Below are positions 1-64,000 of a stretch of DNA of 64,000 nucleotides, in pieces. How positions within the stretch are numbered: position 1 is the stretch's first letter; every line of letters begins with the position of its first letter. Source of the stretch: an uncultured Pseudomonadota bacterium (lineage in GTDB: Bacteria; Pseudomonadota; Alphaproteobacteria; UBA9219). The translations under genes and the position numbers were made by a program. The stretch spans positions 10,428 through 74,427 of the forward strand of contig CAIXHP010000026.1 of the NCBI GenBank assembly GCA_903919315.1, written 5' to 3'. The notes beneath the pieces were generated by a model. It was not told the DNA's origin and ran no database searches. It saw only the letters and a program-made list of their open reading frames with translations.

Positions 1-62
1 ATCCACACACAGTTTTTCGCCAGATAAAACCGTTCGTTCTAACTTCTAGTATTGATGGAACT

Positions 63-422
63 GTGGGAGCAAAATGTTACGTTGCTGCAGCCGGAAGTCA
101 AAGCTTGGATTCACTCTATATATCGACGAGTACTAGCTCTGCTGTGGCAATTATTAACAAATACGGCGAACATGCTTTTTCTATAGGCACAGGAAATCCT
201 GTAACGGGTTTTTCTGTTGACGATAATGAGACTACTGCATTTAGCGCTGCTAAAAACGGAATCGTCACAAACGTTGTTTTTGACAAAACAGGTTGGTATT
301 CGATAGGGGATTTTAGTGGTAAAATTTTGACCGCCAATAGTCGAACGGGGACTTCATTCCCTCCTTCAAGACCGGTAGAACTCCAGGCTTCGGGTGGGGC
401 AACGAATGCTCCCCAATACTAA
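63..422 (+). CDS. Hypothetical protein in a low-GC block (119 aa; Gly/Thr/Ser-rich, beta-strand-like). Possibly a fragment of a larger fibre/adhesin-like gene. GTG start is uncertain.
   Basis: ORF in the AT-rich first 850 bp, no recognisable motif. The composition contrasts with the neighbouring high-GC genes. Confidence 0.3.
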   Translation: MGAKCYVAAAGSQSLDSLYISTSTSSAVAIINKYGEHAFSIGTGNPVTGFSVDDNETTAFSAAKNGIVTNVVFDKTGWYSIGDFSGKILTANSRTGTSFPPSRPVELQASGGATNAPQY

Positions 423-486
423 GCACTCCTCCAATAGACCCACTACAGAAGTCGTGCTATATCTTTGCATGCTTAGCCGTGGTTAG

Positions 487-520
487 ATAATTAGAGAGCG
501 CGGAGGCGCTCTCTAATTAT
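487..520. repeat. Perfect 15-bp inverted repeat with a 4-nt loop (ATAATTAGAGAGCGC ggag GCGCTCTCTAATTAT). Stem-loop or operator-like palindrome.
   Basis: Read directly from the sequence. It lies between the low-GC ORF and glyQS, with no T-tract after it. Confidence 0.6.
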
Positions 521-879
521 AAGGTTTACAGTGTGCGCAATGCGCTCCTGCAAATTCTCTGTCCAATTGAGGAGGAGTAGGGGGTTTTAACTCAACATTT
601 GAGGCGCTTTGCTGCAACTCAACAGCACAGTGAGTATATCTGATCGGTAAAGCGCCAATAATGCCGCCACCAAAGAGACAGAGGCCTTTGTCACTGTGTC
701 GCCCTAAAGGCAAATCCTATTACAACTAATCAGAAATCAAATATAATCATCGTGCACGTAAACAATACACTGTGGAACAGGTAGCTGAAGGTTTCCCTCC
801 GAATTCCGGCTTCCCCGAAACCCCCGATTGTGGAATAGTCGCGGGAGCGTAACCCTGTTTTTTGTGTGAGAGCCGCATT

Positions 880-2427
880 ATGCCAGCCCCTGAAACCTCT
901 GTGATGAGCCGCCTTGTTTCCCTCTGCAAACGCCGTGGATTTGTGTTTCCGGCTTCGGAGATTTACGGTGGTTTGAATGGTTTTTGGGACTTCGGCCCGC
1001 TGGGTGTGCAGCTGAAAAACAACCTGCGCGACGCTTGGTGGCGCGCGATGGTTGAATGCCCGCCCATCGGCCCGGACGGCAAGCCGGTGTCCATCGTCGG
1101 CCTCGACAGCTCGATCATCCAGCATCCGCAAACATGGGTCGCCTCAGGCCATGTCGGCGGCTTTGCCGATTTGATGGTTGATTGCCGCGAAACCAAAATG
1201 CGCTATCGCGCCGATCACGTCCTCTGCGTCAACGTGCAGTATGAAAAAGCCGGACAGACCAAAGAACTCGGCGGCTGGATCAGCACGCTGGAGGGTGACG
1301 AAGCCGAAGTCGCCATTACGAAGAAAGCCAAAAAGCTTATCCAAAAATCCGGCTGCGGCGAGATGGTGCCGTTCGACATGAGCAAAGCGGTCAATCTGAC
1401 CACCATGACGGAAGCGCAACGTGCGCACGTCATCGGCCCCGACGCCGAAAACCCCGGCACGCTGACCGAACCTCGCGCCTTTAACCTGATGTTCCAATCC
1501 TACGTCGGCGTGTTTCAGAGCGACGATTCAAAGGTCTATCTCCGCCCTGAAACGGCGCAGGGCATCTTTCTGAATTACAAAAACGTGCTGGACTCCTCGC
1601 GCGTCAAGCCGCCGTTCGGCGTGGCGCAGGTTGGCAAGTCGTTCCGCAACGAAGTCACCCCGCGTAATTTCATCTTCCGCACCCGCGAATTCGAGCAGAT
1701 GGAGATGGAATTCTTCTGCGCTCCCGAAGACGGCATGATGTGGTACGAATTCTGGGTGGCTGAGCGTCTGCGCTGGTGGGAAGAGCAGGGCATGAGCAAG
1801 GACAACCTGTTCCGCCACATCATCGCGCCCGAAGATTTGTCGCATTACTCAAAGGGCACGTCGGACATCGAATACCGCTACCCCTTTACCGCGCCGGGCT
1901 TTGGCGAGCTGGAAGGCGTTGCCTACCGCACCGACTATGACCTGACACAACATCAGACCTTTAGCAAAACCAATCTGGAATACATCGACCAAGAGGCGAA
2001 CCGCCGCTATATCCCGCATGTGGTGGAACCGGCCGCCGGTCTGACGCGCGGCCTGTTGGCGCTGCTGTGCGAAAGCTATCGCTATGACGAGAGCCGCGCT
2101 TCGCCGGAATGGCTCAAGCTCAAGCCCAGCCTCGCGCCGATCAAGGTCGGAGTCTTCCCGCTGGTGAATAAGGACGGCATGCCGGAAGTGGCGGAAAAGC
2201 TCTACGCCGACCTGCGCCGCACCTATATCAGCCAGTATGATGCCAAGCAGAGCATCGGCAAACGCTACGCTCGCATGGACGAAGCCGGAACGCCGTTCTG
2301 CGTCACCGTCGACGGCGACACGCTCAAGGATCAAACCGTCACCATCCGCGACCGCGACACCGCGCAACAAGAACGCGTGGCGCTCGACAAGGTCAAGGCA
2401 TACATCGGCGAAAAACTGGCCGTATGA
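880..2427 (+). CDS. glyQS: Glycine--tRNA ligase, homodimeric alpha2 type (class II aaRS)
   Basis: N-terminal LCKRRGFVFPASEIYGGLNGFWDFGPLGVQLKNN, typical of dimeric GlyRS. Length is about 515 aa. ATG at 880 preferred over TTG at 862. Confidence 0.9.
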   Translation: MPAPETSVMSRLVSLCKRRGFVFPASEIYGGLNGFWDFGPLGVQLKNNLRDAWWRAMVECPPIGPDGKPVSIVGLDSSIIQHPQTWVASGHVGGFADLMVDCRETKMRYRADHVLCVNVQYEKAGQTKELGGWISTLEGDEAEVAITKKAKKLIQKSGCGEMVPFDMSKAVNLTTMTEAQRAHVIGPDAENPGTLTEPRAFNLMFQSYVGVFQSDDSKVYLRPETAQGIFLNYKNVLDSSRVKPPFGVAQVGKSFRNEVTPRNFIFRTREFEQMEMEFFCAPEDGMMWYEFWVAERLRWWEEQGMSKDNLFRHIIAPEDLSHYSKGTSDIEYRYPFTAPGFGELEGVAYRTDYDLTQHQTFSKTNLEYIDQEANRRYIPHVVEPAAGLTRGLLALLCESYRYDESRASPEWLKLKPSLAPIKVGVFPLVNKDGMPEVAEKLYADLRRTYISQYDAKQSIGKRYARMDEAGTPFCVTVDGDTLKDQTVTIRDRDTAQQERVALDKVKAYIGEKLAV

Positions 2428-2429
2428 AA

Positions 2430-2450
2430 AAGGGCGCGAAAAGCGCCCTT
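2430..2450. terminator. GC hairpin (AAGGGCGC gaaaa GCGCCCTT) immediately after the glyQS stop. Putative terminator with a weak T-tract.
   Basis: Inverted repeat seen in the sequence, 3 nt after the stop codon. Confidence 0.4.
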
Positions 2451-2486
2451 CCTCTGCCGTTTGGAAACGGGCTTATACGCCAACAA

Positions 2487-2732
2487 TCAGGGGTTGGGCG
2501 CGGCAGGAGTGGCTTTTTTCATTTTCAAAGCCCAAACCGCTTCAGAAAATTCACCAATGGACTTGATATAACTAGAAACCCAAGCCACAGCATTTTTGCC
2601 GCATTCTCTGAACTCCGCCCGCACACGATCAGGTTCTTGCATACATGCCACACCAGTTGCACCCAACAACACAGCAGCAGCAGCCGAAAGAAACGCCGCC
2701 TTATACCGATAATGCTTATCATCACTCTTCAT
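2487..2732 (-). CDS. Small hypothetical protein (81 aa) with an N-terminal hydrophobic segment ending in a Cys (possible lipoprotein or signal peptide)
   Basis: ORF in a lower-GC stretch downstream of the NrdJ-like gene. LLGATGVAC motif. Weak support. Confidence 0.3.
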   Translation of the reverse strand: MKSDDKHYRYKAAFLSAAAAVLLGATGVACMQEPDRVRAEFRECGKNAVAWVSSYIKSIGEFSEAVWALKMKKATPAAPNP

Positions 2733-2879
2733 GAAACACTCCTTTCAAAGAAAAAGCACGTCGAGAGACTAAATCCCACCGGGTAAAAGTTCAAGCGCCC
2801 AAATAAATCATTGTAATATCAATGACCTAATGGCATCCCTTGACGAAGCCGTTCGGAACATAAAAACGGGGCATGCAGT

Positions 2880-5030
2880 TCAGCGCCGCTTTTCTCTCTG
2901 TCCCACAACTTCCGTTGCCGGATGCTTCAGCCCCACGGCGCGAGGAGCCACTTTCAGCTTGGTCGCCGTACGCGGCGCGGTCATCTGCGCGGTGGTTGGT
3001 TTGAGCGCCAACGATGCCGGAGTCGCCGGAGGACGCGGTGCGGAGCGCTTCAAAAGTTTCTTACGCGGCAGAATATGGACAGCAGGCGGGGCCATCCGCT
3101 CCGGCGCAACAAACCCGTCGGAACAGAACGTCAAGCTCCGCACACCCAACCGCCACGCCAAAAGTAGAACCTCTGAGCGCCGTTCCGGCATGTTCTCACC
3201 GCCGAGGGCCACAATCAGCCCTGCATCGCCCGTGATAAAGCTCTGCACAGCCGCCGCCATACGAACCTGCGCAGAAGTCCCCGCCAACGCGAAAATTTTT
3301 TCAACGGCTGGCGGAAGCTCGGAAGCCCCAACCACCGTGCCATGGCCGCAACTGTAGGCATTCGCGGCGGCAATATCGGCCTCCGAAAACCCCATATGGT
3401 GCAGTAAGTCAAAGCCGAAGTCGTCCATCTGCTCGTCCGTTATGCCCAAATGCTCGCGGCAAAATTCTTGCCCCAAAATCCATGGCGTAAAGGCATGGCG
3501 GATGTCGTTGACGCGCGGCAAGTAATCTTCAACCCGTGACAGCGCCGCCGCATCGAACCCGCGCTCGCGCAGCACCGAATGATTGACTCCCGGAGCCGCC
3601 ACAAGCGTTCCCGTGCCGAGCGCATAGTCAACGATGCCTTTGATGTCAAACGGGTCGCAACCCGTCTTAGCCAGAGCCAACGGCACGGCGGGGTGGATCG
3701 CGCGGTGATAAAGATCGGGCGCGACCGACCGAGGCCGCACAAGATGGGCCTCCGGCCCGATCCCCTGCGCCGAACAATCGAGGAAAGCCGCAAACTCGGC
3801 CGATGAGAACAACGTTGTCAGATGCAGGTGGCACAACCCATTTTGCTGCGCCAGTTCCACAGCCCTGTCCCACAGCCGCCGCGCTTCGGCTATCACCACC
3901 AAATCGACTCCGGCGGCGATTTCCAACGGCACAGGCAGGATCGAAAGCCGTTCATAGTCGTTGCGCTCGCCATAGGCCGAGCGGCGCTGGTTGCGCAGCG
4001 AACGCATGCGTATCTCGCGCTCGTCAATGAACGCGTGGCAGGGGCCGAGCAATGCGGCCAATTGGGCCGAGGTCGCGACCGCTTCCGCCGTTATGATCGC
4101 GCTGATCCCCGCCGCCGTAGCCCGCGCCGCATCGCCGTCAAAGGGCAGGGCCATCGACATCAACAGCGCGGCAAGATTGCCGTAACCGATAGCCAGAGCG
4201 CGTGACGCGTCGGCAGCGTCCGCCAACTGATCATAATGCAGCTCTAGCAGGATCACCGAAAGCCGCACCGCCTGCTGCAACGCCGGAACATCCAAGCTCC
4301 CGTCGTCGCGCCGTAGCCGGAGCAGGTCGATCATCAAGCGCGGCGCGGTGCTGGCGGGACTTGCCCCCCACTCGGCCTTCGTGTCGGTGAAATCCAATTC
4401 CAGCGCACCACGGCCATTGTCCGCGCGCATAAGCTTCTGCCATTGGCTTTGCAGCGTTGCGTTGCCGTTGCTCAATACCCTATCCAGAGTCGCGTTGCGC
4501 ACAGCAACCGCGCCAACCGAATCCGCCGCACCGACAGTTTCAAAATCAGGCGAGGGAACCGGCGCGGCGGGCGCGGCCATCGCTTGCGGCGCAACGCCAT
4601 AAGCCCAGTTGATCCCTAACCGCGCCAATCGGCGCGGCTCTAAGGCGATGACCCGTTCCGCTAGCAACGCGCGAATTTCGTCATAGAAAATTGAGGCTTC
4701 GGCTTCGTCGGCAAACAATCCCTTTTTCCAACCGGTGTATGTCGCCGATCCGGCCACACGGTCGAACACTTGCTGCGCGCTGTTCTCGTTGGTGACGGCA
4801 GCGCCGGCGCTGCGGCGTTGCCACAACCATGAGGGGAGGGTGTTCTCTTCGATCGGCAAGCGTTGAGTCGGAATGGATCGCGCAAGCGCGCTCACGAAAA
4901 CCTGAATGGCTTCGGCGCTCCAATCGCGCGGCGCACCGACGGGTTCGGTGTCGGCATCCGTATGCGCCTCAAAGCGGCTTTGGTCATAAGGGCTGGTCTT
5001 GTCGGCGGTGAACAGACGTTCCATCAGCAT
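2880..5030 (-). CDS. Class II (B12-dependent) ribonucleotide reductase NrdJ-like protein. It appears truncated and degenerate (716 aa versus about 1200 aa for canonical alphaproteobacterial NrdJ) and has a Pro/Ala/Lys-rich C-terminal tail.
   Basis: N-terminus (RLFT..SPY..LPSWLW..SAQQVFDRVAG..TYTGWKKGLF..FYDE..WAYGV) and C-terminal half (FTPWILGQEFCREHLGITDEQMDDFGFDLLHHMGFSEADIAAANAYSCGHGTVVG) resemble NrdJ, but the central finger-loop/active-site Cys region is missing. Confidence 0.6.
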   Translation of the reverse strand: MLMERLFTADKTSPYDQSRFEAHTDADTEPVGAPRDWSAEAIQVFVSALARSIPTQRLPIEENTLPSWLWQRRSAGAAVTNENSAQQVFDRVAGSATYTGWKKGLFADEAEASIFYDEIRALLAERVIALEPRRLARLGINWAYGVAPQAMAAPAAPVPSPDFETVGAADSVGAVAVRNATLDRVLSNGNATLQSQWQKLMRADNGRGALELDFTDTKAEWGASPASTAPRLMIDLLRLRRDDGSLDVPALQQAVRLSVILLELHYDQLADAADASRALAIGYGNLAALLMSMALPFDGDAARATAAGISAIITAEAVATSAQLAALLGPCHAFIDEREIRMRSLRNQRRSAYGERNDYERLSILPVPLEIAAGVDLVVIAEARRLWDRAVELAQQNGLCHLHLTTLFSSAEFAAFLDCSAQGIGPEAHLVRPRSVAPDLYHRAIHPAVPLALAKTGCDPFDIKGIVDYALGTGTLVAAPGVNHSVLRERGFDAAALSRVEDYLPRVNDIRHAFTPWILGQEFCREHLGITDEQMDDFGFDLLHHMGFSEADIAAANAYSCGHGTVVGASELPPAVEKIFALAGTSAQVRMAAAVQSFITGDAGLIVALGGENMPERRSEVLLLAWRLGVRSLTFCSDGFVAPERMAPPAVHILPRKKLLKRSAPRPPATPASLALKPTTAQMTAPRTATKLKVAPRAVGLKHPATEVVGQREKRR

Positions 5031-5366
5031 ACCGAAACCCGTTTTTCTTCAGTGGCTTACTTGTCCCCGAACCCTGTCGGAGAAAAGTTATCCACAAGAT
5101 GATGTGTTGCATGAATAAATTCGCACAAAATATGGTGTGTTGGAAGCAAAACTTATTCACAAACGGGGGAAGGCACTCAAATTCATGGGGATATCTTTTT
5201 GCTCCTTCACTTCGAAGGCGGAACAAGTCAGGTCTGTTGCTTGGATTCAGCAACGCTCCGGAAATCGAAAATCATTCCGCATCGAACCGCACAAAGCGCG
5301 TTCTGAATCCTTGACCTTCAATCTGTTTTGCATGAGGTTGAGATTGTGATTCCCGATCCTTCGGAT

Positions 5367-5768
5367 ATGTCCATGAGCGAAAGCTTCTCCCTTGTTCGCC
5401 GCCTGTCACAACTCGGAACCCGTATCTATACGAAGTTAAAGGGCGTTTCGGTGGGACAGGATCAATTCGGCAACCGTTATTACCGCGAGCGTCGCACGCC
5501 TTCGGGTCGCCGCGAATCGCGCTGGGTGATCTATGCGGGAGAACCGGAAGCCAGCAAAGTCCCGCCCGAATGGCATATCTGGCTGCACCATATGCGCAAT
5601 CAACCGCTCGAATCCAATAGCGTTTATCACCAGAGTTGGCAAAAACCGTATCAACCGAATCAGACCGGCACCGAGGCCGCCTTTAGGCAACCCGGCCACG
5701 GTCTGAGCAACGAACGACGCGCCAAGGCGACCGGCGATTACCAAACATGGAAGCCACACGACGAATGA
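5367..5768 (+). CDS. NADH:ubiquinone oxidoreductase subunit NDUFA12-like (17.2 kDa) family protein
   Basis: LGTRIYT..KG..VGQDQFGNRYYRE motif, characteristic of the NDUFA12 family. Internal start at MSMSES chosen. Confidence 0.7.
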   Translation: MSMSESFSLVRRLSQLGTRIYTKLKGVSVGQDQFGNRYYRERRTPSGRRESRWVIYAGEPEASKVPPEWHIWLHHMRNQPLESNSVYHQSWQKPYQPNQTGTEAAFRQPGHGLSNERRAKATGDYQTWKPHDE

Positions 5769-5799
5769 AATGGGTCACTGGAAAAAGAGGAACCGTTTG

Positions 5800-6342
5800 A
5801 TGGGACGCAATGCGATTGAAACCGTGCTGGGCGCGGTGGTTCTGATGGTGGCGGGCCTGTTTATGGCCTTTGCCTATTCAAGCTCCGACCTGCAAAAGGT
5901 CGAAGGCTATTCCGTATCGGCCAATTTCCCGATGGTGGACGGCCTCAAGGAAGGCGGCGATGTGAGGGTCAACGGTGTCAAAGTCGGCTCTATCGCCGAC
6001 ATGAGCCTCATTACGGCTCCGGGGCCGAGTCAGTATCTCGTCAACGTGCAGATGACGATCAAGCCCGATGTCAGGCTTCCGACCGACACCATAGCCTTGG
6101 CGGCGACGGAAAGCCTTTTGGGCGGGAAGTACCTGTCGCTCGAAGTCGGCGTGGACGAGGAACTCATCAAAAACGACGGCACCGGACGCATCACAAGGAC
6201 ACAAGCGCCCATGCGGCTAGATGATTTGATTGGTCAGCTGATCTATAGCTCAAAGAAGTCAGACGGCGGCGGAGGGGGTGATAAGGCATCCGCGGCCCCC
6301 GCACCGTCGCCATCGCCCGAGCCGGAGGCCGCGCATCCGTGA
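5800..6342 (+). CDS. MlaD/Mce-family periplasmic lipid-transport domain protein
   Basis: N-terminal TM helix followed by an Mce-like domain (GLKEGGDVRVNGVKVGSI). Gly/Pro/Ala-rich C-terminal tail. Conserved next to the NDUFA12-like gene in alphaproteobacteria. Confidence 0.6.
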   Translation: MGRNAIETVLGAVVLMVAGLFMAFAYSSSDLQKVEGYSVSANFPMVDGLKEGGDVRVNGVKVGSIADMSLITAPGPSQYLVNVQMTIKPDVRLPTDTIALAATESLLGGKYLSLEVGVDEELIKNDGTGRITRTQAPMRLDDLIGQLIYSSKKSDGGGGGDKASAAPAPSPSPEPEAAHP

Positions 6343-6728
6343 GGACGCTGCAACGCTTCTCTCTGCTGACGGGAGCTTTGCTGTCGCTAACGTCCATGGC
6401 GCAGGCCGCTGTTCCCACGGAAAGCCGTCCGGTGGCCGTCCTGCGCGCGCTCGACAAAATCACGGCGCGGGTTGAAGAAGTTATCGTCCCCATCGAACGC
6501 CCCTTGAAGTTCGGGACGCTGATGATCGTCGTTCACACCTGCCGCGTCACGCCGCCAGAGGAAACGCCGGAAGCCGCCGCCTTTCTCGATGTCAGCGAGT
6601 TTAAGCCCGGCGAGAACGGAGCGACGATTTTTCGAGGCTGGATGTTTGCCTCCAGTCCCGCGCTGTCGGCCATGCAGCATCCGGTTTATGACTTATGGGT
6701 GACGGGGTGCAAGGATTCGGCCCAGTGA
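6339..6728 (+). CDS. Periplasmic DUF2155-like protein
   Basis: Signal peptide ([11 protein letters not shown]), about 100-aa domain. ATGA overlap with the upstream MlaD-like gene. Typical third member of this alphaproteobacterial trio. Confidence 0.55.
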
Positions 6729-7357
6729 TCCCATGTGACCGTGTCGGGTTTGGCTAAGGCGTGGCCCTGCTCGGCCGCAATTCCCAACAAGTGGCGGTAA
6801 TTTTCGCGCGTGAGTTCCATCGTGCCGAACTGGCTGAGATGATCAGTCTGGAACTGCGTATCGAGCAGCGAGAATCCTGAGGCGCGGAGAAGGGCCACAA
6901 GATACACCAGCGCGATTTTGCTGGCATCCGTCGCTCGGCTGAACATGCTCTCGCCAAAAAACGCGCCGCCGAGGCTGACGCCGTACAATCCCCCCACCAG
7001 CTCGTCGCCGCGCCACGCTTCAACGCTGTGCGCGTGACCTTGCCGGTGAAGCGTGGTGTAAAGCTGAATAATTTCTTGATTGATCCACGTCAATTCGCGG
7101 TCAGGCGCCGGAGCCGCACACGCGCGGATTGTGTCTCCAAAAGCAGTGTTCAGACGGATCGCGTAAGGCCGTTGGCGGATCGTCCTCCGCAAGCGGCGCG
7201 GCACATGAAAAGCGTCATCCAAAGGAATAACCGCCCGCACCGGCGGATCATACCAACGCAACTCTCGCGACTCCGCGCTCTCCGCCATCGGAAAAATTCC
7301 GGCGGCGTAAGCGCGCAGCAGGATGTCGGGGGTGAGAATGAAGGTGCGGCTGGACAT
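6686..7357 (-). CDS. aat: Leucyl/phenylalanyl-tRNA--protein transferase
   Basis: [15 protein letters not shown]. and the GESMF motif. Start taken at MSSRTF so that it abuts accC with a 2-nt gap. Confidence 0.85.
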
Positions 7358-7359
7358 GC

Positions 7360-8700
7360 TTACTTCAACCCCAAGAACCCCTCCAGCCAATGAATGTCAT
7401 AGTCGCCGTTGATAAAGTCCGGCTGGCTGATGATGCGGCGGTGGAGCGGTAGGGTTGTGTCGATGCCGCCTATGACGAATTCTTCCAGCCCGCGCCGCAG
7501 ACGCAAAAGGCATTCGTTGCGGTTGGAGCCGTGGACGATCAGTTTGGCGATCATGCTGTCGTAATGCGGCGGCACGCGATAGCCGTCGTACAGCGCGCTG
7601 TCCACGCGAACGCCAAGGCCGCCGGGAGCGTGAAAATCGCTGACTTTGCCGGGCGAGGGCGTGAATGTATCCGGGTTTTCCGCGTTGATCCGGCATTCAA
7701 TGGCATGACCGGTGAAAACGATCTCGCTCTGCTTATAGCTGAGCGGCAAGCCCGCCGCGACGCGGATTTGTTCGCGCACAAGATCCACGCCGGTGATCAT
7801 CTCGCTGATCGTGTGTTCGATCTGCAAGCGCGTATTCATCTCGATGAAGTAGAACTTTCCGTTTTCATAAAGAAATTCAATCGTGCCGACTCCGCGATAC
7901 CCAAGATCGCGCACCACCTTGGCGGCTAGTTCACCGATCTTGTTCCTTTCGTCGGCGTTAAGGCCGGGGGAGGGGGCTTCCTCGATGACCTTCTGATGGC
8001 GGCGTTGGATCGAACAGTCGCGTTCGCCAAAATGCACCGCGTTGCCGTGCGTGTCGCCAAGCAGTTGGACTTCGATATGGCGCGGACGGGTAAGGTATTT
8101 CTCCATATAGACTTCGTCGTTGCCAAAAGCGGCAAGGGCTTCGCCCCGCGCCAGCTGATAGGCCTCGACCAAGTCTTCAGGACGCTGCGCGACCTTCATG
8201 CCTTTGCCGCCGCCGCCCGCCGCCGCCTTGATCAGCACGGGATAGCCGATTTCTTCGGCAACCTTAGCCGCCATCTCCACCGTCGGAACGCCGCCGTCCG
8301 AGCCGGGGACGGTGGGCAAGCCCAAAGCCTTCACCGTCTGTTTGGCCGTCACCTTATCGCCCATCAAGCGGATGTGTTCGGGGGTGGGGCCGATAAAAGT
8401 GAAACCGTGTTCCTCGACCATTTCCGCGAACTGCGCGTTCTCTGACATAAAGCCGATGCCCGGATGGATCGCGTCCACGCCCGTGATCGCCGCCGCCGTC
8501 AAAATCGCCGGAATATTGAGATAGCTGTCCCGCGCCGCCGGAGGCCCAATGCAAACGCTCTCGTCCGCCAACCGCACATGCATCGCGTCGGCATCCGCCG
8601 TGGAATGCACCGCCACGGTATGAATCCCCATCTCGCGGCAAGCCCGATGGATCCGCAAAGCAATTTCGCCACGATTGGCAATCAGGATTTTTTCAAACAC
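7360..8700 (-). CDS. accC: Acetyl-CoA carboxylase biotin carboxylase subunit
   Basis: [17 protein letters not shown]... ATP-grasp fold, 446 aa. Confidence 0.95.
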
Positions 8701-8715
8701 GGGCTATTTCCTTTG

Positions 8716-9594
8716 TCATTGATACGGCTTCGCAACACGATAATAAGCCTTTGGAGCCTTTTCATATTTCTTGAGAATGCCGTCAACAGCTCCATCGACC
8801 GCCATTTGCTTCACAACACCATCCAGCAAGCTCTGCAATTTGAACTCGCCCTTGTTGACCAGAAGAACAACAGGGTACGCATGCAGCGGGCGATCAAGCC
8901 CGATACCACGCAGCGTTCCCGGATTTTTCTCTAAATACTCATAGGCGATTTGATTTTCCAAAAAGGTAACATCGGCTTTGTGATTGGCGACGTTCAGCGG
9001 GTTAAATGTGTAGTCCGATGTCGACGGCGCGGACAGGACGGAAGCGTTCGGAAACTCTTCCCGAGCCAACACGCTGCCGATGCTTCCATCAATAGCGGAA
9101 ATTTTAACGTCCGGCGCGTTGATCATGTGTACGTCCGCATCGAAACGATGATCGTCCGGTCGCACCCAAGCGGTAATGCCCGCATAAAAGGCTGGCCCGA
9201 CCAGCTCTGCATTCTTGATTTCCTGCTCAAGACTAAACCCAGCCCCACAAAAAGCGTCATAGCGTCCGAACTGAAGCCCCGTGAAGTATGTTGCCCAAGT
9301 AACCTCTTCGACCCAATCAACTTTCAGCCCCAGCCGCTTTGCCGCTTCCTCGGTGATGTCATACATAATGCCCGACAGCTTGCCTGTGTTTGGGTCTTTA
9401 ATGGTATGGGGGGAACTGACAACGTAGCTGCATCGCAGCGTATTGTTCTTCACCACCTGATCATAGGCCGTTTGGCTGCCGAGGCTCGTCACAGCTGGTG
9501 GCGACAAAGGGTTTCTCTGAATCATCTGAACAGCCAAAGTGGCCGCCACCGCGATTATGGCCGTCAGAAGATATTGGCTGGTTCTGCTGGACAT
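8716..9594 (-). CDS. Periplasmic solute-binding protein, family 3 (amino-acid ABC-type SBP fold). No permease or ATPase genes adjacent.
   Basis: Signal peptide. LRCSYVVSSPH..D.NTGKLSGIMYDI..LGLKVDWVEE..GRYDAFC..PAFYAGITAWVRPDD. Paralogous to 56789-57640 and 57664-58563. Confidence 0.75.
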   Translation of the reverse strand: MSSRTSQYLLTAIIAVAATLAVQMIQRNPLSPPAVTSLGSQTAYDQVVKNNTLRCSYVVSSPHTIKDPNTGKLSGIMYDITEEAAKRLGLKVDWVEEVTWATYFTGLQFGRYDAFCGAGFSLEQEIKNAELVGPAFYAGITAWVRPDDHRFDADVHMINAPDVKISAIDGSIGSVLAREEFPNASVLSAPSTSDYTFNPLNVANHKADVTFLENQIAYEYLEKNPGTLRGIGLDRPLHAYPVVLLVNKGEFKLQSLLDGVVKQMAVDGAVDGILKKYEKAPKAYYRVAKPYQ

Positions 9595-9717
9595 GGTCAG
9601 GCGGCTCCTCTGTTCGACTCTTAATGCGCGACCTGTTCACAGTGGGTTGTTGTGATAGCCACGAGCTGCAGTTTGCTGGTCGCCAATAGTCCTTGTGCTA
9701 GAGATCGATCCTTCGCG

Positions 9718-10167
9718 TTACGCGATCACCACCAGCGTCTCGCCGAATTCGACCGGCTTGGCGTCGGCGGCGGGGATTTCGGCGATGGTTCCGGCTTTGG
9801 GAGCCTTGATGGGGTTCATCACCTTCATGGCTTCGATGATCAGCAGCGTATCGCCCGCCTTAACCTTGTCTCCTACCTTAATGAAAGGCGGCGCGTTGGG
9901 GGCCGGGCCGAGATACACCGTCCCTACCATCGGCGAGGTGACGGCTGTGCCGCTCGGCGCCTCGGGTTTGGCTTCAGCCGCTGCGGCAGCAACAGGCGCG
10001 GCCGCCGCAGCGGCGGGAGCCGCCATCTGGACAACGGAAACCTGCGCGGCCACGCGAATGCGCTTGTCGCCTTCGGCATATTCGATTTCGCTCAGTCCTG
10101 TATCTTTCAGCAATTCAGCCAATTTGCGGACAAATTTCGTATCAAGGTCAAATGTACTCATGATCAT
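9718..10167 (-). CDS. accB: Biotin carboxyl carrier protein of acetyl-CoA carboxylase
   Basis: C-terminal biotinyl domain EAMKVMN. Ala/Pro-rich linker. Confidence 0.9.
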   Translation of the reverse strand: MIMSTFDLDTKFVRKLAELLKDTGLSEIEYAEGDKRIRVAAQVSVVQMAAPAAAAAAPVAAAAAEAKPEAPSGTAVTSPMVGTVYLGPAPNAPPFIKVGDKVKAGDTLLIIEAMKVMNPIKAPKAGTIAEIPAADAKPVEFGETLVVIA

Positions 10168-10631
10168 TTCCTAGTGGATGAAGAAATCAGTTTCGCCATG
10201 CGGCGCAGCGCAAAAGCGTAGCCGTCAATGCCCATGCCGCTGATGGAGCCGACGGCGACGGTCGCGACGTAAGAATGATGACGGAATTCCTCGCGCGCAT
10301 GAACGTTGGTCACATGCACTTCGATTACCGGCACGGCGGCGATCTTGATGGCATCGAGCAACGCGATCGAGGTATGCGAATAGGCTCCGGCGTTGATGAC
10401 GATGCCTTGAAACGCCGTCCGGCTTTCCTGAATCCATGTGACCAGTTCGCCTTCGTGATTGCTTTGGCGGCAGGTGACACTTAGCCCCAGTTCGGAGGCC
10501 GTCTTGCGGCACAGTTCCTCGACATCGCCAAGCGTGGCGGAGCCGTAAAGATCCGGCTCGCGCACGCCCAGCATGTTCAGATTGGGGCCGTTCAGCACCA
10601 AGATCTGCGATGATGTATTCACGGCCTGCAA
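10164..10631 (-). CDS. aroQ: 3-dehydroquinate dehydratase, type II
   Basis: ILVLNGPNLNMLGVREP..YG..TL; 155 aa. ATGA overlap with accB. Confidence 0.9.
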   Translation of the reverse strand: MQAVNTSSQILVLNGPNLNMLGVREPDLYGSATLGDVEELCRKTASELGLSVTCRQSNHEGELVTWIQESRTAFQGIVINAGAYSHTSIALLDAIKIAAVPVIEVHVTNVHAREEFRHHSYVATVAVGSISGMGIDGYAFALRRMAKLISSSTRK

Positions 10632-10645
10632 CCTGCTGTGTGACG

Positions 10646-11404
10646 TTACTTTTTGGCGTTCTGGCGCGCCGTATCCACGGCTTGCTTCATCTGATCGTAC
10701 TGCATAGCGCCGGGATAGACCTGCTCGCCGATCACAAAGGTCGGCGTGCCGCGCGCGCCGATTTGGCTGCCAAGCTCCAGATTGGCCTTGACGATCTTTT
10801 CGATGGACTCGTCGTCCATGTCCTTCTTCAGCTTCTCAAGGTCAAGGCCGGTATCCTTGGCCACCTTGAGAACGATGTCCTCGGTCAAATGCGCTTTGGT
10901 CGCCATCAGGGCGTTATGGAACGCCTCATACTTGTTCTGACGAACGCTGGCCAAAGCCGCCCTGCTGGCTTGAACCGAGCCTTCACCCAAGATGGGGAAT
11001 TCCTTGTAGATCAGCTTAACATTCTTGTCGGTTTCCATCAATTTAACGATGGCTTCATGCGCCATTTTGCAATAACCGCACTGATAGTCGAAAAATTCCA
11101 CCATCGTGACGTCGCCCTTAACGTTGCCGACGACCGGAGCGTTCGCGTCATTGAAAATCTTGTCGCGGCTGGTGGACAAGGCCTTTTGCCCTTGACTGGC
11201 AATGTCCTTCTCCTCACGGCTTTGGGCTTCATGAGCCGCCTTGATGACCAGATCGGGTTCTTCCTTGGTCAGCAGACTGCGGACGAGTTCCTTAACTTCC
11301 GCCTGTTGGGCCTCGGTCAACGCGGCGGGAGCATCGGCGGCGAACGCGAACGCAGGCATCAGGATGATGGCGGTGGCGCTAAGGTACTTGGCGATGGCGT
11401 GCAT
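10646..11404 (-). CDS. DsbA-family periplasmic thiol:disulfide oxidoreductase
   Basis: Signal peptide, CGYC thioredoxin active site, 252 aa. Confidence 0.8.
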   Translation of the reverse strand: MHAIAKYLSATAIILMPAFAFAADAPAALTEAQQAEVKELVRSLLTKEEPDLVIKAAHEAQSREEKDIASQGQKALSTSRDKIFNDANAPVVGNVKGDVTMVEFFDYQCGYCKMAHEAIVKLMETDKNVKLIYKEFPILGEGSVQASRAALASVRQNKYEAFHNALMATKAHLTEDIVLKVAKDTGLDLEKLKKDMDDESIEKIVKANLELGSQIGARGTPTFVIGEQVYPGAMQYDQMKQAVDTARQNAKK

Positions 11405-11462
11405 TCATAAACTCCCACAGCAGATGGTTGAAGGGCCAGAGAACCAAGTTTTGACCCGCAAG

Positions 11463-12899
11463 TCAACGATGGCCCTCGGTATCGATACTCAACTTAATAT
11501 CTTGGGCGCGAAGCCAATAAGGTGTTGATTTCGGCAGAACTTTTAGCGCTCTATCCGCGAATTGCTGCGCTTCCTTATCCGCTCCCCGCGCTACGGCTTC
11601 TTCGGCCAGAGCGTAGGAGACTAAACCCTCATACTGTTGATCTTTTGTTAATTCCGCCTTTTTCCCCCATGCGGAGGCCAAAAACCGCCACGTTTCGGGT
11701 TCCCGCTCCTCTAACCGATTCGCCTCGGTCAGTTGGCGGATGGCGAGGTCAAGATTGTCGGCGTTCTTGCTCTCCAGTAAGGCATGGCCATAGGCGACGC
11801 GGAGGAGGGCCGAATCGGGCAGGAGATCGACCGCTTTTTTGTAGAGCGCTACAGCTTCGTCGACCCGGCTGTTCTCGAACAGCATCTGCGCCTTTAACTC
11901 GTAAAAAAACGGATTGTCCGGCTCTTCACGCAACAGTCCATCCGTCAAGGCCAAGGCGCGGGGCAGCTGGTTGGTTTGGTAAAAAGCGATGGCGCGGGCG
12001 TAACGAGCGGAAATGCGGGGATCTTTGTCGGTCGTGCGCAAGAGCGCGGTCTGCGGTTGGAGGAAGCCCATAAGCTTAGCCTTCATGCGCTCATGCATAA
12101 CCTGAAATTTCGGGTCTTCATGAGAGTCCGCATACGGCGAGGTTTCCAAATGGTGCGCGACAGCGTCAATACGGTCTTGCGTCAAAGGATGGGTGCGCAC
12201 GTATTCAACCTGCCGGTCGCTGGGGAGCAATTCTTGTCCCGCGAGCTTTTTCATAAACGCCAGCATGCCGTTTGACGAAACACCCGCGCGATCCAGAAAC
12301 GACAGTCCGGCCGCATCCGCCGAGGATTCCTGGGCGCGACTGAAACTTAGCAAACCGCGCTCGGCAACATTTTGCGCTCCGCTGATCGCCGCCGCGGTCG
12401 CCTGTCCATTGCCGCTGGCGACACCCGCCGCGACACCCAGCACCATGCCAAGGATGGCTTGGGCGGAGGCGTTGCGCATGGCCTCGCTGCCGCGCACCAG
12501 ATGGCCGCCCGCGATATGGCCGGTTTCATGGGCGATGATTCCGGCTAACTGTTCCGGACTCTCGGTCATTTGCAAAAGACCGGTGAAGAAAAACTCGTTC
12601 ATGCCGCCCGCGACGAAGGCGTTGACGGCGTTGCTCTTGATCAGGGCGATGCTCACGGCGTTGGGGTCAATGTCGGCGGCGCGAAAGATGGGCGTGGCCA
12701 GCGTCCGCAGGTAATGCTCGATCTCGGCATCGCGGATAAACTCAAAGTGAGGGGCGCGTTGCGCCTGTGCGGGAAGGGCAAAGCCAGCGCACAACGTCAG
12801 GATCAGGGCAAGCCGCCATGCCCCTCTGCGCCAAGCGTTCGGGCGCGATTTCTGGGCAAACGCGCGTCGGAACGCGGCAAACATACGATGAGACCCCAT
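11463..12899 (-). CDS. M48-family Zn metallopeptidase with C-terminal TPR repeats (BepA/YfgC-like)
   Basis: HETGH motif. Signal peptide after an alternative start at MFAAF. TPR-like C-terminal half. Confidence 0.8.
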   Translation of the reverse strand: MGSHRMFAAFRRAFAQKSRPNAWRRGAWRLALILTLCAGFALPAQAQRAPHFEFIRDAEIEHYLRTLATPIFRAADIDPNAVSIALIKSNAVNAFVAGGMNEFFFTGLLQMTESPEQLAGIIAHETGHIAGGHLVRGSEAMRNASAQAILGMVLGVAAGVASGNGQATAAAISGAQNVAERGLLSFSRAQESSADAAGLSFLDRAGVSSNGMLAFMKKLAGQELLPSDRQVEYVRTHPLTQDRIDAVAHHLETSPYADSHEDPKFQVMHERMKAKLMGFLQPQTALLRTTDKDPRISARYARAIAFYQTNQLPRALALTDGLLREEPDNPFFYELKAQMLFENSRVDEAVALYKKAVDLLPDSALLRVAYGHALLESKNADNLDLAIRQLTEANRLEEREPETWRFLASAWGKKAELTKDQQYEGLVSYALAEEAVARGADKEAQQFADRALKVLPKSTPYWLRAQDIKLSIDTEGHR

Positions 12900-12956
12900 A
12901 GAGGAAGCACAACGGAATCTTGTGGCCGAATGATGGCGGCCAGAGTGTCGTTCGAC

Positions 12957-15506
12957 TTATTGCCCCGTCAACCGCCGCCACCAACCACCCTTGGGATTGT
13001 CCACGGGAGGATTGACGACCTCGTGTGACGACGAAGGCTGAAGCGGACGCGGCGTTGTGTCGATTTCATGGATGCTCGTCGGAATTACGACCGACTCGTT
13101 CATGCCATCGGAAGCGCCGTTCTGGCGCGGCGCATGGGTGCGCGGACGGTTCCAGCGGTTGCCGTTATCGTTTGAGCGCTCCGGGACATCACCTTCCGCG
13201 CGTTGTTCGCTTCCACCGTTGCGACGACGACCACCCCGACGGCCGCGACGACGGCGGCGCTGTTGGTTGTCCTGATCGTTGGGCGAGGTGCCTTCAGGCG
13301 CGGCCGTAAAACCGGCTTCGCCTTCAGCCCCCGTTTCAACGGAAGGAATCGGCGCGTCTATCGGTTGAGCTTCGGTCTGAGCCGCTACGCTTGGCTGACG
13401 GTTTGACGGGCCACGTTCGCGGCGACCATGGCCATTCGCTCCGCCTTGGCGGAAACGACGGCGACCATTTCCGCCTTCACGCGGCGACTCGGTCGTGCTG
13501 GCGCGTTCTTCGCCGGAGGAGGTCTGTTCGTCTTCGGAGTCGCTGCGTACAGGCATAGGCGGCAACGAGCGTCCGGCATCAGCAAAAACCTGTTCGGTGT
13601 TGACGGCAGGGCCTAGGCCACGACCATCCTTGCGCGGACGCGAACGTTCAAGACGGTAATCCGGCGGCACCAGCGTATCGTCGCTGTGCAGCAGGACGTG
13701 GAGATCATAGCGCTGCTCGATCTTGGTGAGCATCTCGCGCTTCTGATTGAGGATATACAGCGCGATCTTGGTCGGCACATGAAGAACAAGTTCAGTCGCG
13801 CGTTGGCGGATGCCTTCTTCTTCGATGGCGCGAAGAATGGAGAGCGCTGCCGAATCCGTCGAGCGGACCAAGCCAACGCCGCCACAATGCAGGCACTTCT
13901 CGAAGTTGATTTCCATCAAGCTCGGACGCATGCGTTGACGCGACAATTCCAAAAGACCGAAGGGCGAAATGCGGCCGATCTGCAAACGGGCGCGGTCGTT
14001 CTTCATGGCTTCTTTGACGCGGCGTTCGACGGCGGCGTTGTTCCGCCCATCTTCCATGTCGATGAAGTCGATGACGACCAATCCGGCCAGATCACGCAAA
14101 CGCAATTGGCGCGCGATTTCGTCGGCGGCTTCGAGATTGGTTTTGACGGCGGTTTCTTCGATGTTCCGTTCGCGCGTGGCGCGGCCTGAGTTCACGTCGA
14201 TGGAGACGAGCGCCTCGGTCGGGTTGATCACGATATAGCCGCCGGAGCGCAACTGAACCGTCGTGCTGTGCAAGCTGTCGATCTGATTTTCGACCTGATA
14301 GCGGAAGAAGAGGGGGATCGGGTCTTCGTACAACCGGATCTTTTCGACCTGATCCGGCATGATGGTCTGCATGAATTCGCGGGCGCGGGTGTAGCCGTCG
14401 ACTCCGGCGACGAGAATTTCGCTGATATCCTGCGTGAACAGATCGCGCACCGAGCGTTTAATCAGATTGGCTTCTTCATAGATCAACGCGGGCGCAGACG
14501 ACTGCAAAGTCTGTTCGCGAATGTTGTCCCACAGACGCAAAAGATATTCGAGATCGCGCTGAATTTCCGGCGGATCCTGCTCCATTCCCGCCGTGCGGAG
14601 AATGACGGCCATGCCTTCCGGAATCTCGAGCTGGTCGAGAATTTCCTTCATCCGGCGGCGATCCTGATGATTGGTGATCTTGCGCGAGACTCCGCCGCCG
14701 TGATCGGTGTTCGGCATCAAAACGCAATAACGACCGGCCAGCGACAGGAAGGTCGTCAAAGCCGCGCCCTTATTGCCGCGCTCTTCCTTGACCACCTGAA
14801 TCAGCATCACCTGACCGCGCTTCAGGACTTCCTGAATTTTGTAGCGGGGACGGTGGGGACGCACAAAACGCTCGCTCACCTCGCCGCCGACGCTTTCGAC
14901 GGGGGTAGGCTCGGGAACAGGCGCATCAGACAAGCCGACCGGATTGACGGCGGCGTTACCGAAATCGGTGATCAGACCGACATCGGATTCGGCATCGCTT
15001 GACGCTGCAAATCCATCGGTGGGAGTCAGGGGCGGCGACAGATCGCCTTCGGCATGCTCTGCCGGAGGGGTTGCGGGAACCATGTCGCGGGGCGGCTGGG
15101 CCTCGTCATCGCCAACTTCAAGAGGTTGCCCGTGATCGTAATCGCCCGGCTCGTTGAGTGACGGAACCTCGACCTCGGCTTCGGCGGGGGCGGTTTCGAA
15201 CGCTTCTTCGTCGCCCGACTGTTCGTCTTCATGCGAACGATCCGCCATCGGAATGCGGAAATAGTCCGGATGAATTTCGCTGAAAGGTAGGAACCCGTGC
15301 CGGTTGCCGCCGTATTCGACAAAAGCCGCCTGCAGCGACGGCTCGATGCGCATCACCTTGGCAAGGCAGATATTTCCCCGGAGGATCGGCTTGCTCGCCA
15401 GATCGAAATCCAGATCGTCCAACCGGTTGACATCCCGGTAGCTATCGACAATCGCGACTCGTGTTTCTTCGGGATGCGTCGCATCCACCAGCATTCTCTT
15501 CGTCAT
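12957..15506 (-). CDS. rne: Ribonuclease E
   Basis: N-terminal MTKRMLVDATHPEETRVAIV. The S1 domain carries a long acidic insertion (seen in alphaproteobacterial RNase E). DNase I-like and Zn-link (CLHCGG) regions. Arg-rich C-terminal scaffold. Confidence 0.9.
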   Translation of the reverse strand: MTKRMLVDATHPEETRVAIVDSYRDVNRLDDLDFDLASKPILRGNICLAKVMRIEPSLQAAFVEYGGNRHGFLPFSEIHPDYFRIPMADRSHEDEQSGDEEAFETAPAEAEVEVPSLNEPGDYDHGQPLEVGDDEAQPPRDMVPATPPAEHAEGDLSPPLTPTDGFAASSDAESDVGLITDFGNAAVNPVGLSDAPVPEPTPVESVGGEVSERFVRPHRPRYKIQEVLKRGQVMLIQVVKEERGNKGAALTTFLSLAGRYCVLMPNTDHGGGVSRKITNHQDRRRMKEILDQLEIPEGMAVILRTAGMEQDPPEIQRDLEYLLRLWDNIREQTLQSSAPALIYEEANLIKRSVRDLFTQDISEILVAGVDGYTRAREFMQTIMPDQVEKIRLYEDPIPLFFRYQVENQIDSLHSTTVQLRSGGYIVINPTEALVSIDVNSGRATRERNIEETAVKTNLEAADEIARQLRLRDLAGLVVIDFIDMEDGRNNAAVERRVKEAMKNDRARLQIGRISPFGLLELSRQRMRPSLMEINFEKCLHCGGVGLVRSTDSAALSILRAIEEEGIRQRATELVLHVPTKIALYILNQKREMLTKIEQRYDLHVLLHSDDTLVPPDYRLERSRPRKDGRGLGPAVNTEQVFADAGRSLPPMPVRSDSEDEQTSSGEERASTTESPREGGNGRRRFRQGGANGHGRRERGPSNRQPSVAAQTEAQPIDAPIPSVETGAEGEAGFTAAPEGTSPNDQDNQQRRRRRGRRGGRRRNGGSEQRAEGDVPERSNDNGNRWNRPRTHAPRQNGASDGMNESVVIPTSIHEIDTTPRPLQPSSSHEVVNPPVDNPKGGWWRRLTGQ

Positions 15507-16009
15507 TTTTATCCTTCCCGCCGTGTCGTCGCGATGGGCCTGAATGGGGAACCCTGCGCGCCAGAACCGGCAAATTCGTTGACAATCAACCTATTACGTC
15601 CGGCCGTAACCCTGAGGGGGTCGCGCCAGTCTTCGCGCTGCCTGTCGAGCTGTTCCGGGTGATGATCACCCCATAGCCTGCACGGTGCGCGTCTGTGTTC
15701 GGTATGGCGAAAGCCCTTTAACCTTTCGGCTGAGGCCCCGCCGTAGCCGGGCGCTCAGAGACTTTACGTCTTCGAACACGAGCGGATCATAACCGTAAAC
15801 AGTCCTCTAAGACAACCCGATATTCACGAGCCCCACAAAATAGGTAAGAAGACCACCGCCTTTGAAACAAACTCTTGCCTATTATCAGATGGTTAGCGGC
15901 CAGAGCCCTATGCCCGCCCCACATGTTGAGCCATGACGGAATCATCCGCTCCACCCGCAGAGGCGGGAATCCGATTGCCCTTCAGACGGTTAACGCGAGT
16001 CTGCCGCTC
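15507..16009 (-). promoter_or_regulatory. rne promoter and long 5' leader (about 500 nt untranslated)
   Basis: Large non-coding gap between the rne start and the upstream convergent ADH stop. Long structured rne leaders are established in other bacteria. Not analysed further. Confidence 0.4.
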
Positions 16010-17011
16010 CTAGTTCTTTAACACCATGCGATACCGGGCCTTGTTGGCGCGTACCTTGTCGAGGGCGGCGTTGACATCAGGCATAGGCACGGCCTCTGTC
16101 CGGGCGCGAATACCCTTTCGGGCGGCAAAGGCCAACATGTCGCGAATCTCTCCCGGCGAACCGATGTTGCTGCCGCACAGGGTCAACCGCCCCGAAATCA
16201 ACGCGCTGGCCGGGATGTTCAGCGGATTGCTCGATGCCCCCAAAATGCAAATCTTCCCGTCGGGGCGGAGGAGGGGGAGAAGACTGGGGAAAGACACATC
16301 GCCGCTCACCGTGCTGAGGATCATATCCAGCGATTGCGCCGCTGCCTTCATGGCCGGAACATCGTTGGTCATAATGAAGCGGTCGGCCCCAAAAGACGTG
16401 GCCTCGGCCTTTTTGCTTTCCGACCGCGAGAGCGCTGTGACGTGGCAGCCAAAGGCGCGGGCGAACTGCAAGGCCAAATGCCCCAGCCCGCCGATTCCAA
16501 CCACCCCCACGCGATGCCGCGCCGTGATGCCATGCGTCAGAAAGGGCGAATAGACGGTGATGCCGCCGCACAATAGCGGCGCGGTGGCTTCGGAATCCAG
16601 TTCTTCGGGGATCGGAATGGCGAAGCGATGATCAACGCGGATCGACGCGGCGTAACCGCCGTGATGCCCGACACAGGTCGCCGCCTGATGGGCGCAAAGA
16701 TTTTCGTTGCCGTTGCGGCAATAGCGACAAGCCCCGCAACTGTCGCGTTGCCAACCGATGCCGACGCGCTGACCGACCTCAAGCCCGCGCGTGGCGCTGC
16801 CTTTGGCGGTCACGATGCCGACGATCTCATGCCCCGGAATAAACGGATACGCGCTCATGCCCCAATCGTCGTCGATGAGGTGGATATCGCTATGGCAGAT
16901 GCCGCAATGCGTGATGCGAACCTCAACCTCGCGCTCTGTCATCGCGCCCGGATCATAGGAAAACGGCTTGAGTTGTTCGCGGGGGTTGAGACACACAAAA
17001 CCACGGATCAT
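16010..17011 (-). CDS. Zn-dependent NAD(P)-dependent alcohol dehydrogenase (cinnamyl-alcohol dehydrogenase/YahK-like)
   Basis: GICHSDIH, GHEIVGIV, structural Zn Cys cluster CGACRYCRNGNENLC, GIGGLGH Rossmann motif. Confidence 0.85.
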   Translation of the reverse strand: MIRGFVCLNPREQLKPFSYDPGAMTEREVEVRITHCGICHSDIHLIDDDWGMSAYPFIPGHEIVGIVTAKGSATRGLEVGQRVGIGWQRDSCGACRYCRNGNENLCAHQAATCVGHHGGYAASIRVDHRFAIPIPEELDSEATAPLLCGGITVYSPFLTHGITARHRVGVVGIGGLGHLALQFARAFGCHVTALSRSESKKAEATSFGADRFIMTNDVPAMKAAAQSLDMILSTVSGDVSFPSLLPLLRPDGKICILGASSNPLNIPASALISGRLTLCGSNIGSPGEIRDMLAFAARKGIRARTEAVPMPDVNAALDKVRANKARYRMVLKN

Positions 17012-17095
17012 GACGCAATCCTTCCGATCAAGGCGCAAAAACGCGCGGTTGTCATGCTACCACGAAGTCTGTCTGGGCGAAAGAACGCCGCCGTA

Positions 17096-18130
17096 TCACA
17101 AAAACATCTGCTTTACGTTTATACTGGAACGCTGGCCAAGCGCGTCCCAGTTGGCGGTCAGCCATGCCTCGGCCGTACGGCGGCCGAGGTCTTTCAGATG
17201 CAGCAGAAAGTCCATATCCGTATTGATCTTACTTGCGGAACCAAGCGCGCGCATCTCATCCTCAGCCGCAATAACGTGAATGAACATATGTTTCAGCCGC
17301 GCTGCCTCTTCGTTTTTCAGTTGATCCTCTTCGATGAGCTTCTGGACAAACGCGATCGCGCGCATCTCGCTCATCAGGGAAGAGTTAAAGCTGATTTCAT
17401 TGATGCGGTTGATAATCTCCATTGGCGAGTCGGGCGTGCCCGAACGCACCATAGGGTTAATCTGCACAAGCACCACGTCAGGTGTCGTGCAATGGTAGAT
17501 CAGCGGGAATACGGCGGGATTGCCGACATACCCGCCGTCCCAGTAGGGCACGCCATCGACCGGCACGGCTTGAAAGGCGAGGGGCAGACACGCCGAGGCC
17601 ATCAACACGTCAAGGCTCACTTCCTCACGCCTAAAAACGCGGATTCGCCCGGTCTCAACGTTCGTTGCCGAGACGAATAGCTTTATCGCGGGAAAGGCGC
17701 GAATAGCCTCAATATCGAGGATATCTTCCAACAGGTCGCGCAACGGATTGAGGTTGAACAGATTGGTTTGATAGGGCGACATCATCCGCTGCATCATGTC
17801 CGTCATCATCGTGGCGGGTGAGTTGTCGGTGTTCCAATTGCCGAGCATCTGGTCAACGACGCTTCGGTGCGGCAACCCAAAACTTCCCAGTGCGCTGACA
17901 CCGGTCCAGAACCGCTCCAGCATCTCCCGCGCCCCGTCCGCACCGCCTGTGGCATAGCCGTTCAACAGGACGGCGGCATTCATGGCTCCGGCGCTGGTGC
18001 CGCTGATACCCTCGATCCGCAATCGGTTGTCCTCTTCCAAGAGCCGATCAAGAACGCCCCAAGTGAATGCTCCGTGGCTCCCCCCGCCCTGAAGCGCGAG
18101 ATTGACGCCTTTGACCGTCGTCCCTGACAT
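17096..18130 (-). CDS. Patatin-like phospholipase family protein
   Basis: GGGSHGAF oxyanion motif, GTSAGA serine hydrolase motif, DGG catalytic Asp. Confidence 0.85.
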   Translation of the reverse strand: MSGTTVKGVNLALQGGGSHGAFTWGVLDRLLEEDNRLRIEGISGTSAGAMNAAVLLNGYATGGADGAREMLERFWTGVSALGSFGLPHRSVVDQMLGNWNTDNSPATMMTDMMQRMMSPYQTNLFNLNPLRDLLEDILDIEAIRAFPAIKLFVSATNVETGRIRVFRREEVSLDVLMASACLPLAFQAVPVDGVPYWDGGYVGNPAVFPLIYHCTTPDVVLVQINPMVRSGTPDSPMEIINRINEISFNSSLMSEMRAIAFVQKLIEEDQLKNEEAARLKHMFIHVIAAEDEMRALGSASKINTDMDFLLHLKDLGRRTAEAWLTANWDALGQRSSINVKQMFL

Positions 18131-18382
18131 GTGAACTCCCTGAAAACAACGCGATCGTCACACAAACCGACAATTACATTAACGAAGTCTTTATTTTTCG
18201 CGGCACTTTGACCGACAGAAGATATTTTTTCGCAACATTCAAACACGAGGCTACACCATTGATATTCAGGTGGAAATTTCTTGACGTTTTCACTCCGGTT
18301 GTGGATAATAGTGCAATCGCCGCGAGCTCGGTTTTATGGCGCGTCGCTTCTTGAAATCCATTAGAAAAAGAAGTGGTACAAC

Positions 18383-18772
18383 ATGACAACAACCTCTCTT
18401 CATCGCATGGCCAAGGCGTTCGCCTGCGGAGCTTTGCTACTCTCCCTCTGTATCCTCCCCACCGGCGCTGCTTTTGCAGAAAGGCTCTTTCCGCCGCTTG
18501 ACGCAACCGGGACGGTTGACTGCGCCGTTAACGCAGGCGACAAAGTCCTTTTGTGGGACACATCGAACGGCGGAAGAGTGCGCTGCGACGAGAAAGCAAA
18601 CGTATTCTCGACTTTGTGGGAATGTTCGCCCGGACAATACATTACCAAAATTGTCAACGGTGAGCCGCAATGCAAAAACATCGTACGTGCAGCCATTGCA
18701 TGCCCTGCGAATGAATATCTCACCGGCATTAACACCGATGGATCTGCGGTTTGCAAACCCATGAACCCATAG
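18383..18772 (+). CDS. Secreted cysteine-rich protein, paralog A (129 aa, 6 Cys in the mature part)
   Basis: Signal peptide ...TGAAFA followed by ERLFPP. Two copies of a C-P-x-x-Q/E-Y-x-T-x-I...C module. First of three tandem paralogs. Confidence 0.6.
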   Translation: MTTTSLHRMAKAFACGALLLSLCILPTGAAFAERLFPPLDATGTVDCAVNAGDKVLLWDTSNGGRVRCDEKANVFSTLWECSPGQYITKIVNGEPQCKNIVRAAIACPANEYLTGINTDGSAVCKPMNP

Positions 18773-18840
18773 CGCTTTCATTGAGGGCCAAACGATCCGG
18801 CTCTCTTGTCCTACACGTTCTTGACACCATGAGGAATTTG

Positions 18841-19410
18841 ATGCGCATCCCACCCAAGTTCACCAAAGTCATAGCACAAGGCCTTCTGGTTTTAGGTCTG
18901 GCGGCGCTTTTTGCGGATCTGGCGCAGGCGGGCGAATTGTTTCCTCCAACCCGCGCCAACGGCACAGGAATATGCAATCTGAACGATCAGGTTCTGGTGT
19001 GGGATTCGACGGGCGGAAAAAATAAGTGCGTGTCCAAATCGTCCTTTATCACAGCACAAGCGCGATGCCCGGTTGGACAGTTTGTGACGAAAGTCGAGAA
19101 CAGCGTTCTCACCTGTTCGGCGCCCAAGTTTCCGCGCGTAACCTGTCAGGATAAAGAATTTCTGACAGGTATCAATGCTGACGGAACACCTATCTGCTCA
19201 CTCCCGCCCGCGACCCTATGCCCCGCAGCGTCCGGTCGATGCGTGGGGGGGGGGCAATTTGACATGATTGCGCAAAACAACGTCGTCTGCTGGCACACAA
19301 ACCCAAGAACGGGGGACTGCACATGTCCATCCGACTGCACGACGCTTGAGGGCGCGCACTGGAAACCCAGCAATCATACCTCAGCCGCCGTCTTTTTCTG
19401 CATCCCGTGA
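18841..19410 (+). CDS. Secreted cysteine-rich protein, paralog B (about 190 aa; conserved core plus a Cys-rich C-terminal extension)
   Basis: ATG at 18841 is preceded by GAGGAA. Signal peptide ...DLAQA followed by GELFPP. Same six-Cys core as paralog A. Confidence 0.6.
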   Translation: MRIPPKFTKVIAQGLLVLGLAALFADLAQAGELFPPTRANGTGICNLNDQVLVWDSTGGKNKCVSKSSFITAQARCPVGQFVTKVENSVLTCSAPKFPRVTCQDKEFLTGINADGTPICSLPPATLCPAASGRCVGGGQFDMIAQNNVVCWHTNPRTGDCTCPSDCTTLEGAHWKPSNHTSAAVFFCIP

Positions 19411-20048
19411 TGCGGGACGGATTTGTCATTTTACCGATAGCCTGTGAGGAAACCGTGTCAATCACACTCCGAACCGCCAAGATTTTTTCCCTGTGCCTCT
19501 TGGCCTTGGGCCTGAGCACACTTTTTCCGAACAACGCCAAAGCGGATCGTCTTTTTCCACCCTTTAAAGGCGACACACTCAACGTCTGCGACGGTGATGA
19601 CCAGCTATTGATCTGGGATAAAGACGCGGGGAAAAACAAATGTACGGATACATTTGCGATCGTCAATACGGCTGCCTGTCCTCCTAATCAATATATGGTC
19701 CATATCGTCGGTGGCAATATCAGCTGCGTTGGCTACGCCCCAGCCGGAATTTCTTGTCCTGACGGACAATTCATGACTGGGATCGATGCCTCCGGAGCAC
19801 CTATCTGCGCCGCCAAAGCCCCTAACCTATGCCCTCCGCCGCCAAGAGCTTGCACAGGCGGCTGGGCTCAAAGTGGCCACTCAGGAACTGGCGAGCATTG
19901 GTGTAATGATTATACTGGTGATGGTGTCTGCACGTCATATCCTGGCCACTGTAGAGGAACCTGCTCAACAAGAGGGCCAACAGCTTCGGCCTGCAGTGGT
20001 CGCGTCTGTCGAGATACCTATATCTGCACCGGCACGACAACGCCCTAG
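19410..20048 (+). CDS. Secreted cysteine-rich protein, paralog C (core plus Cys/Gly-rich extension). Alternative GTG start at 19455 gives a canonical signal peptide.
   Basis: ATG overlaps the B stop (TGATG). AKA followed by DRLFPP. Same core motifs (LLIWD, CPPNQYMVHIV, CPDGQFMTGID). Confidence 0.55.
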   Translation: MRDGFVILPIACEETVSITLRTAKIFSLCLLALGLSTLFPNNAKADRLFPPFKGDTLNVCDGDDQLLIWDKDAGKNKCTDTFAIVNTAACPPNQYMVHIVGGNISCVGYAPAGISCPDGQFMTGIDASGAPICAAKAPNLCPPPPRACTGGWAQSGHSGTGEHWCNDYTGDGVCTSYPGHCRGTCSTRGPTASACSGRVCRDTYICTGTTTP

Positions 20049-20148
20049 CATGCTCCATGCCAGTTAGATGGGTGTGTGCGCTTTGCGGTTGAATTCATGC
20101 ATTGCGCCACGCCCCTATCCTCGCTATAACGCCACGCGAAGACACAGT

Positions 20149-20225
20149 CGGAGAGTAGCTCAGCCCGGTAGAGCACTGCCTTCGGGAGGCAGGGGCCGGA
20201 GGTTCGAATCCTCTCTCTCCGACCA
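20149..20225 (+). tRNA. tRNA-Pro (anticodon CGG)
   Basis: 77-nt cloverleaf: acceptor CGGAGAG/CTCTCCG, D-arm AGCTCAGCCCGGTAGAGC, anticodon stem CTGCC/GGCAG with loop TTCGGGA, T-arm GGTTCGAATCC, 3' CCA encoded. Confidence 0.85.
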
Positions 20226-20285
20226 TTTCAACGATCACCGCGCATGATTTGATGAGGCCTCAGCCTAAACGGCGCACGCGGCGTT

Positions 20286-21848
20286 CTAGGTCACCACCTC
20301 GGCCGCTCCGCCCTCGCGCTGGACCACGAGCCAGTTCTGGCGGCCGGTCTGGAAGTTGATGCTGCCGGTCAACCCCAATGCCTCCAGCGTGTGAACGTAC
20401 AATCCGCGTAGTTCTTCGGGCAAGCCATGGGGAAGGGGGCGCTCGCTCCGCACGACAAGTTCAAGCTGCCGTGGCCGTGCCAGCCCGTCCATTTGCATCG
20501 CCCCGAGGCGCGACATGTTCATGCTGATAAGAAAGCGCGTTTGCTTCGCAAGCTCAGCTCCGGCCAAGCTCGACTGCCTCTGCTGGCCGTCCCGATGCAC
20601 ATAGAGCCTGAGCATCTGGAACTGCCCTTGATCGATGATCGGAAAGGGGAAAGCCCGCCACTCCCCGACCGTGGTGTCGCGGGCTGGGGCCGAGGCCTGT
20701 TGCAGTTCGTCGATCAGCTTGGCGATAAGCTCGCGTTTTCCGTCTTTGTCCAGCTTGCCCGTCGCCTCTTCGCCCAGCCATCCCGTCACGCCGCTCTGCT
20801 GCAAGACGTTGAACAGAAACAGCATGGAACCGGGCAGGGCAGCGTTGGCTTGCGGAACCCGCGTGTGCAAGACCTGCTGCGCCAGTGCCGGATCAAGCTG
20901 CTGCAACGCCGCCATCAATTTTTGCAAAGAGGGAGCTGAATCGTCTGGGTTTATCGGCCATGCAATCGCCGCTGCTTCCTCCGACGGAAGCACCGATAAC
21001 AGGAGTCTGCTTCCCGTTGGCAAGTCCGCGCTCTGGCGCACGAAGAGCGATGTGCCCTCGACACGCAGCAAAAGCCCGCCATGACCGCCTTTGCCGACCA
21101 CGGTGGCAACAAACTGGTCGGCTGTTTCGGGAACCGGCGCTAACGCATTCGGCGCGACGACGCTATCAACCCGTAGCCTCAGCTCCGCGCCAAAGCTTTG
21201 AAGATTCACATTGGCAGGGCCGGTCTTCACCACCGCCCCCGTCGTCACGGATGGCGTTTGAGCAACCGCCGTCGATGAGATGGCTTTCGGCAAAGCCTGC
21301 GTTGCGGGAGCCGTACCCCCTGAAGAGGTCGTCGCCAACTTGGTTGATGGCTCCGGCACCCGCCCGAAATCCCCCGGCAAGACAACGGCTGAAAGCGTCA
21401 GTCCGGGCGCGATAGGCGGCCCTGATGGCTTGAGTCCCTGAGCGAAGGCGACTAACGGCGCTGCGGAACTTCCGCCTGCAAACGGCTCCATGACCGAAGG
21501 CGGCACCAGCAAGAATGCCTGTGTCGGAGGACTTCCGGGTTGGAGGATGAGGCCGACGGGACGTTGGCTCTGTGCCATCGGCGCAAGAAACGAAGCCAGA
21601 GGATTGGTCGTGCCGTTCGGCAGAGGCGAAGCGCCGAGAGTCAAATTTCCCGCCGCCGTTTGCATCGTAAAAACGCCGTCATCCAACAGCGCCACAATCG
21701 GGCCGTTAAGTTGGATCGCGCGAGCCAATTGCTCAAGCTTGCTCGGCAGGGACTGGATCGCAACGCTTAACAACGCCACTTCGTCCGGCACAGCGTTCGT
21801 TAACAAGGCCGTCGCAACGGTGGCATTCAGAGGGGGGAGATCGACCAT
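20286..21848 (-). CDS. Putative flagellar hook-length control protein (FliK-like). Pro/Ala/Thr-rich with a FliK-like C-terminal domain.
   Basis: Last gene of the flagellar operon. C-terminal region ...MSRLGAMQMDGLARPRQLELVV..ERPLPHGLPEELRGLYVHTLEALGLTG fits the FliK C-terminal pattern. Low-complexity N-terminal two-thirds. Confidence 0.4.
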   Translation of the reverse strand: MVDLPPLNATVATALLTNAVPDEVALLSVAIQSLPSKLEQLARAIQLNGPIVALLDDGVFTMQTAAGNLTLGASPLPNGTTNPLASFLAPMAQSQRPVGLILQPGSPPTQAFLLVPPSVMEPFAGGSSAAPLVAFAQGLKPSGPPIAPGLTLSAVVLPGDFGRVPEPSTKLATTSSGGTAPATQALPKAISSTAVAQTPSVTTGAVVKTGPANVNLQSFGAELRLRVDSVVAPNALAPVPETADQFVATVVGKGGHGGLLLRVEGTSLFVRQSADLPTGSRLLLSVLPSEEAAAIAWPINPDDSAPSLQKLMAALQQLDPALAQQVLHTRVPQANAALPGSMLFLFNVLQQSGVTGWLGEEATGKLDKDGKRELIAKLIDELQQASAPARDTTVGEWRAFPFPIIDQGQFQMLRLYVHRDGQQRQSSLAGAELAKQTRFLISMNMSRLGAMQMDGLARPRQLELVVRSERPLPHGLPEELRGLYVHTLEALGLTGSINFQTGRQNWLVVQREGGAAEVVT

Positions 21849-21866
21849 CGCCAGCCCCCGCGCCGG

Positions 21867-22685
21867 TCAGCGGTTGAGCAACTGTCCGGCGATAATCTGA
21901 CCGGCGATAAGAGTGACATCGCTGGCCGCTTCACAGTTCGGCGAACGCGTCAAAAGCGGTGTCTGCGCCCGAATAGCGTCGCGCACCTTGAGGTCGCGGC
22001 GAACGATTCCCGCCAACGGCGGCGTGTAGCGCAGGAAGGTTTCCGCCGCCTTGCGGATCGTGTCGTAGGTCTTCTGCCCTTCGTTGGTGGTGTTGGCCAT
22101 ATTGACCACCACGCGCAGATCGGCATGAGGATTGGCCGCTCGCGCCAGTTTGATGAAGGCATAAGCGTCCGTGAGCGATGTCGGCTCGTCTGTAACCAAA
22201 ACATAAGTCGTGGCGGCTGGCCCCGCCATTTGCCGCGTGGCGCGATCCACGCCCGCGCCCAAGTCAATCGCCGCTAGATCATAGTTTTGCGCCAAACCGA
22301 CAAGCGCTTGCCGCAAGTCGGCGACTTTTTGCGTCGCCAGCGTGGCAAGGCTGCCCGACCCTGAACGTCCCGCGAGAATGTCAAACCCGCCTTCAGGATA
22401 GGGCGTTACGGCTTCGGGCAAGCCGATTTCGCCGTCCATGACATGGGCCAAGTCCTTTTCCGGCGTTAGCCCCAGTTGAATATCGACGTTCGCCAGCCCC
22501 AAATCGCCATCGAACAACAACACCCGCTTGCCGCGCTTCGCCAAGGCGTGACAGAGAGTAACGGCAAACCAAGTCTTGCCCACGCCTCCCTTGCCGCTGG
22601 CAATCGCGATCATGTTCGGGCAATGGAGCGCCGCGACGGGCGAAAAACTGCGATCAGTCTTGAGCGGGACGGGATCGGTCATCAT
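21867..22685 (-). CDS. flhG: Flagellar number/placement MinD-like ATPase (FlhG/FleN/MotR)
   Basis: Deviant Walker A IAIASGKGGVGKT. Immediately downstream of flhF with a 4-nt overlap. Confidence 0.8.
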   Translation of the reverse strand: MMTDPVPLKTDRSFSPVAALHCPNMIAIASGKGGVGKTWFAVTLCHALAKRGKRVLLFDGDLGLANVDIQLGLTPEKDLAHVMDGEIGLPEAVTPYPEGGFDILAGRSGSGSLATLATQKVADLRQALVGLAQNYDLAAIDLGAGVDRATRQMAGPAATTYVLVTDEPTSLTDAYAFIKLARAANPHADLRVVVNMANTTNEGQKTYDTIRKAAETFLRYTPPLAGIVRRDLKVRDAIRAQTPLLTRSPNCEAASDVTLIAGQIIAGQLLNR

Positions 22686-23668
22686 GGAACTCCTGTTGCA
22701 TTCTTGGCGACGCGCGCCGTCGCTTGGGCTTCCTGCGCCAGAACCAAACGCGCGAGGGCAATGGGGTTCAAAGGCTGCGGCGCTTCGGTCACTTTGCTGG
22801 TCACGCTGAAATTCGCGAGCGGCATCTTGGTTTCAAACGCCAGCCTCATCAAGCCGCCCAAACGGCGCGTCATGTCGAGACGTGTCATCAAAAGGCGCGA
22901 AGCGCCCATCGCGCGAAACGCCTGAGCCATGTCGATGGCTTCGCTGGAGTCCATGTCGGCGGGAAGAACAAGAACGGTATCGCCCGCCGCCGCCGCGATC
23001 ATCGGCTGGAGCTGCGCTCGGTCGATTTCGCAAAAGGGATTGCGTCCCGCCGTGTCGATCAGCGCCAGACTGTCGGGCTGAATCCCAATGGCCTCGCGCA
23101 AAGCATGCGCGTCTTCGATTTCCATAAGCTTTAACTTCAGCAGCCGCGTAAAGGCCGCCAATTGCTCCATGCCGCCCGCGCGCTCTGTGTCCGTGCTGAT
23201 GACCATCACGGCTTTTTTGTTAAGCGTCGCCTTGGTGGCGAATTTGGCGGTGCAGAGAGTCTTTCCGGCTCCCGGCGGGCCGACAAAGAGCAACGGCTTG
23301 GCCGATTTGTCTTCGACAATAGGCTGGAACTTGAAATGCGCGTCAAAGGCCGCGCCGAGGGCCAGAACCGGATCGTCGTTCGTGAACTGCGTCGCCGCTG
23401 CCAGCAACCGCTCGGCCAACGCGTTTGAAACCTGATGCCGCAGCAAGGCGCTGGCGATAATCTCGATAACTTCGGAGCCGGGCGCGACGACTGGCTCCGG
23501 CGCATCGTCCTCCATGGGCGGCGGCGTATCGTCAATGGCCGCCGTGACGCGAATACCCCCCATGTCGTCGTCGCGCGTGGCCACGATAATGGCGTTGTCG
23601 CCCAAAGCCTCGCGCACGAGTCGCATCGCGTCGGTGAGGGTGGCTCCATGAAAGGATTTCAACCGCAT
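22682..23668 (-). CDS. flhF: Flagellar biosynthesis SRP-type GTPase FlhF
   Basis: GPPGAGKTLCTAKFA (G1), DTAGR (G3), follows flhA. Confidence 0.85.
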   Translation of the reverse strand: MRLKSFHGATLTDAMRLVREALGDNAIIVATRDDDMGGIRVTAAIDDTPPPMEDDAPEPVVAPGSEVIEIIASALLRHQVSNALAERLLAAATQFTNDDPVLALGAAFDAHFKFQPIVEDKSAKPLLFVGPPGAGKTLCTAKFATKATLNKKAVMVISTDTERAGGMEQLAAFTRLLKLKLMEIEDAHALREAIGIQPDSLALIDTAGRNPFCEIDRAQLQPMIAAAAGDTVLVLPADMDSSEAIDMAQAFRAMGASRLLMTRLDMTRRLGGLMRLAFETKMPLANFSVTSKVTEAPQPLNPIALARLVLAQEAQATARVAKNATGVP

Positions 23669-23669
23669 G

Positions 23670-25778
23670 TCAAATCTGCCCTAACGTCTTGATCTTCGCC
23701 TTTGGATAAATCTCGTTCTGCGACAACACGGTGGTCGTGGGGCGGAAACGCTCGACAATCGACCGCACATAGGGGCGAATGCCGGGGCTGGTCAACAGCA
23801 CCGGGGACTCGCCCGCCGCCGCCAGACGGTCATAGGTCTGGCGCACCGCATTGATGAACTGCTGCAACTTGCTCGGCAGCATCGCGAGGCGCTTTTCGTC
23901 GCCGTCGCCCGTAAGGGATTCCGCGAAAGCCTGTTCCCACTCCGCCGACAAGGTGAGGAGGGGGATATAGCCCATATCATTGGTGTGCGCGTCGGAAATT
24001 TGACGCGCGAGGCGGGCGCGCACATGTTCCGAAATCGCCGAAAGATTGCGCGTGATGCTGGTCGCTTCGGCGATGCCCTCCAAAATGGCGGGAAGGTCGC
24101 GCACAGAAACGCGCTCGGCGAGAAGATTCTGCAAAATCCGCTGCAAGCCGCTGAGCGTGATCTGGCTCGGCACGACATCGGCGACAAGGCGTTGCTGGTC
24201 TTTGTTGATCTCGTCCAGAAGCTTTTGCGTCTCGGCGTAGGAGAGCAGCTCGGACATATTGTCCTTGATCAGTTCGGTCAGATGCGTGGTGATGACGGTG
24301 GGCGGATCGACGACGGTATAGCCTTTGAACAACGCTTCTTCGCGATACGTCGAGTCCACCCACATCGCAGGCAGTCCAAAAGTCGGCTCAACCGTCGTTT
24401 CGCCGGGCAGGGCGATGTTATGACCGCGCGGATCCATCACCAACAACATGCCGGGCCGCAATTCGCCCCGTCCGGCTTCGATTTCCTTGACGCGGATGAC
24501 ATAGGTGTTGGGCGGAAGCTGCAAGTTGTCCTGTATCCGCACGGCGGGCATAATGAACCCCATGTCACCCGCCAACTGGCGGCGCAAGCCCTTGATCTGG
24601 TCGGTCAGACGTTGCCCCGCCTCGCTGTTGATCAGTCCGAGCAAGGCGTAGCCAAGTTCCAGCCGGATCAGGTCGATATAAAGCGCGCGTCCGATAGGCT
24701 CCTCGGCGGCAGGCGCGGGTTTCGTCAGGGCGGTTTCAGCCGCGACCTTGGCTTCCGCGCGGCCACGCTGCGATTGCATGACGCTGTAAGCGCCAAACCC
24801 GGCAATGCCGCCCAATGCGGCAAAGGGCACAAAGGGCATGCCCGGTATGAGCGCCAAAGTCATAAGCATGGCGGAGGTTAGGCCCAACGCGCTGGGATAA
24901 CCGCTCAACTGCGTGAACAAGGCTTTGTCGGTCGAACCGGCCACGCCCGCCTTTGACACCAACAGACCGGAGGCGACCGAGACGAGCAGGGCGGGAATCT
25001 GCGTTACCAGCCCGTCGCCGACGGTCAACCGCACATAGGATTCCGCCGCCTGCAGAACTTCCATATCGTGGCGGAAAGCGCCGATTGTGATGCCGACGAC
25101 GATGTTGATCGCGGTAATGACCAGTCCGGCGATAGCGTCGCCACGCACGAACTTGGCCGCGCCGTCCATGGAGCCGAAAAAGTTGCTCTCGTCCTCCAGT
25201 TCCTTGCGGCGGCGACGCGCTTCGTTTTCGTCGATCAGGCCGGACGACATATCCGCGTCGATTGCCATCTGCTTGCCGGGCATGGCATCCAAGGTGAAAC
25301 GCGCCGCGACTTCGGCGATACGCCCTGAACCTTTGGTGATCACGACGAAATTGACGAGGGTGAGGATGGCGAAAACCGTCACGCCGATGATGAAGTCGCC
25401 GCCCATCACCATCTCGGCAAAGGCGCGCACGACTTGCCCCGCCGCCTCTTCGCCTTCATGCCCGCGCGTCAGGATGAGGCGCGTCGTGCTGAGATTCATC
25501 GCCAGCCGTATCATGGTGGTGATGAGAAGAACCGTCGGAAACGAGCTAAAGTCCAGCGGCTTGGCGATAAACAGAACGGTCATCAGAATGACGACCGAAA
25601 AAGTGATGGAGATCGCCAGCCCGAAATCCACCAACAACGGCGGAATTGGCACGACCAACACGGTCAAGATGACCATCAAACCAAGCGCAAGCCAAATCTC
25701 GCCGCGCCGGAACAGGCTGTTCAGCCCATCCATGCCGCCGGACGACGCATCGACCGCCGCTGTGGTTTGATCCGTCAT
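23670..25778 (-). CDS. flhA: Flagellar export apparatus protein FlhA
   Basis: 702 aa. N-terminal TM region with the FHIPEP motif. Large cytoplasmic C-domain. Confidence 0.95.
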   Translation of the reverse strand: MTDQTTAAVDASSGGMDGLNSLFRRGEIWLALGLMVILTVLVVPIPPLLVDFGLAISITFSVVILMTVLFIAKPLDFSSFPTVLLITTMIRLAMNLSTTRLILTRGHEGEEAAGQVVRAFAEMVMGGDFIIGVTVFAILTLVNFVVITKGSGRIAEVAARFTLDAMPGKQMAIDADMSSGLIDENEARRRRKELEDESNFFGSMDGAAKFVRGDAIAGLVITAINIVVGITIGAFRHDMEVLQAAESYVRLTVGDGLVTQIPALLVSVASGLLVSKAGVAGSTDKALFTQLSGYPSALGLTSAMLMTLALIPGMPFVPFAALGGIAGFGAYSVMQSQRGRAEAKVAAETALTKPAPAAEEPIGRALYIDLIRLELGYALLGLINSEAGQRLTDQIKGLRRQLAGDMGFIMPAVRIQDNLQLPPNTYVIRVKEIEAGRGELRPGMLLVMDPRGHNIALPGETTVEPTFGLPAMWVDSTYREEALFKGYTVVDPPTVITTHLTELIKDNMSELLSYAETQKLLDEINKDQQRLVADVVPSQITLSGLQRILQNLLAERVSVRDLPAILEGIAEATSITRNLSAISEHVRARLARQISDAHTNDMGYIPLLTLSAEWEQAFAESLTGDGDEKRLAMLPSKLQQFINAVRQTYDRLAAAGESPVLLTSPGIRPYVRSIVERFRPTTTVLSQNEIYPKAKIKTLGQI

Positions 25779-25796
25779 GAGCTGTAGCCGCGCATA

Positions 25797-27188
25797 TTAC
25801 GACACCGCTCGTTCCGCTTCGCCGGAAGGCGGCACGGGAACGCCGGACTCGCTGTAGAGTTTGAGTTTGTTGCGCAAGGTGCGGATCGATATGCCGAGAA
25901 TATTTGCGGCGTGCGTGCGGTTGCCGAGGCAGTGTTGCAGCGTGTCGATAATCAGATCGCGCTCGACATCGGCCACCGTGCGCCCAACCAAACCACCTAC
26001 GACTCCGACGTGCTGTTCCGACATCGAGGAACGTCCCGCAGCCGCTTGCGTCGCCATAGCAACGGGGGACGAAGCTTCGGGGACGAGTCCCTGACCCGAC
26101 AACATGACGGCCTCGGCCTCGATCTGGTTGCTTCGCGCCATGAGGACGGCGCGGTGCATCGTATTCTCTAACTCTCGCACGTTGCCGCGCCAGTGATGCG
26201 ATTGGAGCAGCCCCAAAGTCGCCGGAGCCAAGGGACGATCCGGCAAGCCATTGGCCGCCGCATATTTTCGCGCAAAATGCTCGGCCAACGGCACAATGTC
26301 CGCCAGACGATCCCGCAAGGGCGGCAAGTGAAGGCTGACGACATTGAGGCGGTAATAAAGGTCTTCGCGAAAACGCTTGGCTCGCACTTCGGCTTCCAGA
26401 TCGCGGTTCGATGTCGCCAGCAAACGGATGTCCACCTTGATCGGAGTCGTGCCGCCGACGCGGTCAATCTCGCGCTCCTGAATGGCGCGCAGCAACTTGG
26501 CCTGAAGGCGCAAATCCATCTCGCTGATTTCATCGAGCAGCAACGTGCCGCCGTTCGCTTCCTCAAACTTGCCGACACGCCGCGCGACCGCGCCGGTAAA
26601 AGCGCCCTTTTCATGTCCAAAGAGTTCGGATTCCAACAAATTATCGGGGATCGCGGCGCAGTTCAGGGAAACGAAATTGGCGTTGGCGCGGCGGCTCTTG
26701 CGATGAATGTAGTGCGCCATCACTTCCTTGCCGGTGCCGGACTCGCCGGTGATAAGGATCGAAGCGTCGCTGCCCGCGATCCGTTCGGCGATTTGCATGA
26801 CAGGCTGCATGGACGGATCGCGCGCGATAAACGTCGCGTCTTCCTCGGCCACGGCCTGCAGAACGGCGGCGATAAGATCGGCATCAGGCGGCAGGGGCAC
26901 ATATTCCTTGGCCCCCGAACGAATGGCGCGAACCGCCGCGCCTGCATCTGTGCCGATGCCGCAAGCCACGACAGGAACGATAATCCGTTCGTTCTTCAAG
27001 CTCTCGATCAGCTGTGCAATATCCATCACCACGTCGCACATGACGAGATCGGCACCCTGTCCGTTCCGCAAAGCGTTCAACGCGCCCTCGACACTGCCGA
27101 TATGCGACACCTTTGCGCCGCGTTGCGTCGCTATACGCCCAGCGGTCGCGATATGTCCTTCCATATGTCCGACGATCAAAAGTCTCAT
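25797..27188 (-). CDS. flbD: Sigma-54-dependent flagellar transcriptional activator (FlbD-like) with an atypical receiver domain
   Basis: AAA+ sigma-54 interaction domain ([29 protein letters not shown]). C-terminal Fis-type HTH. The receiver domain lacks the usual acidic DD pocket (LIVGHMEG). Confidence 0.85.
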
Positions 27189-27268
27189 GAGCTGTTCCTC
27201 GCTTGTCTGTCATTCGGAGGAGGGGCATTGGGCGTTTGAATAAGCGCCATGATGCCTCCCTCCGGCGT

Positions 27269-27592
27269 CTAGTTCCGCTCCGTCTTGATGATTTCCGTCA
27301 TCGTAATCCCTAGCCGATCCTCCACGACGACGACTTCGCCGCGCGCGACGAGGCGATTGTTGACGTAGATGTCGATGGCTTCGCCGACCTTGCGGTCGAG
27401 TTCGATGACCGCGCCGCGACCGAGTTTCAGCAGGCTGCTCACCTGCATCGTCGCCTTGCCCAGCACGGCGGAAACCTCGACGGGAATGCCGTACACGGCT
27501 TCCAGATCAGTGATACTGGCGACAGCGCCGTCTTTCGGCTTTTCGCCGTTGCTGCTTTCCAGTTCGGAAAGGGTAAGGCTTTCATCGCTCAT
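27269..27592 (-). CDS. fliN: Flagellar motor switch protein FliN
   Basis: 107 aa. SpoA/FliN domain (IPVEVSAVLGK..M.V..LL.L..G.VIELD). Confidence 0.85.
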   Translation of the reverse strand: MSDESLTLSELESSNGEKPKDGAVASITDLEAVYGIPVEVSAVLGKATMQVSSLLKLGRGAVIELDRKVGEAIDIYVNNRLVARGEVVVVEDRLGITMTEIIKTERN

Positions 27593-28296
27593 AACGTTTC
27601 TCCTGATGGTGCGTTCGTCATAGATGGATCGGTGTTGGGCGAAGCTGGCAGGCTACCCGCCTGCGCCTCCTCAACGATGCGGTTGATGTCCTGCCACAGT
27701 TTTTCAGAGTCGCGCTCAATGCCGCCGTCCGCCCATTCGATACGGCAGTCGGCCGCGCCGAGATCCGGCTCGCCCAACACCACGACCTTGCCCGCATAAG
27801 CCTGACGCGCCGTAATGTCGGCAATCTTGGCGCTGATCGCGTCGAACTGCGCCTCGCCGACGCGAATGACCAGACGCGGCTCGCGCCCGATTTCGGTCAA
27901 TACCTGTGCGATAACGGCCTGAATTTCGTCGCAGCCATAGCGGGCGGCATAGGCGGGCATGATCTTGCGAGCGACGGCCACGGCCACGCATTGAAGATGT
28001 CCCATTTGTTCGCGCCACTGTTGCGCGGCCGCTTCGTTCAGCTCATTCAGCTTTTGCTCGACGCGCCCCAACAGCGTGTTCATCTGCTGGCGTTGCGTTT
28101 CCTCGGACGCTTTTTGCCCGGCGGCATAGCCGGATTCATAGGCCTGTTCGCGCACGGTTTCCAATTGCTGCTCGGTATAAGTCGGGGCAGGCGGCTTGTC
28201 GCCCTCCACTACGCCCAGCGCAAGGCCATCGTCGAACGAACGATCAAACAAATATTTTCGCATTGGCATCGCGTCAGTAGACAAGCTCATCCTCAT
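27589..28296 (-). CDS. fliH: Flagellar assembly protein FliH-like (FlbE-position gene)
   Basis: Gene between fliG and fliN. Coiled-coil Glu/Gln-rich N-terminus and a FliH-like C-terminus ([12 protein letters not shown]). Overlaps both neighbours. Confidence 0.6.
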
Positions 28297-29296
28297 TTTC
28301 TTTCGTAATCATAATTTCGCCCTTGGCGGCAAGTTCCTTGGCGACGGCGACGATGCTGCTCTGCGCTTCGTCCACGTCGCGCAGGCGCGTCGGGCCGAGC
28401 GCGGCGATGTCTTCGCGCAACAGCTTGCCCGCGCGTTCCGACATGTTGGAGAAGAACAGATCCTTGATCGCGTCCGAAGCGCCTTTGAGCGCGATTGGCA
28501 ATTTGGCCTTGTCGGCGGAGCGCAAAATGGTCTGGATCGCCGAACCGTCGAGCTTGCCCAAATCTTCGAAGGTGAACATCAGGCTCTTGATCTTTTCGGC
28601 GGAGTCGCGGCTGCGCTCTTCCAGCGCCGCGAGGAATTTGCTTTCGCTGGCGCGGTCGAGGTTGTTAAAGATTTCGGCCATCGCCTCGTGCGGATCGCGC
28701 CGGTTGGTGCGGGCAAGGTTGCTCATGAATTCGTTGCGCAGCGTCCGCTCAATGTCGTCGAGCACGTCTTTTTGCACCGACTCCATCCGCAGCATGCGCG
28801 TCACGACCTCCATTGCAAAGCTCTCCGGCAACTGCGACAAGACCTTGGCGGCATGATCCGGCTTGATCTTTGACACCACGACCGCGACGGTCTGGGGGTA
28901 TTCGTTCTTAAGAAAGTTGGCCAGAACGGCTTCGTTGACGTTGGCGAGCTTGTCCCACATCGTGCGGCCCGCCGGACCGCGAATGTCTTCCATGATGCTG
29001 TCGACGCGCGACTTGTCGAGCACTTTGGACAGCAACCGCTCGGTGGATTCCAGCGACCCCACCATCGCGCCGGTCGAAGACATCTGCTCCACGAATTCGA
29101 GACAGAGTTTCTCCACGAGCGTCGAGCTGACGTTGCCGACGTTGGCCATCACTTGCGAAAGTTCTTTAATCTCGTCGTCGTTCATGTGCGCGAAAATGCG
29201 CGCCGCGTTTTCCTCGCCGAGCGACAAGATAAACACAGCCGCGCGCTCCGGCCCGGAAAGGCTCCGTATGTCTTCACGAATGCGGACACCGGCCAT
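28274..29296 (-). CDS. fliG: Flagellar motor switch protein FliG
   Basis: 340 aa. Typical FliG N/M/C domain organisation ([11 protein letters not shown]...). Confidence 0.9.
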
Positions 29297-29308
29297 CGGT
29301 CTGCTCCC

Positions 29309-30976
29309 TTAACGGTTCTCTTGATAGATCCAGTTGCGCAGGATCGAAACGGCTTCTTCGGGATGTTTGTCGACGATCTCGCCCACTTTACGCAGCGACG
29401 AGGCCTTGACGCGTCCCTCGACGCGGGAAATGTCGATCATCTTTTCGATTTCGGATTCGGTGTCCTGCGCCTCGCTCTGCACTTCGCGCATGAACGCGCC
29501 ACCGCCGGGAGGCGGCAACTGAGCGGTGCCGCCGCCATAGCCGGTCGAAGCCAGCATTTGTTGCTGATCGCTGACGATCGCGCCCGCCGAGTCAAAGATG
29601 CGCCGCAAGATGGGGCGGACGATCAACAGCACGACCAGCAGGCCGATGAACGCAAGCGACAGCGTTTGCACCATGCGCAGCAAGTCGGCCTTCGGCACGC
29701 CCATCAGCATTTCAGGACTGCCGTTCTCGTTCTTGCCCGCCTCAGCCTGAGCAAAGCGCATGTTCGCGACTTCTAGCGTATCGCCGCGATTGGCATCAAA
29801 GTTGACCGCCGAACGCGCCAGAGCCTTGATTTGCTCCATCTCCTCCGCCGTGCGCGGTTGATAGGTTTGCGTTCCGTCGGCGGCGGTCGTGGTGTTGCCG
29901 TCCACGACGACGGCGACGGACAGGCGCTTGACCGAACCGGACTCGCGCACTTGGCTGCGCACCGTTTTGTTGATTTCGTAATTGACGGTTTCTTCGCTGC
30001 GGTTGGTCTTGTTGTTGGTGCCGCCGCCCGCCGGAGCCGCCGTCGGATTGCCGGGCAGGTTGTTGTTGATGGAAACGCTCTCGCCACCACCCTCGGAGTT
30101 GCTTGTGTCTTCGTTGGTGCTTTGGGTCGAACGGATCACCTGACTCTCAGGATCATAGATTTCCGAATTCGTGGTGATGCGGTCAAAGTCGAGTTCGGCG
30201 GACACCTGCGCCCGCGCCTTGCCATAGCCAAGAGTCTGCGACAGCAAATCCTCGATCTTACGCGCCTGCGTCTGTTCAAAGGTCACGCGCATGTCGTCCT
30301 GGTTGCCTGACGCTCCGCCTTCGCCGCTGGCAGGACGGGCGAGCAGGTTGCCTTTGTCGTCGATGATGGAAATTTGCTGCGGCTGGAGTTGCGGCACGGC
30401 GGCGGCGATAAGGTGCTGAATAGCGGCAATTTGCTCGCGTCCTAAAACGACACCGCCTCGCGCTTTGAGAAAGACGCTGGCGGTGGCAACCTGCGTATTG
30501 TGGCTGAACAACTCGCGCTGCGGCAATACCAGATGCACGCGCGCGGACTGAATCACGGTCATCGTGCTGATCGTGCGGGCCAGTTCGCCTTCCAGCGCGC
30601 GCAGGTGGTTGATGTTCTGAACAAAGCTGGTGGTGCCAAAGCCTTCTTTCTGATCAAAGATTTCATAGCCGATGGAGCCGCCCTTTGGCAGCCCTTCGCC
30701 CGCGATCATCATACGTAACTTGCCGACTTGCTCGGACGGCACGCGGATCATGCCGCCGGTGGCCGCGACTTCGTAGGGGACTTTCAGACTGTCCAGCTTT
30801 TGGATGATGGCTCCGGCATCCTGCTGATCGAGATTGTCATACAGCAAGGCCATAGGCGAGGAGGCGATCCGCGTCGTCAGAAAGCCAAAGAATCCGAGCA
30901 AACTAAAGGTCACGATCGCGATGGCCGCAAGGCGCATCGGGCCGAGGTTGCGCAAGGTTTGCAAAAAGGCGTTCAC
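29309..30976 (-). CDS. fliF: Flagellar M-ring protein FliF
   Basis: 555 aa. N-terminal TM, YscJ/FliF domain, C-terminal TM plus FliG-binding tail. First gene of the operon. GTG start at 30976. Confidence 0.9.
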   Translation of the reverse strand: MNAFLQTLRNLGPMRLAAIAIVTFSLLGFFGFLTTRIASSPMALLYDNLDQQDAGAIIQKLDSLKVPYEVAATGGMIRVPSEQVGKLRMMIAGEGLPKGGSIGYEIFDQKEGFGTTSFVQNINHLRALEGELARTISTMTVIQSARVHLVLPQRELFSHNTQVATASVFLKARGGVVLGREQIAAIQHLIAAAVPQLQPQQISIIDDKGNLLARPASGEGGASGNQDDMRVTFEQTQARKIEDLLSQTLGYGKARAQVSAELDFDRITTNSEIYDPESQVIRSTQSTNEDTSNSEGGGESVSINNNLPGNPTAAPAGGGTNNKTNRSEETVNYEINKTVRSQVRESGSVKRLSVAVVVDGNTTTAADGTQTYQPRTAEEMEQIKALARSAVNFDANRGDTLEVANMRFAQAEAGKNENGSPEMLMGVPKADLLRMVQTLSLAFIGLLVVLLIVRPILRRIFDSAGAIVSDQQQMLASTGYGGGTAQLPPPGGGAFMREVQSEAQDTESEIEKMIDISRVEGRVKASSLRKVGEIVDKHPEEAVSILRNWIYQENR

Positions 30977-31082
30977 GTTCGGACAACTCCTTTGCGGGGC
31001 GGTCAGCCAGAAGAGCCGACCTTACACGGAAACACTGATTCGCGACCAAAGCAGACAGGGCGGCAGAAACTGCCTACCCCCA

Positions 31083-31129
31083 TTAAGGTTAACGGACGCT
31101 AACGCCGTGTTTGTCAACATTATGTTAAC
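31083..31129. promoter_or_regulatory. Candidate CtrA-type boxes in the fliF upstream region (TTAA-N7-TAAC at 31089-31103; TCAA-N7-TTAAC at 31114-31129). Three GTTAAC hexamers lie in the divergent region.
   Basis: Read from the sequence. The CtrA consensus TTAA-N7-TTAAC upstream of class-II flagellar genes in alphaproteobacteria is established. Each box has one mismatch. Confidence 0.35.
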
Positions 31130-31335
31130 AAACTAGGCATTTTCTGCCCGGTTGGCCCGGAGTTCTGTGTCGTTCTTGCAACGAGATTTGAAAACGGCTC
31201 CGAACCAAGCCCTATGGTTAACATTGGCACAGCTTTTGGCAAGGATAATCGCACAGCCTAAAACCCACCTCGATTCGCAAGAATTAACCAATTTCTTTCC
31301 ATTTTTTCGTTTTGCTTTCATAAAACTTCGCTAGA

Positions 31336-32844
31336 ATGCCAGAGGGTTTCGTTTCCTCAATGAGTTTATGCGAAAGGGTTTTTGCTATGGCGAATTGGTT
31401 TAGCAAATTCATTGGCAGCAGGTTAGTGACCAGAGTCGGTATTCCCGATATAGACGAACACGAACTAATGGCAACGCCGAGTCCGGACTCACAATACAGG
31501 CAGACCTTCGCAGTAGAATCTATGGGAACATCTGACGCGAGTATAGTGCCCCCACGCAATGCCTTGAGGCTGCTAGCGACGGAGCAAGCAGCACGCGTCG
31601 AAACAGATCAGCCGGGACATATTGGAACTAGACAGGAAGGTGCCGATGTTACGGCGCCACCGAATGAACCCGAACCACTCGCCGCCAAGAAACCAGCCAA
31701 GATTTACAAGATGAGGCGACCTTGGCCTTTGGACTCAGGTGCCAACACGGCCCCAGACCCGCACTATACTAAGTTCCAGACCCCCACCGTTGATCGCCTT
31801 AGAGCCCACGGGAATCAAACAGCCCCTATCGACACGCCGGATTACGCGATCTACGAGACTCCTTTTTTCCTAAGGCAGCTCGGCGGCCTTATCACGCTTC
31901 CTCTATTTGCCGAGGGATTGGAAGCAAAGACAGTGGCTGGACAATCTGATATTTTACCGAGAACCATGAGTATCAGCAGACCCCAAACGGACGCCACAGA
32001 AACATATGATTGGCTCGACCTTCCTGAGTTTCTTGGAGCACATGCTTTCCCGCCAACACATAATCCGCAAGACATCCCTGCCTTTTTCCAAACACCCGCA
32101 GGGCCAACAGCCCAAGAGGAACCACCGCTCGCACCTTGGATCACACATTATACAAATGCTTTTGGTGCGCTCAGTCATGAACAGGTCGGGCCTGTCACAC
32201 ACTTCCATTTTTCGGATCGCACGCGCAGTACGGTCTCGCTCCATCGTGCCGCTGATCCGGCCCAATACCGCATCACCGCGACTCCGGGTCTGACGGATGG
32301 AATGGCCAGACTGATCGTTCTGGCGGGGCATAAAGAAATGGGCGGAATCCGCCTTGATACCGAGGCATCTCAGGACGACAAACTGAGACTGTATGTAGCC
32401 GCCCAAACGGTTCTTCTTGAGCGTATGCTTGATGATGTGAGATCAGGAAATCTGGCCACTACAAACCCAGAGTTGGTGGAAATCGTCGCAGGCCGCAGTC
32501 GGCCTCCGGTCGTTGTCTTCGAAGACGGCACAGCGCCACAGGGTGGCCTTTTCAGACCAGCGCCAGAAGTAGCTACTGCTGTTGACGCGCATATTGCCAG
32601 AACAAGACAAGAACTTCTTGCTGAGCTTCAAGCAGCCATAACTACGCCTACACAGACAGCTAATCAACCAGCGCAAGATAGCGGTCGTCTGGGGAAACCA
32701 CACAGAGCTAATCACTCTCTTCTGACCACACCGTCGCAACAGGGCAGTGCCTCGCCTCAAGGGACGGTTAGGAAAAGACGAAGCAACAGGTCTCATGCGA
32801 GTGCGCCCACCACTAGGATGCCATCACCAGGCTCCGCCATCTAA
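31336..32844 (+). CDS. Hypothetical protein (502 aa, or about 485 aa from MANWF). No recognisable domain. Lower GC than the surroundings.
   Basis: Long ORF divergent from fliF, Pro/Thr/Gln-rich, no signal peptide. Composition drop over 31100-33000. Confidence 0.5.
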   Translation: MPEGFVSSMSLCERVFAMANWFSKFIGSRLVTRVGIPDIDEHELMATPSPDSQYRQTFAVESMGTSDASIVPPRNALRLLATEQAARVETDQPGHIGTRQEGADVTAPPNEPEPLAAKKPAKIYKMRRPWPLDSGANTAPDPHYTKFQTPTVDRLRAHGNQTAPIDTPDYAIYETPFFLRQLGGLITLPLFAEGLEAKTVAGQSDILPRTMSISRPQTDATETYDWLDLPEFLGAHAFPPTHNPQDIPAFFQTPAGPTAQEEPPLAPWITHYTNAFGALSHEQVGPVTHFHFSDRTRSTVSLHRAADPAQYRITATPGLTDGMARLIVLAGHKEMGGIRLDTEASQDDKLRLYVAAQTVLLERMLDDVRSGNLATTNPELVEIVAGRSRPPVVVFEDGTAPQGGLFRPAPEVATAVDAHIARTRQELLAELQAAITTPTQTANQPAQDSGRLGKPHRANHSLLTTPSQQGSASPQGTVRKRRSNRSHASAPTTRMPSPGSAI

Positions 32845-33080
32845 CAGGCCTCGCGATACTATGTCGCTCTTTTCGTGCGGCTGATGTATAGTCAGCGCCG
32901 TATAATCTAATCATAACGAAGAGAGATAATGGGATGCCCGCCTACGCTGGCATGCTGGGATTTGTGTTTGAATTCAATTCACCATCGGCACCCCCGCATA
33001 AGCGCGGATCTCATTTTTTAAATCATTTTATCCAACTTGGGCTATAGTTTTTGCTACAAGCTTCACGAAACGGGTTTTTT

Positions 33081-33977
33081 ATGTCTCACCTGATCGGCCT
33101 CGACATCGGCGGAACAAAGATCGCAGGCGGCCTTTTGTCGCCACAGGGTGCGATGTTGTCCCAAAGACAAGTTCCCACACCCAAGGACTACGCGGACTTT
33201 CTGGATGTCTGTCGCGATATGGCACTGGCGCTTGAACGGGAGGCGGGAACACAGGCCCGCGTCGGCGTAGGCATCGCGGGACGTATCGACCGCGAACGTG
33301 GCTGCGTAAGCTCGGCCAACTTATCCTTCCTGACCGGCAAACCTCTGCTGCACGATCTTGAGGCTAAACTGGGGCGGAACATCCGCCTCGCCAATGATGC
33401 CAATTGCGCCGCTCTGGCGGAAGCGACCGACGGCGCGGGCGCGAGCTGCACGAGCGTCCTCGGTCTCATCATGGGCACAGGAGTCGGCGCTGGCTTTGTA
33501 TACCAAGGCAAAATCATGGATGGCTTCAATGGCGTGGCCAGCGAAATCGGCCATCTACCATTACCGCACCGCGAGGAGCCCGACGGCCCGCTTGCCCCGT
33601 GCAGTTGCAATCAACAAGGCTGCATCGACAAAACCATCAGCGGAGGCGGACTGGCACGGCTTTACGAAGCCATGACCGGCAAAGCTGCCGATGCCAAACA
33701 GATCGCCGCTCTGTCCAACGGCGGTGATGCCGATGCGCTGCGGGTTCTGGATCGTTTCTATGACGTGGTTGCCAAGGCTATGGTTGTCATCCTGCATACC
33801 TTTGACCCTGAAATCATCGTTGTCAGCGGTGGCCTCAACGCGCTGCCGGGACTTTACGACGAAGTGCCGAAGCGCTGGGGCCGCTATTGCTGCGTTGCTC
33901 AGCCCAAGACGAAATTTGTCCCCGCCCGCTTGGGCGCGACAGCCGGATTGTGGGGCGCGGCCTGGTTGTGGCGGTAA
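33081..33977 (+). CDS. ROK-family sugar kinase, N-acetylglucosamine kinase-like
   Basis: LIGLDIGGTKIAGGL. Zn motif CSCNQQGCID. Next to nagA. Confidence 0.8.
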   Translation: MSHLIGLDIGGTKIAGGLLSPQGAMLSQRQVPTPKDYADFLDVCRDMALALEREAGTQARVGVGIAGRIDRERGCVSSANLSFLTGKPLLHDLEAKLGRNIRLANDANCAALAEATDGAGASCTSVLGLIMGTGVGAGFVYQGKIMDGFNGVASEIGHLPLPHREEPDGPLAPCSCNQQGCIDKTISGGGLARLYEAMTGKAADAKQIAALSNGGDADALRVLDRFYDVVAKAMVVILHTFDPEIIVVSGGLNALPGLYDEVPKRWGRYCCVAQPKTKFVPARLGATAGLWGAAWLWR

Positions 33978-33984
33978 AGCACGG

Positions 33985-34614
33985 TTACGACCGGGCGGAG
34001 GCGACGAGTTTGATCCCGAACAGCATGAGAACCGATCCCGCGACACGGTCGATGGTCTTGCGCGCGCGCTGATAGCGCGCGCGAATCTTTGGCGAGGAGA
34101 GCGCGATGGCCACAAATCCGAACCAGCCCAACGCCATGACGGCGCAAAGCAGGGCGGTGATGATTTTCGTGGGCGCGCTCGTCGCGCCCGTTACAGCGAT
34201 TGCGAAAATACTGGCAAAAAACGCCATCGACTTAGGATTGGTCATGCTGGTCAAAAAGCCGAGCTTGTAGGGATGGCTGAGCGAAACGGCGGCAGGCGTT
34301 GACGGCTCTGAGACGTTGCCCGTCTGTAACGTTGAGCGCCACAATTGAACGCCGAGATAGAAAAGGTATAGACCGCCCAAAACTTTAACGCCGATCATCA
34401 AGAATGCCATGCGCTCGAACAAGGCGCTAACGCCCCATAGGCTTAACCCCGCATAAATCAAAATGCCGGTGGCAATTCCCGCCGCGCTTTGGATGCCAGC
34501 CTGCCGCCCCCGCGACAAGGCCATCGTGCTGACCAACATGAAATCAGGGCCGGGGGAGGCCAGCGCCAAGGCAAGAATGGGGGCAATCGTCAGGAAAGGC
34601 AGATACTCGATCAT
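33985..34614 (-). CDS. LysE/RhtB-family amino-acid efflux transporter
   Basis: 209 aa. Six predicted TM segments. ASPGPDF motif at the N-terminus. Confidence 0.85.
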   Translation of the reverse strand: MIEYLPFLTIAPILALALASPGPDFMLVSTMALSRGRQAGIQSAAGIATGILIYAGLSLWGVSALFERMAFLMIGVKVLGGLYLFYLGVQLWRSTLQTGNVSEPSTPAAVSLSHPYKLGFLTSMTNPKSMAFFASIFAIAVTGATSAPTKIITALLCAVMALGWFGFVAIALSSPKIRARYQRARKTIDRVAGSVLMLFGIKLVASARS

Positions 34615-34626
34615 GGGTGTTTCCTA

Positions 34627-35802
34627 TCAAGAGGAGAAAGGCCGTCCGTCAATCCAAGCATGTCGGCATGATAAATCGAAATTCAAGATTGTAACGTCGC
34701 CTGTATAGCCGGGCAGCAGCTTGCCCAATCGGTCGCTCACACCCAAAAAGGCCGCCGGATAGGCGGAAGCCATCCGCAATGCCTCGTCCGGCTCGATTCC
34801 GACCTGTTGCACGCAATGTCGCACCGCCTCGGCCAAGATCAGACAAGCTCCCGCCAGCGTCCCCGCAGCATTGACGCAACAGCCCCCCTCGACGTGGATC
34901 AAATCGCCGTTCAGGCGAAAAGACCGAGGGTCATCCGTCGCCGCTGGCGGCATCGCATCACTCACCAGAAACAGCTTGCCGGATGGCTTGGCGCGACTAG
35001 CAAGCCGGATCATCGTGTCGTCGACATGAACCCCATCGGCAATAATCCCGCACCAACTGTCGCGGTCATCGAGCGCAACGCCTGCCGGGCCGGGAGCGCG
35101 CGCGGCCATGCCGCCCATGGCGTTGAATAAATGCGTAAATCCCGTTGCTCCCGCCTGCAACGCCGCCCGAACCTGCTCCGGCGAAGCCGCCGTGTGGCCT
35201 AAGGCGACAAGAGCGCCCTGTTGCCTCAGCTTAACAATAATCTCCGCCGCGACAACGTCGGGCGCAAGCGTAACAAGGAAAACTTCGTCCGGCTCGGCGC
35301 GATAAAGCAGCAAGTCTTCTTGCGTGAGGCCGCGCAGATAGTCCGCCTTATGCACACCGCGCCGCGCCTCGGAAAGATGAGGCCCCTCCAGATGAACGCC
35401 AAAGATATTGCTGCAAACCTTCCGCGCCGCGCGAGCCGCCGCCACGGCCTTTTGCGTAACTTCGGGCGTATCGGTGATGCAAGTGAGCAACAACCGCGTT
35501 GTGCCATAGGCCGCATGCGCCCGCGCAATCGCCACCGCGCCCTCGGCGGTTGGCTGGTCGTTGAACAGGACGTTCCCGCCGCCGTTGACCTGACAATCGA
35601 TAAAGCCGGGAGCCAAAATCGCCTCTGGGCAGGCGTAAACCTCGGCCTCCGCCGGAACCGCCGCCTGCGCCACGATATCGAGCACCCGCCCGTCCTTGAG
35701 CAACAAGGCGTGATTCTCGACAAAGGCTTCGCCCGTGAAAATAACGCCTTGGGTGAGGGCGGCGAGGGGGCTATCGGACATTTTGGAGCCTGATTTTGTC
35801 AT
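34627..35802 (-). CDS. nagA: N-acetylglucosamine-6-phosphate deacetylase
   Basis: Amidohydrolase fold. GFIDCQVNGGGNVLFND. HLEGP, HLFNAM. Confidence 0.85.
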   Translation of the reverse strand: MTKSGSKMSDSPLAALTQGVIFTGEAFVENHALLLKDGRVLDIVAQAAVPAEAEVYACPEAILAPGFIDCQVNGGGNVLFNDQPTAEGAVAIARAHAAYGTTRLLLTCITDTPEVTQKAVAAARAARKVCSNIFGVHLEGPHLSEARRGVHKADYLRGLTQEDLLLYRAEPDEVFLVTLAPDVVAAEIIVKLRQQGALVALGHTAASPEQVRAALQAGATGFTHLFNAMGGMAARAPGPAGVALDDRDSWCGIIADGVHVDDTMIRLASRAKPSGKLFLVSDAMPPAATDDPRSFRLNGDLIHVEGGCCVNAAGTLAGACLILAEAVRHCVQQVGIEPDEALRMASAYPAAFLGVSDRLGKLLPGYTGDVTILNFDLSCRHAWIDGRPFSS

Positions 35803-35890
35803 AATTGATGTGCTAAGCTTGCGCGAGGGCTTGCTCTTCTCTAAGACTCTGGCTCTGCCCTTTTCAAACTGGCAAACGCGGGATGAGCTT

Positions 35891-36544
35891 ATGACTGAAC
35901 ACAGCCTGTTGCAAGAAATCGAAGAAGATCTTCAGCGCCAGAAGTTTGAGGCGCTGTGGAAGCGTTTCGGAACCTACATCATCGGCGGCGCTCTTCTGGT
36001 CGTTTTGGTCACGGCGGCGTACAGCAGCTGGAAGTCCTATCGCATCGAAAAGCGGCAAGAGCTGACGGCGGCGATCCTCGACATCACGACCGGCAAGGAA
36101 ACCGACAAAGCCAAGCAAATCGCCGCGCTGGAAAGCTTCGCCAAGAACGAGGCCTCGACCGATCAGGCCGTTCTGGCTCGCTTCCACGCCGCCGCCATCG
36201 CGACCAAAGACGGCAAATCCGATCAAGCGTTGGCCCTGTACGAAGATCTCGCCGCCGATACGCAGCTTGAACCTCTCTTTCATGATCTGGCCATCGTGCT
36301 GGCGGTGCAATCGCAGTTGGATAAAGGCGATCCGTCCGTTCTGACGACGCGGCTGGAACCCCTGCTTGCCGAAAGCCCATGGCGGGTTACCGCTAAAGAC
36401 TACAGCGCTCATCTGGCGCTGAAAGTCGGTGATAGAGCCAAGGCCAAACAACTGTTCACCGATGTGACGCAGGACGACCGCGCCTCGCCCTCTCAAAAGC
36501 AACGCGCGAACGACGTGCTGCGCTGGCTGAACGAAGGTTCGTGA
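35891..36544 (+). CDS. YfgM-like membrane-anchored TPR protein (ancillary SecYEG/BAM-associated)
   Basis: N-terminal EE..LQRQKFEALWKRFGTYIIGGALLVV signature, single TM, TPR-like C-terminus. Conserved position upstream of bamB-der. Confidence 0.6.
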   Translation: MTEHSLLQEIEEDLQRQKFEALWKRFGTYIIGGALLVVLVTAAYSSWKSYRIEKRQELTAAILDITTGKETDKAKQIAALESFAKNEASTDQAVLARFHAAAIATKDGKSDQALALYEDLAADTQLEPLFHDLAIVLAVQSQLDKGDPSVLTTRLEPLLAESPWRVTAKDYSAHLALKVGDRAKAKQLFTDVTQDDRASPSQKQRANDVLRWLNEGS

Positions 36545-37869
36545 TGTTGCGCTCCCTCCTGCTTCTTGCGCTTTTGGCCACGCTACCGGCCTGCCACACG
36601 CTCTTTGGCGACGACTCGGCCACGGAGCCGGGTAAGGAGGAGGGCGAGCGCGTCGCGGTTCTCGATGTATCCAGAAAACCAACGGCGGACAAGGGTGTCA
36701 GCAGCGCCAATCTCAATCTGCCCCCGGCGGTCGCGAACAAAGACTGGCCGCAAGCGGGCGGCAACACCGAACACGCCATTTCCCACCCCGCTTTGGCGAC
36801 GCAACCGAATGAAGTTTGGAGCGCGGACATCGGTTATGGCTCGGACGGCGACTATAAATTGCTTGCCCGACCCGTGGTCAGCGGGGGGCGCGTTTTCACG
36901 CTCGACGCTCGCGGGCAGATCAGCGCGTTTAAAACCAAAGACGGCGACCGCGTCTGGCGCTTTGACACGACGCCCCACGACCGCGACGACGAAACGATGG
37001 GCGGCGGTCTGGGCGTTGACGGCAACGCGGTTTACGTCGCGACGGGCTATGGCGAAGTCCTCGCGCTCAAGACATCGGACGGCAGCGTGCTGTGGCGTAA
37101 AATGCTCGGCAAGCCGTTCCGATCCGCCCCGACCATCGCCGACGACCGCGTCTATGTCGTCAGCATCGACAACGAACTGAACGCGCTCGCAGCCCCCACC
37201 GGCGAAGTCTTGTGGCATCACAACGGCATAGCGGAAAGCGCGACGCTGATGGGCGCTTCCAGCCCGGCGGTGCAGGACGACAACGTGGTCGTGACCTACA
37301 GCTCCGGCGAGATTTTCAACCTGCGCGTGCAGAACGGACGTGTGAGCTGGACCGATGCCTTAGCCGTCCCGGCGCAGGTGGGGGCCTTGCCTGCCATCGC
37401 CGACATCCGTGGCCTGCCTGTCATCGATCGTGGTCGCGTGTTCGCGATCAGCCACAGCGGCCGCTTGGCCTCGATCGACCAACGCACCGGCGACCGCGCT
37501 TGGGAGGCCGACATCGGCGGCACCAACACGCCCATGGTTGCGGGCGATGCGGTTTTTGTCGTGGACAATGACAGCCAACTCATTGCCCTGACACGCCAAA
37601 CCGGACGTATCGTGTGGGTAACGCCCCTGCAACGTCTGCAAGACCCCACCCAATCGGATTCCACCCCCGTCTTTTGGTCTGGCCCCTTGCTGGCCGGGGG
37701 TCGCCTCTGGTTGGTTAATTCGCTGGGCCATTTAGCCGCCTATGCCCCCAATGACGGCAAACAGCTGTTCGACGAGCCATTGTCCGATGGCTTTTTCATC
37801 CCGCCGGTTGTAGCCAACAATGTGATGTATCTGGTGAGTGACAACGGGAAACTGATTGCCTTAAAGTAG
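36541..37869 (+). CDS. bamB: Outer-membrane protein assembly factor BamB (PQQ beta-propeller lipoprotein)
   Basis: Lipoprotein signal ATLPAC. Repeated PQQ-like WGS/YVAT motifs, 442 aa. ATGA overlap with the yfgM-like gene. Confidence 0.8.
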   Translation: MMLRSLLLLALLATLPACHTLFGDDSATEPGKEEGERVAVLDVSRKPTADKGVSSANLNLPPAVANKDWPQAGGNTEHAISHPALATQPNEVWSADIGYGSDGDYKLLARPVVSGGRVFTLDARGQISAFKTKDGDRVWRFDTTPHDRDDETMGGGLGVDGNAVYVATGYGEVLALKTSDGSVLWRKMLGKPFRSAPTIADDRVYVVSIDNELNALAAPTGEVLWHHNGIAESATLMGASSPAVQDDNVVVTYSSGEIFNLRVQNGRVSWTDALAVPAQVGALPAIADIRGLPVIDRGRVFAISHSGRLASIDQRTGDRAWEADIGGTNTPMVAGDAVFVVDNDSQLIALTRQTGRIVWVTPLQRLQDPTQSDSTPVFWSGPLLAGGRLWLVNSLGHLAAYAPNDGKQLFDEPLSDGFFIPPVVANNVMYLVSDNGKLIALK

Positions 37870-37913
37870 TTATAGGTCTAAACCACTATATATTACTTAG
37901 AGATTGAAAGAAC

Positions 37914-38453
37914 ATGTCGCACACATCCGAAGCTGAAAATCTTTTTTCTCATAAAGCCATTTTCCTGTATGTCATGACAACCTATTTTAGGCTGAATGCG
38001 AGAAACCATATAAAACAAGCGCGTGCGCTCTCACTCAGCTATCACGCCATCTCGTCGGCGAAAAAGCGAAAACGACAAGAAGGCAGCGGTCTCATTCAGT
38101 TCGCCAACGCATTAACCGTTGCCGCCTCTACACTGGAAAACGGCAAGACTGATGTGTATCTGGGAAGATGCGTCAGACCAATATTACACACCGTTGAGCA
38201 AACTGATCCGGCAAATTTTCTAAATATCGATCCTAATTTGTTGAACGATGAAGTATTGGCTCGCAATCTGAAGCAATTTAGTCACGCCGTCAGAACCATA
38301 GTCGCTAAGCGCTCATTTGCCAGTTCTGCAAAAGCTATTCTAACCCGGACCAATGATCCATGGAGTTTGGAACCAATGGAACCGCGCTCATTGCCGAATA
38401 ATCCAATTAAACAAAATAGACGGCGTTGGAACTTCCGATTTGGAGGCAAATAA
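37914..38453 (+). CDS. Hypothetical protein (179 aa) in an AT-rich insertion between bamB and der
   Basis: ORF spans nearly the whole low-GC gap 37870-38540. Basic, no known motif. Confidence 0.4.
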   Translation: MSHTSEAENLFSHKAIFLYVMTTYFRLNARNHIKQARALSLSYHAISSAKKRKRQEGSGLIQFANALTVAASTLENGKTDVYLGRCVRPILHTVEQTDPANFLNIDPNLLNDEVLARNLKQFSHAVRTIVAKRSFASSAKAILTRTNDPWSLEPMEPRSLPNNPIKQNRRRWNFRFGGK

Positions 38454-38540
38454 GGGCTAGTTCGCCTAAGGGCCCTTATCATTTAAGCGCTTGCATGCCA
38501 TAAAGACGGGCATCACGGCATCCAAGAGGCTAAGTTTTTC

Positions 38541-40004
38541 ATGACGTTCACGGTCGCCATCGCAGGCCGCCCCAATGTGGGCAAATCTACTTTGTTCAAC
38601 CGTCTGTTGGGCAAGGCCATGGCTATCGTCGACGACACATCGGGCGTGACTCGCGACTGGCGCGAGGGCGAGGCCAAGTTGTTCGACCTGCGCTTTCGCC
38701 TGCTCGACACCGCCGGACTGGAAGACCTGCGCCCCAAAGGCAGCCTCGCCGCCCGCACGGCCGACCGCACCAAGTCGGCGCTGGAACAAGCCAACGTCAT
38801 CCTGATGATGGTCGATGGCCGCAACGGCCTGACCAACGACGACAAAATCATCGCCCGCGAAATCCGCAAAACCGGCAAGCCGATCATCCTGTTGGTCAAC
38901 AAATGCGAGGGCAGCAAACTGCCGCCGGGCTTCAACGAAGCCGCCGCGCTGGGTTTTGACGAGCCACTGGCCATTTCGGCGACGCACGGCGAAGGCTTCT
39001 CCGAAATGCACGAAGCCCTGTTGCCCTATGCGCCCAAGGATGCGAACGGCAAACTCATCGTCGGGCCGTCTTCGCAGGGCATGCTGGGAGGAGGGCGCAG
39101 CTGGCGCGAACGCGACCGCAAAGCCGCCGCTTCAAAAACCAAACCCACGACCGAAGAAGGCGAGTCCGCCGACGATGCCGAGGAAATGAGCCTTCACCTC
39201 GCCATCGCTGGCCGCCCGAACGCCGGAAAATCGACGCTGGTGAACAGCCTGATCGGCGAAGAACGCATGCTGACGGGGCCGGAACCGGGCCTCACCCGCG
39301 ATGCCATCCCCATCGGTTGGAGCTATCACGACAAGCCCATCCGTCTGGTCGACACCGCCGGACTACGCCGCCGCGCCCGTATCGAAGAGAAGCTGGAAAA
39401 GCTCAGTGCGCAGGAAACACTACGCGCCATCCGTCTCGCGCACGTCGTGGTTCTGGTCATCGACGCGGCGCAGCCCTTTGACAAACAGGACTACACCATC
39501 GCCCAGCATGTGGTGGAGGAAGGCCGCTGCCTCGTCGTCGCCATTAACAAATGGGACACCGTCAAGGAAAAGGTGGCCACGCTGCGCATGATCCAAGCCA
39601 AGATCGAAGTCTCGCTGGCGCAGGTAACCGGTGTGCCGCTCGTCACCATCTCGGCGCTCAACGGCGAAGGCCTCGACAAACTGATGAAGGAAGTCACGCG
39701 CATTTACGAGGTCTGGAACAAACGCATCACCACGGGCCAGCTCAACCGCTGGCTGGCTGGCATGCAAGCCGATCATCCGCCGCCCATCGTGGCAGGTCGC
39801 CGCGTCAAACTGCGCTATATGACCCAAGTCAAAGCCCGCCCGCCCACCTTCGCGGCATGGGTCAATAAGCCCGTAGACCTACCGGAAAGTTACACCCGCT
39901 TCCTCACCAACGGCCTCCGCAAAACCTTCAAACTCGAAGGCGTGCCGCTGCGCTGGCTGTTGAGGAAGGGCGAGAATCCCTATGAGGATGAGAAGAAGCG
40001 GTAG
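38541..40004 (+). CDS. der: Ribosome-associated GTPase Der (EngA), tandem GTPase domains plus KH-like domain
   Basis: Two G domains (GRPNVGKSTLFN, GRPNAGKSTLVN), DTAG motifs, 487 aa. Confidence 0.95.
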   Translation: MTFTVAIAGRPNVGKSTLFNRLLGKAMAIVDDTSGVTRDWREGEAKLFDLRFRLLDTAGLEDLRPKGSLAARTADRTKSALEQANVILMMVDGRNGLTNDDKIIAREIRKTGKPIILLVNKCEGSKLPPGFNEAAALGFDEPLAISATHGEGFSEMHEALLPYAPKDANGKLIVGPSSQGMLGGGRSWRERDRKAAASKTKPTTEEGESADDAEEMSLHLAIAGRPNAGKSTLVNSLIGEERMLTGPEPGLTRDAIPIGWSYHDKPIRLVDTAGLRRRARIEEKLEKLSAQETLRAIRLAHVVVLVIDAAQPFDKQDYTIAQHVVEEGRCLVVAINKWDTVKEKVATLRMIQAKIEVSLAQVTGVPLVTISALNGEGLDKLMKEVTRIYEVWNKRITTGQLNRWLAGMQADHPPPIVAGRRVKLRYMTQVKARPPTFAAWVNKPVDLPESYTRFLTNGLRKTFKLEGVPLRWLLRKGENPYEDEKKR

Positions 40005-40112
40005 GGGGAAAGAGATATTCATCGGATAGCTGTCGTGCGCAGTCAACTATCTTGGAAATTTTCCTCACGGAAATCGAAACCTAAACTTACAAGGAGACAC
40101 CATCGTTCATTC

Positions 40113-40721
40113 CTAGTTCTTTCTGCGCTTATCAGGCGTCCCCACATTTGACAACGGAGCTTTTGGCGCGTTTTTTAAAATTTGTTCTATAGGAATTTTT
40201 CTAACAATCTCTAGAATCTCTCTTTCTTCTTCTGCTATCTTTGTGTCAACAAACTGAACCCATGTTTTTGCTAGATCAATAATTGATTCTATTTCCACAG
40301 TTGACAAACAAGCCACCCTCGTATGCTGGCACTCGATAGAGCTAATACCTTCTTGTTCAACTCGCTCAACCCAATATCTCGCTATTGGCTGACTTTCCTC
40401 ATATGAATTGACCGAATGTGCAATATGTTTATCCCTTATCGCCATCAGACGTTCATGAAAAGCTATTTGTTGCGGAGCAAGCACCACATACCGTTGCTCA
40501 TATAAGGAGACTCTCCGTATACCACCACTAAAAACCCGTCCATACTTGATAATTGCCGCAATCATAAGTGGCTCAACATATGTGCCGAGATTATAGCCAT
40601 TTTTCTGCAGTTCACTCGCGTACTCTAGTACACACAACAAGTCGACACGAACGCTCGTGTAGTCCGAGAGACGCTGGGTATCATCTGTATTTTCTAAATG
40701 AACAAAAGCGTTTGTAGCCAT
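40113..40721 (-). CDS. Hypothetical protein (202 aa) in an AT-rich (about 40% GC) island between der and purF
   Basis: Long ORF in strongly AT-rich DNA. No recognisable domain. Glu/Ile-rich C-terminus. Confidence 0.45.
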   Translation of the reverse strand: MATNAFVHLENTDDTQRLSDYTSVRVDLLCVLEYASELQKNGYNLGTYVEPLMIAAIIKYGRVFSGGIRRVSLYEQRYVVLAPQQIAFHERLMAIRDKHIAHSVNSYEESQPIARYWVERVEQEGISSIECQHTRVACLSTVEIESIIDLAKTWVQFVDTKIAEEEREILEIVRKIPIEQILKNAPKAPLSNVGTPDKRRKN

Positions 40722-41013
40722 AGCGCCAGCCTCAACTAAGACAGAAACTATAAACGCTCAAACTGATCGCGGAAGCAAGGGATAACTCATCGGGTTAGGA
40801 TGTCAGGCAAACAGATTTCCTGATGGAATCACTCATCACCCAATTGTGCAGCAAGGCTATGGTTCAACACACAACACTCGGGCAAAATGAGCCAGACAGA
40901 AAAAACTATGGTTCGGTTAATGCTGCTTGATTTAAATTAGACTCGCCGCCTACGCGGAAATGACCATAACCGAATTCGTGCGCCCCATGACCTAGGGGAA
41001 ACTTCACCCAGAC

Positions 41014-42471
41014 CTACTCGCTCGCCTTCGCGAGAAAGGACAGTTCGCCCTGATTCACATTGCTGTTCAGGTCGGTGAGGGGGATGGGGTAGTCGCCGGT
41101 GAAGCACGCGTCGCAATACTGCGGCTCGTCGGCGTTGCGCCGCGCTTCGCCGAGGGCGCGGTAGAGGCCGTCCATTGAAACAAAGGCCAGCGTTTCCACG
41201 CCGATGTATTTTGCCATCTGCTCGATGGTGTAATTGTGGGCCAGCAGTTTCTCCGGCTCCGGCGTGTCGATGCCGTAAAAGCAGCTGTGCTTGGTCGGCG
41301 GGCTGGAAATACGCATATGGACTTCCTTCGCGCCCGCGTTGCGCACCATCTCGACGATCTTGACGGAAGTCGTGCCGCGCACGATGGAGTCGTCCAACAA
41401 CACCACGCGCTTGCCTTCGATGAAGCGGCGATTGGCGTTATGCTTCAGGCGCACGCCCAAATGGCGGATACGGTCACCCGGCTGAATGAAGGTGCGGCCC
41501 ACATAGTGGTTGCGGATAATGCCGAGGTCAAAGGGTATGCCGCTTTCCTGCGCATAGCCGATGGCTGTTGGCACGCCTGAGTCGGGAACGGGCACGACGA
41601 TGTCGGCCTCGACAGGCGCTTCTTTGGCCAACTCGATGCCGATCAACTTACGCGCCTCGTACACCGAACGGCCTTCGAGCGAGGAGTCGGGCCGCGCGAA
41701 ATAGACATACTCAAAAATGCAGAATTTGCGCGGCACCGAGGCGAAGGGCTTCAGGCTCACCAGTTCAGAGCCATCCAAAACAACCAGTTCGCCCGGCTCC
41801 ACGTCGCGGACAAACGTCGCGTCGATGATGTCGAGGGCGCACGTCTCGCTCGCCAGAACCCACGAGTCGTTGAGCTTGCCGATCACCAGAGGCCGCACGC
41901 CATGCGGGTCGCGCACGCCAAAGACCTTGCCTTGCGCCATGCAGATCAGCGAATAAGCGCCTTCGACCTGTCGCAGAGCCTCGATGAAGCGGTCAATCAC
42001 GCTGCCGCTGCGCGCGATCGCCATCAGATGAATGATGACTTCGGTGTCGGAGGTGGAGCGGAACAAACAACCGCGCTTCACCAACTGCCGCCGCAACGTG
42101 TAGGCGTTGGACAGATTGCCGTTGTGGGCGATGGCGAAACCGCCAAAATCGAAATCGGCGAAAAACGGCTGGACATTGCGCAGAGCGGTGTCGCCGGACG
42201 TGGCATAGCGAACATGGCCGATGGCGGACGAGCCAATCAGACGCTTGATAATGGCTTCGGAGTTAAACGTCTCGCCAACATGGCCCAGCGCATGATGCGA
42301 GTGAAAATGCTCGCCGTCATAACTGACGATCCCGGCGGCTTCCTGCCCGCGATGCTGAAGGGCATGCAGACCCAACGCCGTCATAGCGGTCGCGGAGTCG
42401 GAATGGATAATGCCAAACACGCCGCACTCTTCGTGCAGCTTGTCGTCGTCCAACGGGTTCGTTGTAAGCAT
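41014..42471 (-). CDS. purF: Amidophosphoribosyltransferase
   Basis: Propeptide then CGVFGI Ntn-hydrolase start. PRTase motif. 485 aa. Confidence 0.95.
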   Translation of the reverse strand: MLTTNPLDDDKLHEECGVFGIIHSDSATAMTALGLHALQHRGQEAAGIVSYDGEHFHSHHALGHVGETFNSEAIIKRLIGSSAIGHVRYATSGDTALRNVQPFFADFDFGGFAIAHNGNLSNAYTLRRQLVKRGCLFRSTSDTEVIIHLMAIARSGSVIDRFIEALRQVEGAYSLICMAQGKVFGVRDPHGVRPLVIGKLNDSWVLASETCALDIIDATFVRDVEPGELVVLDGSELVSLKPFASVPRKFCIFEYVYFARPDSSLEGRSVYEARKLIGIELAKEAPVEADIVVPVPDSGVPTAIGYAQESGIPFDLGIIRNHYVGRTFIQPGDRIRHLGVRLKHNANRRFIEGKRVVLLDDSIVRGTTSVKIVEMVRNAGAKEVHMRISSPPTKHSCFYGIDTPEPEKLLAHNYTIEQMAKYIGVETLAFVSMDGLYRALGEARRNADEPQYCDACFTGDYPIPLTDLNSNVNQGELSFLAKASE

Positions 42472-43157
42472 TATGGCCTACCCTTCTTTTCAACCAGATC
42501 GTTCATTTTGGTGCGCGCATCGTCTTCATAAGCGGGAGCATCTCCCCCCTTCACGGCGGGCGTTGGCGTGGAAAGTCGTTCCAACTGCTCGGCGGCCTCG
42601 ACGGCATCAATGCCCTGATCGCGCTTTTTGCGCATAGCCGCAGCGGCTTTGTCCTGCTCATCCTGCGGCATCAATTCTTTGACCAAATCGGCGCCGAAGG
42701 CAAGGACGGGTTCGGTTCTGGCCTCGGCCAGCCAGTCGGGCAACGTGTCTTCCTTTTTATCCAAGAAAACCCACGTCGCGGCAAGATAAAGCAGGGACAT
42801 GACCAATAGACCACGCACGAACCCGAACACCAAGCCCAAAGACCGGTCAATGGCCGTTAGAGTCTTGCCTTTGACCATGCCCGACAAAAGGTTGCCGATA
42901 GGGATGAGGATGATCATCGCCAGACAGAACAGACCCAGCGCCGTGGCGGCGTCCGATCCCATCTCGCTTTTGATGTGCGAATGAACCCAAGGCTTGGCGA
43001 CGGGATATAGCGTGACCGCTGCAAAAGAAGCGCCGACCCAAGCGCCAAGCGAGAAAACCTCACGCACCAGACCGCGCCAAAAAGCCAGTCCGCCCGACAA
43101 AAGCAGAACGACAAGCACCGAAAGGTCAACCACGTTAAAGCCAGAGTGTTGTTCCAT
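42471..43157 (-). CDS. cvpA: CvpA-family membrane protein (colicin V production protein homolog)
   Basis: N-terminal four-TM CvpA domain. Classic cvpA-purF pairing. Acidic C-terminal extension. Confidence 0.8.
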   Translation of the reverse strand: MEQHSGFNVVDLSVLVVLLLSGGLAFWRGLVREVFSLGAWVGASFAAVTLYPVAKPWVHSHIKSEMGSDAATALGLFCLAMIILIPIGNLLSGMVKGKTLTAIDRSLGLVFGFVRGLLVMSLLYLAATWVFLDKKEDTLPDWLAEARTEPVLAFGADLVKELMPQDEQDKAAAAMRKKRDQGIDAVEAAEQLERLSTPTPAVKGGDAPAYEDDARTKMNDLVEKKGRP

Positions 43158-43365
43158 TTTCCTTACCGCCTGACCATGAACGGCCCCTGTCTAGCACAAA
43201 TCGCGGCAAAGTTAATGCTTTCCTGCAAACAAAAGGGCCGAAGATTCCGTTTTTTTGGTTCTGCCTGAAAAAGTTAACCGAAGCGGCATGAAACGGACAA
43301 AAACCTGTTTAAGCCGAAAGAAGTAAGTATGATGTCGCTATGTATCGTAATTTACGGGCTATTTT

Positions 43366-44130
43366 ATGAGTTTCGGATACACGGATCATTTAAACGTTAC
43401 GGCTGGCCTGCGGAAATTTTGCGGCCTTTGGGATATACCCTATCCCAAAGACGGCGAGTTCTTTGATGGCACAGAGAGCCAGATTTGCTTTACGCCCTTT
43501 GGCCTCGTCATACGGCTTGGGCTTGCGCCCCATCCCCTTGCCGATTATTACCATCCGCTTGTATTGCAACCACTGGCTGCTGCGAAACTGGGCGGCGGTC
43601 GCGTTCTGGAGATTCTGCCCTGGCTTGATACGAACGTGCAGGTGTGGGAGAGCCTTGATTTTGCCGACAGACTCATCCAAGCAACGGAGCCTGACTGGCA
43701 TTGGGCGCACGATCACGTTGCCCGGCGCAATCATGGTCGATTCTCCTGCGAGGATGAGGACATTATCGTCTTGATCGACCGTGGAATGCTGGCGGAAAAC
43801 CGCAGCGCAAAAACGGATCGCGGAACGCAAGGGAAGAACCATAGGTTTCGGCAACAAGCCGACATGTTTGCGACACGATCGCCGCAGGCAAAAGTTTTCA
43901 CCCCATTGAGCAAAGAACTGCGCAAAGCATGCCCCGACGGACTAATGCAGCCCCCGGATAAGCTAAAATTGCAAATATTCTTGGAAAAATGCATGCGAAT
44001 GGCCAACGGCAGCCAACGCGCGCCCCTGACAACGCAAATCCCCAACATCGTTCGGGCAGAGGCCCCTGACCTAAACCGCTATCTACGCGCCACCCGCCAT
44101 CAGTTCTTGCGCCAAGCGGCACCATGCTAG
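43366..44130 (+). CDS. Hypothetical protein (254 aa)
   Basis: ORF with an AT-rich upstream region. No recognisable motif. Trp/His-rich centre. Confidence 0.45.
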   Translation: MSFGYTDHLNVTAGLRKFCGLWDIPYPKDGEFFDGTESQICFTPFGLVIRLGLAPHPLADYYHPLVLQPLAAAKLGGGRVLEILPWLDTNVQVWESLDFADRLIQATEPDWHWAHDHVARRNHGRFSCEDEDIIVLIDRGMLAENRSAKTDRGTQGKNHRFRQQADMFATRSPQAKVFTPLSKELRKACPDGLMQPPDKLKLQIFLEKCMRMANGSQRAPLTTQIPNIVRAEAPDLNRYLRATRHQFLRQAAPC

Positions 44131-45536
44131 GCTTGTTTCTTTCGGGCAATGGAATTTGCCGACTGGAACAGTGGCAGCAACTCATGCAGCCGGTCGATTT
44201 CGATACGGCGCAGGCTGGTGTCGGCGAGGGTTTTGCGGCTTGTGTCGGTTTTGGGCATGATGGTCTGGCCAAAGCCGAGTTTGGCGGCTTCCTTCAACCG
44301 CAACGCCGGTTGCGCAACCCGACGCACTTCGCCGGACAAGCCGATTTCACCAAACACGACAGCCTCAGCCGGAACCGGCTCGCCCGTGAGGGAGGAGAGC
44401 AGGGCGGCGGCCACGGCCAAATCAGCCGCAGGCTCGGTGATCCGCAAGCCCCCCGCCACATTTAAGTACACGTCATTGTTGCCGAAACTAACGCCGCAAC
44501 GGGCCTCCAGAACGGCCAAGACCATCGCCAAGCGCCCGCTGTCCCACCCGATGACCGCGCGGCGCGGTGTGCCGAGCGCGGAGGGGGCTACTAGCGCTTG
44601 AATTTCCACCAGAACAGGCCGCGTTCCCTCTAAGCCCGCGAAAACCGCCGCGCCCGACGTATCGCCGCGCCGATCCGCGAGAAACAGGGCCGAAGGGTTG
44701 TGAACTTCGGCCAAACCCTTGTCGGTCATTTCGAACACGCCGATTTCGTCCGTGGGGCCAAAGCGGTTTTTGACGGCGCGAAGGATGCGGAACTGGTGGC
44801 CGCGTTCGCCTTCCAGATACAGGACGGTGTCCACCATATGCTCCAACACGCGCGGCCCGGCGATCATGCCTTCCTTGGTGACGTGGCCGACGAGGATCAG
44901 GGCGATGTTGCGCTTTTTGGCGGCGCGGATCAGTTCCTGCGCCGAGGTGCGCACCTGCGCCACCGTACCGGGGGCGCTGTCGATGGTGTCGACATACATG
45001 GTTTGGATGGAATCGATGATAAGGATGTCCGGCGCGTCGGGAGCGTCAATGCTGGCCACGATGTCGCGGATGGAAGTCGCGCTGGCGAGATCGCAGCTCA
45101 CTTCCGCCACGCCCAGCCGCGCGGCGCGGAGCCGCACTTGGTCGATGGCCTCTTCGCCAGAAATGTAGGCAACGTGGCTCTGTCCCGCGAGCTTGCACAC
45201 CACCTGCAGCAGCAGCGTGGACTTGCCGATGCCCGGATCGCCGCCGACGAGGGTAGCCGAGCCGGGGACAAGCCCTCCGCCCACCACGCGGTCAAACTCG
45301 CCGATCTGCGACAGACGGCGCGGACGAGGCGTTTCGGTGCCTTTCAGCGGCACAAATTCGATCCGCCGTCCTTTGCCCTTCAGCTTTGCGCCGTCGCTTA
45401 GACCCTTGGGCGGGCCATCGGCTACGGCTTCTTCGACCAGCGAATTCCAGTCGCCGCAAGCCTCGCACTTGCCCCCCCACTTCGCCGAAGAAGCGCCGCA
45501 CGACTGACAGACAAACTGGGTGGTTGGTTTCGCCAT
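44127..45536 (-). CDS. radA: DNA repair protein RadA/Sms
   Basis: N-terminal C4 Zn finger (CQSCGASSAKWGGKCEACGDWNS), RecA-like Walker A GDPGIGKSTLLLQ, Lon-like C-terminal domain. Confidence 0.95.
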   Translation of the reverse strand: MAKPTTQFVCQSCGASSAKWGGKCEACGDWNSLVEEAVADGPPKGLSDGAKLKGKGRRIEFVPLKGTETPRPRRLSQIGEFDRVVGGGLVPGSATLVGGDPGIGKSTLLLQVVCKLAGQSHVAYISGEEAIDQVRLRAARLGVAEVSCDLASATSIRDIVASIDAPDAPDILIIDSIQTMYVDTIDSAPGTVAQVRTSAQELIRAAKKRNIALILVGHVTKEGMIAGPRVLEHMVDTVLYLEGERGHQFRILRAVKNRFGPTDEIGVFEMTDKGLAEVHNPSALFLADRRGDTSGAAVFAGLEGTRPVLVEIQALVAPSALGTPRRAVIGWDSGRLAMVLAVLEARCGVSFGNNDVYLNVAGGLRITEPAADLAVAAALLSSLTGEPVPAEAVVFGEIGLSGEVRRVAQPALRLKEAAKLGFGQTIMPKTDTSRKTLADTSLRRIEIDRLHELLPLFQSANSIARKKQA

Positions 45537-45600
45537 AGGCCCATTGTTCCCCGTTTGTTCCCATTTGTCAACACCCGGATTGGTTCATTTCCTGAAAAAA

Positions 45601-48444
45601 TCAAGCCCGCTTTTTCGTCCGTAGGCCCCTGCGTTCCAAATAAGGGGCCAGATAGCGGGCGGTGTAACTTGCGGCCACCGAGGCCACATCCTCCGGCGTG
45701 CCGCTGGCGACGATTTGACCGCCGCCGTCGCCGCCTTCGGGGCCGAGGTCGATGATGTGGTCGGCGGTTTTGATGACTTCAAGGTTGTGTTCGATCACGA
45801 CCACGGTATTGCCCTGATCGACCAGCGTGTGCAGTACCTCAAGCAGTTTTTCCACGTCGGCGAAGTGCAACCCCGTCGTCGGTTCGTCGAGAATGTAGAG
45901 CGTCTTGCCTGTCGCGCGGCGCGACAGTTCCTTCGCCAACTTCACCCGCTGCGCCTCGCCGCCGGAAAGTGTGGTTGCGGCCTGCCCGATTTTGACATAG
46001 CCAAGCCCGACACGCTCCAGCGTCGCCATCTTGTCGCGGATCGACGGCACGGCGGCAAAGAACAAAGCGCCTTCCTCAACCGTCATGTCCAGAATGTCGG
46101 CGATGGACTTCTCGCGGTAGGTGACTTCGAGCGTCTCGCGGTTGTAGCGCTTGCCGTGGCAGGCATCGCACGTTACGAAGACATCCGGCAGGAAGTGCAT
46201 TTCGATCTTGATAACGCCATCACCCTCGCAAGCCTCGCAGCGTCCGCCTTTGACGTTGAACGAGAACCGCCCCGGCCCATAGCCTCGCGCCTTTGATTCA
46301 GGTAAACCAGCAAACCACTCGCGGATCGGCGTAAACGCCCCCGTATAGGTGGCCGGGTTCGAGCGCGGCGTGCGACCGATGGGCGATTGATCGATGTCCA
46401 CAATTTTGTCGATATGCTCGATGCCTTTCAGCGCGTCATGCGCTCCCGGAATTTCACGGGCGTTGTTGAGCTTCTTCGCCAAAGCCTTGTAGAGCGTTTC
46501 GATCACCAACGTCGATTTTCCACCGCCCGACACGCCCGTAACGCAGGTGAACGTGCCGAGGGGAAAACGCACATTGATGTTTTGCAGATTGTTTTCGCGC
46601 GCGCCGATCACTTCAAGCCATTTGCCCTTATGACCGCCCCGCCGCGTGGCCGGAAGGGGGATTTTCCGAACGCCGCTGAGATATTGCGCCGTGATGCTGT
46701 CCGGATTGGCCATAACTTCATCGGGCGTACCCGCCGCAATGACATGACCGCCATGCACGCCCGCGCCCGGCCCCATGTCGATGAGGTAGTCGGCGGTACG
46801 AATGGCATCCTCGTCATGCTCGACCACCAGAACCGTGTTGCCGAGATCGCGAAGGCGCTTCAGCGTGGCCAGCAAACGGTCGTTGTCGCGTTGATGCAGC
46901 CCGATCGAAGGCTCGTCCAGCACATACAGTACCCCCGTGAGGCCGGAGCCGATTTGCGAGGCAAGGCGAATACGCTGGCTCTCGCCGCCCGACAACGTGC
47001 CGCTGCCCCGCGCCAAGGTCAGATATTCAAGCCCGACATTGTTGAGAAATCCCAGACGGTCATTGATTTCTTTAAGCACCCGCGCCGCGATTTCGCGTTG
47101 TTTGGGTGTCAGGCGCGGCGACAAACCTGCAAACCACGCGCCTGCCGCCTTGATCGAGAATGCGGTTACCTCGCTGATGTTTAGCCCATCAATTTTGACC
47201 GCCAGAGCTTCCGGCTTCAAACGCTGCCCGCCGCACACGTCGCAGGGCTTGCTGGCCTGATAGCGCGACAATTCCTCGCGCATCCAATTGCTTTCGGTGG
47301 TTCGCCAACGACGCTCCAGATTCTTGAGAACCCCTTCAAACGGCTTGTCGTGTTTATAGGTATGGTTGCCGTCCTGATAGGTGAAAACGATTTTCTCGTC
47401 GCCGCTTCCGTGCAGGACAATCTGGCGAAAGCGTTCGTCCAAATCTTTCCACGGCGTCGCCATATTGGCTTTATAGGCGCGGCAGAGGGCCGTGAGAATC
47501 TGCATATAAAAGGTCTTCCACGGCGCAATCGCTTCGTCCGACAGGCTGAGGTTTGTGTCGGGCACCACCAGCGCCGGATCGAAATACAGTTTTTCGCCCA
47601 ACCCGTCGCAGGCCGGACACGCCCCGTGCGGATTGTTGAACGAAAACAAGCGCGGCTCGATCTCGTCAATCGTGAAGCCGCTGACGGGGCAGGCGAATTT
47701 GGCGGAGAAGACCAGATGCTTGTCCGCGCCCACGACTTCGACAAACAACAGTCCGTCCGCCAGTTTCAACGCCGTTTCGACGGAGTCCGCGAGACGGTTG
47801 CCGAGGTCGGGCTTGACCACCACGCGATCCACGACGACGGCTATATCGTGCTTCAGCTTCTTATTGAGAGTGGGCGCGTCTTCGATGTCGTAGATTTCGC
47901 CGTCGATTTTGACGCGCTGGAAACCTTGCTTGCGCAAGTCGTTCAGTTCCTTGCGATACTCGCCCTTACGGCCGCGCACGATGGGGGCGAGGAGGAGGAG
48001 CTTGGTACCCTCCGGCATCGCCTTGATGCGATCCACCATCTGAGTCACGGTCTGGCTTTCTATGGGCAAGCCCGTCGCGGGCGAGTAAGGCACGCCGATA
48101 CGCGCGAACAGCAACCGCATATAGTCATAGATTTCGGTGACGGTGCCGACCGTCGAACGCGGATTGCGCGATGTCGTCTTTTGCTCGATGGAAATGGCGG
48201 GCGAGAGGCCGTCGATGCCGTCAACGTCCGGCTTTTGCTGCATCTCTAAAAACTGCCGCGCGTAGGCCGACAGGCTTTCGACATAGCGCCGCTGCCCCTC
48301 GGCATAGATGGTGTCAAAGGCCAGCGACGACTTCCCCGAACCGCTCAGACCCGTGATGACGACAAGCCGGTCGCGCGGCATCGTCACGTCGATGTTCTTG
48401 AGATTGTGTTCGCGCGCGCCGCGCACATGAAGCGTCTGTTGCAT
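45601..48444 (-). CDS. uvrA: Excinuclease ABC subunit A
   Basis: 947 aa. Two ABC ATPase modules and Zn-finger cysteines. Confidence 0.95.
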
Positions 48445-48629
48445 AGGGGCACTATGGCGATTCGGCGGAAAAATTGCCAGAAGAATTTGTACTTGTTTTG
48501 TTCTTGTGGCGTGCTAGATTGCTCCACAGGTCACAAAGCGGTTCCGGCAAGGGAATGCCGCTTGTGATTTCAGGCGCGGCGGCTAAACTCGCGCTCGAAT
48601 TCTCCGAAACGCCCATTCACAGGTGCATC

Positions 48630-49097
48630 ATGGCAGGCAGCGTCAACAAGGTCATCATCGTCGGCAATCTGGGCAAAGACCCCGAAGTCCGGTCGTTCCA
48701 AAACGGCGGCCGCGTCGCGCACATGACCGTGGCGACATCCGAGAGCTGGAAGGACAAAGCCACCGGCGAGAAAAAAGAACGCACCGAGTGGCACCGCGTT
48801 TCGATCATGAACGAGAATCTGGTCGGCGTGGCCGAGCGCTACCTGAAGAAGGGCGCGAAGGTCTATATCGAAGGCCAGCTTGAAACCCGCAAATGGACGG
48901 ACAAGGACGGGCAGGAGAAATACACCACGGAAATCGTGCTGCGTCCCTTTCGCGGCGAGCTGACGATGCTGGACGGCGCTAATCGTGGCGGCTCCGGCGG
49001 CGGCGACTACGCTATGCCCGACAACGCGCCCTCGTCGCTATCCTCCGGCGGCGGCAAGAGCAGCGCGCCTGAATTGGACGACGACATCCCGTTCTGA
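48630..49097 (+). CDS. ssb: Single-stranded DNA-binding protein
   Basis: [23 protein letters not shown]-fold start. Gly-rich tail ending DDDIPF. Divergent from uvrA (classic arrangement). Confidence 0.9.
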
Positions 49098-49576
49098 GAT
49101 ACGGACCCTTTCACAAGCTTCATTTGCAACCCAACACGGCCGGGAAAACGACTGGTTTTTCTCTGCGCTATGGCGTGGGCGCATTCGTGGCCACTGCGCT
49201 CGACGGACATACCCAAACCCAGCCTCCGGCACAACCTCAAGCCGTGTTTCGCGTCTATTTTTAGCCTTTAAAGCGTTTCGCTCCAGAGACGAATTTATCC
49301 CCCAATCCTGTGGATAACTCTGTTGGTAATCGTCGGAAAAGGGCCAAGACCCCGCCCGAAAGCTGGACTTTTAGCCTATTGCTTAAAATATAGGCAATTA
49401 TACTTAACCTATTGGAATAAGCTGATGATTTTGTGTTCACAACGTGGCAAGGCCGACGAAATCATCATTTTGCCGTATTTTAAGGCGGATTCGCGATTCC
49501 TGTGTACAAAGGACTCGCGTGACGACTGCATTCCAGCACAAGTCAAGACAGAAAATACATACTTACTAAAAAAAAG

Positions 49577-50323
49577 TTAAGGCAACCTGACCGAGGACGG
49601 AGAGAGCAAATGCGCCCCTCCGTCCACCGAAATGATGGCTCCGGTCATACCGACATTTTCCATGACAAAACGGACGGTTGACGCAACTACCTGAGGAGTC
49701 GTCTCAACCTTTAGTGGCGTGGCCGCGACCAGCGAGTCGAAGTGCGTCTGCGACTGGCGCGGGTGGATGAGGGTAGGGCCGGGGGCCACGGCGTTGACGC
49801 GCAGGCGGGGCGCATAGCGCAGCGCCATGGCGAGGGTTGCTTCTCGAAGAAGTTTTTTGCTTGCGGCATAGGCTCCGAACGTCTCTGGCGCGCTGGTGCC
49901 GTCCAAAAGATTGACGACAGCGCCAACGGTATCTTTCGGCAGTTGTTGAAACAAATCTTCGGTCAAGCGAATGGGCGCGAGGGCGTTGATTTGCCGATGG
50001 CGCAAATGGTCGGGGTCATGCGTATCGCGCTCGAACAAACACGCGTTGTTCACGAGCGCGGCGAGGGGGCCGCAGGTCTCGACGACGGAGGGGATCAACT
50101 TTGCCACCGCCTCCGGGTCGGCCAAATCGCACGACACCACCTGCGCCATGCGGCCGGTGGCGCGTATCTCTCGCGCTAGAGTCTCAGCCTCCACCCCCGA
50201 AGCATGGGCGTGGATCACGACATCCCAACCCGCCGCCGCCATGTCTAAGGCGATCACACGCCCCAGACGTTTGGCTCCGCCGGTGATGAGAACGCTCGCG
50301 CGGCGGGCGGTCATAGGGGCCAA
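49577..50323 (-). CDS. Short-chain dehydrogenase/reductase (SDR) family oxidoreductase (pteridine-reductase-like)
   Basis: VLITGGAKRLG Rossmann motif, NNA, YxxxK (YAASK). Confidence 0.8.
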   Translation of the reverse strand: MAPMTARRASVLITGGAKRLGRVIALDMAAAGWDVVIHAHASGVEAETLAREIRATGRMAQVVSCDLADPEAVAKLIPSVVETCGPLAALVNNACLFERDTHDPDHLRHRQINALAPIRLTEDLFQQLPKDTVGAVVNLLDGTSAPETFGAYAASKKLLREATLAMALRYAPRLRVNAVAPGPTLIHPRQSQTHFDSLVAATPLKVETTPQVVASTVRFVMENVGMTGAIISVDGGAHLLSPSSVRLP

Positions 50324-50333
50324 GCCTCCCGGC

Positions 50334-51104
50334 TCATGGTTTCCCGTCCCCGGCCTTGTCGGAACGCTTGGGGCCGGTGATGAGCGCCGAGAGAACGCCG
50401 TGCCATGTGCGAATTTCCTGCTCGGTCATCTCGGCGCGTTGCAGCATATTCTGCAAACTGCGGGTCATGGTGGGACGCATGGCTTCGGCCACAAAGAACC
50501 CCGCCGACTCCAACTCGCTTTCAAGACGACGATAAAAATTCAGATACTCGTCGCGCGTGGCCGGAGCGCTGTGGCCACGATGGGTCTGGTCGGAGGGTGT
50601 CTGATCCTGCGCCTGATACCACTCATACCCGATCAGCAAAACGCATTGCGCCAGATTGAGCGACATGAAGTCCGGGTTCAGCGGAATGGTGATCTTGGCG
50701 TTGGCGAGGACGATATAGTCATTGATCAGCCCGGTGCGCTCCGGCCCGAACATAACGCCGACACGCTGGCCCTCCGCCGTTCGCGTCACCATGTCGGGGA
50801 TCGCGGCGCGAGGGGTCATAATCCGGTTCACCATATCGTGCGAACGCGACGTGGTAGCGTAGACATAGTTCAGATCGGCCACGGCCTCCTCGACGGTGTC
50901 ATACAGCTTGGCCTCGTTCAAGATATAGTCCGCGCCCGACGAAGCCGCCGCCATACGCTGCCGATGCACCTCGCCCAAAGGCCACGGATCGCGCGGCTTA
51001 ACAATACGCAGCTCCCTCAACGCGCAATTCGCCATAGCGCGCGCCGTCATGCCGATGTTTTCGACAAGCTGGGGGTGGACAAGGATGATGGCAGGTTGGG
51101 TCAT
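50334..51104 (-). CDS. SpoU/TrmH-family RNA 2'-O-methyltransferase (TrmJ-like)
   Basis: LVHPQLVENIGMTARAMANCAL SPOUT N-terminal motif, about 250 aa with a C-terminal extension. Confidence 0.75.
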   Translation of the reverse strand: MTQPAIILVHPQLVENIGMTARAMANCALRELRIVKPRDPWPLGEVHRQRMAAASSGADYILNEAKLYDTVEEAVADLNYVYATTSRSHDMVNRIMTPRAAIPDMVTRTAEGQRVGVMFGPERTGLINDYIVLANAKITIPLNPDFMSLNLAQCVLLIGYEWYQAQDQTPSDQTHRGHSAPATRDEYLNFYRRLESELESAGFFVAEAMRPTMTRSLQNMLQRAEMTEQEIRTWHGVLSALITGPKRSDKAGDGKP

Positions 51105-51144
51105 AGGATCAATCGGTTCGAGAAGCAAAACACGACCTTAGCAC

Positions 51145-51178
51145 ATAAAAAAACGCCCGCGCGAGGCGGGCGTTTTTG
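51145..51178 (-). terminator. Rho-independent terminator (ACGCCCGC gcgag GCGGGCGT flanked by A- and T-tracts), downstream of the 51190-51858 gene
   Basis: Perfect 8-bp GC stem plus U-tract on the minus strand, 12 nt after the stop. Confidence 0.7.
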
Positions 51179-51189
51179 CAGGAACACGT

Positions 51190-51858
51190 TTACTTAGGTG
51201 TGGCGACTCTGGCAAGCAACCCGGCCAAATACTCTCTACGAAACGGTATTAGCGTCTTCGCAGCAGCCACATTATTGGCTCTAGCTTCCTCTGAGGTATC
51301 AAAGCCTTTTTTAGCGGAAATATCTGCCACGGTTTTGTTACAGATGTCTTGAGCCGCTGTTGCATAAAAAACAGCATTGCCAAGATCCATGGGCAGATCA
51401 CCCTTATACGGCTGACAGCCCGTTGTGTCATAACTGTCCTTTTTAGCAGGAGGACTACACGTTAAGGCAACCGCGTCACGCTCTGGCGGAAACAACATGA
51501 CGAGGGTGTTCTTATCGTTTGTTGCGTCAACCGTTACGGCTACCAAAGTGCCGTCAATCTTTGACAGGCTAAGAGGACGGTCGAGCGCTTTGCCATATCC
51601 GGAAATGACATAAGAATAACCGTCAAGGCCAACATCGCGCCCTGCCGTACCCGTATCACTGGAATCGAGTTTGATGCCGCAATTGTGTTCAAAGGTACTT
51701 TTCTTGATGTATCCTGTGACTTTCAGAAAACTAGGATATTGATCCACCGACGCAACCTGAGCCCCCAGCTCCTGCTGTTCGCCCGCCTGCGCGCCCCCCC
51801 CTGCCACCAACGCAGCCGCAAAGGCAAAAGAAGACCACTTACCTGCACGATTGATCAT
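51190..51858 (-). CDS. Secreted hypothetical protein (222 aa, signal peptide, 4 Cys)
   Basis: N-terminal AFAAALVAGGGAQAGE signal-like region. Lower-GC gene body. Own terminator. Confidence 0.5.
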   Translation of the reverse strand: MINRAGKWSSFAFAAALVAGGGAQAGEQQELGAQVASVDQYPSFLKVTGYIKKSTFEHNCGIKLDSSDTGTAGRDVGLDGYSYVISGYGKALDRPLSLSKIDGTLVAVTVDATNDKNTLVMLFPPERDAVALTCSPPAKKDSYDTTGCQPYKGDLPMDLGNAVFYATAAQDICNKTVADISAKKGFDTSEEARANNVAAAKTLIPFRREYLAGLLARVATPK

Positions 51859-52016
51859 TTTCAGAACTCCTATCGGTTAAAACAAAACCATCCGAGGCCG
51901 CAACGCATCTTAATGAAAAACGCACACGACTTCAAAGACAAGAGTATCGTTTCAGACCGGGAAAAGCCTCATTAACCATAGAATCCTCTGCGACTTCGCC
52001 CCCTGTGCGTCAAAGG

Positions 52017-53600
52017 CTATCCGCCCCCCATCGCCAGCTTAAAGACATAAGCATCCGTTAACGCTTGCAGCGAGGCGCTGATGATGTTGGTGGAGACGCC
52101 GACCGTCATCCAACGGGTCTTTGTGAGGCCGTCTTCGGATTCCAACAGCACGCGTGTCTTCGCGCCTGTCGCCGCGCCGCTGTCGAGGATGCGGACGTGA
52201 TAGTCCGTCAGAGATACACTGGCCAACTCCGGATAGGCCTGCACCAAAGCTTCGCGCAAGGCGCAATCCAGCGCATGAACCGGGCCGTTACCCTCTGCCT
52301 CGGTCACCACAGTATCGTTCCCAACCTGCAGCTTCATCGTGGCCCGCGTCGTCATATGGAGTTCGCCGGTCGGTGAGTATTGGCCATGGTCATGGACGGT
52401 GAAATCCTGAAGCGTGAAATGCAACGGCAGTCGTTTCAGAACTTGCAGCGCCAGCACGGCAAAACTCCCCGCCGCGCGGTCATACGCATAGCCTTCATGC
52501 TCGCGCTGCTTGACGGCGGTGAGCAGGGCGGGAAGGTTGGCGTTGTCGTTCCCGACCTCAATGCCGAGATCTTCCAGTTGCAGCAGCACATTCGACTGTC
52601 CCGCCTGATTCGACATGATGATCTCGCGCCGATTGCCGACCGAGGCCGGATCGATGTGTTCGTAAAAGCTGGGATTCTTGGCGACGGCTGAGGCATGCAG
52701 CCCGCCCTTGTGCGCAAAGGCCGACGCGCCGACATACGGCGCATGCGAGTCAGGTTCGCGATCCAGCAAGGCATCAAAGGCGCGGCTGAGATTGCTCAAT
52801 TGCCGCAAAGCGTCTTCCGGCACGCCCACGTCATGCCCCAGCTTATGCACCAGAGTGGGGATCAACGTGACGAGATCGGCGTTGCCGCAACGTTCGCCCA
52901 ACCCGTTCAACGTCCCCTGAACCATCCTGCATCCGGCGCGTACTGCCGCGAGGCTGTTGGCGACCGCGTTCCCCGTGTCGTCGTGGCAGTGAATGGCGAG
53001 CTGCTCGCCGGGGACGACCAAAGCCGCCTGTTGGACAATCGCCTCGACCTCATGCGGCAAAGCGCCGCCGTTGGTGTCGCACAACACGATCCACCGCGCC
53101 CCCGCTTCGTGCGCGGCCTTGAGGCATTCGAGCGCATAGGCCGGGTTGGCCTTAAAGCCGTCAAAGAAATGTTCGGCATCAAACAGCGCCTCTTTCCCCC
53201 GGATCAACACTTGCGCAAGGCTGGAGCGGATGACATCGAGGTTCTCGTCCAGCGTGATGTTGAGCGCGTTGGTGACGTGATAGTCCCATGTTTTGCCGAC
53301 CAGACAAACGGCGCGGGCTGGACTGTTCAACACCGCCTGCAATCCCGGATCATTCTCGGCGCTGCGGCTGGCCCGGCGCGTCATGCCAAAGGCAGTCAGT
53401 TGCGCATGCTCAAGGACGGGCGGGGCGGCGAAGAAGGCTTCGTCGGTCGGATTGGCTCCCGGCCAACCGCCTTCGACATAGGCCATCCCGAACTGATCCA
53501 ACCAGTTGGCGATGGTGATCTTATCGCGTACGGAAAAATCCACGCCGCGAGTCTGCGCGCCGTCACGAAGCGTGGTGTCATAAAGATAGATACGGGACAT
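52017..53600 (-). CDS. cimA: Citramalate synthase / 2-isopropylmalate-synthase-family enzyme (LeuA-like, long form)
   Basis: YDTTLRDGAQ start, HxH metal motif region (HCHDDTGNAVANSLAAV), 527 aa with a LeuA-dimer-like C-terminal domain. Confidence 0.8.
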   Translation of the reverse strand: MSRIYLYDTTLRDGAQTRGVDFSVRDKITIANWLDQFGMAYVEGGWPGANPTDEAFFAAPPVLEHAQLTAFGMTRRASRSAENDPGLQAVLNSPARAVCLVGKTWDYHVTNALNITLDENLDVIRSSLAQVLIRGKEALFDAEHFFDGFKANPAYALECLKAAHEAGARWIVLCDTNGGALPHEVEAIVQQAALVVPGEQLAIHCHDDTGNAVANSLAAVRAGCRMVQGTLNGLGERCGNADLVTLIPTLVHKLGHDVGVPEDALRQLSNLSRAFDALLDREPDSHAPYVGASAFAHKGGLHASAVAKNPSFYEHIDPASVGNRREIIMSNQAGQSNVLLQLEDLGIEVGNDNANLPALLTAVKQREHEGYAYDRAAGSFAVLALQVLKRLPLHFTLQDFTVHDHGQYSPTGELHMTTRATMKLQVGNDTVVTEAEGNGPVHALDCALREALVQAYPELASVSLTDYHVRILDSGAATGAKTRVLLESEDGLTKTRWMTVGVSTNIISASLQALTDAYVFKLAMGGG

Positions 53601-53826
53601 GAGCGTGTTACCTTTTAATCGATAGGTTCAAAAAAATTCAGCCATGTGGGGGAAAAGTGCGTCCGTTCCTGCCTAGGCAGGAATAATAAGAATCCCAATA
53701 ATCGCAGCCCAAACACGACCCGCCGAGAAATCGGCTGTGGCTGTCGTGTTCAAGGGAAGGGCTTTGCTCATGAAGTCAATCTATCACGCCGAAACGCGAT
53801 GTAAAGCCCACCGCCAATAAAAAAAA

Positions 53827-53968
53827 CGTCATTCCGGCCCTGAGCCGGAATCCATCGGCGAGCGATAGCGAGCGCGTGAGTCTGCAACGCCTAGAATTCC
53901 CATGCGGTTTTGACTCTCATGCCGCGCGGACGCGCGGCGGCGGATTCCGGCTCAGGGCCGGAATGACG
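53827..53968. repeat. Paired-hairpin palindromic element (MITE/REP-like): two identical 27-nt hairpin arms in inverted orientation (CGTCATTCCGGCCCTGAGCCGGAATCC) flank about 88 bp that contain a further GC hairpin
   Basis: Exact 27/27 inverted repeat read from the sequence. The internal GAGCGATAGCGAGCG block is shared with the element at 56641-56741. Confidence 0.7.
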
Positions 53969-54009
53969 CAGGCGTTGACATGGCGGTTAACCATACCAGC
54001 CCCTGAATC

Positions 54010-55536
54010 TCAATACTTCGCGCCCAATTGGCTGACCAGCGTTTCCAGAGCCGTTACGATCCCCTGCCGATAGACCTGCACACCGTCGCCCCCGCTGGCG
54101 GCGGAGGATGTGCTGGTCGACGTTACGGTCTTGCCGCCGAGAAGCTTCTCCAGATCGGGACGGAAGCGCCACGTTGTGCCCTGCGCCGCATCCTCCAGCT
54201 CAATCCCCTGCGCTTTGAGATCGTTGCGGATCAGGTCGGCATCGGCGAAATTCTTGGCCTTACGCGCCTTGTGCCGCAGTTCGATGGACGTGGCAATCAG
54301 CCCCTCCGCAGCGGTTCCGCGTAGCAAGCCTTTCATCCATGCGTCGCGGTCTTGCTGCAACAGCCCCAGCGCTGCTCCGGCGGCTATCAGTTGCCCCTTG
54401 AGCGTCGCTTGCTCAGCGGGAGTCGCGGCGCGGCTCAAGGCGTTCGCCAGTTCGTGCATATGCTCGATCGCCATCGGCGTGTTGAGATCGTCAAGCAATG
54501 CGGCATCAAGAGCGGGCGAGGGAGTCTCGCTGTCGGCAGGCTCGACCTCCGCCGCAAACAAAGCCCCATACCACTTGTCCAAAACGGCCCGTGCGTCAGA
54601 GAGCGCCTTCAGCGTGAAGTCCAACGGCTGGCGATACTGCGAGGCCAACAGGGCCAGACGCAGAGCCTCGCCCGGAGCGCCCACCAACAGTTCGCGCACG
54701 GTAAAGAAGTTGCCCAGCGACTTTGACATCTTCTCGCCGTTCACCATCAAAAAGCCGTTGTGCATCCAATATTGCGCCAACGGCGCGCCGTCATGGGCGC
54801 AGGTGCTTTGCGCGATTTCGTTCTCGTGGTGCGGAAAAATCAGATCCAACCCACCGCCGTGAATGTCGAAGGTGACTCCGAGATGCTGCCGCGCCATCGC
54901 CGAGCATTCGATATGCCAACCGGGCCGCCCGCGACCCCATGGGCTTTCCCACCCTTGTTCGTCCGCTGCGCTGGGCTTCCACAGCACGAAATCCGCCGAG
55001 TCTTTCTTGTAGGGCGCGACTTCGACCCGCGCTCCGGCGATCAACTCGTCCCGCGTCCTCCGCGACAAAGCGCCATAGTTCGGCATCGAGGTGACATCGA
55101 ACAGCACATGGCCTTCCGCCACATAGGCATGCCCTTTGTCCAACAGCTCCTGCGTCAACGCGATCATCGGCGCAATGTACGCCGTGGCACGAGGCTCAAT
55201 ATCGGGGGGCAGGGCATTCAACGCCGCCATATCGTCATGAAAAGCCTTCGTGGTTCCGGTGGTGATGACATCAATGGCCACGCCGCTTTCTTTAGCCCGC
55301 GCCATAATCTTGTCGTCCACATCGGTGATGTTCCGCACATAGGTCACGCGCGGGTAGAGCCGCTTCAACAACCGGTAAAGCAAATCAAAGACCACCACAG
55401 GCCGCGCGTTGCCGAGATGCGCGAAATCGTAAACCGTAGGGCCGCACACATACATACGAACATTCGAAGGATCGAGCGGCTTGAACTTTTCCTTCGTGCG
55501 CGAAAGAGTATTGTGAATATGAAGCGTGTCGGCCAT
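54010..55536 (-). CDS. cysS: Cysteine--tRNA ligase
   Basis: YVCGPTVYDFAHLGNARP (HIGH), KMSKS, 508 aa. Confidence 0.95.
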   Translation of the reverse strand: MADTLHIHNTLSRTKEKFKPLDPSNVRMYVCGPTVYDFAHLGNARPVVVFDLLYRLLKRLYPRVTYVRNITDVDDKIMARAKESGVAIDVITTGTTKAFHDDMAALNALPPDIEPRATAYIAPMIALTQELLDKGHAYVAEGHVLFDVTSMPNYGALSRRTRDELIAGARVEVAPYKKDSADFVLWKPSAADEQGWESPWGRGRPGWHIECSAMARQHLGVTFDIHGGGLDLIFPHHENEIAQSTCAHDGAPLAQYWMHNGFLMVNGEKMSKSLGNFFTVRELLVGAPGEALRLALLASQYRQPLDFTLKALSDARAVLDKWYGALFAAEVEPADSETPSPALDAALLDDLNTPMAIEHMHELANALSRAATPAEQATLKGQLIAAGAALGLLQQDRDAWMKGLLRGTAAEGLIATSIELRHKARKAKNFADADLIRNDLKAQGIELEDAAQGTTWRFRPDLEKLLGGKTVTSTSTSSAASGGDGVQVYRQGIVTALETLVSQLGAKY

Positions 55537-55736
55537 CGGTCAATCAACCTCAAATGTGCGGCAAGCCCCAGTCCCCCTATGGGAAAAAGGCCGTCTTATA
55601 AAGACACTTTGCCATGCTTTTCTTCGCCTGAAAATCCCTGAGATGGCCGTATTTGCGCGATCATGGGCTTCTTGTGGGAATTGCGTTTATTGCCTACACT
55701 GTCCGGTGAACAATTCCTTTGGAAAATGGTGGCGCT

Positions 55737-56618
55737 ATGAACACTTTGACGCGGTGCGGTCTGGTTGTTGCGGGCATGGCGGTGTTGTACGTCGTCGCGG
55801 GCCAGTTTATGGGGTCGATCAACGACGACCTCGACTTTACGGCGGAACCGCCGCAGGGCGGCAGTTACGCGGTCGCGATGGCGGCCTCCCTTATGGAGCG
55901 TGAACTGGACTCCGGCTGGCACCCCAGCGATGTCGTCAACCCGGCCCGCATGCGCGTTGATGTCCCGGCTTTCCAGTTGGGCATCAAACGTGTGCTGGAA
56001 CGCTTCACGATGGGCGCGGTTGACCATCTGGCCCGCAGCGGCGGCGCAAGTTCAATGGATCAGGACTTGCTGGCGGCACGGAGCCACATCCAGTTTACCC
56101 CACGCTCCTTTTCGATGTTCCCCTCCAACAGCAGCGTGAGCAACTACAGGCTCGCCGTTGAAGACCTGCGCAAATACAACGACCGGCTCGCCCAAGGGCA
56201 GGCCACCTTCGACCAACGCATCGACAATCTGGCGCATGTTTTGAGCGGCACGGTCAGCGATCTCGGCGATCAAACCTCGGAACTGGATCAAAAGGCGCAA
56301 AACGGAGCGCTCATCAGCTTTGACGTGCGCCGCTCGTATTACTACACCGAAGGCATGCTGTACGGCGGCTGCATGATTTTGAAGGCGTTGGGCAAGGACT
56401 TTAAGTCCGTGCTGGCGGCGCAATCGGCGACCAATATGTACGATCAAGCTGTCGCCACAACGTGCGGCGCGGCAACCGGAGCGCCCCTTTTGGTCATCAA
56501 CGGTGGCCGCCACGGGCTCCTGCCCAGTCATCCCTACACGCTGGCCGGTGAAGTCGCCCTCGTCCGCGCCCGCTGGCAAAGCGTCCTCGACGCCGAACTG
56601 GGTAGCCAAAAACCTTGA
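55737..56618 (+). CDS. Membrane-anchored hypothetical protein (DUF2333-like)
   Basis: N-terminal TM helix (LVVAGMAVLYVVAG), about 290 aa, no catalytic motif. Family assignment from memory, uncertain. Confidence 0.5.
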   Translation: MNTLTRCGLVVAGMAVLYVVAGQFMGSINDDLDFTAEPPQGGSYAVAMAASLMERELDSGWHPSDVVNPARMRVDVPAFQLGIKRVLERFTMGAVDHLARSGGASSMDQDLLAARSHIQFTPRSFSMFPSNSSVSNYRLAVEDLRKYNDRLAQGQATFDQRIDNLAHVLSGTVSDLGDQTSELDQKAQNGALISFDVRRSYYYTEGMLYGGCMILKALGKDFKSVLAAQSATNMYDQAVATTCGAATGAPLLVINGGRHGLLPSHPYTLAGEVALVRARWQSVLDAELGSQKP

Positions 56619-56640
56619 TGCGAAGCGGTTGTTTTTTTGT

Positions 56641-56741
56641 GTCATCCTCGCGAAAGCGGATCCAGAGTGAGCGATAGCGAACGTATGACTCTTAAGGCTC
56701 GCGGACGCTCGCCGCTGGATTCCCGCTTTCGCGGGAATGAC
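56641..56741. repeat. Second member of the paired-hairpin repeat family (left arm degenerate; right arm perfect ATTCCCGC tttc GCGGGAAT hairpin)
   Basis: Arms GTCATCCTCGCGAAAGCGGATCCAG / CTGGATTCCCGCTTTCGCGGGAATGAC. Shared internal GAGCGATAGCGA block. Sits between convergent gene ends. Confidence 0.6.
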
Positions 56742-56788
56742 ACAGGCTTGAATGTTTTGGTGTAGTCGCAAGGAGCTTGAGGCGAACC

Positions 56789-57640
56789 CTACCTAAAAGC
56801 GGGCGCAACCCGCCGATACGAACCCGGCTGCTTCTCATGCGCCGCAATTGCCCGTTCGATAAACCCATTGTTGTGCAAATTTCGGATATCGTTGTTCAGC
56901 ATATCCGCCAACCGGTTCTCTCCTTGTTTTATCATAAAGGCATTGGTTAGGACGCGAACAGGTTGATCGGGTGTCACATTCTGCATCGCGCGAGGATTGT
57001 GACGTTCAAACTCAAAAGCCTGCGCCGCCTCGGTAAAGGTCACGTCAGCCTTGCCGACTTTGACGTTCAGCAGCAACTGCGAAAAGTCGGTAAGGTCCGG
57101 CACGGAAAAGGTCTTTGCCAAGGGATAATCTTCGCTGGCGATCCGCGCCGCAAGACCACCATCAAGCGTCGCAATGGTAATCGAAGGCGAATTGATCGCC
57201 GCAAGATTGCCATTAAAACGATTGTCGCCCGTGCGCGCATAAACATTCATCGCTGTATAATACACAGGTGTCGTAAACAGGGCCACGGTGCCACGCAACG
57301 AATCCGTCCAAACGCTCGTACACATCAGGTCGTAACGTCCTGTGTTTAAACCTTCAATCATCGAAGCCGGGCCGACCTCCTCCTTCCACTCGACATTCAG
57401 CCCCAAATCTTTGGCCAAACGCGTGATAATATCATAGGAAATGCCGGAAAAAGCCCCCGTGTTGACATCTTTGATCAAGCTGGGCGGATAAACGATATAC
57501 CCGCAACGAAGCGTCTTCGTTTCCATAATCCTGTCGAAAACAGAGGTGGAAACATCTGGTGTTTTTTTTGCCGACCCTGATACCGGATCACATCCGGATA
57601 AAACAATCACGGCCAGAGCGAGCAGGGCGGTCAAACGCAT
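56789..57640 (-). CDS. Periplasmic solute-binding protein, family 3 (paralog 2). Lipoprotein-type signal (LSGC).
   Basis: LRCGYIVYPPS..D.NTGAFSGISYDI..LGLNVEWKEE..GRYDLMCTSVW..PVYYTAMNVYAR. Paralogous to 8716-9594. Confidence 0.75.
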   Translation of the reverse strand: MRLTALLALAVIVLSGCDPVSGSAKKTPDVSTSVFDRIMETKTLRCGYIVYPPSLIKDVNTGAFSGISYDIITRLAKDLGLNVEWKEEVGPASMIEGLNTGRYDLMCTSVWTDSLRGTVALFTTPVYYTAMNVYARTGDNRFNGNLAAINSPSITIATLDGGLAARIASEDYPLAKTFSVPDLTDFSQLLLNVKVGKADVTFTEAAQAFEFERHNPRAMQNVTPDQPVRVLTNAFMIKQGENRLADMLNNDIRNLHNNGFIERAIAAHEKQPGSYRRVAPAFR

Positions 57641-57663
57641 GATTGTCTCCCTTTGGAAGAAGA

Positions 57664-58524
57664 TTATTCGCGGAAACTCGGCGCAGGAACAAAATAGCCT
57701 GTATCGTACTTCTTGCGAATTTTCTCCATAACGCCATTGTCGATAAGAACCTGCAAACCCGCGTTCATCATGGCCATAAATTGCGGGTCGCTTGGCGGAA
57801 GCGCTAAAATGTGCGGCAGTATTCGCAGAGGCCGCACGCCAGAAACGGCCCTTAGCTTGCCGGGATTAGCCGCCATGAACGGCTTAATCTCATCCGGATC
57901 CATGGTGGCAACATCAGCTTTTTTTGTAATCACGGTCATGAGGTATTCCGCGCTTTGCACCAGTTGCGGCAAAGCGGTAATTTTTGACGAAGGAAACTGT
58001 TCGGCAACCAACGGGCTTAAAGGAGCCCCATCAATGACAACGAACGTCACATCCGGTTGGTTAAGGCGTTCGGGATTGCCATCAAAGCGGTTGTCATCGG
58101 CTCGCACATAAAGTTGAGGTGCGCTGTAAAAAATCGGGCGGCTGAGCAACAAGTTTTTCAACTTGGGCGCATCGATCCAAGCAGACGTGCACACAGCGTC
58201 ATAGCGATTGGTCTTGAATCCCTCGCCGATATTCCCCCAGCCAATTTCCTCAACCCAATCAATCTTGAGATCAAGAACTTTTCCGAGTTCCATCATGATG
58301 TCGTAGTTCAAGCCCGTAGGCTGGGTGTTCCCGTCCTTCAACTCAGTGTAATAATAAGGTTTCCAATTGACATAACCGCAACGCAGAACGCCGCTCCGAA
58401 CGACATTGTCGCGCACGGAAAGGCGCTCGACGGAGGGCGCATCAGTCTTCCCAAATCGGGCAAAAATCAATCCGACCAGAACGCCCGCGATGAGGCAGGT
58501 CAGCACCAAAGGAAGTTTTTTCAT
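57664..58524 (-). CDS. Periplasmic solute-binding protein, family 3 (paralog 3). ORF extends to 58563; MKKLPLVL start preferred.
   Basis: LRCGYVNWKPY..GLNYDI..LDLKIDWVEE..NRYDAVCTSAW..PIFYSAPQLYVRADDNRF. Tandem with paralog 2. Confidence 0.75.
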   Translation of the reverse strand: MKKLPLVLTCLIAGVLVGLIFARFGKTDAPSVERLSVRDNVVRSGVLRCGYVNWKPYYYTELKDGNTQPTGLNYDIMMELGKVLDLKIDWVEEIGWGNIGEGFKTNRYDAVCTSAWIDAPKLKNLLLSRPIFYSAPQLYVRADDNRFDGNPERLNQPDVTFVVIDGAPLSPLVAEQFPSSKITALPQLVQSAEYLMTVITKKADVATMDPDEIKPFMAANPGKLRAVSGVRPLRILPHILALPPSDPQFMAMMNAGLQVLIDNGVMEKIRKKYDTGYFVPAPSFRE

Positions 58525-58671
58525 GGAGGTCTCCACAAAGCCGAAACGCTTTTCCGGAGCCATCGTACTAGCGTGGGCATGGTACCCACAAGCGGTTATT
58601 CCCGCGCTCCGCCCAAGAAAAAAGGCGGAGGGTTTCCCCTCCGCCTTTGTTCCTGCAACGCCTGACGGCGC

Positions 58672-59286
58672 TTAGCGCGAATAGTATTCGATGACGAGGT
58701 TCGGTTCCATCTGGACAGGGTAGGGAACGTCGCCCATCGCCGGAGCGCGGACGAAGGTGCCCTTCATTTCCTTGTGGTCGACCTGCACATAGTCCGGCAC
58801 GTCGCGCTCGGCCAATTCGATGGCGGCGAGAACGGGGACGAACTGCTTGGCCTTGCCGCGCACTTCAATGACGTCGCCGTCCTTGACCTGATACGAAGCG
58901 ATGTTGACCTTTTTGTTGTTGACCAGAATGTGGCCGTGGCTGACCAACTGCCGCGCGGCAAAAACCGTCGCGACGAATTTCATGCGATAGACCACCGCGT
59001 CGAGGCGGCGTTCCAAAAGTTGGATCAGGTTCTCGCCGCTGTCGCCCTTGCGACGGAAGGCTTCTTCGTAATAGCGCAGGAACTGGCGTTCGCCGACGTT
59101 GCCGTAGTAGCAGCGCAGGCGTTGCTTCGCGAGCAACTGCACGCCAAAGTCCGAAGGCTTGTGGCGGCGCTGGCCATGCTGGCCGGGGCGGTAATCGCGC
59201 TTGTTGAGGGGGCTCTTGGGGCGGCCCCAGAGGTTCACGCCCAAACGGCGGTCGATTTTATGCTTGGATTGCAAACGTTTCGTCAT
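58672..59286 (-). CDS. rpsD: 30S ribosomal protein S4
   Basis: KRLG..LWGR..S4 domain, 204 aa. Confidence 0.95.
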
Positions 59287-59574
59287 AGCTCAGTGTCCTT
59301 CTTTTTCTATGACCGCCTTTAAGGCAGCCTTTGTTGTCCCGATAGTTCATCCTCGACGCCTTCGCGACAGGTGACGGGTACAGCCCCTTTCGGGCCGACC
59401 GCTTTCTCAGGAATAACGGGCTTATAGCGACTGCAAGCGGCTGCTGTCAAACAATGGATCGGCGTTTGTCCGCCCTATCCGTCACGTTTGTGAAGGCGGG
59501 TGTCTTGCCGCCCCACCTATCATATTGATTGTGCTATATCTTTCTTGTTCTGGGGTAACAAAAAGAAACCAAAC

Positions 59575-59656
59575 GGGATCCCCGCCTTCGCGGGGATGAC
59601 GATAGAGGGTTGAATTCAAACAAAAATATCGTCATGCCCGCGAAGGCGGGCATCCC
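59575..59656. repeat. Third member of the paired-hairpin repeat family (two 29-nt arms, each a perfect 8-bp hairpin, carrying compensatory substitutions)
   Basis: GGGATCCCCGCCTTCGCGGGGATGACGAT ... ATCGTCATGCCCGCGAAGGCGGGCATCCC. Lies in the rpsD / scpA divergent intergenic region. Confidence 0.65.
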
Positions 59657-59770
59657 ATTTTTTGATCACATTATCCTACACTCGCGTTAAGCTGCCTCGG
59701 CGGGACGATTCGGGCGATGGCCGGAACGTTTGCTAACCCTTGTCGCGTATAAGGATATTTCCGGAAAGCC

Positions 59771-60574
59771 ATGACCCAGACTGATGCCTCTGAGCCGGTC
59801 GTCGAGACCGTGAGCGCCGCGCCCTCAACCGACCTCGTCGTTGCGCTGGACGGCTTTGACGGGCCGATCGACCTTTTGCTGAATCTGGCCCGCGACCAAA
59901 AAGTCGATCTCGGCAAAATCTCCATTCTCGCGCTGGCGGAACAGTATCTGGCCTACATCGCCTCGGCGCGCAAACTGCGGCTGGAAGTCGCCGCCGATTA
60001 CCTCGTGATGGCCGCATGGCTGGCCTATCTGAAATCGCGTCTGCTGCTGCCCGAACTGCCGGAGGACGAGCCTAGCCCCTTCGCCATGGCCGAAGCCCTC
60101 AAATTCCAGCTGCAACGGCTGGAGGCGATGCAAAAGGCGGCGCAGACGCTCTACGAACTTCCCCAGCTCGGCACCGATACCTTCCTGCGCGGTGCGCCTG
60201 AGAAGATGGAAGTCGAAGAAAAGCCGATCTACTACCTGCCGATCTACGACCTTTTGTCCGCCCTTGCCGCGCCCCAGCGCCGCCGCAAGCCGGTCGCCTA
60301 TAACATAGAAGTGAGCAAGCTGTTCAGCCTTGAGGAGAGCATGGGCCGCCTGCGCCGCATCCTCGGCATCATGCCCAACTGGTCAACCCTGCATAACTTT
60401 CTGCCGGACATGAACGCGGTGCAGGGACTGGAAGCCCGCTCCGCCATAGCCTCCACCTTTGCCGCGACTCTGGAACTGGTGAAGGCGGGCGAACTGGAGC
60501 TGAGGCAAGACGGAACCTTTGCCCCCATCTATTTGCGCCGCCGCGAACAACCCGCAACCACGAGCGAGACATGA
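59771..60574 (+). CDS. scpA: Segregation and condensation protein A
   Basis: FDGPIDLLLNLARDQKVDL..ISI..L..QYL signature; 267 aa. Confidence 0.9.
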   Translation: MTQTDASEPVVETVSAAPSTDLVVALDGFDGPIDLLLNLARDQKVDLGKISILALAEQYLAYIASARKLRLEVAADYLVMAAWLAYLKSRLLLPELPEDEPSPFAMAEALKFQLQRLEAMQKAAQTLYELPQLGTDTFLRGAPEKMEVEEKPIYYLPIYDLLSALAAPQRRRKPVAYNIEVSKLFSLEESMGRLRRILGIMPNWSTLHNFLPDMNAVQGLEARSAIASTFAATLELVKAGELELRQDGTFAPIYLRRREQPATTSET

Positions 60575-61233
60575 CCGAACCGACTTTGCCCAACGATACC
60601 CAATCCGCGCTGCGCATCCTCGAAGCCGTCCTGTTCGCCAGCGCCGAGCCGTTGCCGCTTGGCTTGCTGCAAGAACAACTGGGTGGCGATGCCGATGTTC
60701 CGGCGTTGCTGTCAGAGTTGCAGGCGCTCTATGCGGGGCGCGGAGTCAATCTGGTGCAGACGGGCGATGAGTGGAGCTTTCGCACAGCCCCCGACCTCGC
60801 CGTTCTGATGAAGATCACCAAGCAGCCGCGCCGCAAGCTGCCCCGCGCCGCCGCCGAAGTTCTGGCCATCATCGCCTATCACCAACCCGTCACGCGCGGC
60901 GAAATCGAGAGCATTCGCGGCGTGGATACCAGCAAAGGCACGCTCGACATCCTGCTGGAACTGGGCTGGGTGCGCCCCGGCAAGCGCCGCGAAACGCCGG
61001 GCCGTCCTCTGACATGGCACACGACTCCGGACTTCCTCAGTCACTTTAACCTCGCGTCGCGCGACGATCTGCCGGGCATTGAGGAACTGAAATCCGCCGG
61101 ACTCCTCGACACGCGCCCCGTCCTCGCCACGATGCCGCAGGAAGGCGAGGCAGGCGCGGAGGCCACCACCAGCAACGACGACGAAGACTTCGCCAACTGG
61201 ATCAAGGACGCGCCCGACGCGGTGACGGGATAG
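60571..61233 (+). CDS. scpB: Segregation and condensation protein B
   Basis: ILEAVLFAS..PL. Winged-helix pair. ATGA overlap with scpA. Confidence 0.9.
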   Translation: MTEPTLPNDTQSALRILEAVLFASAEPLPLGLLQEQLGGDADVPALLSELQALYAGRGVNLVQTGDEWSFRTAPDLAVLMKITKQPRRKLPRAAAEVLAIIAYHQPVTRGEIESIRGVDTSKGTLDILLELGWVRPGKRRETPGRPLTWHTTPDFLSHFNLASRDDLPGIEELKSAGLLDTRPVLATMPQEGEAGAEATTSNDDEDFANWIKDAPDAVTG

Positions 61234-61237
61234 AACC

Positions 61238-62131
61238 GTGCCGCACTGTGTCGCCACGCTGATCGCCGCGCCGTCTACGTTTTTGCCAACATCCACATGC
61301 GCCGCGCTGGTTGAAGCCCTGCGCTCACAGGGCGGACAGGATGTGACCCTACAAGAACATGCCTCCAGCCAAGCCACGGATATTTTCTGCCAAGGGCTTG
61401 CGCCGTCAGCGATCTATGACGTTGCGCGGGGTTATCTGGCTGACAGGCCCGTGGACGTTATCGTTCAACCCGTCGCCAAGCGTCGCAAGAAGCTTTTGCT
61501 CGCCGATATGGAGTCCACCATCATCGAGCAGGAAATGCTGGATGAACTGGCCGCCATGCTGGGCCTGCGCGACAAAGTCGCCGCCATCACCCGCCGCGCC
61601 ATGAACGGCGAACTGGATTTCGCCGAGTCCCTGAAGGAACGAAGCGCGCTGTTGGCCGGTCAGCCGGAATCCATGCTGGAAAAAGTCGCCGCGTTGATCA
61701 CCCCGATGCCCGGAGCCGCCGCCTTGGTCGCCTCGATGAAAGCGCACGGAGCGCAATGCTGGCTGGCCACCGGCGGCTTCACCTGTTTCGCCGAGATCGT
61801 GGCGAAGCGTCTGGGCTTCGACCGCGCCTATGCCAACGAACTGACTGTGGAGCAGGGTGTCATCACCGGCGCTGTGCGCGAGCCCATTCTCGACAAGCGC
61901 AGCAAGCAAGCCACGCTGGAACAAGCCTGCGGCGAACTGGGGCTGGCGCTAGACGAATGCCTGACCGTGGGCGACGGGGCCAACGACGTTCCGATGCTGA
62001 CCGCCGCCAATCAAGGCGGAGGTCTGGGCATTGCCTATCACGCAAAACCCGCCGTCCGCGCCGTCATTCCCCACCAGATCAATCATGGGGATTTGACGGC
62101 GCTGGTTTATGCGCAGGGCTTGGAACCCTAA
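61238..62131 (+). CDS. serB: Phosphoserine phosphatase (HAD family)
   Basis: HAD motif I DMESTII, motif IV GDGANDVPM, about 297 aa with an N-terminal ACT-like region. Confidence 0.85.
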   Translation: MPHCVATLIAAPSTFLPTSTCAALVEALRSQGGQDVTLQEHASSQATDIFCQGLAPSAIYDVARGYLADRPVDVIVQPVAKRRKKLLLADMESTIIEQEMLDELAAMLGLRDKVAAITRRAMNGELDFAESLKERSALLAGQPESMLEKVAALITPMPGAAALVASMKAHGAQCWLATGGFTCFAEIVAKRLGFDRAYANELTVEQGVITGAVREPILDKRSKQATLEQACGELGLALDECLTVGDGANDVPMLTAANQGGGLGIAYHAKPAVRAVIPHQINHGDLTALVYAQGLEP

Positions 62132-62134
62132 CGG

Positions 62135-63628
62135 TTATTCCTTATCCTTCTTTTTCGCGAAGCTGAGCGCCACGAACCGCAGCTCGCCCTTGCGATCCAC
62201 GAGCAAGAGGAGCGGCTTGCCATCCTTCTTCGCTTGCTTGACCAAGTCTGACAGCTCCTTGGTGCCTTTGACGGGCTGCTGCGCGGCTTCGCTGATGACA
62301 TCGCCCGGCTGGAAGCCTTTGTCCGCCGCCAAACCGTTGGCCACGACGTTCACGACCACCAGACCGTTGGCGTTCGCATCCACGTCATAGCGTTTGCGCA
62401 GGGCAGGGGTCAGGGGCGTGGCGCTCAGGCCAAGATCATCGATCTTGACTCCGCTGGGCTGAGCTGGCTCAGGCGCGGATTCTTCTTCCTCCTTGTCCTG
62501 AGCTTCATCGTGGGCTTCGAGTTCACCCACCTTAACTTGCAGCGTCAGTTCCTTGCCTTTGCGGATCACGACCATAGGAACGGTCTTGTCCACGCCCGTC
62601 TCCGCCACGATGCGGGGCAGGCGGTGCATTTCCGTGACGTTCTTATCGTCGAACTTCACGATCACGTCGCCGGGCTCGACCTTCGCCTGCGCGGCAGGGC
62701 CGTCCGGCGATACGCTCGACACCAACGCGCCACGCGGTTCGCTGAGACCAAGGCTTTCGGCGATTTCAGGAGTCACGACCTGAATATGAACGCCCAGCCA
62801 CCCGCGACGCGTGCGGCCCGAAGTCTTCAACTGCTCCACCACGCCCTGCGCCATCGACGAAGGAATGGCAAAGCCGATGCCGATGGAACCGCCGGATGGC
62901 GAAAAGATCGCCGTGTTGATACCAATGACCTGACCGTCCATGTCAAACATCGGCCCGCCGGAATTGCCGCGATTGATCGGCGCGTCGGTCTGCAGATAAT
63001 CGTCGTACGGGCCTGAATTGATGTCCCGCGCGCGCGCTGAAATAATGCCGGACGTCACCGTCCCGCCGAGGCCAAAAGGATTCCCAATCGCCATGATCCA
63101 GTCGCCGACGCGCACCTTGTCGCTGTCGCCCCAACTCGTCGCGACCAGGGGCTTCTTGCTCTCAACCTTGAGGACGGCCAGATCGGTCTTCTTGTCGCGT
63201 CCGATCAGCTTGGCCGGAAGATTGGTGTCGTCCTGTAAAATAACGGTGATTTCGTCCGCGTCCTGAATGACGTGGTTGTTGGTGACGATGTAACCGGCGG
63301 GGTCGATGATGAAGCCAGAGCCAAGCGACTGAGCCTTGTGCTTGCGCGGCTTTCCATCCGTGCCGCCACCCTTGCCTTGCTTCTCCATAAAGTCGCGGAA
63401 GAACTCCTCAAACGGCGAGCCGGGCGGAAGCTGCAGATCCGGCAGTTCCATATCCTCACGGGCTGTAACGGTTTGCGTGGTGGAGATGTTCACCACCGAC
63501 GGCAAAAGCTTTTCCGCCAAATCGGCAAAACCAGTCGGCCCGCTACGCGCCTGCGCGGGAGCGGCAAGAGAAACAGACACAACCGACATCAGGAGAACGA
63601 AAAGAGCGGAGCGAACGCGACGCATCAT
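62135..63628 (-). CDS. degP: Periplasmic serine endoprotease DegP/DegQ (HtrA family, two PDZ domains)
   Basis: Signal peptide, trypsin-like domain with GNSGGP, two PDZ regions, 497 aa. Confidence 0.9.
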   Translation of the reverse strand: MMRRVRSALFVLLMSVVSVSLAAPAQARSGPTGFADLAEKLLPSVVNISTTQTVTAREDMELPDLQLPPGSPFEEFFRDFMEKQGKGGGTDGKPRKHKAQSLGSGFIIDPAGYIVTNNHVIQDADEITVILQDDTNLPAKLIGRDKKTDLAVLKVESKKPLVATSWGDSDKVRVGDWIMAIGNPFGLGGTVTSGIISARARDINSGPYDDYLQTDAPINRGNSGGPMFDMDGQVIGINTAIFSPSGGSIGIGFAIPSSMAQGVVEQLKTSGRTRRGWLGVHIQVVTPEIAESLGLSEPRGALVSSVSPDGPAAQAKVEPGDVIVKFDDKNVTEMHRLPRIVAETGVDKTVPMVVIRKGKELTLQVKVGELEAHDEAQDKEEEESAPEPAQPSGVKIDDLGLSATPLTPALRKRYDVDANANGLVVVNVVANGLAADKGFQPGDVISEAAQQPVKGTKELSDLVKQAKKDGKPLLLLVDRKGELRFVALSFAKKKDKE

Positions 63629-63726
63629 GAGGTCTATCCCTGCAAAAGTTTTGTTATGGCCTGCTGTGACGGCGAGTGTTGAGAAAAATTTTGGCTGATT
63701 TATGGCAATCTTGGCCTAAGTGGAGC

Positions 63727-64000
63727 CTATTCCTCCACATAATCCAAGTCACGCGCATAAGTTTCCGGCATGTACCACAAAGCGACCGCCGCTAACGCAA
63801 AGCAGAGGAGGCCGACGATCTGGGCGCTCACAAGAAACCCATACTCAGGCTTAAAAAACACGATCAGCAAATTGATGGGTATGATCGAGGAGCGGATGAA
63901 GTTCTGAACCGTCGCCGTGGCCGTAGCCCTCAGATTTGTGCCAAACATCTCCGCCGTCGTGGTCACGAGGATACCCCAATAGCCGATGAGGAAGCCTCCG
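63727..64000 (-). CDS. C-terminal part of a transporter (MFS-like). The gene continues beyond the window end.
   Basis: Hydrophobic TM-rich C-terminus ending ...YMPETYARDLDYVEE. The reading frame is open to position 64000. Confidence 0.4.
   Translation of the reverse strand, partial: GGFLIGYWGILVTTTAEMFGTNLRATATATVQNFIRSSIIPINLLIVFFKPEYGFLVSAQIVGLLCFALAAVALWYMPETYARDLDYVEE

Follow-up and report, generated by a model that had tools for sequence, protein, structure and literature searches.

Back to back with fliF, in the 64,000-nt stretch of alphaproteobacterial DNA analysed here (the window), lies an open reading frame (ORF) that the initial annotation had regarded as an orphan, and its position raises the question of whether the product helps to build the flagellum, is made at the flagellar stage for some other role, or adjoins fliF only incidentally. 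The divergent arrangement of a 502-aa frame and the AT-rich spacer of roughly 360 bp described in that annotation were both confirmed, and the locus is laid out as follows.

29309..30976, minus strand: fliF (PF01514/PF08345 on the identical contig L088)
30977..31335, no strand: fliF-ORF spacer, 359 bp, GC 0.48, AT-rich
31336..32844, plus strand: the ORF, 502 aa counted to the first ATG, from the ORF list
32853..32877, plus strand: weak terminator-like hairpin 9 nt past the ORF stop, with a 6-bp stem, 3 G-C pairs and a T-rich tail
33051..33977, plus strand: ROK-family sugar kinase, co-oriented with the ORF, likely ATG 33081

The fliF gene heads the class-II-type operon fliF-fliG-fliH-fliN-flbD-flhA-flhF-flhG. 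Elsewhere in the window a second orphan, at 20286-21848, is suspected of being FliK, an assignment that no library backs.

The start codon of the ORF is uncertain, with candidates at 31336 (first ATG), 31360 (M9) and 31387 (M18); M9 is the start in the public gene call P0001, and M18 has, on a reading of the sequence, the best Shine-Dalgarno-like context (AAAGGG, then 8 nt). An identical 494-aa product was called on the Logan contig L088, which is the identical contig from an independent assembly. This agreement between assemblies, the 502-codon open frame, the homologues described below and omega values below 1 together establish that the ORF is real and encodes a protein. Its GC content is indeed lower than that of its flanks, as first annotated (0.539, or ~0.54, vs 0.597 in fliF and 0.602 in the ROK gene), its GC3 is 0.487 (~0.49) vs 0.66-0.80 in the neighbours, and its codon-position contrast is weak. 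The protein is rich in Pro (10.0%) and Thr (9.6%), and also in Ala (11.6%), but Gln, which had been listed with them, is unremarkable at 5.2%.

The statement that the product resembles no recognisable protein stood for the curated collections but not in its strict form. No match to the window protein was found in Pfam or NCBIfam at E<=1, hmmscan of six family members against Pfam at E<=10 returned no family, PHROGs and PDB sequences gave no match to the protein or its family, and PADLOC models matched 0 families among the six members, leaving no anti-phage defence match. However, an exhaustive phmmer search of 1.84 billion representatives, the only homology search that proved helpful, recovered three distant homologues (E 9e-11, 2e-8 and 1e-4), so that the refuting condition set in the initial annotation, a frame conserved in no relative, does not apply. 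Word-indexed searches returned nothing beyond the protein itself and three family members, their index being evidently swamped by low-complexity words. The contigs of the three homologues yielded more, giving five relatives and one very distant one in total, and two scans of metagenome collections found no further relatives. All come from metagenome contigs of uncultured Micavibrio-like alphaproteobacteria, in a position adjoining fliF and/or the ROK gene (hereafter the slot). The resulting 'A' family comprises the window ORF, P0002-P0005, L084_494 and L008_481; membership is defined by the conserved core and the fliF/ROK position, and the window ORF has both. Local phmmer within the family gives E 4e-18 to 7e-9, and the family HMM matches the ORF alone within the window. 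L008_481 is weakly linked, through hhalign (E 0.004, probability 8.5%), motif agreement and position. Thus, the searches show a very small family that, as far as these sequence collections reach, is restricted to uncultured Micavibrio-like alphaproteobacteria, and the lineage specificity proposed at the outset is borne out by about six relatives in the same slot.

AlphaFold modelling, a check that had been proposed with the annotation, gave an alpha/beta core (pTM 0.70) within a protein otherwise predicted to be mostly disordered, and the following parts can be distinguished.

31366..31437, plus strand: N-terminal helix, aa 11-34 (LCERVFAMANWFSKFIGSRLVTRV), AlphaFold2 block pLDDT 72-82
31438..32121, plus strand: Pro/Thr/Ser-rich linker, aa 35-262, predicted disordered (pLDDT <50 over 33-263) and net acidic
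31969..31995, plus strand: short motif MSISRPQTD, aligned with relatives and judged by eye, with no statistics
32122..32643, plus strand: alpha/beta core domain, aa ~263-436 (~170 aa), the sole part common to the family
32644..32841, plus strand: basic, Ser/Thr/Pro-rich C-terminal tail, aa 437-502, predicted disordered (pLDDT <50)

The N-terminal helix has a merely moderate hydrophobic moment, is missing from the alignment of relatives and is unconserved. The linker (29 P, 32 S+T, 31 D/E, 18 K/R) is specific to the window protein, bar the columns near aa 210-222 with an ISI..PD-type motif, and the counterparts of MSISRPQTD in relatives read IAIAAPDED and ISIVPPD[DE]EE. The core carries the signature G-G-[ILV]-[KR]-L..S..[DE]DK..LY.AAQT, then P.V.F.D(G), then Y/F.P, and the best phmmer stretches on the ORF protein span residues 200-436, 286-435 and 284-400. 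A model of the core alone, built on 5 sequences, reached pLDDT 73 and pTM 0.70, with the order H-4 beta-H-beta-H-H-beta-H. The full-length AlphaFold2 model of the ORF protein reached pLDDT 46.8 and is unusable for fold searching, its Foldseek matches against the PDB being meaningless, and fold searches gave nothing usable. The full alpha-beta/beta-alpha sandwich and HxHxDH metal site of the metallo-beta-lactamase superfamily are absent from the protein. The basic tail noted in the initial annotation was confirmed at aa 437-502, with 9 K/R vs 1 D/E, and includes RKRRSNRSH...RMPSPGS; its best matches, the C-terminal ends of slot proteins of L001 and L002, are not significant (E 0.13 and 0.35). 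Across orthologue pairs of the family omega is 0.2-0.6, with 0.20 and 0.41 in the core vs 0.38-0.63 outside it, and the ~170-aa core is, judging from these substitution patterns, under purifying selection.

The ROK gene is the family's conserved downstream neighbour, the relatives lying directly upstream of it and co-oriented with it. A comparison with flagellated relatives, likewise foreseen in the annotation, was carried out and showed that presence and copy number vary from 0 to 3, the slot being empty, holding 1-3 A-family paralogues, or holding unrelated orphan genes. The gene orders are fliF-377-489-381-ROK in L081, AspRS-494-278-ROK in L084, with no fliF nearby, and fliF-481-EttA-like ABC-F in L008 (the ABC-F read by eye from its translation). 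In L004, L010 and L013, which retain fliF, fliG and fliH, the slot is empty, fliF and ROK being separated by ~325-350 bp with no gene, and in L001, L002, L006, L007 and L027 the gap of 1.1-3.6 kb contains other orphans, with a 'B' module of ~50 aa repeated in those of L007 and L027. The slot is thus hypervariable, and its alleles diverge far beyond their flanks: the ROK genes of L081 and L084 are 97% identical (dS 0.085) and their slot genes 56-60% (dN 0.30-0.37, dS 0.56-1.37), and between the window and L081 identity is 85% for FliF, 65% for ROK and about 33% for the ORF, which is alignable in the core only. A kinship of the A family with the B-module orphans, suggested by likeness to the eye and by a seeming hybrid in L008, was unsupported by HMM and hhalign comparison; the links that remain between the two are a shared upstream 15-mer and the non-significant tail similarity given above.

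In the spacer between fliF and the ORF the following elements were recognised.

31062..31074, no strand: palindrome GGCAGAAACTGCC (GGCA-N5-TGCC), lying ~86 bp before the start codon of fliF
31089..31102, no strand: TTAACGGACGCTAA, a CtrA-like TTAA-N6-(C)TAA box whose N6 spacing is atypical
31113..31148, no strand: best-conserved block, GTCAACATTATGTTAAC AAACTA GGCATTTTCTGCC, holding the invariant columns of a 12-locus alignment
31217..31241, plus strand: GTTAAC followed by TGGCAC-N5-TTGGCA, facing the ORF, a sigma-54 -24/-12 look-alike
31271..31288, plus strand: CGATTCG...TTAAC, aligning with the slot-gene upstream regions of L081, L001 and L002

The CtrA-like boxes claimed in the initial annotation held in part. 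TTAAC/GTTAA half sites occur at 7 positions in the spacer vs 1.1 expected (P~0.0008), 3/9 of the GTTAAC occurrences in the window fall there, the box at 31089..31102 is a perfect TTAA-N6-TTAA in L005, L006 and L007, and the best-conserved block contains a 1-mismatch TTAA-N7-TTAAC (31114-31129) together with a second GGCA-N5-TGCC palindrome; however, an exact TTAA-N7-TTAA, the canonical CtrA box, has 0 occurrences anywhere in the window. Of the window's three GGCA-N5-TGCC sequences, two lie in the spacer, and the palindrome at 31062..31074, partly conserved in relatives, is a candidate site for an NtrC-type, FlbD-like regulator. Such palindromes may be FlbD-type sites.

All conserved elements of the spacer lie within about 210 bp of fliF, the sites at 31114-31129 and 31089-31102 being 190-250 bp upstream of the ORF and nearer fliF, and they are kept where ROK is the divergent neighbour; the block at 31113..31148 is also kept in L004, L010 and L013, where the slot is empty. 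This persistence in genomes with an empty slot argues that the conserved CtrA-like elements serve fliF first; for co-regulation of the ORF they speak only indirectly and do not demonstrate it. The ORF-proximal 150 bp are unconserved, with half sites at 31217 and 31284 and, as the sole sequence aligning with other slot-gene upstream regions, the stretch at 31271..31288; of 88 loci, L081, L001 and L002 alone contain the 15-mer GTTTGTCAYGATTCG, and the window retains just its CGATTCG. A canonical sigma-54 promoter (GG-N10-GC) before the ORF was ruled out on spacing, the GG and GC of the element at 31225-31241 being 11 nt apart, not 10. Given this non-canonical spacing, and as nothing comparable turned up ahead of the relatives' genes, the sigma-54-like element at 31217..31241 may be a chance occurrence.

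Together, these observations lead us to favour, tentatively, a reading in which the ORF encodes a dispensable, non-enzymatic, lineage-specific accessory or adaptor protein of a hypervariable slot, expressed at the flagellar stage without taking part in building the flagellum. The label 'adaptor' is based on the lack of catalytic signatures and the predicted disorder, no partner, fold match or functionally known motif pointing to it. Transcription of the ORF would begin on that side of the fliF control region, with its CtrA-like TTAAC sites and GGCA-N5-TGCC palindromes, which is remote from fliF. Its product would appear in the motile 'attack' stage, along with the early flagellar proteins, would use the small core domain and short linear motifs to contact its partners, and would not be needed for the flagellum to be built. 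The turnover of the slot suggests either weak constraint or a partner that itself changes, for instance prey, a phage or some other mobile element.

A less likely explanation is that the ORF is horizontally exchanged cargo, the slot being a recombination hot spot at which unrelated accessory genes are exchanged and which adjoins fliF by coincidence, without any functional link to motility. Low GC3 is found not only in the window ORF but in every A-family member (0.49-0.63 vs 0.66-0.83 in neighbours), the dS and dN of the L081-L084 slot genes are far above those of the adjacent ROK gene, the flank is rearranged between these near-identical genomes (fliF in L081, AspRS in L084), at least two slot families lack detectable mutual homology, and three relatives have an empty slot; low GC3 and allele replacement fit cargo as well as they fit an accessory protein. 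On the other hand, no integrase, transposase or other mobile-element gene was found near the ORF, no direct or inverted repeats flank it, no tRNA or Rfam family lies near it (the sole tRNA is 11 kb off), and an IMG/VR viral scan, PLSDB plasmid tblastn and PHROGs gave no phage or plasmid relatives. Among the data searched, the A family is also confined to the Micavibrio-like clade and the fliF/ROK slot. In addition, the 15-mer common to A-type L081 and B-type L001 and L002 points to turnover in place, not import with a foreign promoter.

It is improbable that the product is a secreted or injected predation factor, with the disordered N-terminal part or the basic tail as export signal and with diversification driven by prey. 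Rapid allele turnover and copy-number variation, the lack of a Sec signal together with long disordered termini, and a location beside an export-apparatus operon would agree with it, and among the relatives is the epibiotic predator Micavibrio, in which the flagellar genes belong to the attack phase (PMC3189940). One conceivable route is the type III export gate of the flagellum, whose genes lie in the adjacent operon. No signal peptide or secretion-system context was found for the ORF. However, M. aeruginosavorus is reported to have no type III or type IV secretion systems (PMC3189940). N-termini are unconserved among paralogues, P0005 beginning right at the core, omega is below 1 throughout, and a predatory lifestyle of the window organism is itself inferred from FliF similarity of 74-80%.

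Still more doubtful is a lineage-specific component of the flagellum or of cell polarity, such as a FliK-like hook-length ruler, a partner of FlhF/FlhG or a polar landmark. Divergence from fliF with a common control region would agree with it, flhF and flhG lie in the adjacent operon, and the order of parts, in which a disordered Pro/Thr-rich region leads into a folded C-terminal domain with a disordered tail behind it, is superficially FliK-like. The core flagellar or polarity factor considered initially is nevertheless not supported, in view of slots that are empty, filled with unrelated orphans or carrying 2-3 paralogues, and of L084, where fliF is missing from the neighbourhood; on our best reading the product is not a structural component of the flagellum. 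Finally, a spurious ORF or pseudogene remnant, which low GC3, weak codon-position contrast, the silence of the libraries and a unique, predicted disordered N-terminal 260 aa might suggest, is largely refuted and most improbable, as chance would hardly leave 502 codons open in 54% GC DNA, significant homologues of the core occur at the syntenic position, the core is predicted to fold (pTM 0.70), and the family is under purifying selection.

We also speculate, with equally little confidence as for a flagellar component, that the slot is a diversifying cassette locus in which the promoter region stays, as the 15-mer common to A-type and B-type loci would indicate, and the coding sequence is replaced or reshuffled, its attack-stage products being made together with the flagellar export gate, acting at the predator-prey or predator-phage interface and helping to set prey range. 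As matters stand, the ORF is one more taxonomically restricted gene, though better documented. It founds a small protein family, new to the collections searched, whose ~170-aa conserved domain has no detectable relatives, and a hypervariable slot has been identified beside the master operon for early flagellar genes in a clade that is little studied and probably predatory. Should slot genes be expressed with the flagellum at the attack stage, and should diversifying pressure act on them, their products could be determinants of prey recognition in epibiotic predators. In addition, the TTAA-N6-TTAA box and GGCA-N5-TGCC palindromes upstream of fliF provide a model, open to testing, of how flagellar genes are controlled in bacteria other than Caulobacter and Rhodobacter.

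Several known systems resemble parts of this locus. The ORF product resembles FliK and other T3S4 hook-length control proteins in its flagellar neighbourhood and in its layout, a Pro-rich, variable, disordered region being followed by a small folded alpha/beta domain towards the C-terminus and then by a disordered tail. However, FliK itself was ruled out, since the protein has no sequence or fold match to FliK (Flg_hook, PF02120) and is not one conserved copy across flagellated relatives, the slot gene ranging from 0 to 3 copies and being absent from L004, L010 and L013; presumably, the signature GG[ILV]KL..S..DDK..LY.AAQT is also unlike the C-terminal domain of FliK. The family signature may further resemble, as a lead only, LPD7 (PF18821) and similar small alpha/beta modules in polyvalent proteins of conjugative elements, with a strand-rich start and a helix ending K-[WF]-G-G, after which a beta strand leads to a helix starting S/T-x-[DE]-[DEF]-K. 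None of the six members has a Pfam match (E<=10) and no plasmid or viral relative was found. Another parallel lies with disorder-rich, taxonomically restricted genes at variable loci of predatory bacteria, such as that for Bd0108 in the Bdellovibrio host-interaction locus, with a small, lineage-restricted, largely disordered product encoded beside a surface-appendage cluster in a predatory lineage, although there is no homology with the ORF and the Bdellovibrio locus is tied to pili, not the flagellum.

The control region also has known counterparts. In R. sphaeroides one CtrA site can serve two divergent flagellar promoters (fliL2p-fliF2p), and CtrA sites with N6 spacing are functional (PMC6180460); in Caulobacter, FlbD binds ftr4 upstream of fliF, a class II promoter subject to FlbD repression (PMC3930126). 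As in such CtrA-controlled alphaproteobacterial promoters, the fliF operon here encodes an FlbD-like sigma-54 activator and the spacer holds conserved TTAA-type boxes, including N6, together with palindromes. It differs in that the exact TTAA-N7-TTAA is absent, and in that the divergent partner is an orphan, whereas in the known cases a second flagellar gene takes that place. Attack-phase bias is seen in M. aeruginosavorus ARL-13 both for flagellar genes, fliF among them, and for the hypothetical gene listed near fliF, with values of 30.5/6.9 for GMV_767 and 133.6/11.6 for GMV_769 (PMC3189940, supplement 4). By analogy with this predator, the ORF is possibly co-expressed with the flagellar genes beside which it lies.

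The ORF at 31336..32844 (+) was confirmed, with a 502-aa product, and the initial annotation described it accurately as divergent from fliF (29309..30976, -), lower in GC than its neighbours and ending in a basic tail: GC is 0.539 and GC3 0.487, against 0.58-0.62 and 0.66-0.80 in the neighbours, and residues 437-502 hold 9 K/R to 1 D/E. Ala, Pro and Thr are abundant in the protein, the latter two as claimed, but Gln, at 5.2%, is ordinary. The first ATG lacks a Shine-Dalgarno-like sequence, the public gene call starts at Met9, and the ATG at 31387 (Met18) lies 8 nt after AAAGGG; judged by sequence, Met18 is the most plausible start codon. Past the stop codon lies a weak hairpin whose tail is T-rich, and the ROK sugar-kinase gene starts ~200-240 bp beyond it.

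Neither the protein nor its family matched anything in Pfam, NCBIfam, PHROGs, PADLOC or PDB sequences, and to that extent it has no recognisable similarity, as had been noted, but when 1.84 billion representatives were searched exhaustively with phmmer, three relatives emerged in addition to the protein (P0002, 8.9e-11; P0003, 2e-8; P0004, 1e-4). Two further paralogues, P0005 (377 aa) and a 494-aa protein on L084, lie on the relatives' contigs. Family similarity is restricted to residues ~263-436, hereafter the core, and the family HMM matched nothing else in the window. Two orthologue pairs between the related contigs L081 and L084 gave omega values of 0.20 and 0.41 for the core, against 0.38-0.63 for the remainder. 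It follows that the family is translated and under constraint, and the ORF is a genuine gene belonging to a new and very small family.

In the AlphaFold2 model of the full-length protein (mean pLDDT 46.8), a helix at residues 11-34 (block pLDDT 72-82) is followed by a stretch without confident structure (35-263), a folded region (265-436) and a disordered tail, and the protein is thus predicted to be largely disordered outside its conserved core. Modelled by itself, the core reached pLDDT 73 and pTM 0.70, in the order helix, four strands, helix, strand, long helix, helix, strand, helix. Its invariant residues are concentrated in G-G-[ILV]-[KR]-L..S..[DE]DK..LY.AAQT and, later in the sequence, in P.V.F.D(G) and then Y/F.P; no His/Asp/Cys pattern points to catalysis.

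The fliF operon continues with fliG, fliH (by a weak PF02108 match), fliN, an FlbD-type sigma-54 activator gene, flhA, flhF (an SRP54-type GTPase) and flhG (a MinD/ParA-type ATPase). Upstream of fliF, the contigs of relatives differ in the place that the ORF occupies in the window.

Gene order around the slot between fliF and ROK
Window and L088 (contig identical to the window): fliF(-), ORF, ROK, LysE(-), nagA(-)
L081 (FliF 85% identical to the window's): fliF(-), 377, 489, 381, ROK, HSP33
L084 (no fliF): RNase D(-), AspRS, 494, 278, ROK, HSP33
L008 (FliF 73%): 481-aa protein divergent from fliF, adjoining an EttA-like ABC-F gene (label from reading the ORF translation, not a library match)

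The L081 slot holds three paralogues in tandem. The 481-aa protein of L008 agrees with the core in the motifs QDDK..LYVA.Q and ..DG....Y.P, at an hhalign E of 0.004 and a probability of just 8.5%. In L004, L010 and L013, ROK is directly divergent from fliF across ~325-350 bp, and in six loci the corresponding position is filled, in matching orientation, by other orphans (219-676 aa).

Other slot orphans
L001 6541-7428 (-)
L002 2635-3543 (-)
L005 9074-9733 (-)
L006 1619-2281 (-)
L007 6492-7394 (-) and 7679-9709 (-)
L027 2291-3901 (-)

These are low in GC, have C-terminal tails that are Pro-rich or basic, and contain one to three copies of a ~50-aa module (L..L...G[VI]..[VI].F, then helix); they have no Pfam match, and no similarity between them and the window family could be detected. 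The slot is thus hypervariable, and flagellated relatives can be without the window gene. The 15-mer GTTTGTCAYGATTCG occurs three times among the 88 loci, each time ~120-150 nt 5' of the first slot gene.

Copies of GTTTGTCAYGATTCG
L081 1016-1030 (+), window-type family
L001 7515-7529 (-), other family
L002 3656-3670 (-), other family

Because the two families have it in common, the 5' region of the slot appears to persist while coding sequence turns over; the window retains CGATTCG alone. Relatives further removed (FliF identity 65-70%; L009, L016, L018, L019, L025, L026) have glutamine synthetase upstream of fliF, followed in the first four by a small low-GC3 ORF of 131-169 aa, so the variability upstream of fliF extends to the wider clade.

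Expression values for Micavibrio aeruginosavorus ARL-13, given as attack/attachment phase, are 30.5/6.9 for fliF (GMV_767) and 133.6/11.6 for GMV_769, a 369-bp hypothetical gene two entries past it (PMC3189940, supplement 4), which exceeds fliF. AspRS, RNase D, HAD and ROK are listed together there (GMV_1961-1966), with the attack-phase-biased hypothetical gene GMV_1962 (17.9/0.9) among them (PMC3189940). With moderate to low confidence, we propose that the window protein would be an accessory, non-enzymatic binding protein produced at the motile stage, and that turnover of the slot gene may reflect either weak constraint or a partner that changes (prey, phage). As a diversifying cassette locus, the slot would supply attack-stage proteins; this reading is improbable. 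It is common for orphan genes to occupy variable slots.

Between L081 and L084, ROK is 97% identical (dN 0.016, dS 0.085) and partial HSP33 has a dS of 0.22, and the two slot pairs are 56% and 60% identical (dN 0.37 and 0.30; dS 1.37 and 0.56). Since slot dS also far exceeds that of ROK, with an abrupt change at the ROK border, swapping of old, divergent alleles or recombination between paralogues explains the difference better than does rapid evolution of the proteins alone; weak codon bias may contribute to the difference. GC3 is 0.49-0.63 in all family members and 0.66-0.83 in neighbours. Around the window gene there was no sign of an integrase or transposase, a flanking repeat, a tRNA close by or an Rfam element, and viral contigs, plasmids and JGI metagenome contigs yielded no relatives. 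Upstream of the slot lie fliF and an extra paralogue in L081, and AspRS and RNase D in L084, which indicates that a rearrangement took place precisely at the slot.

The window FliF shares 80% identity with those of MAGs that carry the label Alphaproteobacteria or 'uncultured Rhodospirillaceae', and 74% with those of Micavibrio MAGs; 'Bdellovibrionales' labels arise because NCBI places Micavibrio there. In the genome paper, Micavibrio is regarded as an epibiotic predator belonging to the alphaproteobacteria (PMC3189940). The window organism may itself be a predator. Among the rival readings, incidental exchanged cargo is unlikely, though with an appreciable chance of being right, and a secreted predation factor is an improbable identity for the gene product. 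The initial suggestion of a lineage-specific flagellar or polarity factor stands as to lineage specificity, but a core flagellar or polarity role is slightly less probable still, given flagellated relatives without the gene. A spurious ORF is very improbable, as relatives were found and omega was below 1 in both orthologue pairs.

The window holds a second orphan. Past flhF and flhG at the distal end of the fliF operon, and immediately preceding tRNA-Pro (20149-20225), 20286-21848 (-) encodes a Pro/Ala/Ser/Thr-rich protein of 520 aa without Pfam, NCBIfam or PDB-sequence match even at E<=10, whose C-terminal ~90 aa by eye resemble a candidate FliK-type domain. A 219-aa Cys-rich protein (18751-19410, +) has a hydrophobic N-terminal segment, possibly a signal peptide, and no Pfam match; two more ORFs, at 40113-40721 (-; 202 aa) and 43366-44130 (+; 254 aa), match no Pfam family at E<=0.001.

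The AT-rich control region of 360 bp claimed between fliF and the ORF measures 359 bp at GC 0.48. Its CtrA-like boxes are borne out as an excess of half sites (TTAAC/GTTAA at 7 positions versus 1.1 expected, P~0.0008), but exact TTAA-N7-TTAA is absent from the whole window. The spacer holds three of the window's nine GTTAAC copies and two of its three GGCA-N5-TGCC palindromes. Twelve fliF-upstream regions, all of Micavibrio-like loci, were aligned (window, L001, L002, L004-L008, L010, L013, L027, L081).

Elements of the spacer
31050-31190: conserved footprint upstream of fliF, with GGCA-N5-TGCC palindromes among its elements
31089-31102: TTAA-N6-TTAA box, right half degenerate in the window, perfect in L005, L006 and L007
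31113-31148: GTTAAC-N6-GGCA-N5-TGCC, conserved
FliF-upstream region: TGTG..GCAAC block, conserved
31217: GTTAAC, ORF-proximal, not conserved
31225-31241: sigma-54-like TGGCAC-N5-TTGGCA, ORF-proximal, wrong spacing, not conserved
31284: TTAAC, ORF-proximal, not conserved

All conserved blocks lie within ~210 bp of the fliF start and are equally kept at empty slots, and hence represent the fliF control region or a bidirectional core ancestrally serving ROK. For R. sphaeroides, N6-spaced CtrA sites are on record, as is a single site that drives two divergent flagellar promoters (PMC6180460); in Caulobacter, FlbD binds upstream of fliF (PMC3930126), and the palindromes here may be linked to FlbD. 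The footprint is a candidate control module of the CtrA/FlbD type beyond Caulobacter and Rhodobacter.

Follow-up and report, generated by a model that had tools for sequence, protein, structure and literature searches.

Introduction

The genes yfgM, bamB and der follow one another in Escherichia coli in the same order and orientation as in the alphaproteobacterial locus described here. The distance between the last two genes sets the two arrangements apart: the bamB-der gap of E. coli K-12 measures 117 bp, whereas in the present locus a gap of 671 bp contains an open reading frame (ORF) of 179 codons, termed orf179. The arrangement resembles a genomic islet, since in related bacteria the same junction carries different and mutually unrelated small genes, the nearest relatives lack the segment, and the GC content is low. 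In contrast to an islet, the spacer comes without an integrase, a tRNA gene or repeats, and its cargo has neither homologues nor a coding signature, while the cargo of the relatives does show such a signature.

The ORF itself may be compared with ORFans and proto-genes, with which it shares a lineage-restricted occurrence, a short and basic product, an intergenic-like composition and a likely transcription by read-through. Yet, 179 codons are unusually long for a typical proto-gene, and de novo genes have rarely been documented in bacteria. A second low-GC ORF, orf202, lies on the far side of der. AbiU2, with which it is compared here, is classed as a HEPN family tied to abortive infection (PMC3710099). 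The likeness to AbiU2 concerns orf202 only and comprises an Rx5H motif, a predicted helical bundle, weak matches to the Pfam family PF18734 and mobile or defence-related contexts (PMC3710099). Unlike the AbiU2 family, orf202 remains below the Pfam thresholds, is solitary and lacks a Sel1 or restriction-modification neighbour in the present locus.

Here we describe the bamB-der junction in a stretch of 64,000 nucleotides from an uncultured freshwater alphaproteobacterium, which is called “the window” throughout. We compare the junction with those of related bacteria, ask whether orf179 has the properties of a gene and weigh the possible origins of the intervening DNA.

The bamB-der spacer and its surroundings

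The features of the locus are the following:

35735-36544, plus strand: yfgM-like gene, Pfam PF09976 (TPR_21, E 8e-10), first gene of the yfgM-bamB-der array
36541-37869, plus strand: bamB, Pfam PQQ_2/BamB (E 2e-71)
37870-38540, no strand: low-GC spacer of 671 bp, GC 0.44, not found in the closest relatives
37914-38453, plus strand: orf179, 179-aa orphan ORF that nearly fills the gap, on the same strand as bamB and der
38450-38479, plus strand: 9-bp hairpin across the orf179 stop codon
38541-40004, plus strand: der (engA), ribosome-assembly GTPase, Pfam two MMR_HSR1 domains and KH_dom-like
40113-40721, minus strand: orf202, 202 aa, GC 0.42, convergent with der

Gene order and orientation of the yfgM-bamB-der cluster thus follow the conserved arrangement. 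The yfgM-like gene, for which gene callers place the start at 35891 and which is 217 aa long as called in L001, is homologous and syntenic in relatives. Both genes that border the spacer are intact. BamB ends in a regular C-terminus (...NGKLIALK*) and aligns over its full length, at 54-60% identity, with BamB of the relatives L003 and L004. Der begins with the canonical N-terminus MTFTVAIAGRPNVGKST, which recurs in its homologues; the start common to all close homologues is MTFT(V/L/I)AIAGRPNVGKST. The low-GC spacer of about 670 bp that the initial annotation placed between these two genes is real, and its GC content (0.44) contrasts with that of bamB (0.63) and der (0.62).

The locus has been assembled independently from other sequencing runs, and an assembly artefact can therefore be dismissed. 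The Logan contig ERR4195031 (10,617 bp) is 100% identical to the locus, the Logan contig SRR8496330 contains a spacer that is 100% identical, and elsewhere in the window contigs of the NCBI assembly GCA_903945155.1 and of an ENA assembly match at 100% and 99.99%. Over about 31 kb these other assemblies show 0-1 differences to the window and thus are essentially identical.

The spacer harbours no Rfam family and no tRNA, and a terminator scan retrieved no plus-strand terminator-like site. The hairpin across the orf179 stop codon (AAUAAGGGC...GCCCUUAU) is followed by a weak T run only, was not retrieved by the terminator scan and, with a z-score of 0.06, is no stabler than shuffled sequence; as a terminator it is not convincing. 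Upstream of der nothing could be aligned across relatives that might represent a conserved promoter or leader.

The bamB-der junction in related bacteria

The closest Der protein among one-genome-per-species representatives of GTDB belongs to an uncultured Rhodospirillaceae metagenome-assembled genome and shares 69% identity, while the closest one in a large protein collection reaches 78%. Given these distances, the host is a poorly sampled alphaproteobacterium. A free-living, aquatic way of life is suggested by the sample labels and by flagellar export genes that the window contains.

A survey of the gap covered 11 relatives in which bamB lies upstream of der. The two genes are tightly joined (at most 14 bp) in four of them, and in the other seven they are separated by 284-2153 bp, the contents of which are mutually unrelated. 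The gaps include:

L011: -4 bp, no content
L034 (Der 78% identical, closest): 7 bp, no content
L008: 8 bp, no content
L006: 14 bp, no content
L030 (Der 78% identical, closest): 284 bp, without a called gene
L009: 412 bp, accounted for by an N-terminal extension of Der (Der at 5698-7410)
ERZ1426827 contig (Der 75% identical): about 578 bp, 193-aa protein without Pfam match
L007 (5267-6000): 734 bp, 187-aa minus-strand ORF without Pfam match
L003 (4875-6000): 1126 bp, 165-aa Ser/Thr-rich protein and 139-aa secreted-looking protein
L004 (3848-6000): 2153 bp, NAD-epimerase and 203-aa Ser/Thr-rich protein

None of the gaps in the relatives contains cargo resembling orf179. Compared to the nearest relatives L034 and L030, with gaps of 7 and 284 bp, the spacer of the window represents extra DNA. 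Accordingly, the initial view of yfgM, bamB and der as normally contiguous genes fails for this clade, in which less than half of the junctions surveyed are tight. The related notion of an interrupted synteny survives in part: there is extra DNA at a conserved junction, but the interruption is not unique and falls into a recurrent variable site. Within this group of alphaproteobacteria, the slot between bamB and der is variable and has been occupied repeatedly.

Some further features of the compared proteins are worth recording. The Ser/Thr-rich proteins of L003 (165 aa) and L004 (203 aa) are weakly similar to each other. The apparent N-terminal extension of the L009 Der protein is Lys/Arg-rich and comprises about 110 aa, and the Der homologues P0073, P0100, P0029 and P0041 carry long basic C-terminal tails.

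Similarity searches and predicted structure of orf179

The predicted product of orf179 is strongly basic (pI 10.5, with 27 Lys and Arg residues versus 13 Asp and Glu residues) and has an Arg-rich tail ending in ...KQNRRRWNFRFGGK. Extent, strand and basic tail of the ORF are therefore as first described, and the absence of a known motif was likewise borne out: searches of Pfam, NCBIfam, PADLOC and PHROGs returned no family match (in Pfam none at E <= 1), and no MNT or Sel1 signature was found by Pfam. A search of 5.8e9 clusters, representing about 15 billion proteins, retrieved only the protein itself, and phmmer, run exhaustively over 1.84e9 representatives, yielded no accepted match beyond self. 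The single match obtained by phmmer in the PDB has an E value of 0.71, and no paralogues are present within the window.

Eight giant proteins were matched by phmmer with E values down to 5e-12. The four of them that were scanned against Pfam are all adhesins with SdrD B-like repeats. These repeats match orf179 only at HTVEQTDPANFLNIDPN and its flanks, a short TVxETDP...PN motif of 20-48 residues, and contribute 24-29 bits each. A kinship with SdrD_B (PF17210) was rejected as a chance similarity amplified by repetition: the E value sums over up to 15 repeats, orf179 itself has no Pfam match to SdrD_B, and its predicted structure is helical rather than beta.

The AlphaFold2 model calculated from the single sequence, in which residues 6-145 are all-helical and the tail is disordered, has a pLDDT of 46, which makes it unusable for a fold search. 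A test for helical amphipathicity was failed by known real proteins too, and hence is not discriminating.

We also considered whether orf179 might descend from a former N-terminal extension of Der. The ORF lies in the frame of der, but two in-frame stop codons lie between them. Moreover, long Der homologues are extended in the linker or at the C-terminus, and all of them start with MTFT.AIAGRPNVGKST. This candidate was therefore discarded.

Does orf179 look like a coding sequence?

Two properties of the frame exceed what simple chance usually gives or what random frames show. The orf179 frame has no internal stop codon, whereas the other five frames of the segment contain 6-14 stops each. When the spacer was shuffled 40,000 times with its dinucleotide content preserved, runs of 181 or more codons without a stop had a probability of p = 0.0015 if both strands were considered and of p = 0.0010 on the plus strand. 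The ATG is located two codons past an upstream in-frame stop codon (TGA), where the open run begins. The amino-acid composition was scored by comparing Swiss-Prot frequencies with those of random translation. On this scale orf179 reaches -1.6 bits per 100 aa, as compared to -10.1 +/- 4.1 for random open frames matched in base composition (p 0.015). The conserved genes of the window score 11.0 +/- 5.9, and orf202 scores 2.4.

The base composition by codon position gives a different picture. Coding periodicity is absent from orf179: the chi2 value is 7.6 (p 0.27), the period-3 signal-to-noise ratio is 1.2, and the median chi2 of random open frames with an equal composition is 7.9. By comparison, 54 real-gene segments of 180 codons with a GC content of 0.38-0.52 never fall below 11.5 (median 36.9), and every small orphan tested reaches at least 20 chi2 units per 180 codons, among them the orphans found between bamB and der in relatives and the homologues of orf202. 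Furthermore, no Shine-Dalgarno motif (GGAG, GAGG, AGGA or AAGG) is present within 25 nt upstream of the orf179 start, a motif that roughly half of the window's remaining genes possess.

Pure chance is disfavoured by the length of the frame, an established gene by its composition. On these measurements orf179 may be an atypical orphan, a young proto-gene or a chance ORF.

Foreign or native DNA

The low GC content of the spacer has to be judged against the remainder of the genome. Many intergenic spacers of this organism have a GC content of 0.43-0.48, the pooled value for intergenic DNA is 0.51, and the whole window averages 0.58. With 44-45% GC the bamB-der spacer equals the organism's own intergenic DNA, and thus, a foreign origin is possible, yet not required. 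The spacer contains no integrase or transposase gene and is not flanked by direct or inverted repeats, and the only tRNA gene of the window is found at 20149 (tRNA-Pro, 20149-20225). Searches of phage and plasmid collections with the spacer DNA gave no match, and neither did searches of phage, plasmid, viral-contig and metagenome-contig data with the orf179 protein. We infer that the segment is not a mobile element.

The proposal that der is flanked on both sides by foreign-looking DNA can consequently be maintained for one side: the region of orf202 is accessory, while the side of orf179 is ambiguous, as its GC content is like that of the genome's own spacers.

Long non-coding intervals seem to be common in this genome, and several spacers of 519-873 bp without an ORF of at least 100 aa are found in the window (17681-18382, 49098-49970 and 15507-16025).

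orf202 on the other side of der

The second low-GC patch, located beyond der, was also confirmed. orf202 is a real gene, as judged by its coding periodicity (chi2 31), 106 homologues of about 205 aa from diverse metagenomes, invariant residues and the weak PF18734 matches within its family. The protein contains the motif R96-D-K-H-I-A-H102, of which R96 and H102 are invariant in 43 sequences, and the invariant pattern R96-x5-H102-S-V-N105 fits the Rx4-6H motif of HEPN proteins. The Pfam family PF18734 (HEPN_AbiU2) matches 17 of the 43 family members weakly and below the curated threshold (best E 0.0034), and does not match orf202 of the window itself. A confident structural model has a HEPN toxin as its best match, with generic helical bundles scoring similarly.

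The homologues of orf202 are solitary and adjoin phage integrases, DUF4238 genes or VapC-type genes. orf202 probably is a solitary Abi-type RNase gene, and the family of about 205 aa to which it belongs is an unannotated, widespread group resembling AbiU2-type HEPN proteins.

Other features of the window

Small orphan genes are scattered through the genome. Upstream of the tRNA-Pro gene, three ORFs of 129, 219 and 213 aa lie in a row on the plus strand (18383-20048); they have a GC content of about 0.54 and no Pfam match, directly precede the tRNA gene and may constitute an islet at this site. A 502-aa orphan ORF (31336-32844, plus strand, GC 0.54) belongs to no Pfam family and shows a clear periodicity (chi2 65). 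Small low-GC ORFs without Pfam match, yet with coding periodicity, are located at 63-422 and 2424-2786 on the plus strand and at 51190-51858 on the minus strand. Between cvpA and radA (43158-44130), a 254-aa plus-strand ORF without family match (43366-44130) competes with a publicly called 114-aa gene on the minus strand.

Paralogous SBP_bac_3 solute-binding genes with a GC content of 0.51-0.52 are present at 8716-9594, 56789-57640 and 57664-58563, all on the minus strand and two of them in tandem. A flagellar export cluster (20872-28651, minus strand) encodes a FliN-like protein, a sigma-54 activator, FlhA, FlhF and a ParA/MinD-like ATPase, which may be FlhG. Given this cluster, the organism probably is motile. 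Type IV secretion genes, on which a secreted effector with a basic C-terminal signal would depend, were not seen in the 64-kb window.

Origin of the spacer and of its ORF

The account that we favour, if only somewhat, is that orf179 is a strain- or species-restricted orphan or a young proto-gene, which is transcribed by read-through and resides in lineage-specific filler of a variable slot. The transcript of yfgM and bamB would read through the insert into der, so that the segment is transcribed passively; such read-through is suggested by the common strand, the lack of a plus-strand terminator and the essential der gene downstream. The insert would be tolerated because the expression of der stays uninterrupted. 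orf179 would then be either a young proto-gene or an orphan that evolves fast, and its product, if translated, would be a basic, mostly helical cytoplasmic protein of 20 kDa with a disordered Arg-rich tail and without a conserved cellular role. A bolder proposal, which we regard as unlikely, holds that orf179 is a de novo gene, i.e., that native, AT-rich DNA between the genes of a transcribed array gave rise to the frame, which is translated and has come under incipient selection. De novo birth would account for a long frame alongside an intergenic composition, the missing periodicity and the lack of homologues. The rather unlikely, albeit credible, explanation that no protein is made or selected at all would make orf179 a chance ORF in an ordinary or decayed non-coding spacer, noticed merely for its length. 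Its chi2 value and signal-to-noise ratio are exactly as in random open frames, the GC content is the same as in other spacers of the genome, and neither a homologue nor a Shine-Dalgarno motif nor a high pLDDT speaks for a protein; a basic pI, moreover, is what random AT-rich sequence typically yields on translation. Since six other spacers of at least 400 bp occur in 64 kb, a 1-in-1000 event is not absurd genome-wide. Against chance stand an open run of p about 0.001 in this particular spacer, an ATG at its very start and an amino-acid composition 2 SD above that of random open frames; moreover, an ORF of at least 100 aa is missing from all other long spacers of the window.

Acquisition of an AT-rich accessory gene from an unsampled donor (a phage, a plasmid or another bacterium), whose product might for instance bind nucleic acids via its Arg-rich tail, would be in keeping with the long open frame, with a GC drop of 18 points that has sharp borders at the bamB stop codon and just before der, with the missing segment in the nearest relatives and with the neighbouring orf202 islet, which is clearly acquired and of a defence type. 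We consider this origin distinctly unlikely, as about 15 billion proteins and the phage, plasmid and viral collections contain no homologue, orf179 lacks the coding periodicity that orf202 and every other orphan of acquired appearance display, neither an integrase nor repeats nor a tRNA accompany it, and a native intergenic composition explains the GC content as well. Still another arrangement would unite orf179 and orf202 in a two-gene module around der, e.g., an antitoxin or regulator together with a HEPN toxin. Both ORFs are low in GC and flank der, orf202 resembles a HEPN (AbiU2-like) toxin, and such proteins are often partnered (PMC3710099). The module, which had been put forward as a possibility for the 179-aa and 202-aa proteins, is highly improbable and was rejected, however: the 106 homologues of orf202 are single genes in varied contexts and never adjoin an orf179-like gene, orf179 has no homologue whatsoever and carries neither an MNT nor a Sel1 signature, and the two ORFs lie on opposite strands with an essential gene between them.

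Implications

Under the favoured account, the locus is a further example of an orphan ORF that is confined to its strain and sits in a variable intergenic slot. Since cargo recurs between bamB and der in this poorly sampled clade, breaks of synteny at this place should not be over-read. The family of orf202 could join the catalogues of defence genes. A long open frame without coding signature calls for caution in annotation, and at the same time makes orf179 a candidate for the study of proto-genes, provided that expression data exist. If the de novo reading were true, orf179 would represent a rare case of bacterial gene birth caught early.

What the first reader, a model, noticed from the sequence alone, without database searches (positions are those of the whole stretch)
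40005..41013. About 1 kb AT-rich (about 40% GC) single-gene island between der and purF encoding a 202-aa orphan protein
GC content drops sharply right after the der stop and recovers at purF. The only gene (40113-40721, minus strand) has no recognisable domain. Single-gene low-GC insertions flanked by conserved core genes are typical sites for horizontally acquired toxin/immunity, abortive-infection or other defence genes. The protein is cytoplasmic-looking, with no signal peptide or TM segment, and has an acidic Glu/Ile-rich C-terminus.
Basis: seen in the sequence. Interest (0 to 1): 0.55.

Follow-up and report, generated by a model that had tools for sequence, protein, structure and literature searches.

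The report
Acquired solo HEPN (AbiU2-like) nuclease gene
The AT-rich 1-kb insert between der and purF is real and carries one gene, which is not an orphan: it belongs to a widespread, unannotated family of stand-alone HEPN-type predicted RNases, distantly AbiU2-like, that hop between bacterial genomes and are plausible single-gene anti-phage suicide effectors.

Summary
Window 40005-41013 has 0.44 GC against about 0.60 in the flanks. The single ORF (40113-40721, minus strand, 202 aa) has the lowest GC of about 56 ORFs in the window, with GC3 of 0.37 against 0.78 for der and purF.

Relatives whose Der is 71% identical have der and purF directly adjacent, so this is an insertion.

"Orphan" is wrong. 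The protein has more than 750 homologues, about 205 aa long, patchily spread over many phyla. All are "hypothetical", almost all have lower GC than their host, and none has a conserved neighbour gene.

No Pfam, NCBIfam, PADLOC or PHROG model matches at threshold. Three lines point to a HEPN domain with an intact active-site motif:
- An invariant F-R96-D-K-H-I-A-H102-S-V-N-x-F-E motif (Rx5H).
- Two AlphaFold models (pLDDT 88-90) that place this motif at the end of helix 3 of a four-helix bundle.

Best reading: a horizontally acquired solo HEPN RNase, probably a trigger-activated abortive-infection or conflict effector like HepS or solo AbiU2 cassettes. RNase activity and the defence role are inferred, not shown. 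This is a new family of a known kind and of moderate interest.

The parts
40005..41013 (.). Low-GC islet (1009 bp, GC 0.44) filling the convergent der/purF junction. This is the inserted segment, and its exact ends are not definable.
   Evidence: GC profile. Relatives L122/L123 and L124 have no gene here. No terminal direct or inverted repeats, tandem repeats or Rfam hits.
40113..40721 (-). Gene for a 202-aa stand-alone HEPN-like protein, from an unannotated family that is distantly AbiU2-like.
40416..40436 (-). Codons for R96-D-K-H-I-A-H102, the predicted Rx5H HEPN catalytic motif.
   Evidence: Read directly from the sequence (AGG GAT AAA CAT ATT GCA CAT on the minus strand). R96 and H102 are invariant in A1 and at least 90% conserved in A2. 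The motif sits at the end of helix 83-101, where HEPN motifs sit (PMC3710099).
40398..40439 (-). Extended family signature F95-RDKHIAHSVNxFE-E108. S103, V104, N105 and E108 are invariant, and E108 starts the beta-hairpin.
   Evidence: Alignments A1, A2 and A4. This pattern retrieved 78 genomic loci.
40515..40544 (-). Codons for Y60-x-R62-x-F64-x-x-G67-x-R69, the second invariant block. It lies at the end of helix 2 and the start of the helix-2/helix-3 insert.
   Evidence: Invariant columns in A1. R62 is invariant in A2. Position taken from the models.
40730..40733 (-). Shine-Dalgarno-like GAGG, 8 nt upstream of the ATG.
   Evidence: Read from the sequence.
40722..41013 (-). 292-nt spacer between the purF stop and the gene start. 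The gene is co-directional with cvpA-purF. No sigma-70-like promoter or intrinsic terminator was found, so read-through from purF is possible.
   Evidence: folding z-score +1.1, so no structured RNA; no Rfam match.
38541..40004 (+). Flank: der (ribosome-biogenesis GTPase Der), a core gene.
   Evidence: Pfam domains. Homologues are named Der.
41014..42471 (-). Flank: purF (amidophosphoribosyltransferase), a core gene in the cvpA-purF unit.
   Evidence: Pfam domains. 74% identical to the purF of L083.

Best explanation
A roughly 0.9-1 kb piece of foreign, AT-rich DNA was inserted into the short convergent spacer between der and purF of an uncultured alphaproteobacterium. It carries one gene for a 202-aa cytoplasmic protein.

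The protein is a stand-alone HEPN domain. It has four core helices, an insert between helices 2 and 3, and the catalytic Rx5H motif (R96...H102) at the end of helix 3, followed by a family-specific beta-hairpin.

By analogy with other HEPN proteins, it most likely dimerises so that two Rx5H motifs form a metal-independent RNase site. It is most likely kept inactive until a trigger such as a phage protein switches it on. It would then cut cellular RNA (tRNA, mRNA or rRNA) and stop growth. That makes it a single-gene abortive-infection or conflict effector of the HepS / solo-AbiU2 type, with no antitoxin partner.

Shown here: the insertion, the protein family, the fold, the conserved motif and the absence of a conserved partner. 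Inferred: RNase activity, dimerisation, trigger control and the defence role.
For: Insertion:
- GC3 is 0.37 against 0.78 in the flanks.
- The site is empty in relatives L122/L123 and L124.
- The same site holds a different low-GC ORF in L083.

Real, mobile family:
- 751 profile hits of about 205 aa.
- 78 loci in Alpha-, Beta-, Gamma- and Deltaproteobacteria, Nitrospirota, Acidobacteriota, Actinomycetota, Planctomycetota, Patescibacteria and one Bathyarchaeia genome.
- The gene has lower GC than its flanks in most loci, for example 0.40 against 0.70 in L012.
- The closest homologue (56% identity) abuts a tyrosine integrase. Three plasmid copies exist.

HEPN assignment:
- R96, K98, H102, S103, N105 and E108 are invariant.
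- D or N follows the R, as is typical for HEPN (PMC3710099).
- Two independent AF2 models (pLDDT 89.5 and 88.5) give H1, H2, insert, H3 ending in the motif, a beta-hairpin, then H4. [quoted passage not shown]
- 12 of 69 members, and the family consensus (E 0.0054, over the motif region), match Pfam HEPN_AbiU2. Single members match AbiJ and CARF_HEPN in PADLOC.

Solo status:
- No neighbour family recurs in more than 4 of 78 loci.
- The Pfam content of neighbours is heterogeneous housekeeping.
- There are no tandem repeats and no structured RNA.

Precedent:
- HepS is a solo HEPN abortive-infection anticodon nuclease with no partner (PMC13043305).
- A solo AbiU2-domain integron cassette protects against T4 and T7 (bioRxiv 10.64898/2026.03.17.712381).
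Against: - No curated model reaches threshold. HEPN_AbiU2 scores 16.7 bits against a cut-off of 26.8, and ten divergent members give nothing.
- Foldseek against PDB and BFVD gives no significant hit. The best is E 0.2-0.35, although the highest probability (0.89) is again a HEPN toxin. A PDB sequence-profile search finds nothing.
- The helix-2 acidic Ex3[KR] element described for many HEPN families is not evident. The invariant acidic residue D27 lies in helix 1.
- The gene is not in a defence island, has no PADLOC family, and is nearly absent from viral contigs, with 1 locus in IMG/VR.
- It is 100% conserved in all contigs of this species from other samples, so no within-species presence/absence polymorphism was seen.
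- No experimental data exist for any family member.
Confidence: 0.55

Rival explanations
1. It is a HEPN-fold protein but not a defence gene. It could be an accessory RNA-processing or stress RNase, or a catalytically silent RNA- or nucleotide-binding module, that happens to be horizontally mobile.
For: Neighbours in 78 loci are ordinary metabolic and housekeeping genes, not defence genes. PADLOC gives no consistent hit. The gene is often placed closely downstream of a co-directional host gene (48 of 65 loci), here purF. It is fixed and identical in all sampled contigs of the species.
Against: A strictly conserved Rx5H motif argues for catalysis. Patchy distribution with a strong GC deficit in almost every host is typical of conflict genes rather than of a useful housekeeping function. 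The 74% co-directionality is about what any bacterial gene shows. Characterised solo HEPN proteins of this size are defence or toxin effectors.
Confidence: 0.2
2. It is the toxin of a toxin-antitoxin or addiction module. The antitoxin would be unrecognised: a very small ORF, an antisense or cis RNA, or a protein encoded elsewhere.
For: The best structural matches are HEPN toxins of HEPN-MNT toxin-antitoxin pairs. The closest homologue lies next to an integrase and some copies are on plasmids. Small ORFs of 33-35 aa exist in the 292-bp upstream spacer.
Against: No MNT or any other recurrent neighbour was found in 78 loci. Many homologues have only 25-70 nt to the next gene, leaving no room for a partner. 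There are no tandem repeats of the type III ToxI kind, no Rfam hit and no stable RNA fold. Flanking DNA is not conserved between loci.
Confidence: 0.1
3. It is not a HEPN domain at all. It is an unrelated helical protein whose conserved R, K, H, S, N and E residues form some other active or binding site, and the HEPN resemblance is generic four-helix-bundle similarity.
Confidence: 0.15
4. The ORF is a chance open frame in AT-rich intergenic DNA and not a gene.
For: No sigma-70-like promoter was found upstream. The composition is atypical for the host.
Against: There are hundreds of full-length homologues at 25-57% identity with conserved length, N-terminus and motifs. The structure prediction is confident. 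A Shine-Dalgarno-like sequence is present.
Confidence: 0.01

Closest known systems
HEPN_AbiU2 (Pfam PF18734; AbiU2 of the Lactococcus lactis AbiU abortive-infection locus, classified as HEPN by Anantharaman et al. 2013, PMC3710099)
   Same: It is the only Pfam family matched recurrently: 12 of 69 members, and the consensus at E 0.0054 over the motif region. Both have an R-[D/N]-K-x-x-A-H type Rx4-6H motif, are about 200 aa, are bacterial, and occur in stand-alone versions. A solo AbiU2-domain cassette gives phage resistance.
   Different: The score of 16.7 bits is below the 26.8-bit gathering cut-off, and the window protein itself gives no hit. The Sel1-repeat or restriction-modification operon context described for AbiU2 is absent. 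The family has its own extended AHSVNxFE signature and a beta-hairpin after the motif.
HepS (solo HEPN abortive-infection anticodon nuclease of the Salmonella Gifsy-1 prophage; PMC13043305)
   Different: HepS is prophage-borne, whereas this family is almost absent from viral contigs and sits between core genes. The oligomeric state and trigger of this family are unknown.
HEPN toxins of HEPN-MNT toxin-antitoxin systems (PDB 7ae2/7ae6, 5yep, 8xdj; YutE 1ylm)
   Different: Sequence identity is 3-10%. There is no adjacent MNT nucleotidyltransferase antitoxin in any of 78 loci. This protein is about 60 residues longer, with a beta-hairpin insert and a basic C-terminal tail.
Integron-cassette HEPN (PDB 3jrt) and other single-gene HEPN cassettes
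   Different: No attC-like inverted repeat, integron integrase or cassette array flanks the gene. No flanking DNA is conserved between loci.

Membership tests
HEPN superfamily | Four-helix up-down bundle made of two alpha-hairpins | tested here: met
HEPN superfamily | [quoted passage not shown] | tested here: met
   R96-DKHIA-H102 (Rx5H) is invariant in A1 and at least 90% conserved in A2. It lies at the C-terminal end of helix 83-101 or 87-104. The criterion comes from PMC3710099.
HEPN superfamily | Polar residue (N, D or H) immediately after the conserved R | tested here: met
   D97 is conserved in at least 90% of A1. N, S or Q occurs in divergent members.
HEPN superfamily | [quoted passage not shown] | tested here: met
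   Residues 63-82 form a loop plus a short helix (74-80) and carry the invariant R62, G67 and R69.
HEPN superfamily | Second conserved acidic residue in helix 2 (Ex3[K/R]), present in many but not all families | tested here: inconclusive
   No invariant acidic residue is seen in helix 2. The invariant D27 is in helix 1 and E108 follows the motif. The coordinates could not be inspected to judge proximity to the motif.
HEPN superfamily | Dimerisation that juxtaposes two Rx4-6H motifs; metal-independent RNase activity | not testable with these tools
   Only single-chain prediction was available, and no biochemistry.
HEPN_AbiU2 (PF18734) | Score at or above the Pfam gathering threshold (26.8 bits) | tested here: not met
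   The window protein gives no hit at E<=1. The consensus scores 16.7 bits, E 0.0054. 12 of 69 members have E<=0.1, best 0.0076. 0 of 10 divergent members hit.
HEPN_AbiU2 (PF18734) | Genomic association with a Sel1-repeat gene or restriction-modification operons (Table 1 of PMC3710099) | tested here: not met
   No recurrent neighbour was found, and there is no Sel1 or restriction-modification enrichment among 140 flanking ORFs of 78 loci.
HEPN-MNT type II/VII toxin-antitoxin | Adjacent minimal nucleotidyltransferase (MNT) antitoxin gene | tested here: not met
   There is none in the window. No nucleotidyltransferase family is among the top neighbour Pfams.
Type III toxin-antitoxin (ToxIN / AbiQ-like) | Tandem array of roughly 35-nt repeats upstream of the toxin gene | tested here: not met
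   TRF finds 0 arrays in 39900-41100. The upstream RNA folding z-score is +1.1. There is no Rfam match.
Integron gene cassette | attC imperfect inverted repeat at the cassette end; integron integrase or cassette array nearby | tested here: not met
   No convincing inverted repeats flank the ORF. The flanks are der and purF.
Known anti-phage defence systems (PADLOC-DB 2.0) | Match to a PADLOC protein model | tested here: not met
   The window protein has 0 hits. Of 69 members, there are only isolated single hits: AbiJ at 3e-4 and CARF_HEPN at 0.018.
Genomic island (horizontally acquired accessory DNA) | Deviant composition plus absence from the same site in related genomes | tested here: met
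   GC3 is 0.37 against 0.78. der and purF are directly adjacent in L122/L123 and L124, where Der is 71% identical. The content differs in L083. No strain-level polymorphism was seen, because all same-species contigs carry the gene.

The most novel reading that the evidence does not exclude
This roughly 205-aa family would be a previously unrecognised, widespread single-gene abortive-infection system. It would be a solo, default-off HEPN RNase, perhaps an anticodon nuclease, that senses a phage component directly. It is missing from Pfam, PADLOC and DefenseFinder-type catalogues because it does not live in defence islands. Instead it spreads as a bare, promoter-poor single ORF dropped into spacers between core genes.
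Probability: 0.3. Interest if true: 0.55.

Novelty: new variant of a known kind. Interest (0 to 1): 0.4.

Why it matters
If the inference holds, this adds a large family to the set of solo HEPN effectors. The family has more than 750 sequences in over 10 phyla, is completely unannotated, and is invisible to current defence-system catalogues.

It also lies outside defence islands, so guilt-by-association screens cannot find it. That makes it a concrete, cheap test case: one 0.6-kb gene with two obvious catalytic point mutants. It could be used to ask how partner-less HEPN RNases are kept silent and what triggers them.

For genome annotation, the finding converts an 'orphan hypothetical' into a predicted RNase. 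It also flags the der/purF and bamB/der junctions of this alphaproteobacterial lineage as recurrent landing sites for small AT-rich genes.

Tried and rejected
- Direct HMM scans of the window protein against Pfam, PADLOC, NCBIfam and PHROGs gave nothing, apart from phrog_8440 at E 0.11.
- A PDB sequence-profile search gave 0 hits at E<=10.
- Foldseek against PDB and BFVD gave nothing significant. The afdb50 library was unavailable.
- A profile search of the 5.8-billion-protein set, meant to find bridging proteins annotated PF18734, listed only family members without Pfam annotation.
- A Pfam scan of ten divergent members gave no hits.
- The supplement of Anantharaman 2013, sought for AbiU2 alignments to run hhalign, is not held. 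No rigorous profile-profile test against AbiU2 could therefore be run.
- A conserved partner gene was sought by all-against-all BLAST of neighbours in 78 loci, and none was found.
- Defence-island context was rejected.
- Phage origin was rejected, with 1 locus in IMG/VR.
- Mobile-element ends, attC, tandem repeats, a riboswitch or sRNA, and a structured 5' region were all sought and none was found.
- Conserved flanking DNA between loci, which would define a mobile unit, was not found. Similarity is confined to the coding motif region.
- Upstream co-directionality (48 of 65 loci, p=1.5e-4 against 50%) was considered as evidence for promoterless cassettes. It was set aside because about 70-75% co-directionality is the normal bacterial background.
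- A metagenome scan with Der found only distant relatives, at most 62% identity. Closer ones came from the protein search.

Full report
**1. The observation**

The region is as described. GC is 0.59-0.64 inside der. It falls to 0.39-0.45 immediately after the der stop (40004) and returns to 0.59-0.61 at the purF stop (41014).

In 500-bp bins, 40001-40500 (0.414) is the lowest of the whole 64-kb window. The 1009-bp spacer has 0.44 GC.

The only ORF longer than 60 aa is 40113-40721 on the minus strand, 202 aa. Its GC is 0.417 and its GC3 is 0.369, against GC3 of 0.785 (der), 0.78 (purF) and 0.76 (the bamB-like gene). It has the lowest GC of about 56 non-overlapping ORFs in the window.

A GAGG lies 8 nt upstream of the ATG. 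The N-terminus MATN.F is conserved across homologues, which fixes the start.

The flanks are correctly named. The der product has two MMR_HSR1 GTPase domains plus KH_dom-like, and its homologues are named Der. The purF product has GATase_6/7 plus Pribosyltran.

**2. It is an insertion**

The host is an uncultured alphaproteobacterium. Its nearest Der homologues (62-78% identity) are labelled 'MAG: Alphaproteobacteria bacterium' or 'Rhodospirillaceae'.

Two relatives with 71% identical Der keep the whole synteny of TPR_21, bamB-like, der facing purF, cvpA and radA, and neither has a gene between der and purF:
- L122/L123 has a 187-bp spacer made of a REP-like palindrome.
- L124 has no gene there. 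Its original der 3' end lies only about 20 bp from purF.

A more distant relative (L083, Der 62% and PurF 74% identical) has the same synteny, but the interval holds a different low-GC 451-aa ORF plus an EpmA-like gene.

So the der/purF junction is a variable slot, and the 202-aa gene is accessory at this site.

Within the species itself no polymorphism was seen. Contigs from at least four other samples carry the gene, and three of them are 100% identical over the islet.

No terminal direct or inverted repeats, tandem repeats, tRNA, integrase or Rfam element mark the ends. The exact boundaries and the insertion mechanism are therefore unknown.

**3. It is not an orphan**

- A single-sequence search finds 106 homologues (34-57% identity, about 205 aa), all 'hypothetical' and without Pfam annotation.
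- An exhaustive phmmer search over 1.84 billion cluster representatives finds 572 clusters at E<=1e-3.
- A profile search finds 751 proteins.
- A pattern scan of one genome per GTDB species finds 78 loci. They come from Alpha-, Beta-, Gamma- and Deltaproteobacteria, Nitrospirota, Acidobacteriota, Actinomycetota, Planctomycetota, Omnitrophota, Patescibacteria, Chloroflexota and one Bathyarchaeia MAG.

This is a thin, patchy distribution.

In most loci the gene has lower GC than its 3-kb flanks. Examples are 0.40 against 0.70 in L012, 0.40 against 0.64/0.60 in L010, and 0.40 against 0.61 in L043.

Three plasmids carry divergent copies. The closest homologue (P0002, 56%) abuts a tyrosine integrase. 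IMG/VR has a single locus.

**4. No partner and no defence island**

All-against-all BLAST of ORFs within ±3.5 kb in the 78 loci gives no neighbour cluster present in more than 4 loci.

A Pfam scan of the 140 nearest flanking ORFs returns 109 different families. They include aconitase, chorismate synthase, ThiG, amidase, RtcB and ABC transporters, and none occurs in more than 2 loci.

DNA similarity between loci is confined to the coding motif region.

The upstream neighbour is co-directional in 48 of 65 loci, often less than 100 nt away. That is roughly the bacterial background, so it is not evidence for a cassette mechanism.

In the window the gene is co-directional with cvpA-purF, 292 nt downstream of purF. 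No promoter-like or terminator-like site lies in between, so read-through expression is possible.

**5. What the protein is**

Curated libraries give nothing for the window protein.

The family alignment shows two invariant blocks:
- Y60-x-R62-x-F64-x-x-G67-x-R69.
- H89 ... F-R96-D-K98-H-I-A-H102-S-V-N105-x-F-E108.

R96-x5-H102 with D (or N) after the R is the Rx4-6H signature of HEPN RNases as defined by Anantharaman et al. 2013. [quoted passage not shown] It notes that HEPN domains typically carry an insert between helices 2 and 3, and that Csx1 has a beta-hairpin right after the motif (PMC3710099).

Two AlphaFold models agree with this layout: the window protein (pLDDT 89.5, pTM 0.82) and homologue P0060 at 36% identity (pLDDT 88.5). 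The layout is helix 1 (about 12-43), helix 2 (about 51-66), an insert with a short helix, helix 3 ending in the motif, a beta-hairpin, helix 4 (about 141-179), then a flexible basic tail.

At the sequence level, 12 of 69 diverse members hit Pfam HEPN_AbiU2 at E<=0.1. No other family is hit by more than 2 members. The family consensus hits it at E 0.0054 (16.7 bits, residues 79-153 against profile positions 108-162, the motif region). In PADLOC, single members touch AbiJ (3e-4) and CARF_HEPN.

Caveats:
- All these sequence matches are below curated thresholds.
- Foldseek is non-significant, although its highest probabilities (0.87-0.89) are again for a HEPN toxin.
- I could not run a profile-profile test against AbiU2.

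I put HEPN superfamily membership at about 0.8. I treat the family as a distinct HEPN family whose nearest described relative is AbiU2, not as a member of PF18734.

**6. How it most likely works**

Established knowledge of HEPN domains says that two protomers juxtapose their Rx4-6H motifs to form a metal-independent RNase site that leaves 2',3'-cyclic phosphate ends (PMC3710099).

A catalytic HEPN with no antitoxin must be silent by default. The recently described HepS is exactly that: a solo HEPN protein with no co-occurring partner. It is non-toxic when overexpressed, is allosterically activated by a phage tail-tip protein, then cleaves tRNA anticodon loops and aborts infection (PMC13043305).

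A solo AbiU2-domain integron cassette from Vibrio mimicus was reported to protect against T4 and T7 (bioRxiv 10.64898/2026.03.17.712381).

The most likely mechanism here is therefore a trigger-activated solo HEPN RNase acting in abortive infection or another genetic conflict. The second invariant basic block (R62, R69) and the conserved basic C-terminal tail (R200) are candidates for RNA binding.

Shown: the insertion, the family, the fold, the motif and the lack of a partner. Inferred: RNase activity, oligomerisation, trigger control and the defence role.

The absence of any defence-island context and of PADLOC hits keeps the defence role at roughly even odds.

**7. Rivals**

- A non-defence HEPN RNase or RNA-binding module (0.2).
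- A toxin with an unrecognised antitoxin (0.1). Tight spacing to neighbours in many loci, and the absence of repeats or RNA structure, argue against it.
- Not HEPN at all (0.15).
- Not a gene (about 0). The family conservation refutes this.

**8. Novelty and verdict**

'Orphan without a domain' is wrong.

The object is a new, unannotated family of a well-known kind: solo HEPN effectors. A specialist would not be very surprised. Even so, the family's size, its invisibility to current catalogues and its non-island lifestyle make it a reasonable candidate for experimental testing.

Interest is 0.4.

Noticed in passing
window 37870-38540 (ORF 37914-38453, + strand): This is a second low-GC single-gene islet (GC 0.45, GC3 0.44), between the bamB-like gene and der. 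It encodes a 179-aa protein with no Pfam, PADLOC, NCBIfam or PHROG hit. The same slot is 8 bp in L122, but it holds other unrelated ORFs in L083 (259 aa, Ser/Thr-rich), in L124 (a DUF4096 fragment plus a 133-aa ORF) and in the P0314 contig (193 aa). It is therefore another variable landing site.
   Followed up: partly
window 63-422 (+), 2424-2786 (+), 31336-32844 (+), 51190-51858 (-): These are further ORFs with clearly lower GC and GC3 than the host (GC3 0.34-0.53 against about 0.75) and no Pfam match. The genome seems peppered with small AT-rich genes of unknown function between core genes.
   Followed up: partly
L122 6522-6708; L124 6366-6657: The 'empty' der/purF spacers of relatives contain REP/MITE-like palindromes, such as GTCATTCCCGCGAAAGCGGGAATCCAGCG and its complement in L122. 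In L124 a remnant of the der 3' end (coding LRKGENPYED..) lies about 230 bp beyond the called der stop. This suggests a small palindrome-rich insertion into the der 3' end.
   Followed up: no
L083 6457-7812 (+) and 7823-8974 (-): In a relative with the same synteny, the der/purF interval holds a different low-GC (0.36-0.47) 451-aa ORF with a signal-peptide-like N-terminus, plus an EpmA/GenX-like gene.
   Followed up: no
L078 3373-4863 (Legionella drancourtii LLAP12): This is a 496-aa protein with two tandem copies of the family domain, joined by a GNPVA repeat linker. The first copy keeps R-D-M-H-V-A-H-S-V-N, and the second copy appears to have lost the motif. It may be a built-in pseudo-dimer.
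   Followed up: no
window 40857-40865 and 40906-40914: An exact 9-nt direct repeat, CTATGGTTC, occurs 49 nt apart in the 292-nt spacer upstream of the gene. About 0.15 such pairs are expected by chance in a spacer of this size. It could be an operator or mean nothing.
   Followed up: no
L112 131-1737: The closest homologue (56% identity, GC 0.40) is convergent with a tyrosine integrase gene (GC 0.54) and overlaps it by 4 bp. This is the only hint of a vehicle for the family.
   Followed up: partly
window 43160-43400: Another GC dip (0.44-0.48) lies between cvpA and radA. Public gene calls place a Pfam-less 114-aa gene there (L079 1018-1362).
   Followed up: no

Follow-up and report, generated by a model that had tools for sequence, protein, structure and literature searches.

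Paired-hairpin intergenic elements of an uncultured alphaproteobacterium are probable dimers of CGTC-tagged REPs

What kind of element recurs three times in the intergenic DNA of this 64-kb stretch (hereafter the window, meaning the whole length analysed)? The three copies are A (53827-53968), B (56640-56742) and C (59575-59656). A preliminary description located them correctly, and all the sequences it quoted are present there, with B beginning 1 nt earlier than it gave, at 56640. The gene contexts also stand: A lies between cysS and cimA, B separates the convergent genes DUF2333 and SBP, and C the divergent genes rpsD and scpA. That description took the hairpin pair to be the family unit and saw one architecture at all three sites, and on both points our analysis departs from it. 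The repeat unit is a single asymmetric tagged hairpin of 25-28 nt, and it belongs to a family already catalogued. A, B and C are, in our judgement from the sequence, probably dimers of CGTC-tagged REPs. In Neisseria this family goes by the name dRS3/NTS, in Rickettsia by RPE-4/-6, and in general by SRM.

Unit structure and dimer organization

The CGTC-tagged REP superfamily, with families CGTC-1 to CGTC-3, was defined by Di Nocera, De Gregorio & Rocco (BMC Genomics 2013; PMC3733652). Its units carry an unpaired CGTC tag at one end (variants TGTC or CCTC), a stem of 8-9 bp whose first two residues are A and T, a loop that measures 4 nt in family 1 and 5 nt in families 2-4, and a short, unpaired tail that is mostly CCA (PMC3733652). 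They are organized mainly as HH dimers, with the tags outside and spacers of 20-100 bp, TT dimers being rarer; they are present in many copies throughout the genome, and they predominate in Alphaproteobacteria, Micavibrio included (PMC3733652).

The units in the window follow the layout 5′ YGTC tag, 8-bp stem starting with AT, 4-5-nt loop and tail CC(A/G/C). All four units of A and C are tagged CGTC, and the two of B are tagged TGTC. The 8-bp stems are ATTCCGGC, ATTCCCGC, ATCCCCGC and ATGCCCGC, the left unit of B being decayed. The loops are GAAA and GAAG (4 nt) in the B and C units and CCTGA (5 nt) in the A units. The tail reads CCA in A-left, B-left and B-right, CCG in A-right and CCC in both C units. 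A and B are HH dimers (spacers of 86 and 51 nt), whereas C is a TT dimer with its tags inside (28 nt), so that the three sites fall into two architectures. Tag, AT-starting stem, loop sizes and CCA-like tail are thus those of the published superfamily, as are the HH dimers with conserved structured spacers, the rarer TT heterodimers and the location near the 3′ ends of ORFs. There is no structural difference; the host here is an undescribed MAG, and both C units end in CCC rather than CCA. Judged by its proteins, the host is an alphaproteobacterium and so falls in the class where CGTC REPs are most prevalent. Comparison with repeat catalogues, which the preliminary description had proposed, resolves the units to CGTC-tagged REPs (PMC3733652).

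We searched the window with a covariance model, R1, built from 55 units on unrelated contigs, that is, from foreign copies only. It recovered six full-length units, all at 53.8-59.7 kb (E = 1.3e-11 to 1.3e-5), and no further significant match elsewhere in the 64 kb.

Element A is an HH homodimer of two inverted 28-nt units with the CGTC tags outside, and its 38-nt arms are 89% complementary. It follows the cysS stop at a distance of 41 nt, and 226 nt separate it from the cimA start. The left unit (53827-53854, plus strand) consists of CGTC, the stem ATTCCGGC/GCCGGAAT, the loop CCTGA and the tail CCA, and is CGTC-2/3-like (R1 match 53824-53858(+), 36.3 bits, E = 2.1e-8). The right unit (53941-53968, minus strand) is the same except for its CCG tail (R1 match 53937-53971(-), E = 5.2e-8). 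The 86-nt spacer (53855-53940) holds the block GAGCGATAGCGAGCG and an inner stem-loop, GCCGCGCGGACGCGCGGC, at 53921-53938.

The closest comparison for this spacer is with the CGTC-3 HH dimers of Agrobacterium and Rhizobium, which have two spacer stem-loops. The arm-proximal half of the A spacer aligns with a stem-loop of those spacers, and the two are homologous (GCGCGTC-N-GCGCGGC followed by AGAGTC). The second half is unrelated, AGCCCAAGGACTTGGGCT in Rhizobiaceae and GAGCGATAGCGAGCG in A. Both have 5-nt unit loops, CGTCATTCCGGCCTTGAGCCGGAATCC there and CCTGA in A, and A is longer by about 30 nt.

Element B is an HH dimer of one decayed and one perfect unit, tags outside. The left unit (56640-56664, plus strand) reads TGTC, ATCCTCGC-GAAA-GCGG--AT and CCA; one stem mismatch and a 2-nt deletion make it degenerate, and R1 matches it at 56637-56668(+) with two base pairs broken (26.9 bits, E = 1.3e-5). 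The right unit (56716-56742, minus strand), TGTC-ATTCCCGC-GAAA-GCGGGAAT-CCA, gives the strongest R1 match (47.1 bits, E = 1.3e-11). It contains the perfect hairpin ATTCCCGCTTTCGCGGGAAT at 56719-56738, shows a single mismatch to the NTS consensus of Neisseria, and reproduces dRS3 (ATTCCC-N8-GGGAAT) exactly. Direct-repeat families and alignment show that the 51-nt spacer (56665-56715; GAGCGATAGCGAACG ... CGCGGACGC) is akin to that of A.

Element C is a TT heterodimer. Its left unit (59575-59601, minus strand) is CGTC-ATCCCCGC-GAAG-GCGGGGAT-CCC (R1 match 59571-59604(-), E = 9.5e-11; also an SRM pattern match), and its right unit (59630-59656, plus strand) is CGTC-ATGCCCGC-GAAG-GCGGGCAT-CCC (R1 match 59627-59660(+), E = 5.8e-9). 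The 28-nt spacer between them (59602-59629) has TTGAATTCAA at its centre. The units differ at one stem pair, C:G versus G:C, so each local hairpin is perfect and the pairing between units is mismatched.

These compensatory changes between the C arms had been recognized in the preliminary description, as had the internal block common to two copies; the latter is GAGCGATAGCGA(G/A)CG in the spacers of A and B, within a 24-nt stretch that is 83% identical. A solo arm suspected at 15951-15972 did not hold up, as R1 returned E = 1.3 and the inner stem alone matches. A decayed TT dimer of the C type, missed earlier, is located at 32928-33016. It is 79% identical to C over 89 nt without gaps, and the two have the central TTGAATTCAA and the flanking CATTTTTT in common. 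Both of its hairpins are eroded; the R1 match is marginal (E = 0.13), and it folds no better than shuffles (z = -0.66). The host stretch of 64 kb thus carries six units and one fossil dimer.

Statistical support and distribution

Folding of the whole elements gave z = -6.7 to -8.7, and 0 of 200 shuffles folded as well. Elements A-C are not due to chance. Literal patterns recover fewer units than R1 does. The NTS pattern (CGTCATTCCCGCGMAVGCGGGAATCYRG, at most 1 mismatch) finds one unit in the window, 56715-56742(-), with 1 mismatch. The degenerate SRM expression finds this unit and 59574-59601(-), against 0.34 expected per shuffle. The other four units fail both patterns and yet are recovered by R1.

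Compensatory double changes were counted at the two stem positions that the search pattern leaves unconstrained. They occur in 21 of 55 foreign units at one position and 24 of 55 at the other, and pairing is kept in 99.5% of cells overall. Selection thus acts on the hairpin. Outside the stem, the GTC on its 5′ side and the C on its 3′ side are kept in all six window units, and ATCC followed by A is present in 93% of 334 distinct foreign units.

At least 120 stretches matched in each of two pattern scans, and the matches of the genome scan span many phyla. Over 245 loci, we counted 96 HH, 53 HT and 19 TT dimers. The published catalogue reports HH as predominant, TT as rare and HT as negligible (PMC3733652); the order of HH over TT agrees with this, but our HT count does not. 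A and B lie 19-44 nt from ORF 3′ ends, and placement close to such ends is also described for CGTC REPs (PMC3733652).

The units are multi-copy in nature. Two independent assemblies of the same organism break within units (window coordinates 56724 and 59636). Assemblies of this organism from other samples are 100% identical over 8.9-12 kb, including every element that they cover, and thus give no indication of recent movement. One shorter contig of the same organism, which ends before the elements, differs at one base.

Relation to other repeats and to terminators

The overall look of the elements, 100-140 nt long, intergenic and multi-copy with inverted termini, is that of classical MITEs, internally deleted IS copies moved by a DDE transposase through terminal inverted repeats. 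The HH polarity is also that of the units around ssn genes. Against this, direct repeats of the kind left by target duplication flank neither A nor B nor C, and each would-be terminal repeat is an autonomous hairpin unit, found also singly, in tandem and in opposite polarity. Nor does the window hold an ssn-like GIY-YIG gene, and the A and B spacers bear no resemblance to the inner flanks seen in 33 ssn cassettes. As target-site duplications and transposase-type terminal repeats are both lacking, a classical MITE is unsupported, and we regard this origin as extremely improbable. From the earlier label "MITE/REP-like", the REP part stands, the published CGTC-REP definition being the one that applies, and the MITE part does not. 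The preliminary description had named resolution into a known IS or MITE as grounds for refuting it; these grounds in effect apply, though through a known REP family.

REPs of the GTAG type, with their BIMEs, are maintained in E. coli, Pseudomonas and Stenotrophomonas by RAYT, an IS200/IS605-like HUH tyrosine transposase. They share the same logic: a short, tagged, imperfect palindrome, HH and TT dimers, and a single-stranded hairpin recognized by a dedicated nuclease whose gene is flanked by the repeats. The tags here, however, are CGTC or TGTC and never GTAG, and the gene flanked by such units elsewhere encodes a GIY-YIG nuclease. Moreover, no RAYT gene is flanked by CGTC units in any species, according to Di Nocera 2013 (PMC3733652). 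Assignment to the GTAG REPs was rejected on these grounds, and maintenance by a RAYT has next to no likelihood.

The exact dRS3 at 56719-56738 and the inversion of units around short repeated spacers recall the dRS3 and NIME (Neisseria intergenic mosaic elements) of Neisseria. Five of the six window units depart from the strict pattern (ATTCCG, ATCCCC, ATGCCC, ATCCTC). We rejected membership in the Neisseria group, since only this one unit fits, no DUS variant was found in the window, there are no large mosaic arrays, and the proteins are alphaproteobacterial. Neisseria also offers the precedent for a different function. There dRS3 is an integration target of filamentous prophages, cited as a phage recombinase target by Chenal 2025 (PMC11893778), and a site-specific recombinase could similarly use the elements here as attachment or target sites. 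The units are indeed common in IMG/VR viral contigs. Yet the gene calls at 44.7-64 kb place no phage, integrase or IS110-type gene next to the elements, and a recombinase site would leave the paired organization and the link to ssn unexplained. We consider this very unlikely as the primary role; such use would be compatible with CGTC-tagged REPs as an exploitation of the repeats.

The elements might instead have evolved in place at the transcript level, as intrinsic terminators, 3′-end stabilizers or RNase processing sites for the neighbouring genes. On the minus strand, the long hairpin of A is followed directly by a run of eight T (53819-53826), 41 nt past the cysS stop; the terminator scan reports a stem at 53851-53831(-) and then the tail GACGTTTTTT. 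On the cysS strand, the gap between the local stem and T8 is 4 nt, and there is none if the whole dimer is taken as one hairpin. In addition, B is located between two convergent 3′ ends, T-rich runs follow both C units, and many REPs are transcribed, as Di Nocera 2013 argues (PMC3733652). However, the scan of the region gave 7 sites against 8.9 expected from shuffles, which is no excess. B scores nothing and has no T-run after its hairpin on either strand. The C units do score, but they are upstream of genes, between divergent starts where there is nothing to terminate. The same sequence, including the non-palindromic tag and tail, is found in many phyla, which would be unexpected for terminators that evolved locally. 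An origin of this kind is therefore unlikely, and a terminator effect could coexist with the REP identity as a by-product. The conserved tag and tail are reported to matter for the ssDNA nuclease SsnA (PMC11893778) and have no evident need in a terminator hairpin; termination or RNA processing would thus be a secondary role at most. Of the terminator or processing role proposed earlier, what survives is A on the cysS strand, the one terminator-like site in a sensible place, and not C in its divergent promoter region. A with its T8 is a putative terminator downstream of cysS.

A proposed link to Ssn nucleases

NTS/SRM repeats were connected by Chenal et al. (Nat Commun 2025; PMC11893778) with Ssn, GIY-YIG nucleases acting on single-stranded DNA. 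For four Ssn/repeat pairs they demonstrated that the enzyme binds the hairpin and the adjoining 3′ C and cuts a few nt 5′ of the tag, on the forward-unit strand only. For SsnA, cleavage and binding depend most on the GTC 5′ of the stem and the C 3′ of it (PMC11893778). The cognate ssn gene encodes a cd10448 GIY-YIG protein of about 100 aa and is typically flanked by repeats; an ssnA homologue is absent from 19% of SRM-rich genomes (PMC11893778).

Among about 240 loci selected by pattern, six contain a small GIY-YIG ORF, flanked by units in five of them. One of these ORFs, at locus L101, matches Pfam PF01541 at 1.7e-14, and there the pair of unit subtypes found in C is present on both sides of the ssn-like gene. 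We also fetched 33 ssn-like loci by protein; in 11 of them a forward unit lies at most 100 nt upstream and a reverse unit at most 100 nt downstream. The 64-kb window has no ssn/GIY-YIG gene by motif scan and tblastn. A profile of six Ssn-like proteins found no ssn among all window ORFs of at least 50 aa, and a six-frame search beside each element found no ssn-like gene. Compared with NTS/SRM, then, the unit sequence (one unit, 1 mismatch), polarity, conserved GTC and C, and local clustering are alike, and the flanking of ssn-like genes is reproduced in the fetched loci elsewhere, although the window is without ssn. The host also differs in that it is not naturally tied to the transformation biology of Neisseria, with no DUS in the window. 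We infer that A, B and C would depend on an Ssn.

The likely overall reading is that these CGTC REP dimers are cut as single-stranded DNA by an Ssn encoded elsewhere in the genome. A unit would fold into its hairpin in single-stranded DNA, such as arises in transformation, conjugation or replication. A cognate small GIY-YIG Ssn would then bind the hairpin and the C just 3′ of it and, as we infer here from sequence, nick a few nt 5′ of the tag, only on the strand with the forward unit. An inverted dimer would offer one forward unit per strand, so that either strand should be cleavable when single-stranded. A and B, as HH dimers with a conserved structured spacer, would represent the commonest organization of the family, and C the type of TT heterodimer that borders ssn cassettes. 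Transcribed dimers would form very stable RNA hairpins, and A, with U8 behind it, probably has the secondary effect of terminating or stabilizing the cysS transcript.

With the family already catalogued and very widespread, the elements are an ordinary new occurrence and not a new kind of element. The family itself appears to behave as a repeat, selfish or domesticated, whose passage from genome to genome accompanies that of ssn cassettes.

Hairpin units, dimer types and gene setting

Direct reading of the sequence confirmed what the preliminary description had placed at three intergenic sites, together with the genes around them. Element A (53827–53968) consists of two identical inverted units, CGTC-ATTCCGGC-CCTGA-GCCGGAAT-CC, with a spacer of 86 nt. 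It lies 41 nt past the stop of cysS and 226 nt ahead of the start of cimA, both genes being on the minus strand. Element B (56640–56742) separates the stop codons of two genes, one for a DUF2333 protein and one for a solute-binding protein. Of its units, the right one is perfect (TGTC-ATTCCCGC-GAAA-GCGGGAAT-CCA on the minus strand) and the left one decayed; the spacer is 51 nt long. Element C (59575–59656; spacer 28 nt) is intergenic between the divergent rpsD and scpA. Its two stems are one base pair apart (ATCCCCGC versus ATGCCCGC) and, as described earlier, the difference is compensated within each unit: each local hairpin is perfect, and pairing between the units contains two mismatches. 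Folds of the whole elements gave z = −6.7 to −8.7 on both strands, and none of 200 shuffles was as stable.

The three sites had been assigned one architecture, with the pair of arms as the repeat. Neither view held. The CGTC ends lie outside in A and B (head–head dimers, HH) and inside in C (tail–tail, TT), and the recurring unit is a single polar hairpin rather than a pair. The internal block noted in two copies was recovered in the spacers of A and B as the direct-repeat families D1 and D2. A short motif is also present just outside the right units of A (CAGGCGTTGA, 53969–53978) and B (CAGGCTTGAA, 56743–56752); with two copies only, it may belong to the element or reflect an insertion-site preference. 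On the left, a run of A adjoins element A and a run of T adjoins element B.

A terminator function had been proposed for these repeats. Element A is followed by T8 and may double as the terminator of cysS. As the primary explanation of the elements, a role at the transcript level is weak: element B has no T-run, element C sits upstream of both neighboring genes, and the region shows no excess of terminator-like sites (7, where 8.9 were expected).

Assignment to a known repeat family

Foreign units were gathered by pattern from IMG/VR viral contigs and, in a second scan, from GTDB genomes, with at least 120 stretches in each case. The GTDB scan was limited to the rarer 5-nt-loop variant; among its at least 120 stretches, the genomes matched included Dehalococcoidia, Agrobacterium/Rhizobium, Silvimonas, Sphingobium and Nitrospinota, as well as Planctomycetota, Bacteroidota, Firmicutes and candidate phyla. 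A covariance model (R1) was built from 55 distinct aligned foreign units and used to search the whole window with filters off. It returned exactly six full-length matches at E ≤ 1.3e-5, two per element: 53824–53858(+) (E = 2.1e-8) and 53937–53971(−) (5.2e-8) in A, 56637–56668(+) (1.3e-5) and 56712–56745(−) (1.3e-11) in B, and 59571–59604(−) (9.5e-11) and 59627–59660(+) (5.8e-9) in C. The seventh full-length match had E = 0.098.

The hairpin is a selected feature of these units. At the two stem positions left free in the search pattern, 21/55 and 24/55 foreign units carry double compensatory changes, with one unpaired cell at each position. Overall, 99.5% of the cells are paired; the figure drops to 89% in shuffles and does not exceed 53% with slid partners.

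The same sequences were catalogued in 2013 as CGTC-tagged REPs (Di Nocera et al., PMC3733652). There, the unit has an unpaired CGTC/TGTC tag, a stem of 8–9 bp beginning with AT, a loop of 4 or 5 nt and a CCA tail, and the family, predominant in Alphaproteobacteria including Micavibrio, is equated with the Neisseria dRS3 and the Rickettsia RPE-4/-6. The window units agree with this catalogue in tag, stem, loop, tail and dimer organization. The REP-like half of the "MITE/REP-like" label in the preliminary description stands. A more recent study describes the 28-nt Neisseria Transformation Sequence (NTS), CGTCATTCCCGCGMAVGCGGGAATCYRG, which contains the older dRS3 (ATTCCC-N8-GGGAAT) and is generalized to "Ssn-related motifs" (SRM; Chenal et al. 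2025, PMC11893778). The unit at 56715–56742(−) matches the NTS with one mismatch, and the literal SRM expression finds two window units against 0.34 expected by chance. The GTC 5′ of the stem and the C 3′ of it, reported as most critical for cleavage and binding (PMC11893778), are kept in all six units. The window units lie within the SRM sequence family, with its critical positions and its dimer organization.

The elements are real and represent a new occurrence of a family already known: dRS3 has been known since 2000, the CGTC REPs were catalogued in 2013, and the partner enzyme Ssn followed in 2025. Rfam at the gathering threshold finds only one tRNA in the whole window and no family for the three elements. 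A Neisseria origin, which the dRS3 look might suggest, was rejected; the window contains no DUS variant and its proteins are alphaproteobacterial. A link to the Rhizobium RIME elements is conceivable.

One further copy had been missed. The segment at 32928–33016 aligns with element C without gaps over 89 nt at 79% identity and has the central TTGAATTCAA and the right flank in common with it. Its hairpins are eroded, and it is a fossil of an element C type TT dimer. It is the sole other trace of the family in the 64 kb, at 32.9 kb; all six significant units are packed into 5.9 kb (53.8–59.7 kb). Local clustering has been reported for the NTS in Neisseria (PMC11893778).

The solo arm proposed at 15951, upstream of rne, was rejected because R1 matched its inner stem alone (E = 1.3); it is a plain CCCGC/GCGGG hairpin 45 nt beyond the stop codon of the ADH-like ORF that precedes it. 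An 18-nt perfect palindrome, TTCCTGCCTAGGCAGGAA (53666–53683), lies 66–83 nt upstream of the cimA start and is followed by a T-rich stretch on the gene strand. It may serve as an operator or leader element; lacking a CGTC tag, it falls outside the family (R1 E = 1.2). Just downstream of rpsD is a strong canonical intrinsic terminator (58621–58648(−); 12-bp stem, 8 GC pairs, T-run), which is unrelated to the repeats and provides a useful contrast. The host CysS has a C-terminal extension of about 51 residues (FRPDLEKLLGGKTVTSTSTSSAASGG...; 54010–54165(−)) that reaches within 41 nt of element A. Homologues, which stop two residues past TTWR, do not have it, and the CysS_C domain of relatives is missing from the precomputed Pfam list for the host protein. 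Beyond the window end, the 3′ end of a second MFS-transporter gene (contig L242, 25–263) is 82% identical to that of the MFS-transporter gene inside the window (63727–63965); the two genes appear to be tandem paralogues.

Association with small GIY-YIG nuclease genes

Small single-domain GIY-YIG proteins (SsnA, cd10448) bind NTS/SRM hairpins and cut beside them, on single-stranded DNA only and on the forward strand only, and the repeats typically flank ssn genes (PMC11893778). In our collection, six pattern-selected loci carry a small ORF of one protein family, and units bracket five of the six. The ORF of locus L101 (96 aa) matches Pfam GIY-YIG at 1.7e-14; a specific NCBIfam model for these proteins was not found. 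An alignment of the six was used to fetch 33 further loci from IMG/VR. In eleven of these, strong units lie within 100 nt of the gene on either side, forward upstream and reverse downstream, with the tags pointing outward as in elements A and B. The family thus brackets GIY-YIG genes in unrelated contigs. No ssn-like gene was found in the 64-kb window by four search methods.

In about 9 of the 33 loci, a second, reverse unit lies just outside the upstream one and forms a TT dimer like element C. A TT heterodimer stands immediately outside the gene in 5/6 of the initial loci and in about 9/33 of the further ones. In L101 and L189 such heterodimers flank the gene as direct repeats, one on each side, and in L101 both sides carry the element C subtype pair (a C:G unit beside a G:C unit, tags inside). 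Whole TT heterodimers, not single units, often bracket the ssn-like genes (L101, 5360–5920; L189, 4930–5400; L251–L283, about 1350–1900). We did not find this cassette layout described in the available portions of PMC11893778 or PMC3733652.

Across 245 loci with 501 units (spacing within 200 nt), we counted 96 HH, 53 HT (head–tail) and 19 TT dimers. The 2013 catalogue describes mostly HH dimers, with conserved and often structured spacers, and rare TT dimers (PMC3733652). Our count agrees on both, but the 53 HT dimers disagree with the catalogue, which calls them negligible. Units translated in different frames give recurring peptides, such as SFPRRRES, IPAQAGIQ, DSRLRGND and MPAYAGMT, in five IMG/VR contigs (L024, L090, L095, L052, L076). 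The units extend or create spurious small ORFs and so probably give rise to false "hypothetical proteins" during annotation.

The arm-proximal spacer of A and B reads GCGCGTC-N-GCGCGGC, then AGAGTC. Its homologue in the Agrobacterium/Rhizobium HH dimers, described as CGTC-3 dimers with two spacer stem-loops (PMC3733652), is the first of these stem-loops (alignment A3). Part of the A and B spacer is common to Rhizobiaceae; the other half is unrelated. Deletion remnants of ssn cassettes, the route by which A and B would be MITEs, were also considered as the source of the spacers. No similarity was seen between the spacers and the inner flanks of the 33 cassettes, so derivation by internal cassette deletion, and with it the idea of MITEs formed by deletion, is unsupported.

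Host, mobility and significance

NCBI, ENA and Logan metagenome assemblies were the only sources of the window proteins. Apart from itself, CysS has a best match of 73% identity, and the named relatives are MAGs labelled Alphaproteobacteria or "Bdellovibrionales". The closest cysS relatives (about 70% identity) are not syntenic and have zero to two units per 20 kb around cysS. Two independent short-read assemblies of this organism (Logan ERR4195031 and SRR8496330; L001, L243) stop inside the right units of B and C, at window positions 56724 and 59636, respectively. Such breaks are typical where multi-copy repeats collapse during assembly and are indirect evidence for multiple copies; the repeats explain why short-read assemblies of the host end there. 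Assemblies of this organism from other samples are identical across every element that they span (100% over 8.9–12 kb), thus giving no sign of recent movement; one shorter contig, ending before the elements, differs at one base.

In single-stranded DNA the forward unit forms a hairpin, which Ssn binds before nicking the strand a few nucleotides 5′ of the tag; the consequence in Neisseria is reduced integration of repeat-carrying transforming DNA (PMC11893778). By analogy, the host genome would encode a cognate Ssn, and inverted dimers would place one cleavable unit on each strand, which may be the reason for dimers. The repeats may spread with, or through, ssn cassettes, and both element C and the fossil may represent terminal modules standing solo. 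With these sites, the uncultured alphaproteobacterium is a probable carrier of an Ssn-type single-strand nuclease system. Enzymes of this type are of biotechnological interest.

The main value of the assignment is correct annotation. The appropriate label for the sites is CGTC-REP/SRM dimers, not a new MITE family, and spurious small ORFs arising from the units should not be called genes.

A bolder and, in our estimate, rather unlikely reading goes beyond passive targets of Ssn and treats the dimers as footprints of an element mobilized by a GIY-YIG nuclease and moving in the form of single-stranded DNA. The TT heterodimer would then be the terminal module of an ssn cassette, and element C and the fossil would be modules left "solo" after recombination between direct repeats deleted ssn. 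A, B and other HH dimers whose structured spacer is conserved would be a non-autonomous form copied by Ssn in trans. In the 2013 catalogue, the CGTC REPs had no known dedicated transposase (PMC3733652). If this footprint reading is true, the family would gain a mobilizing enzyme of a new class.
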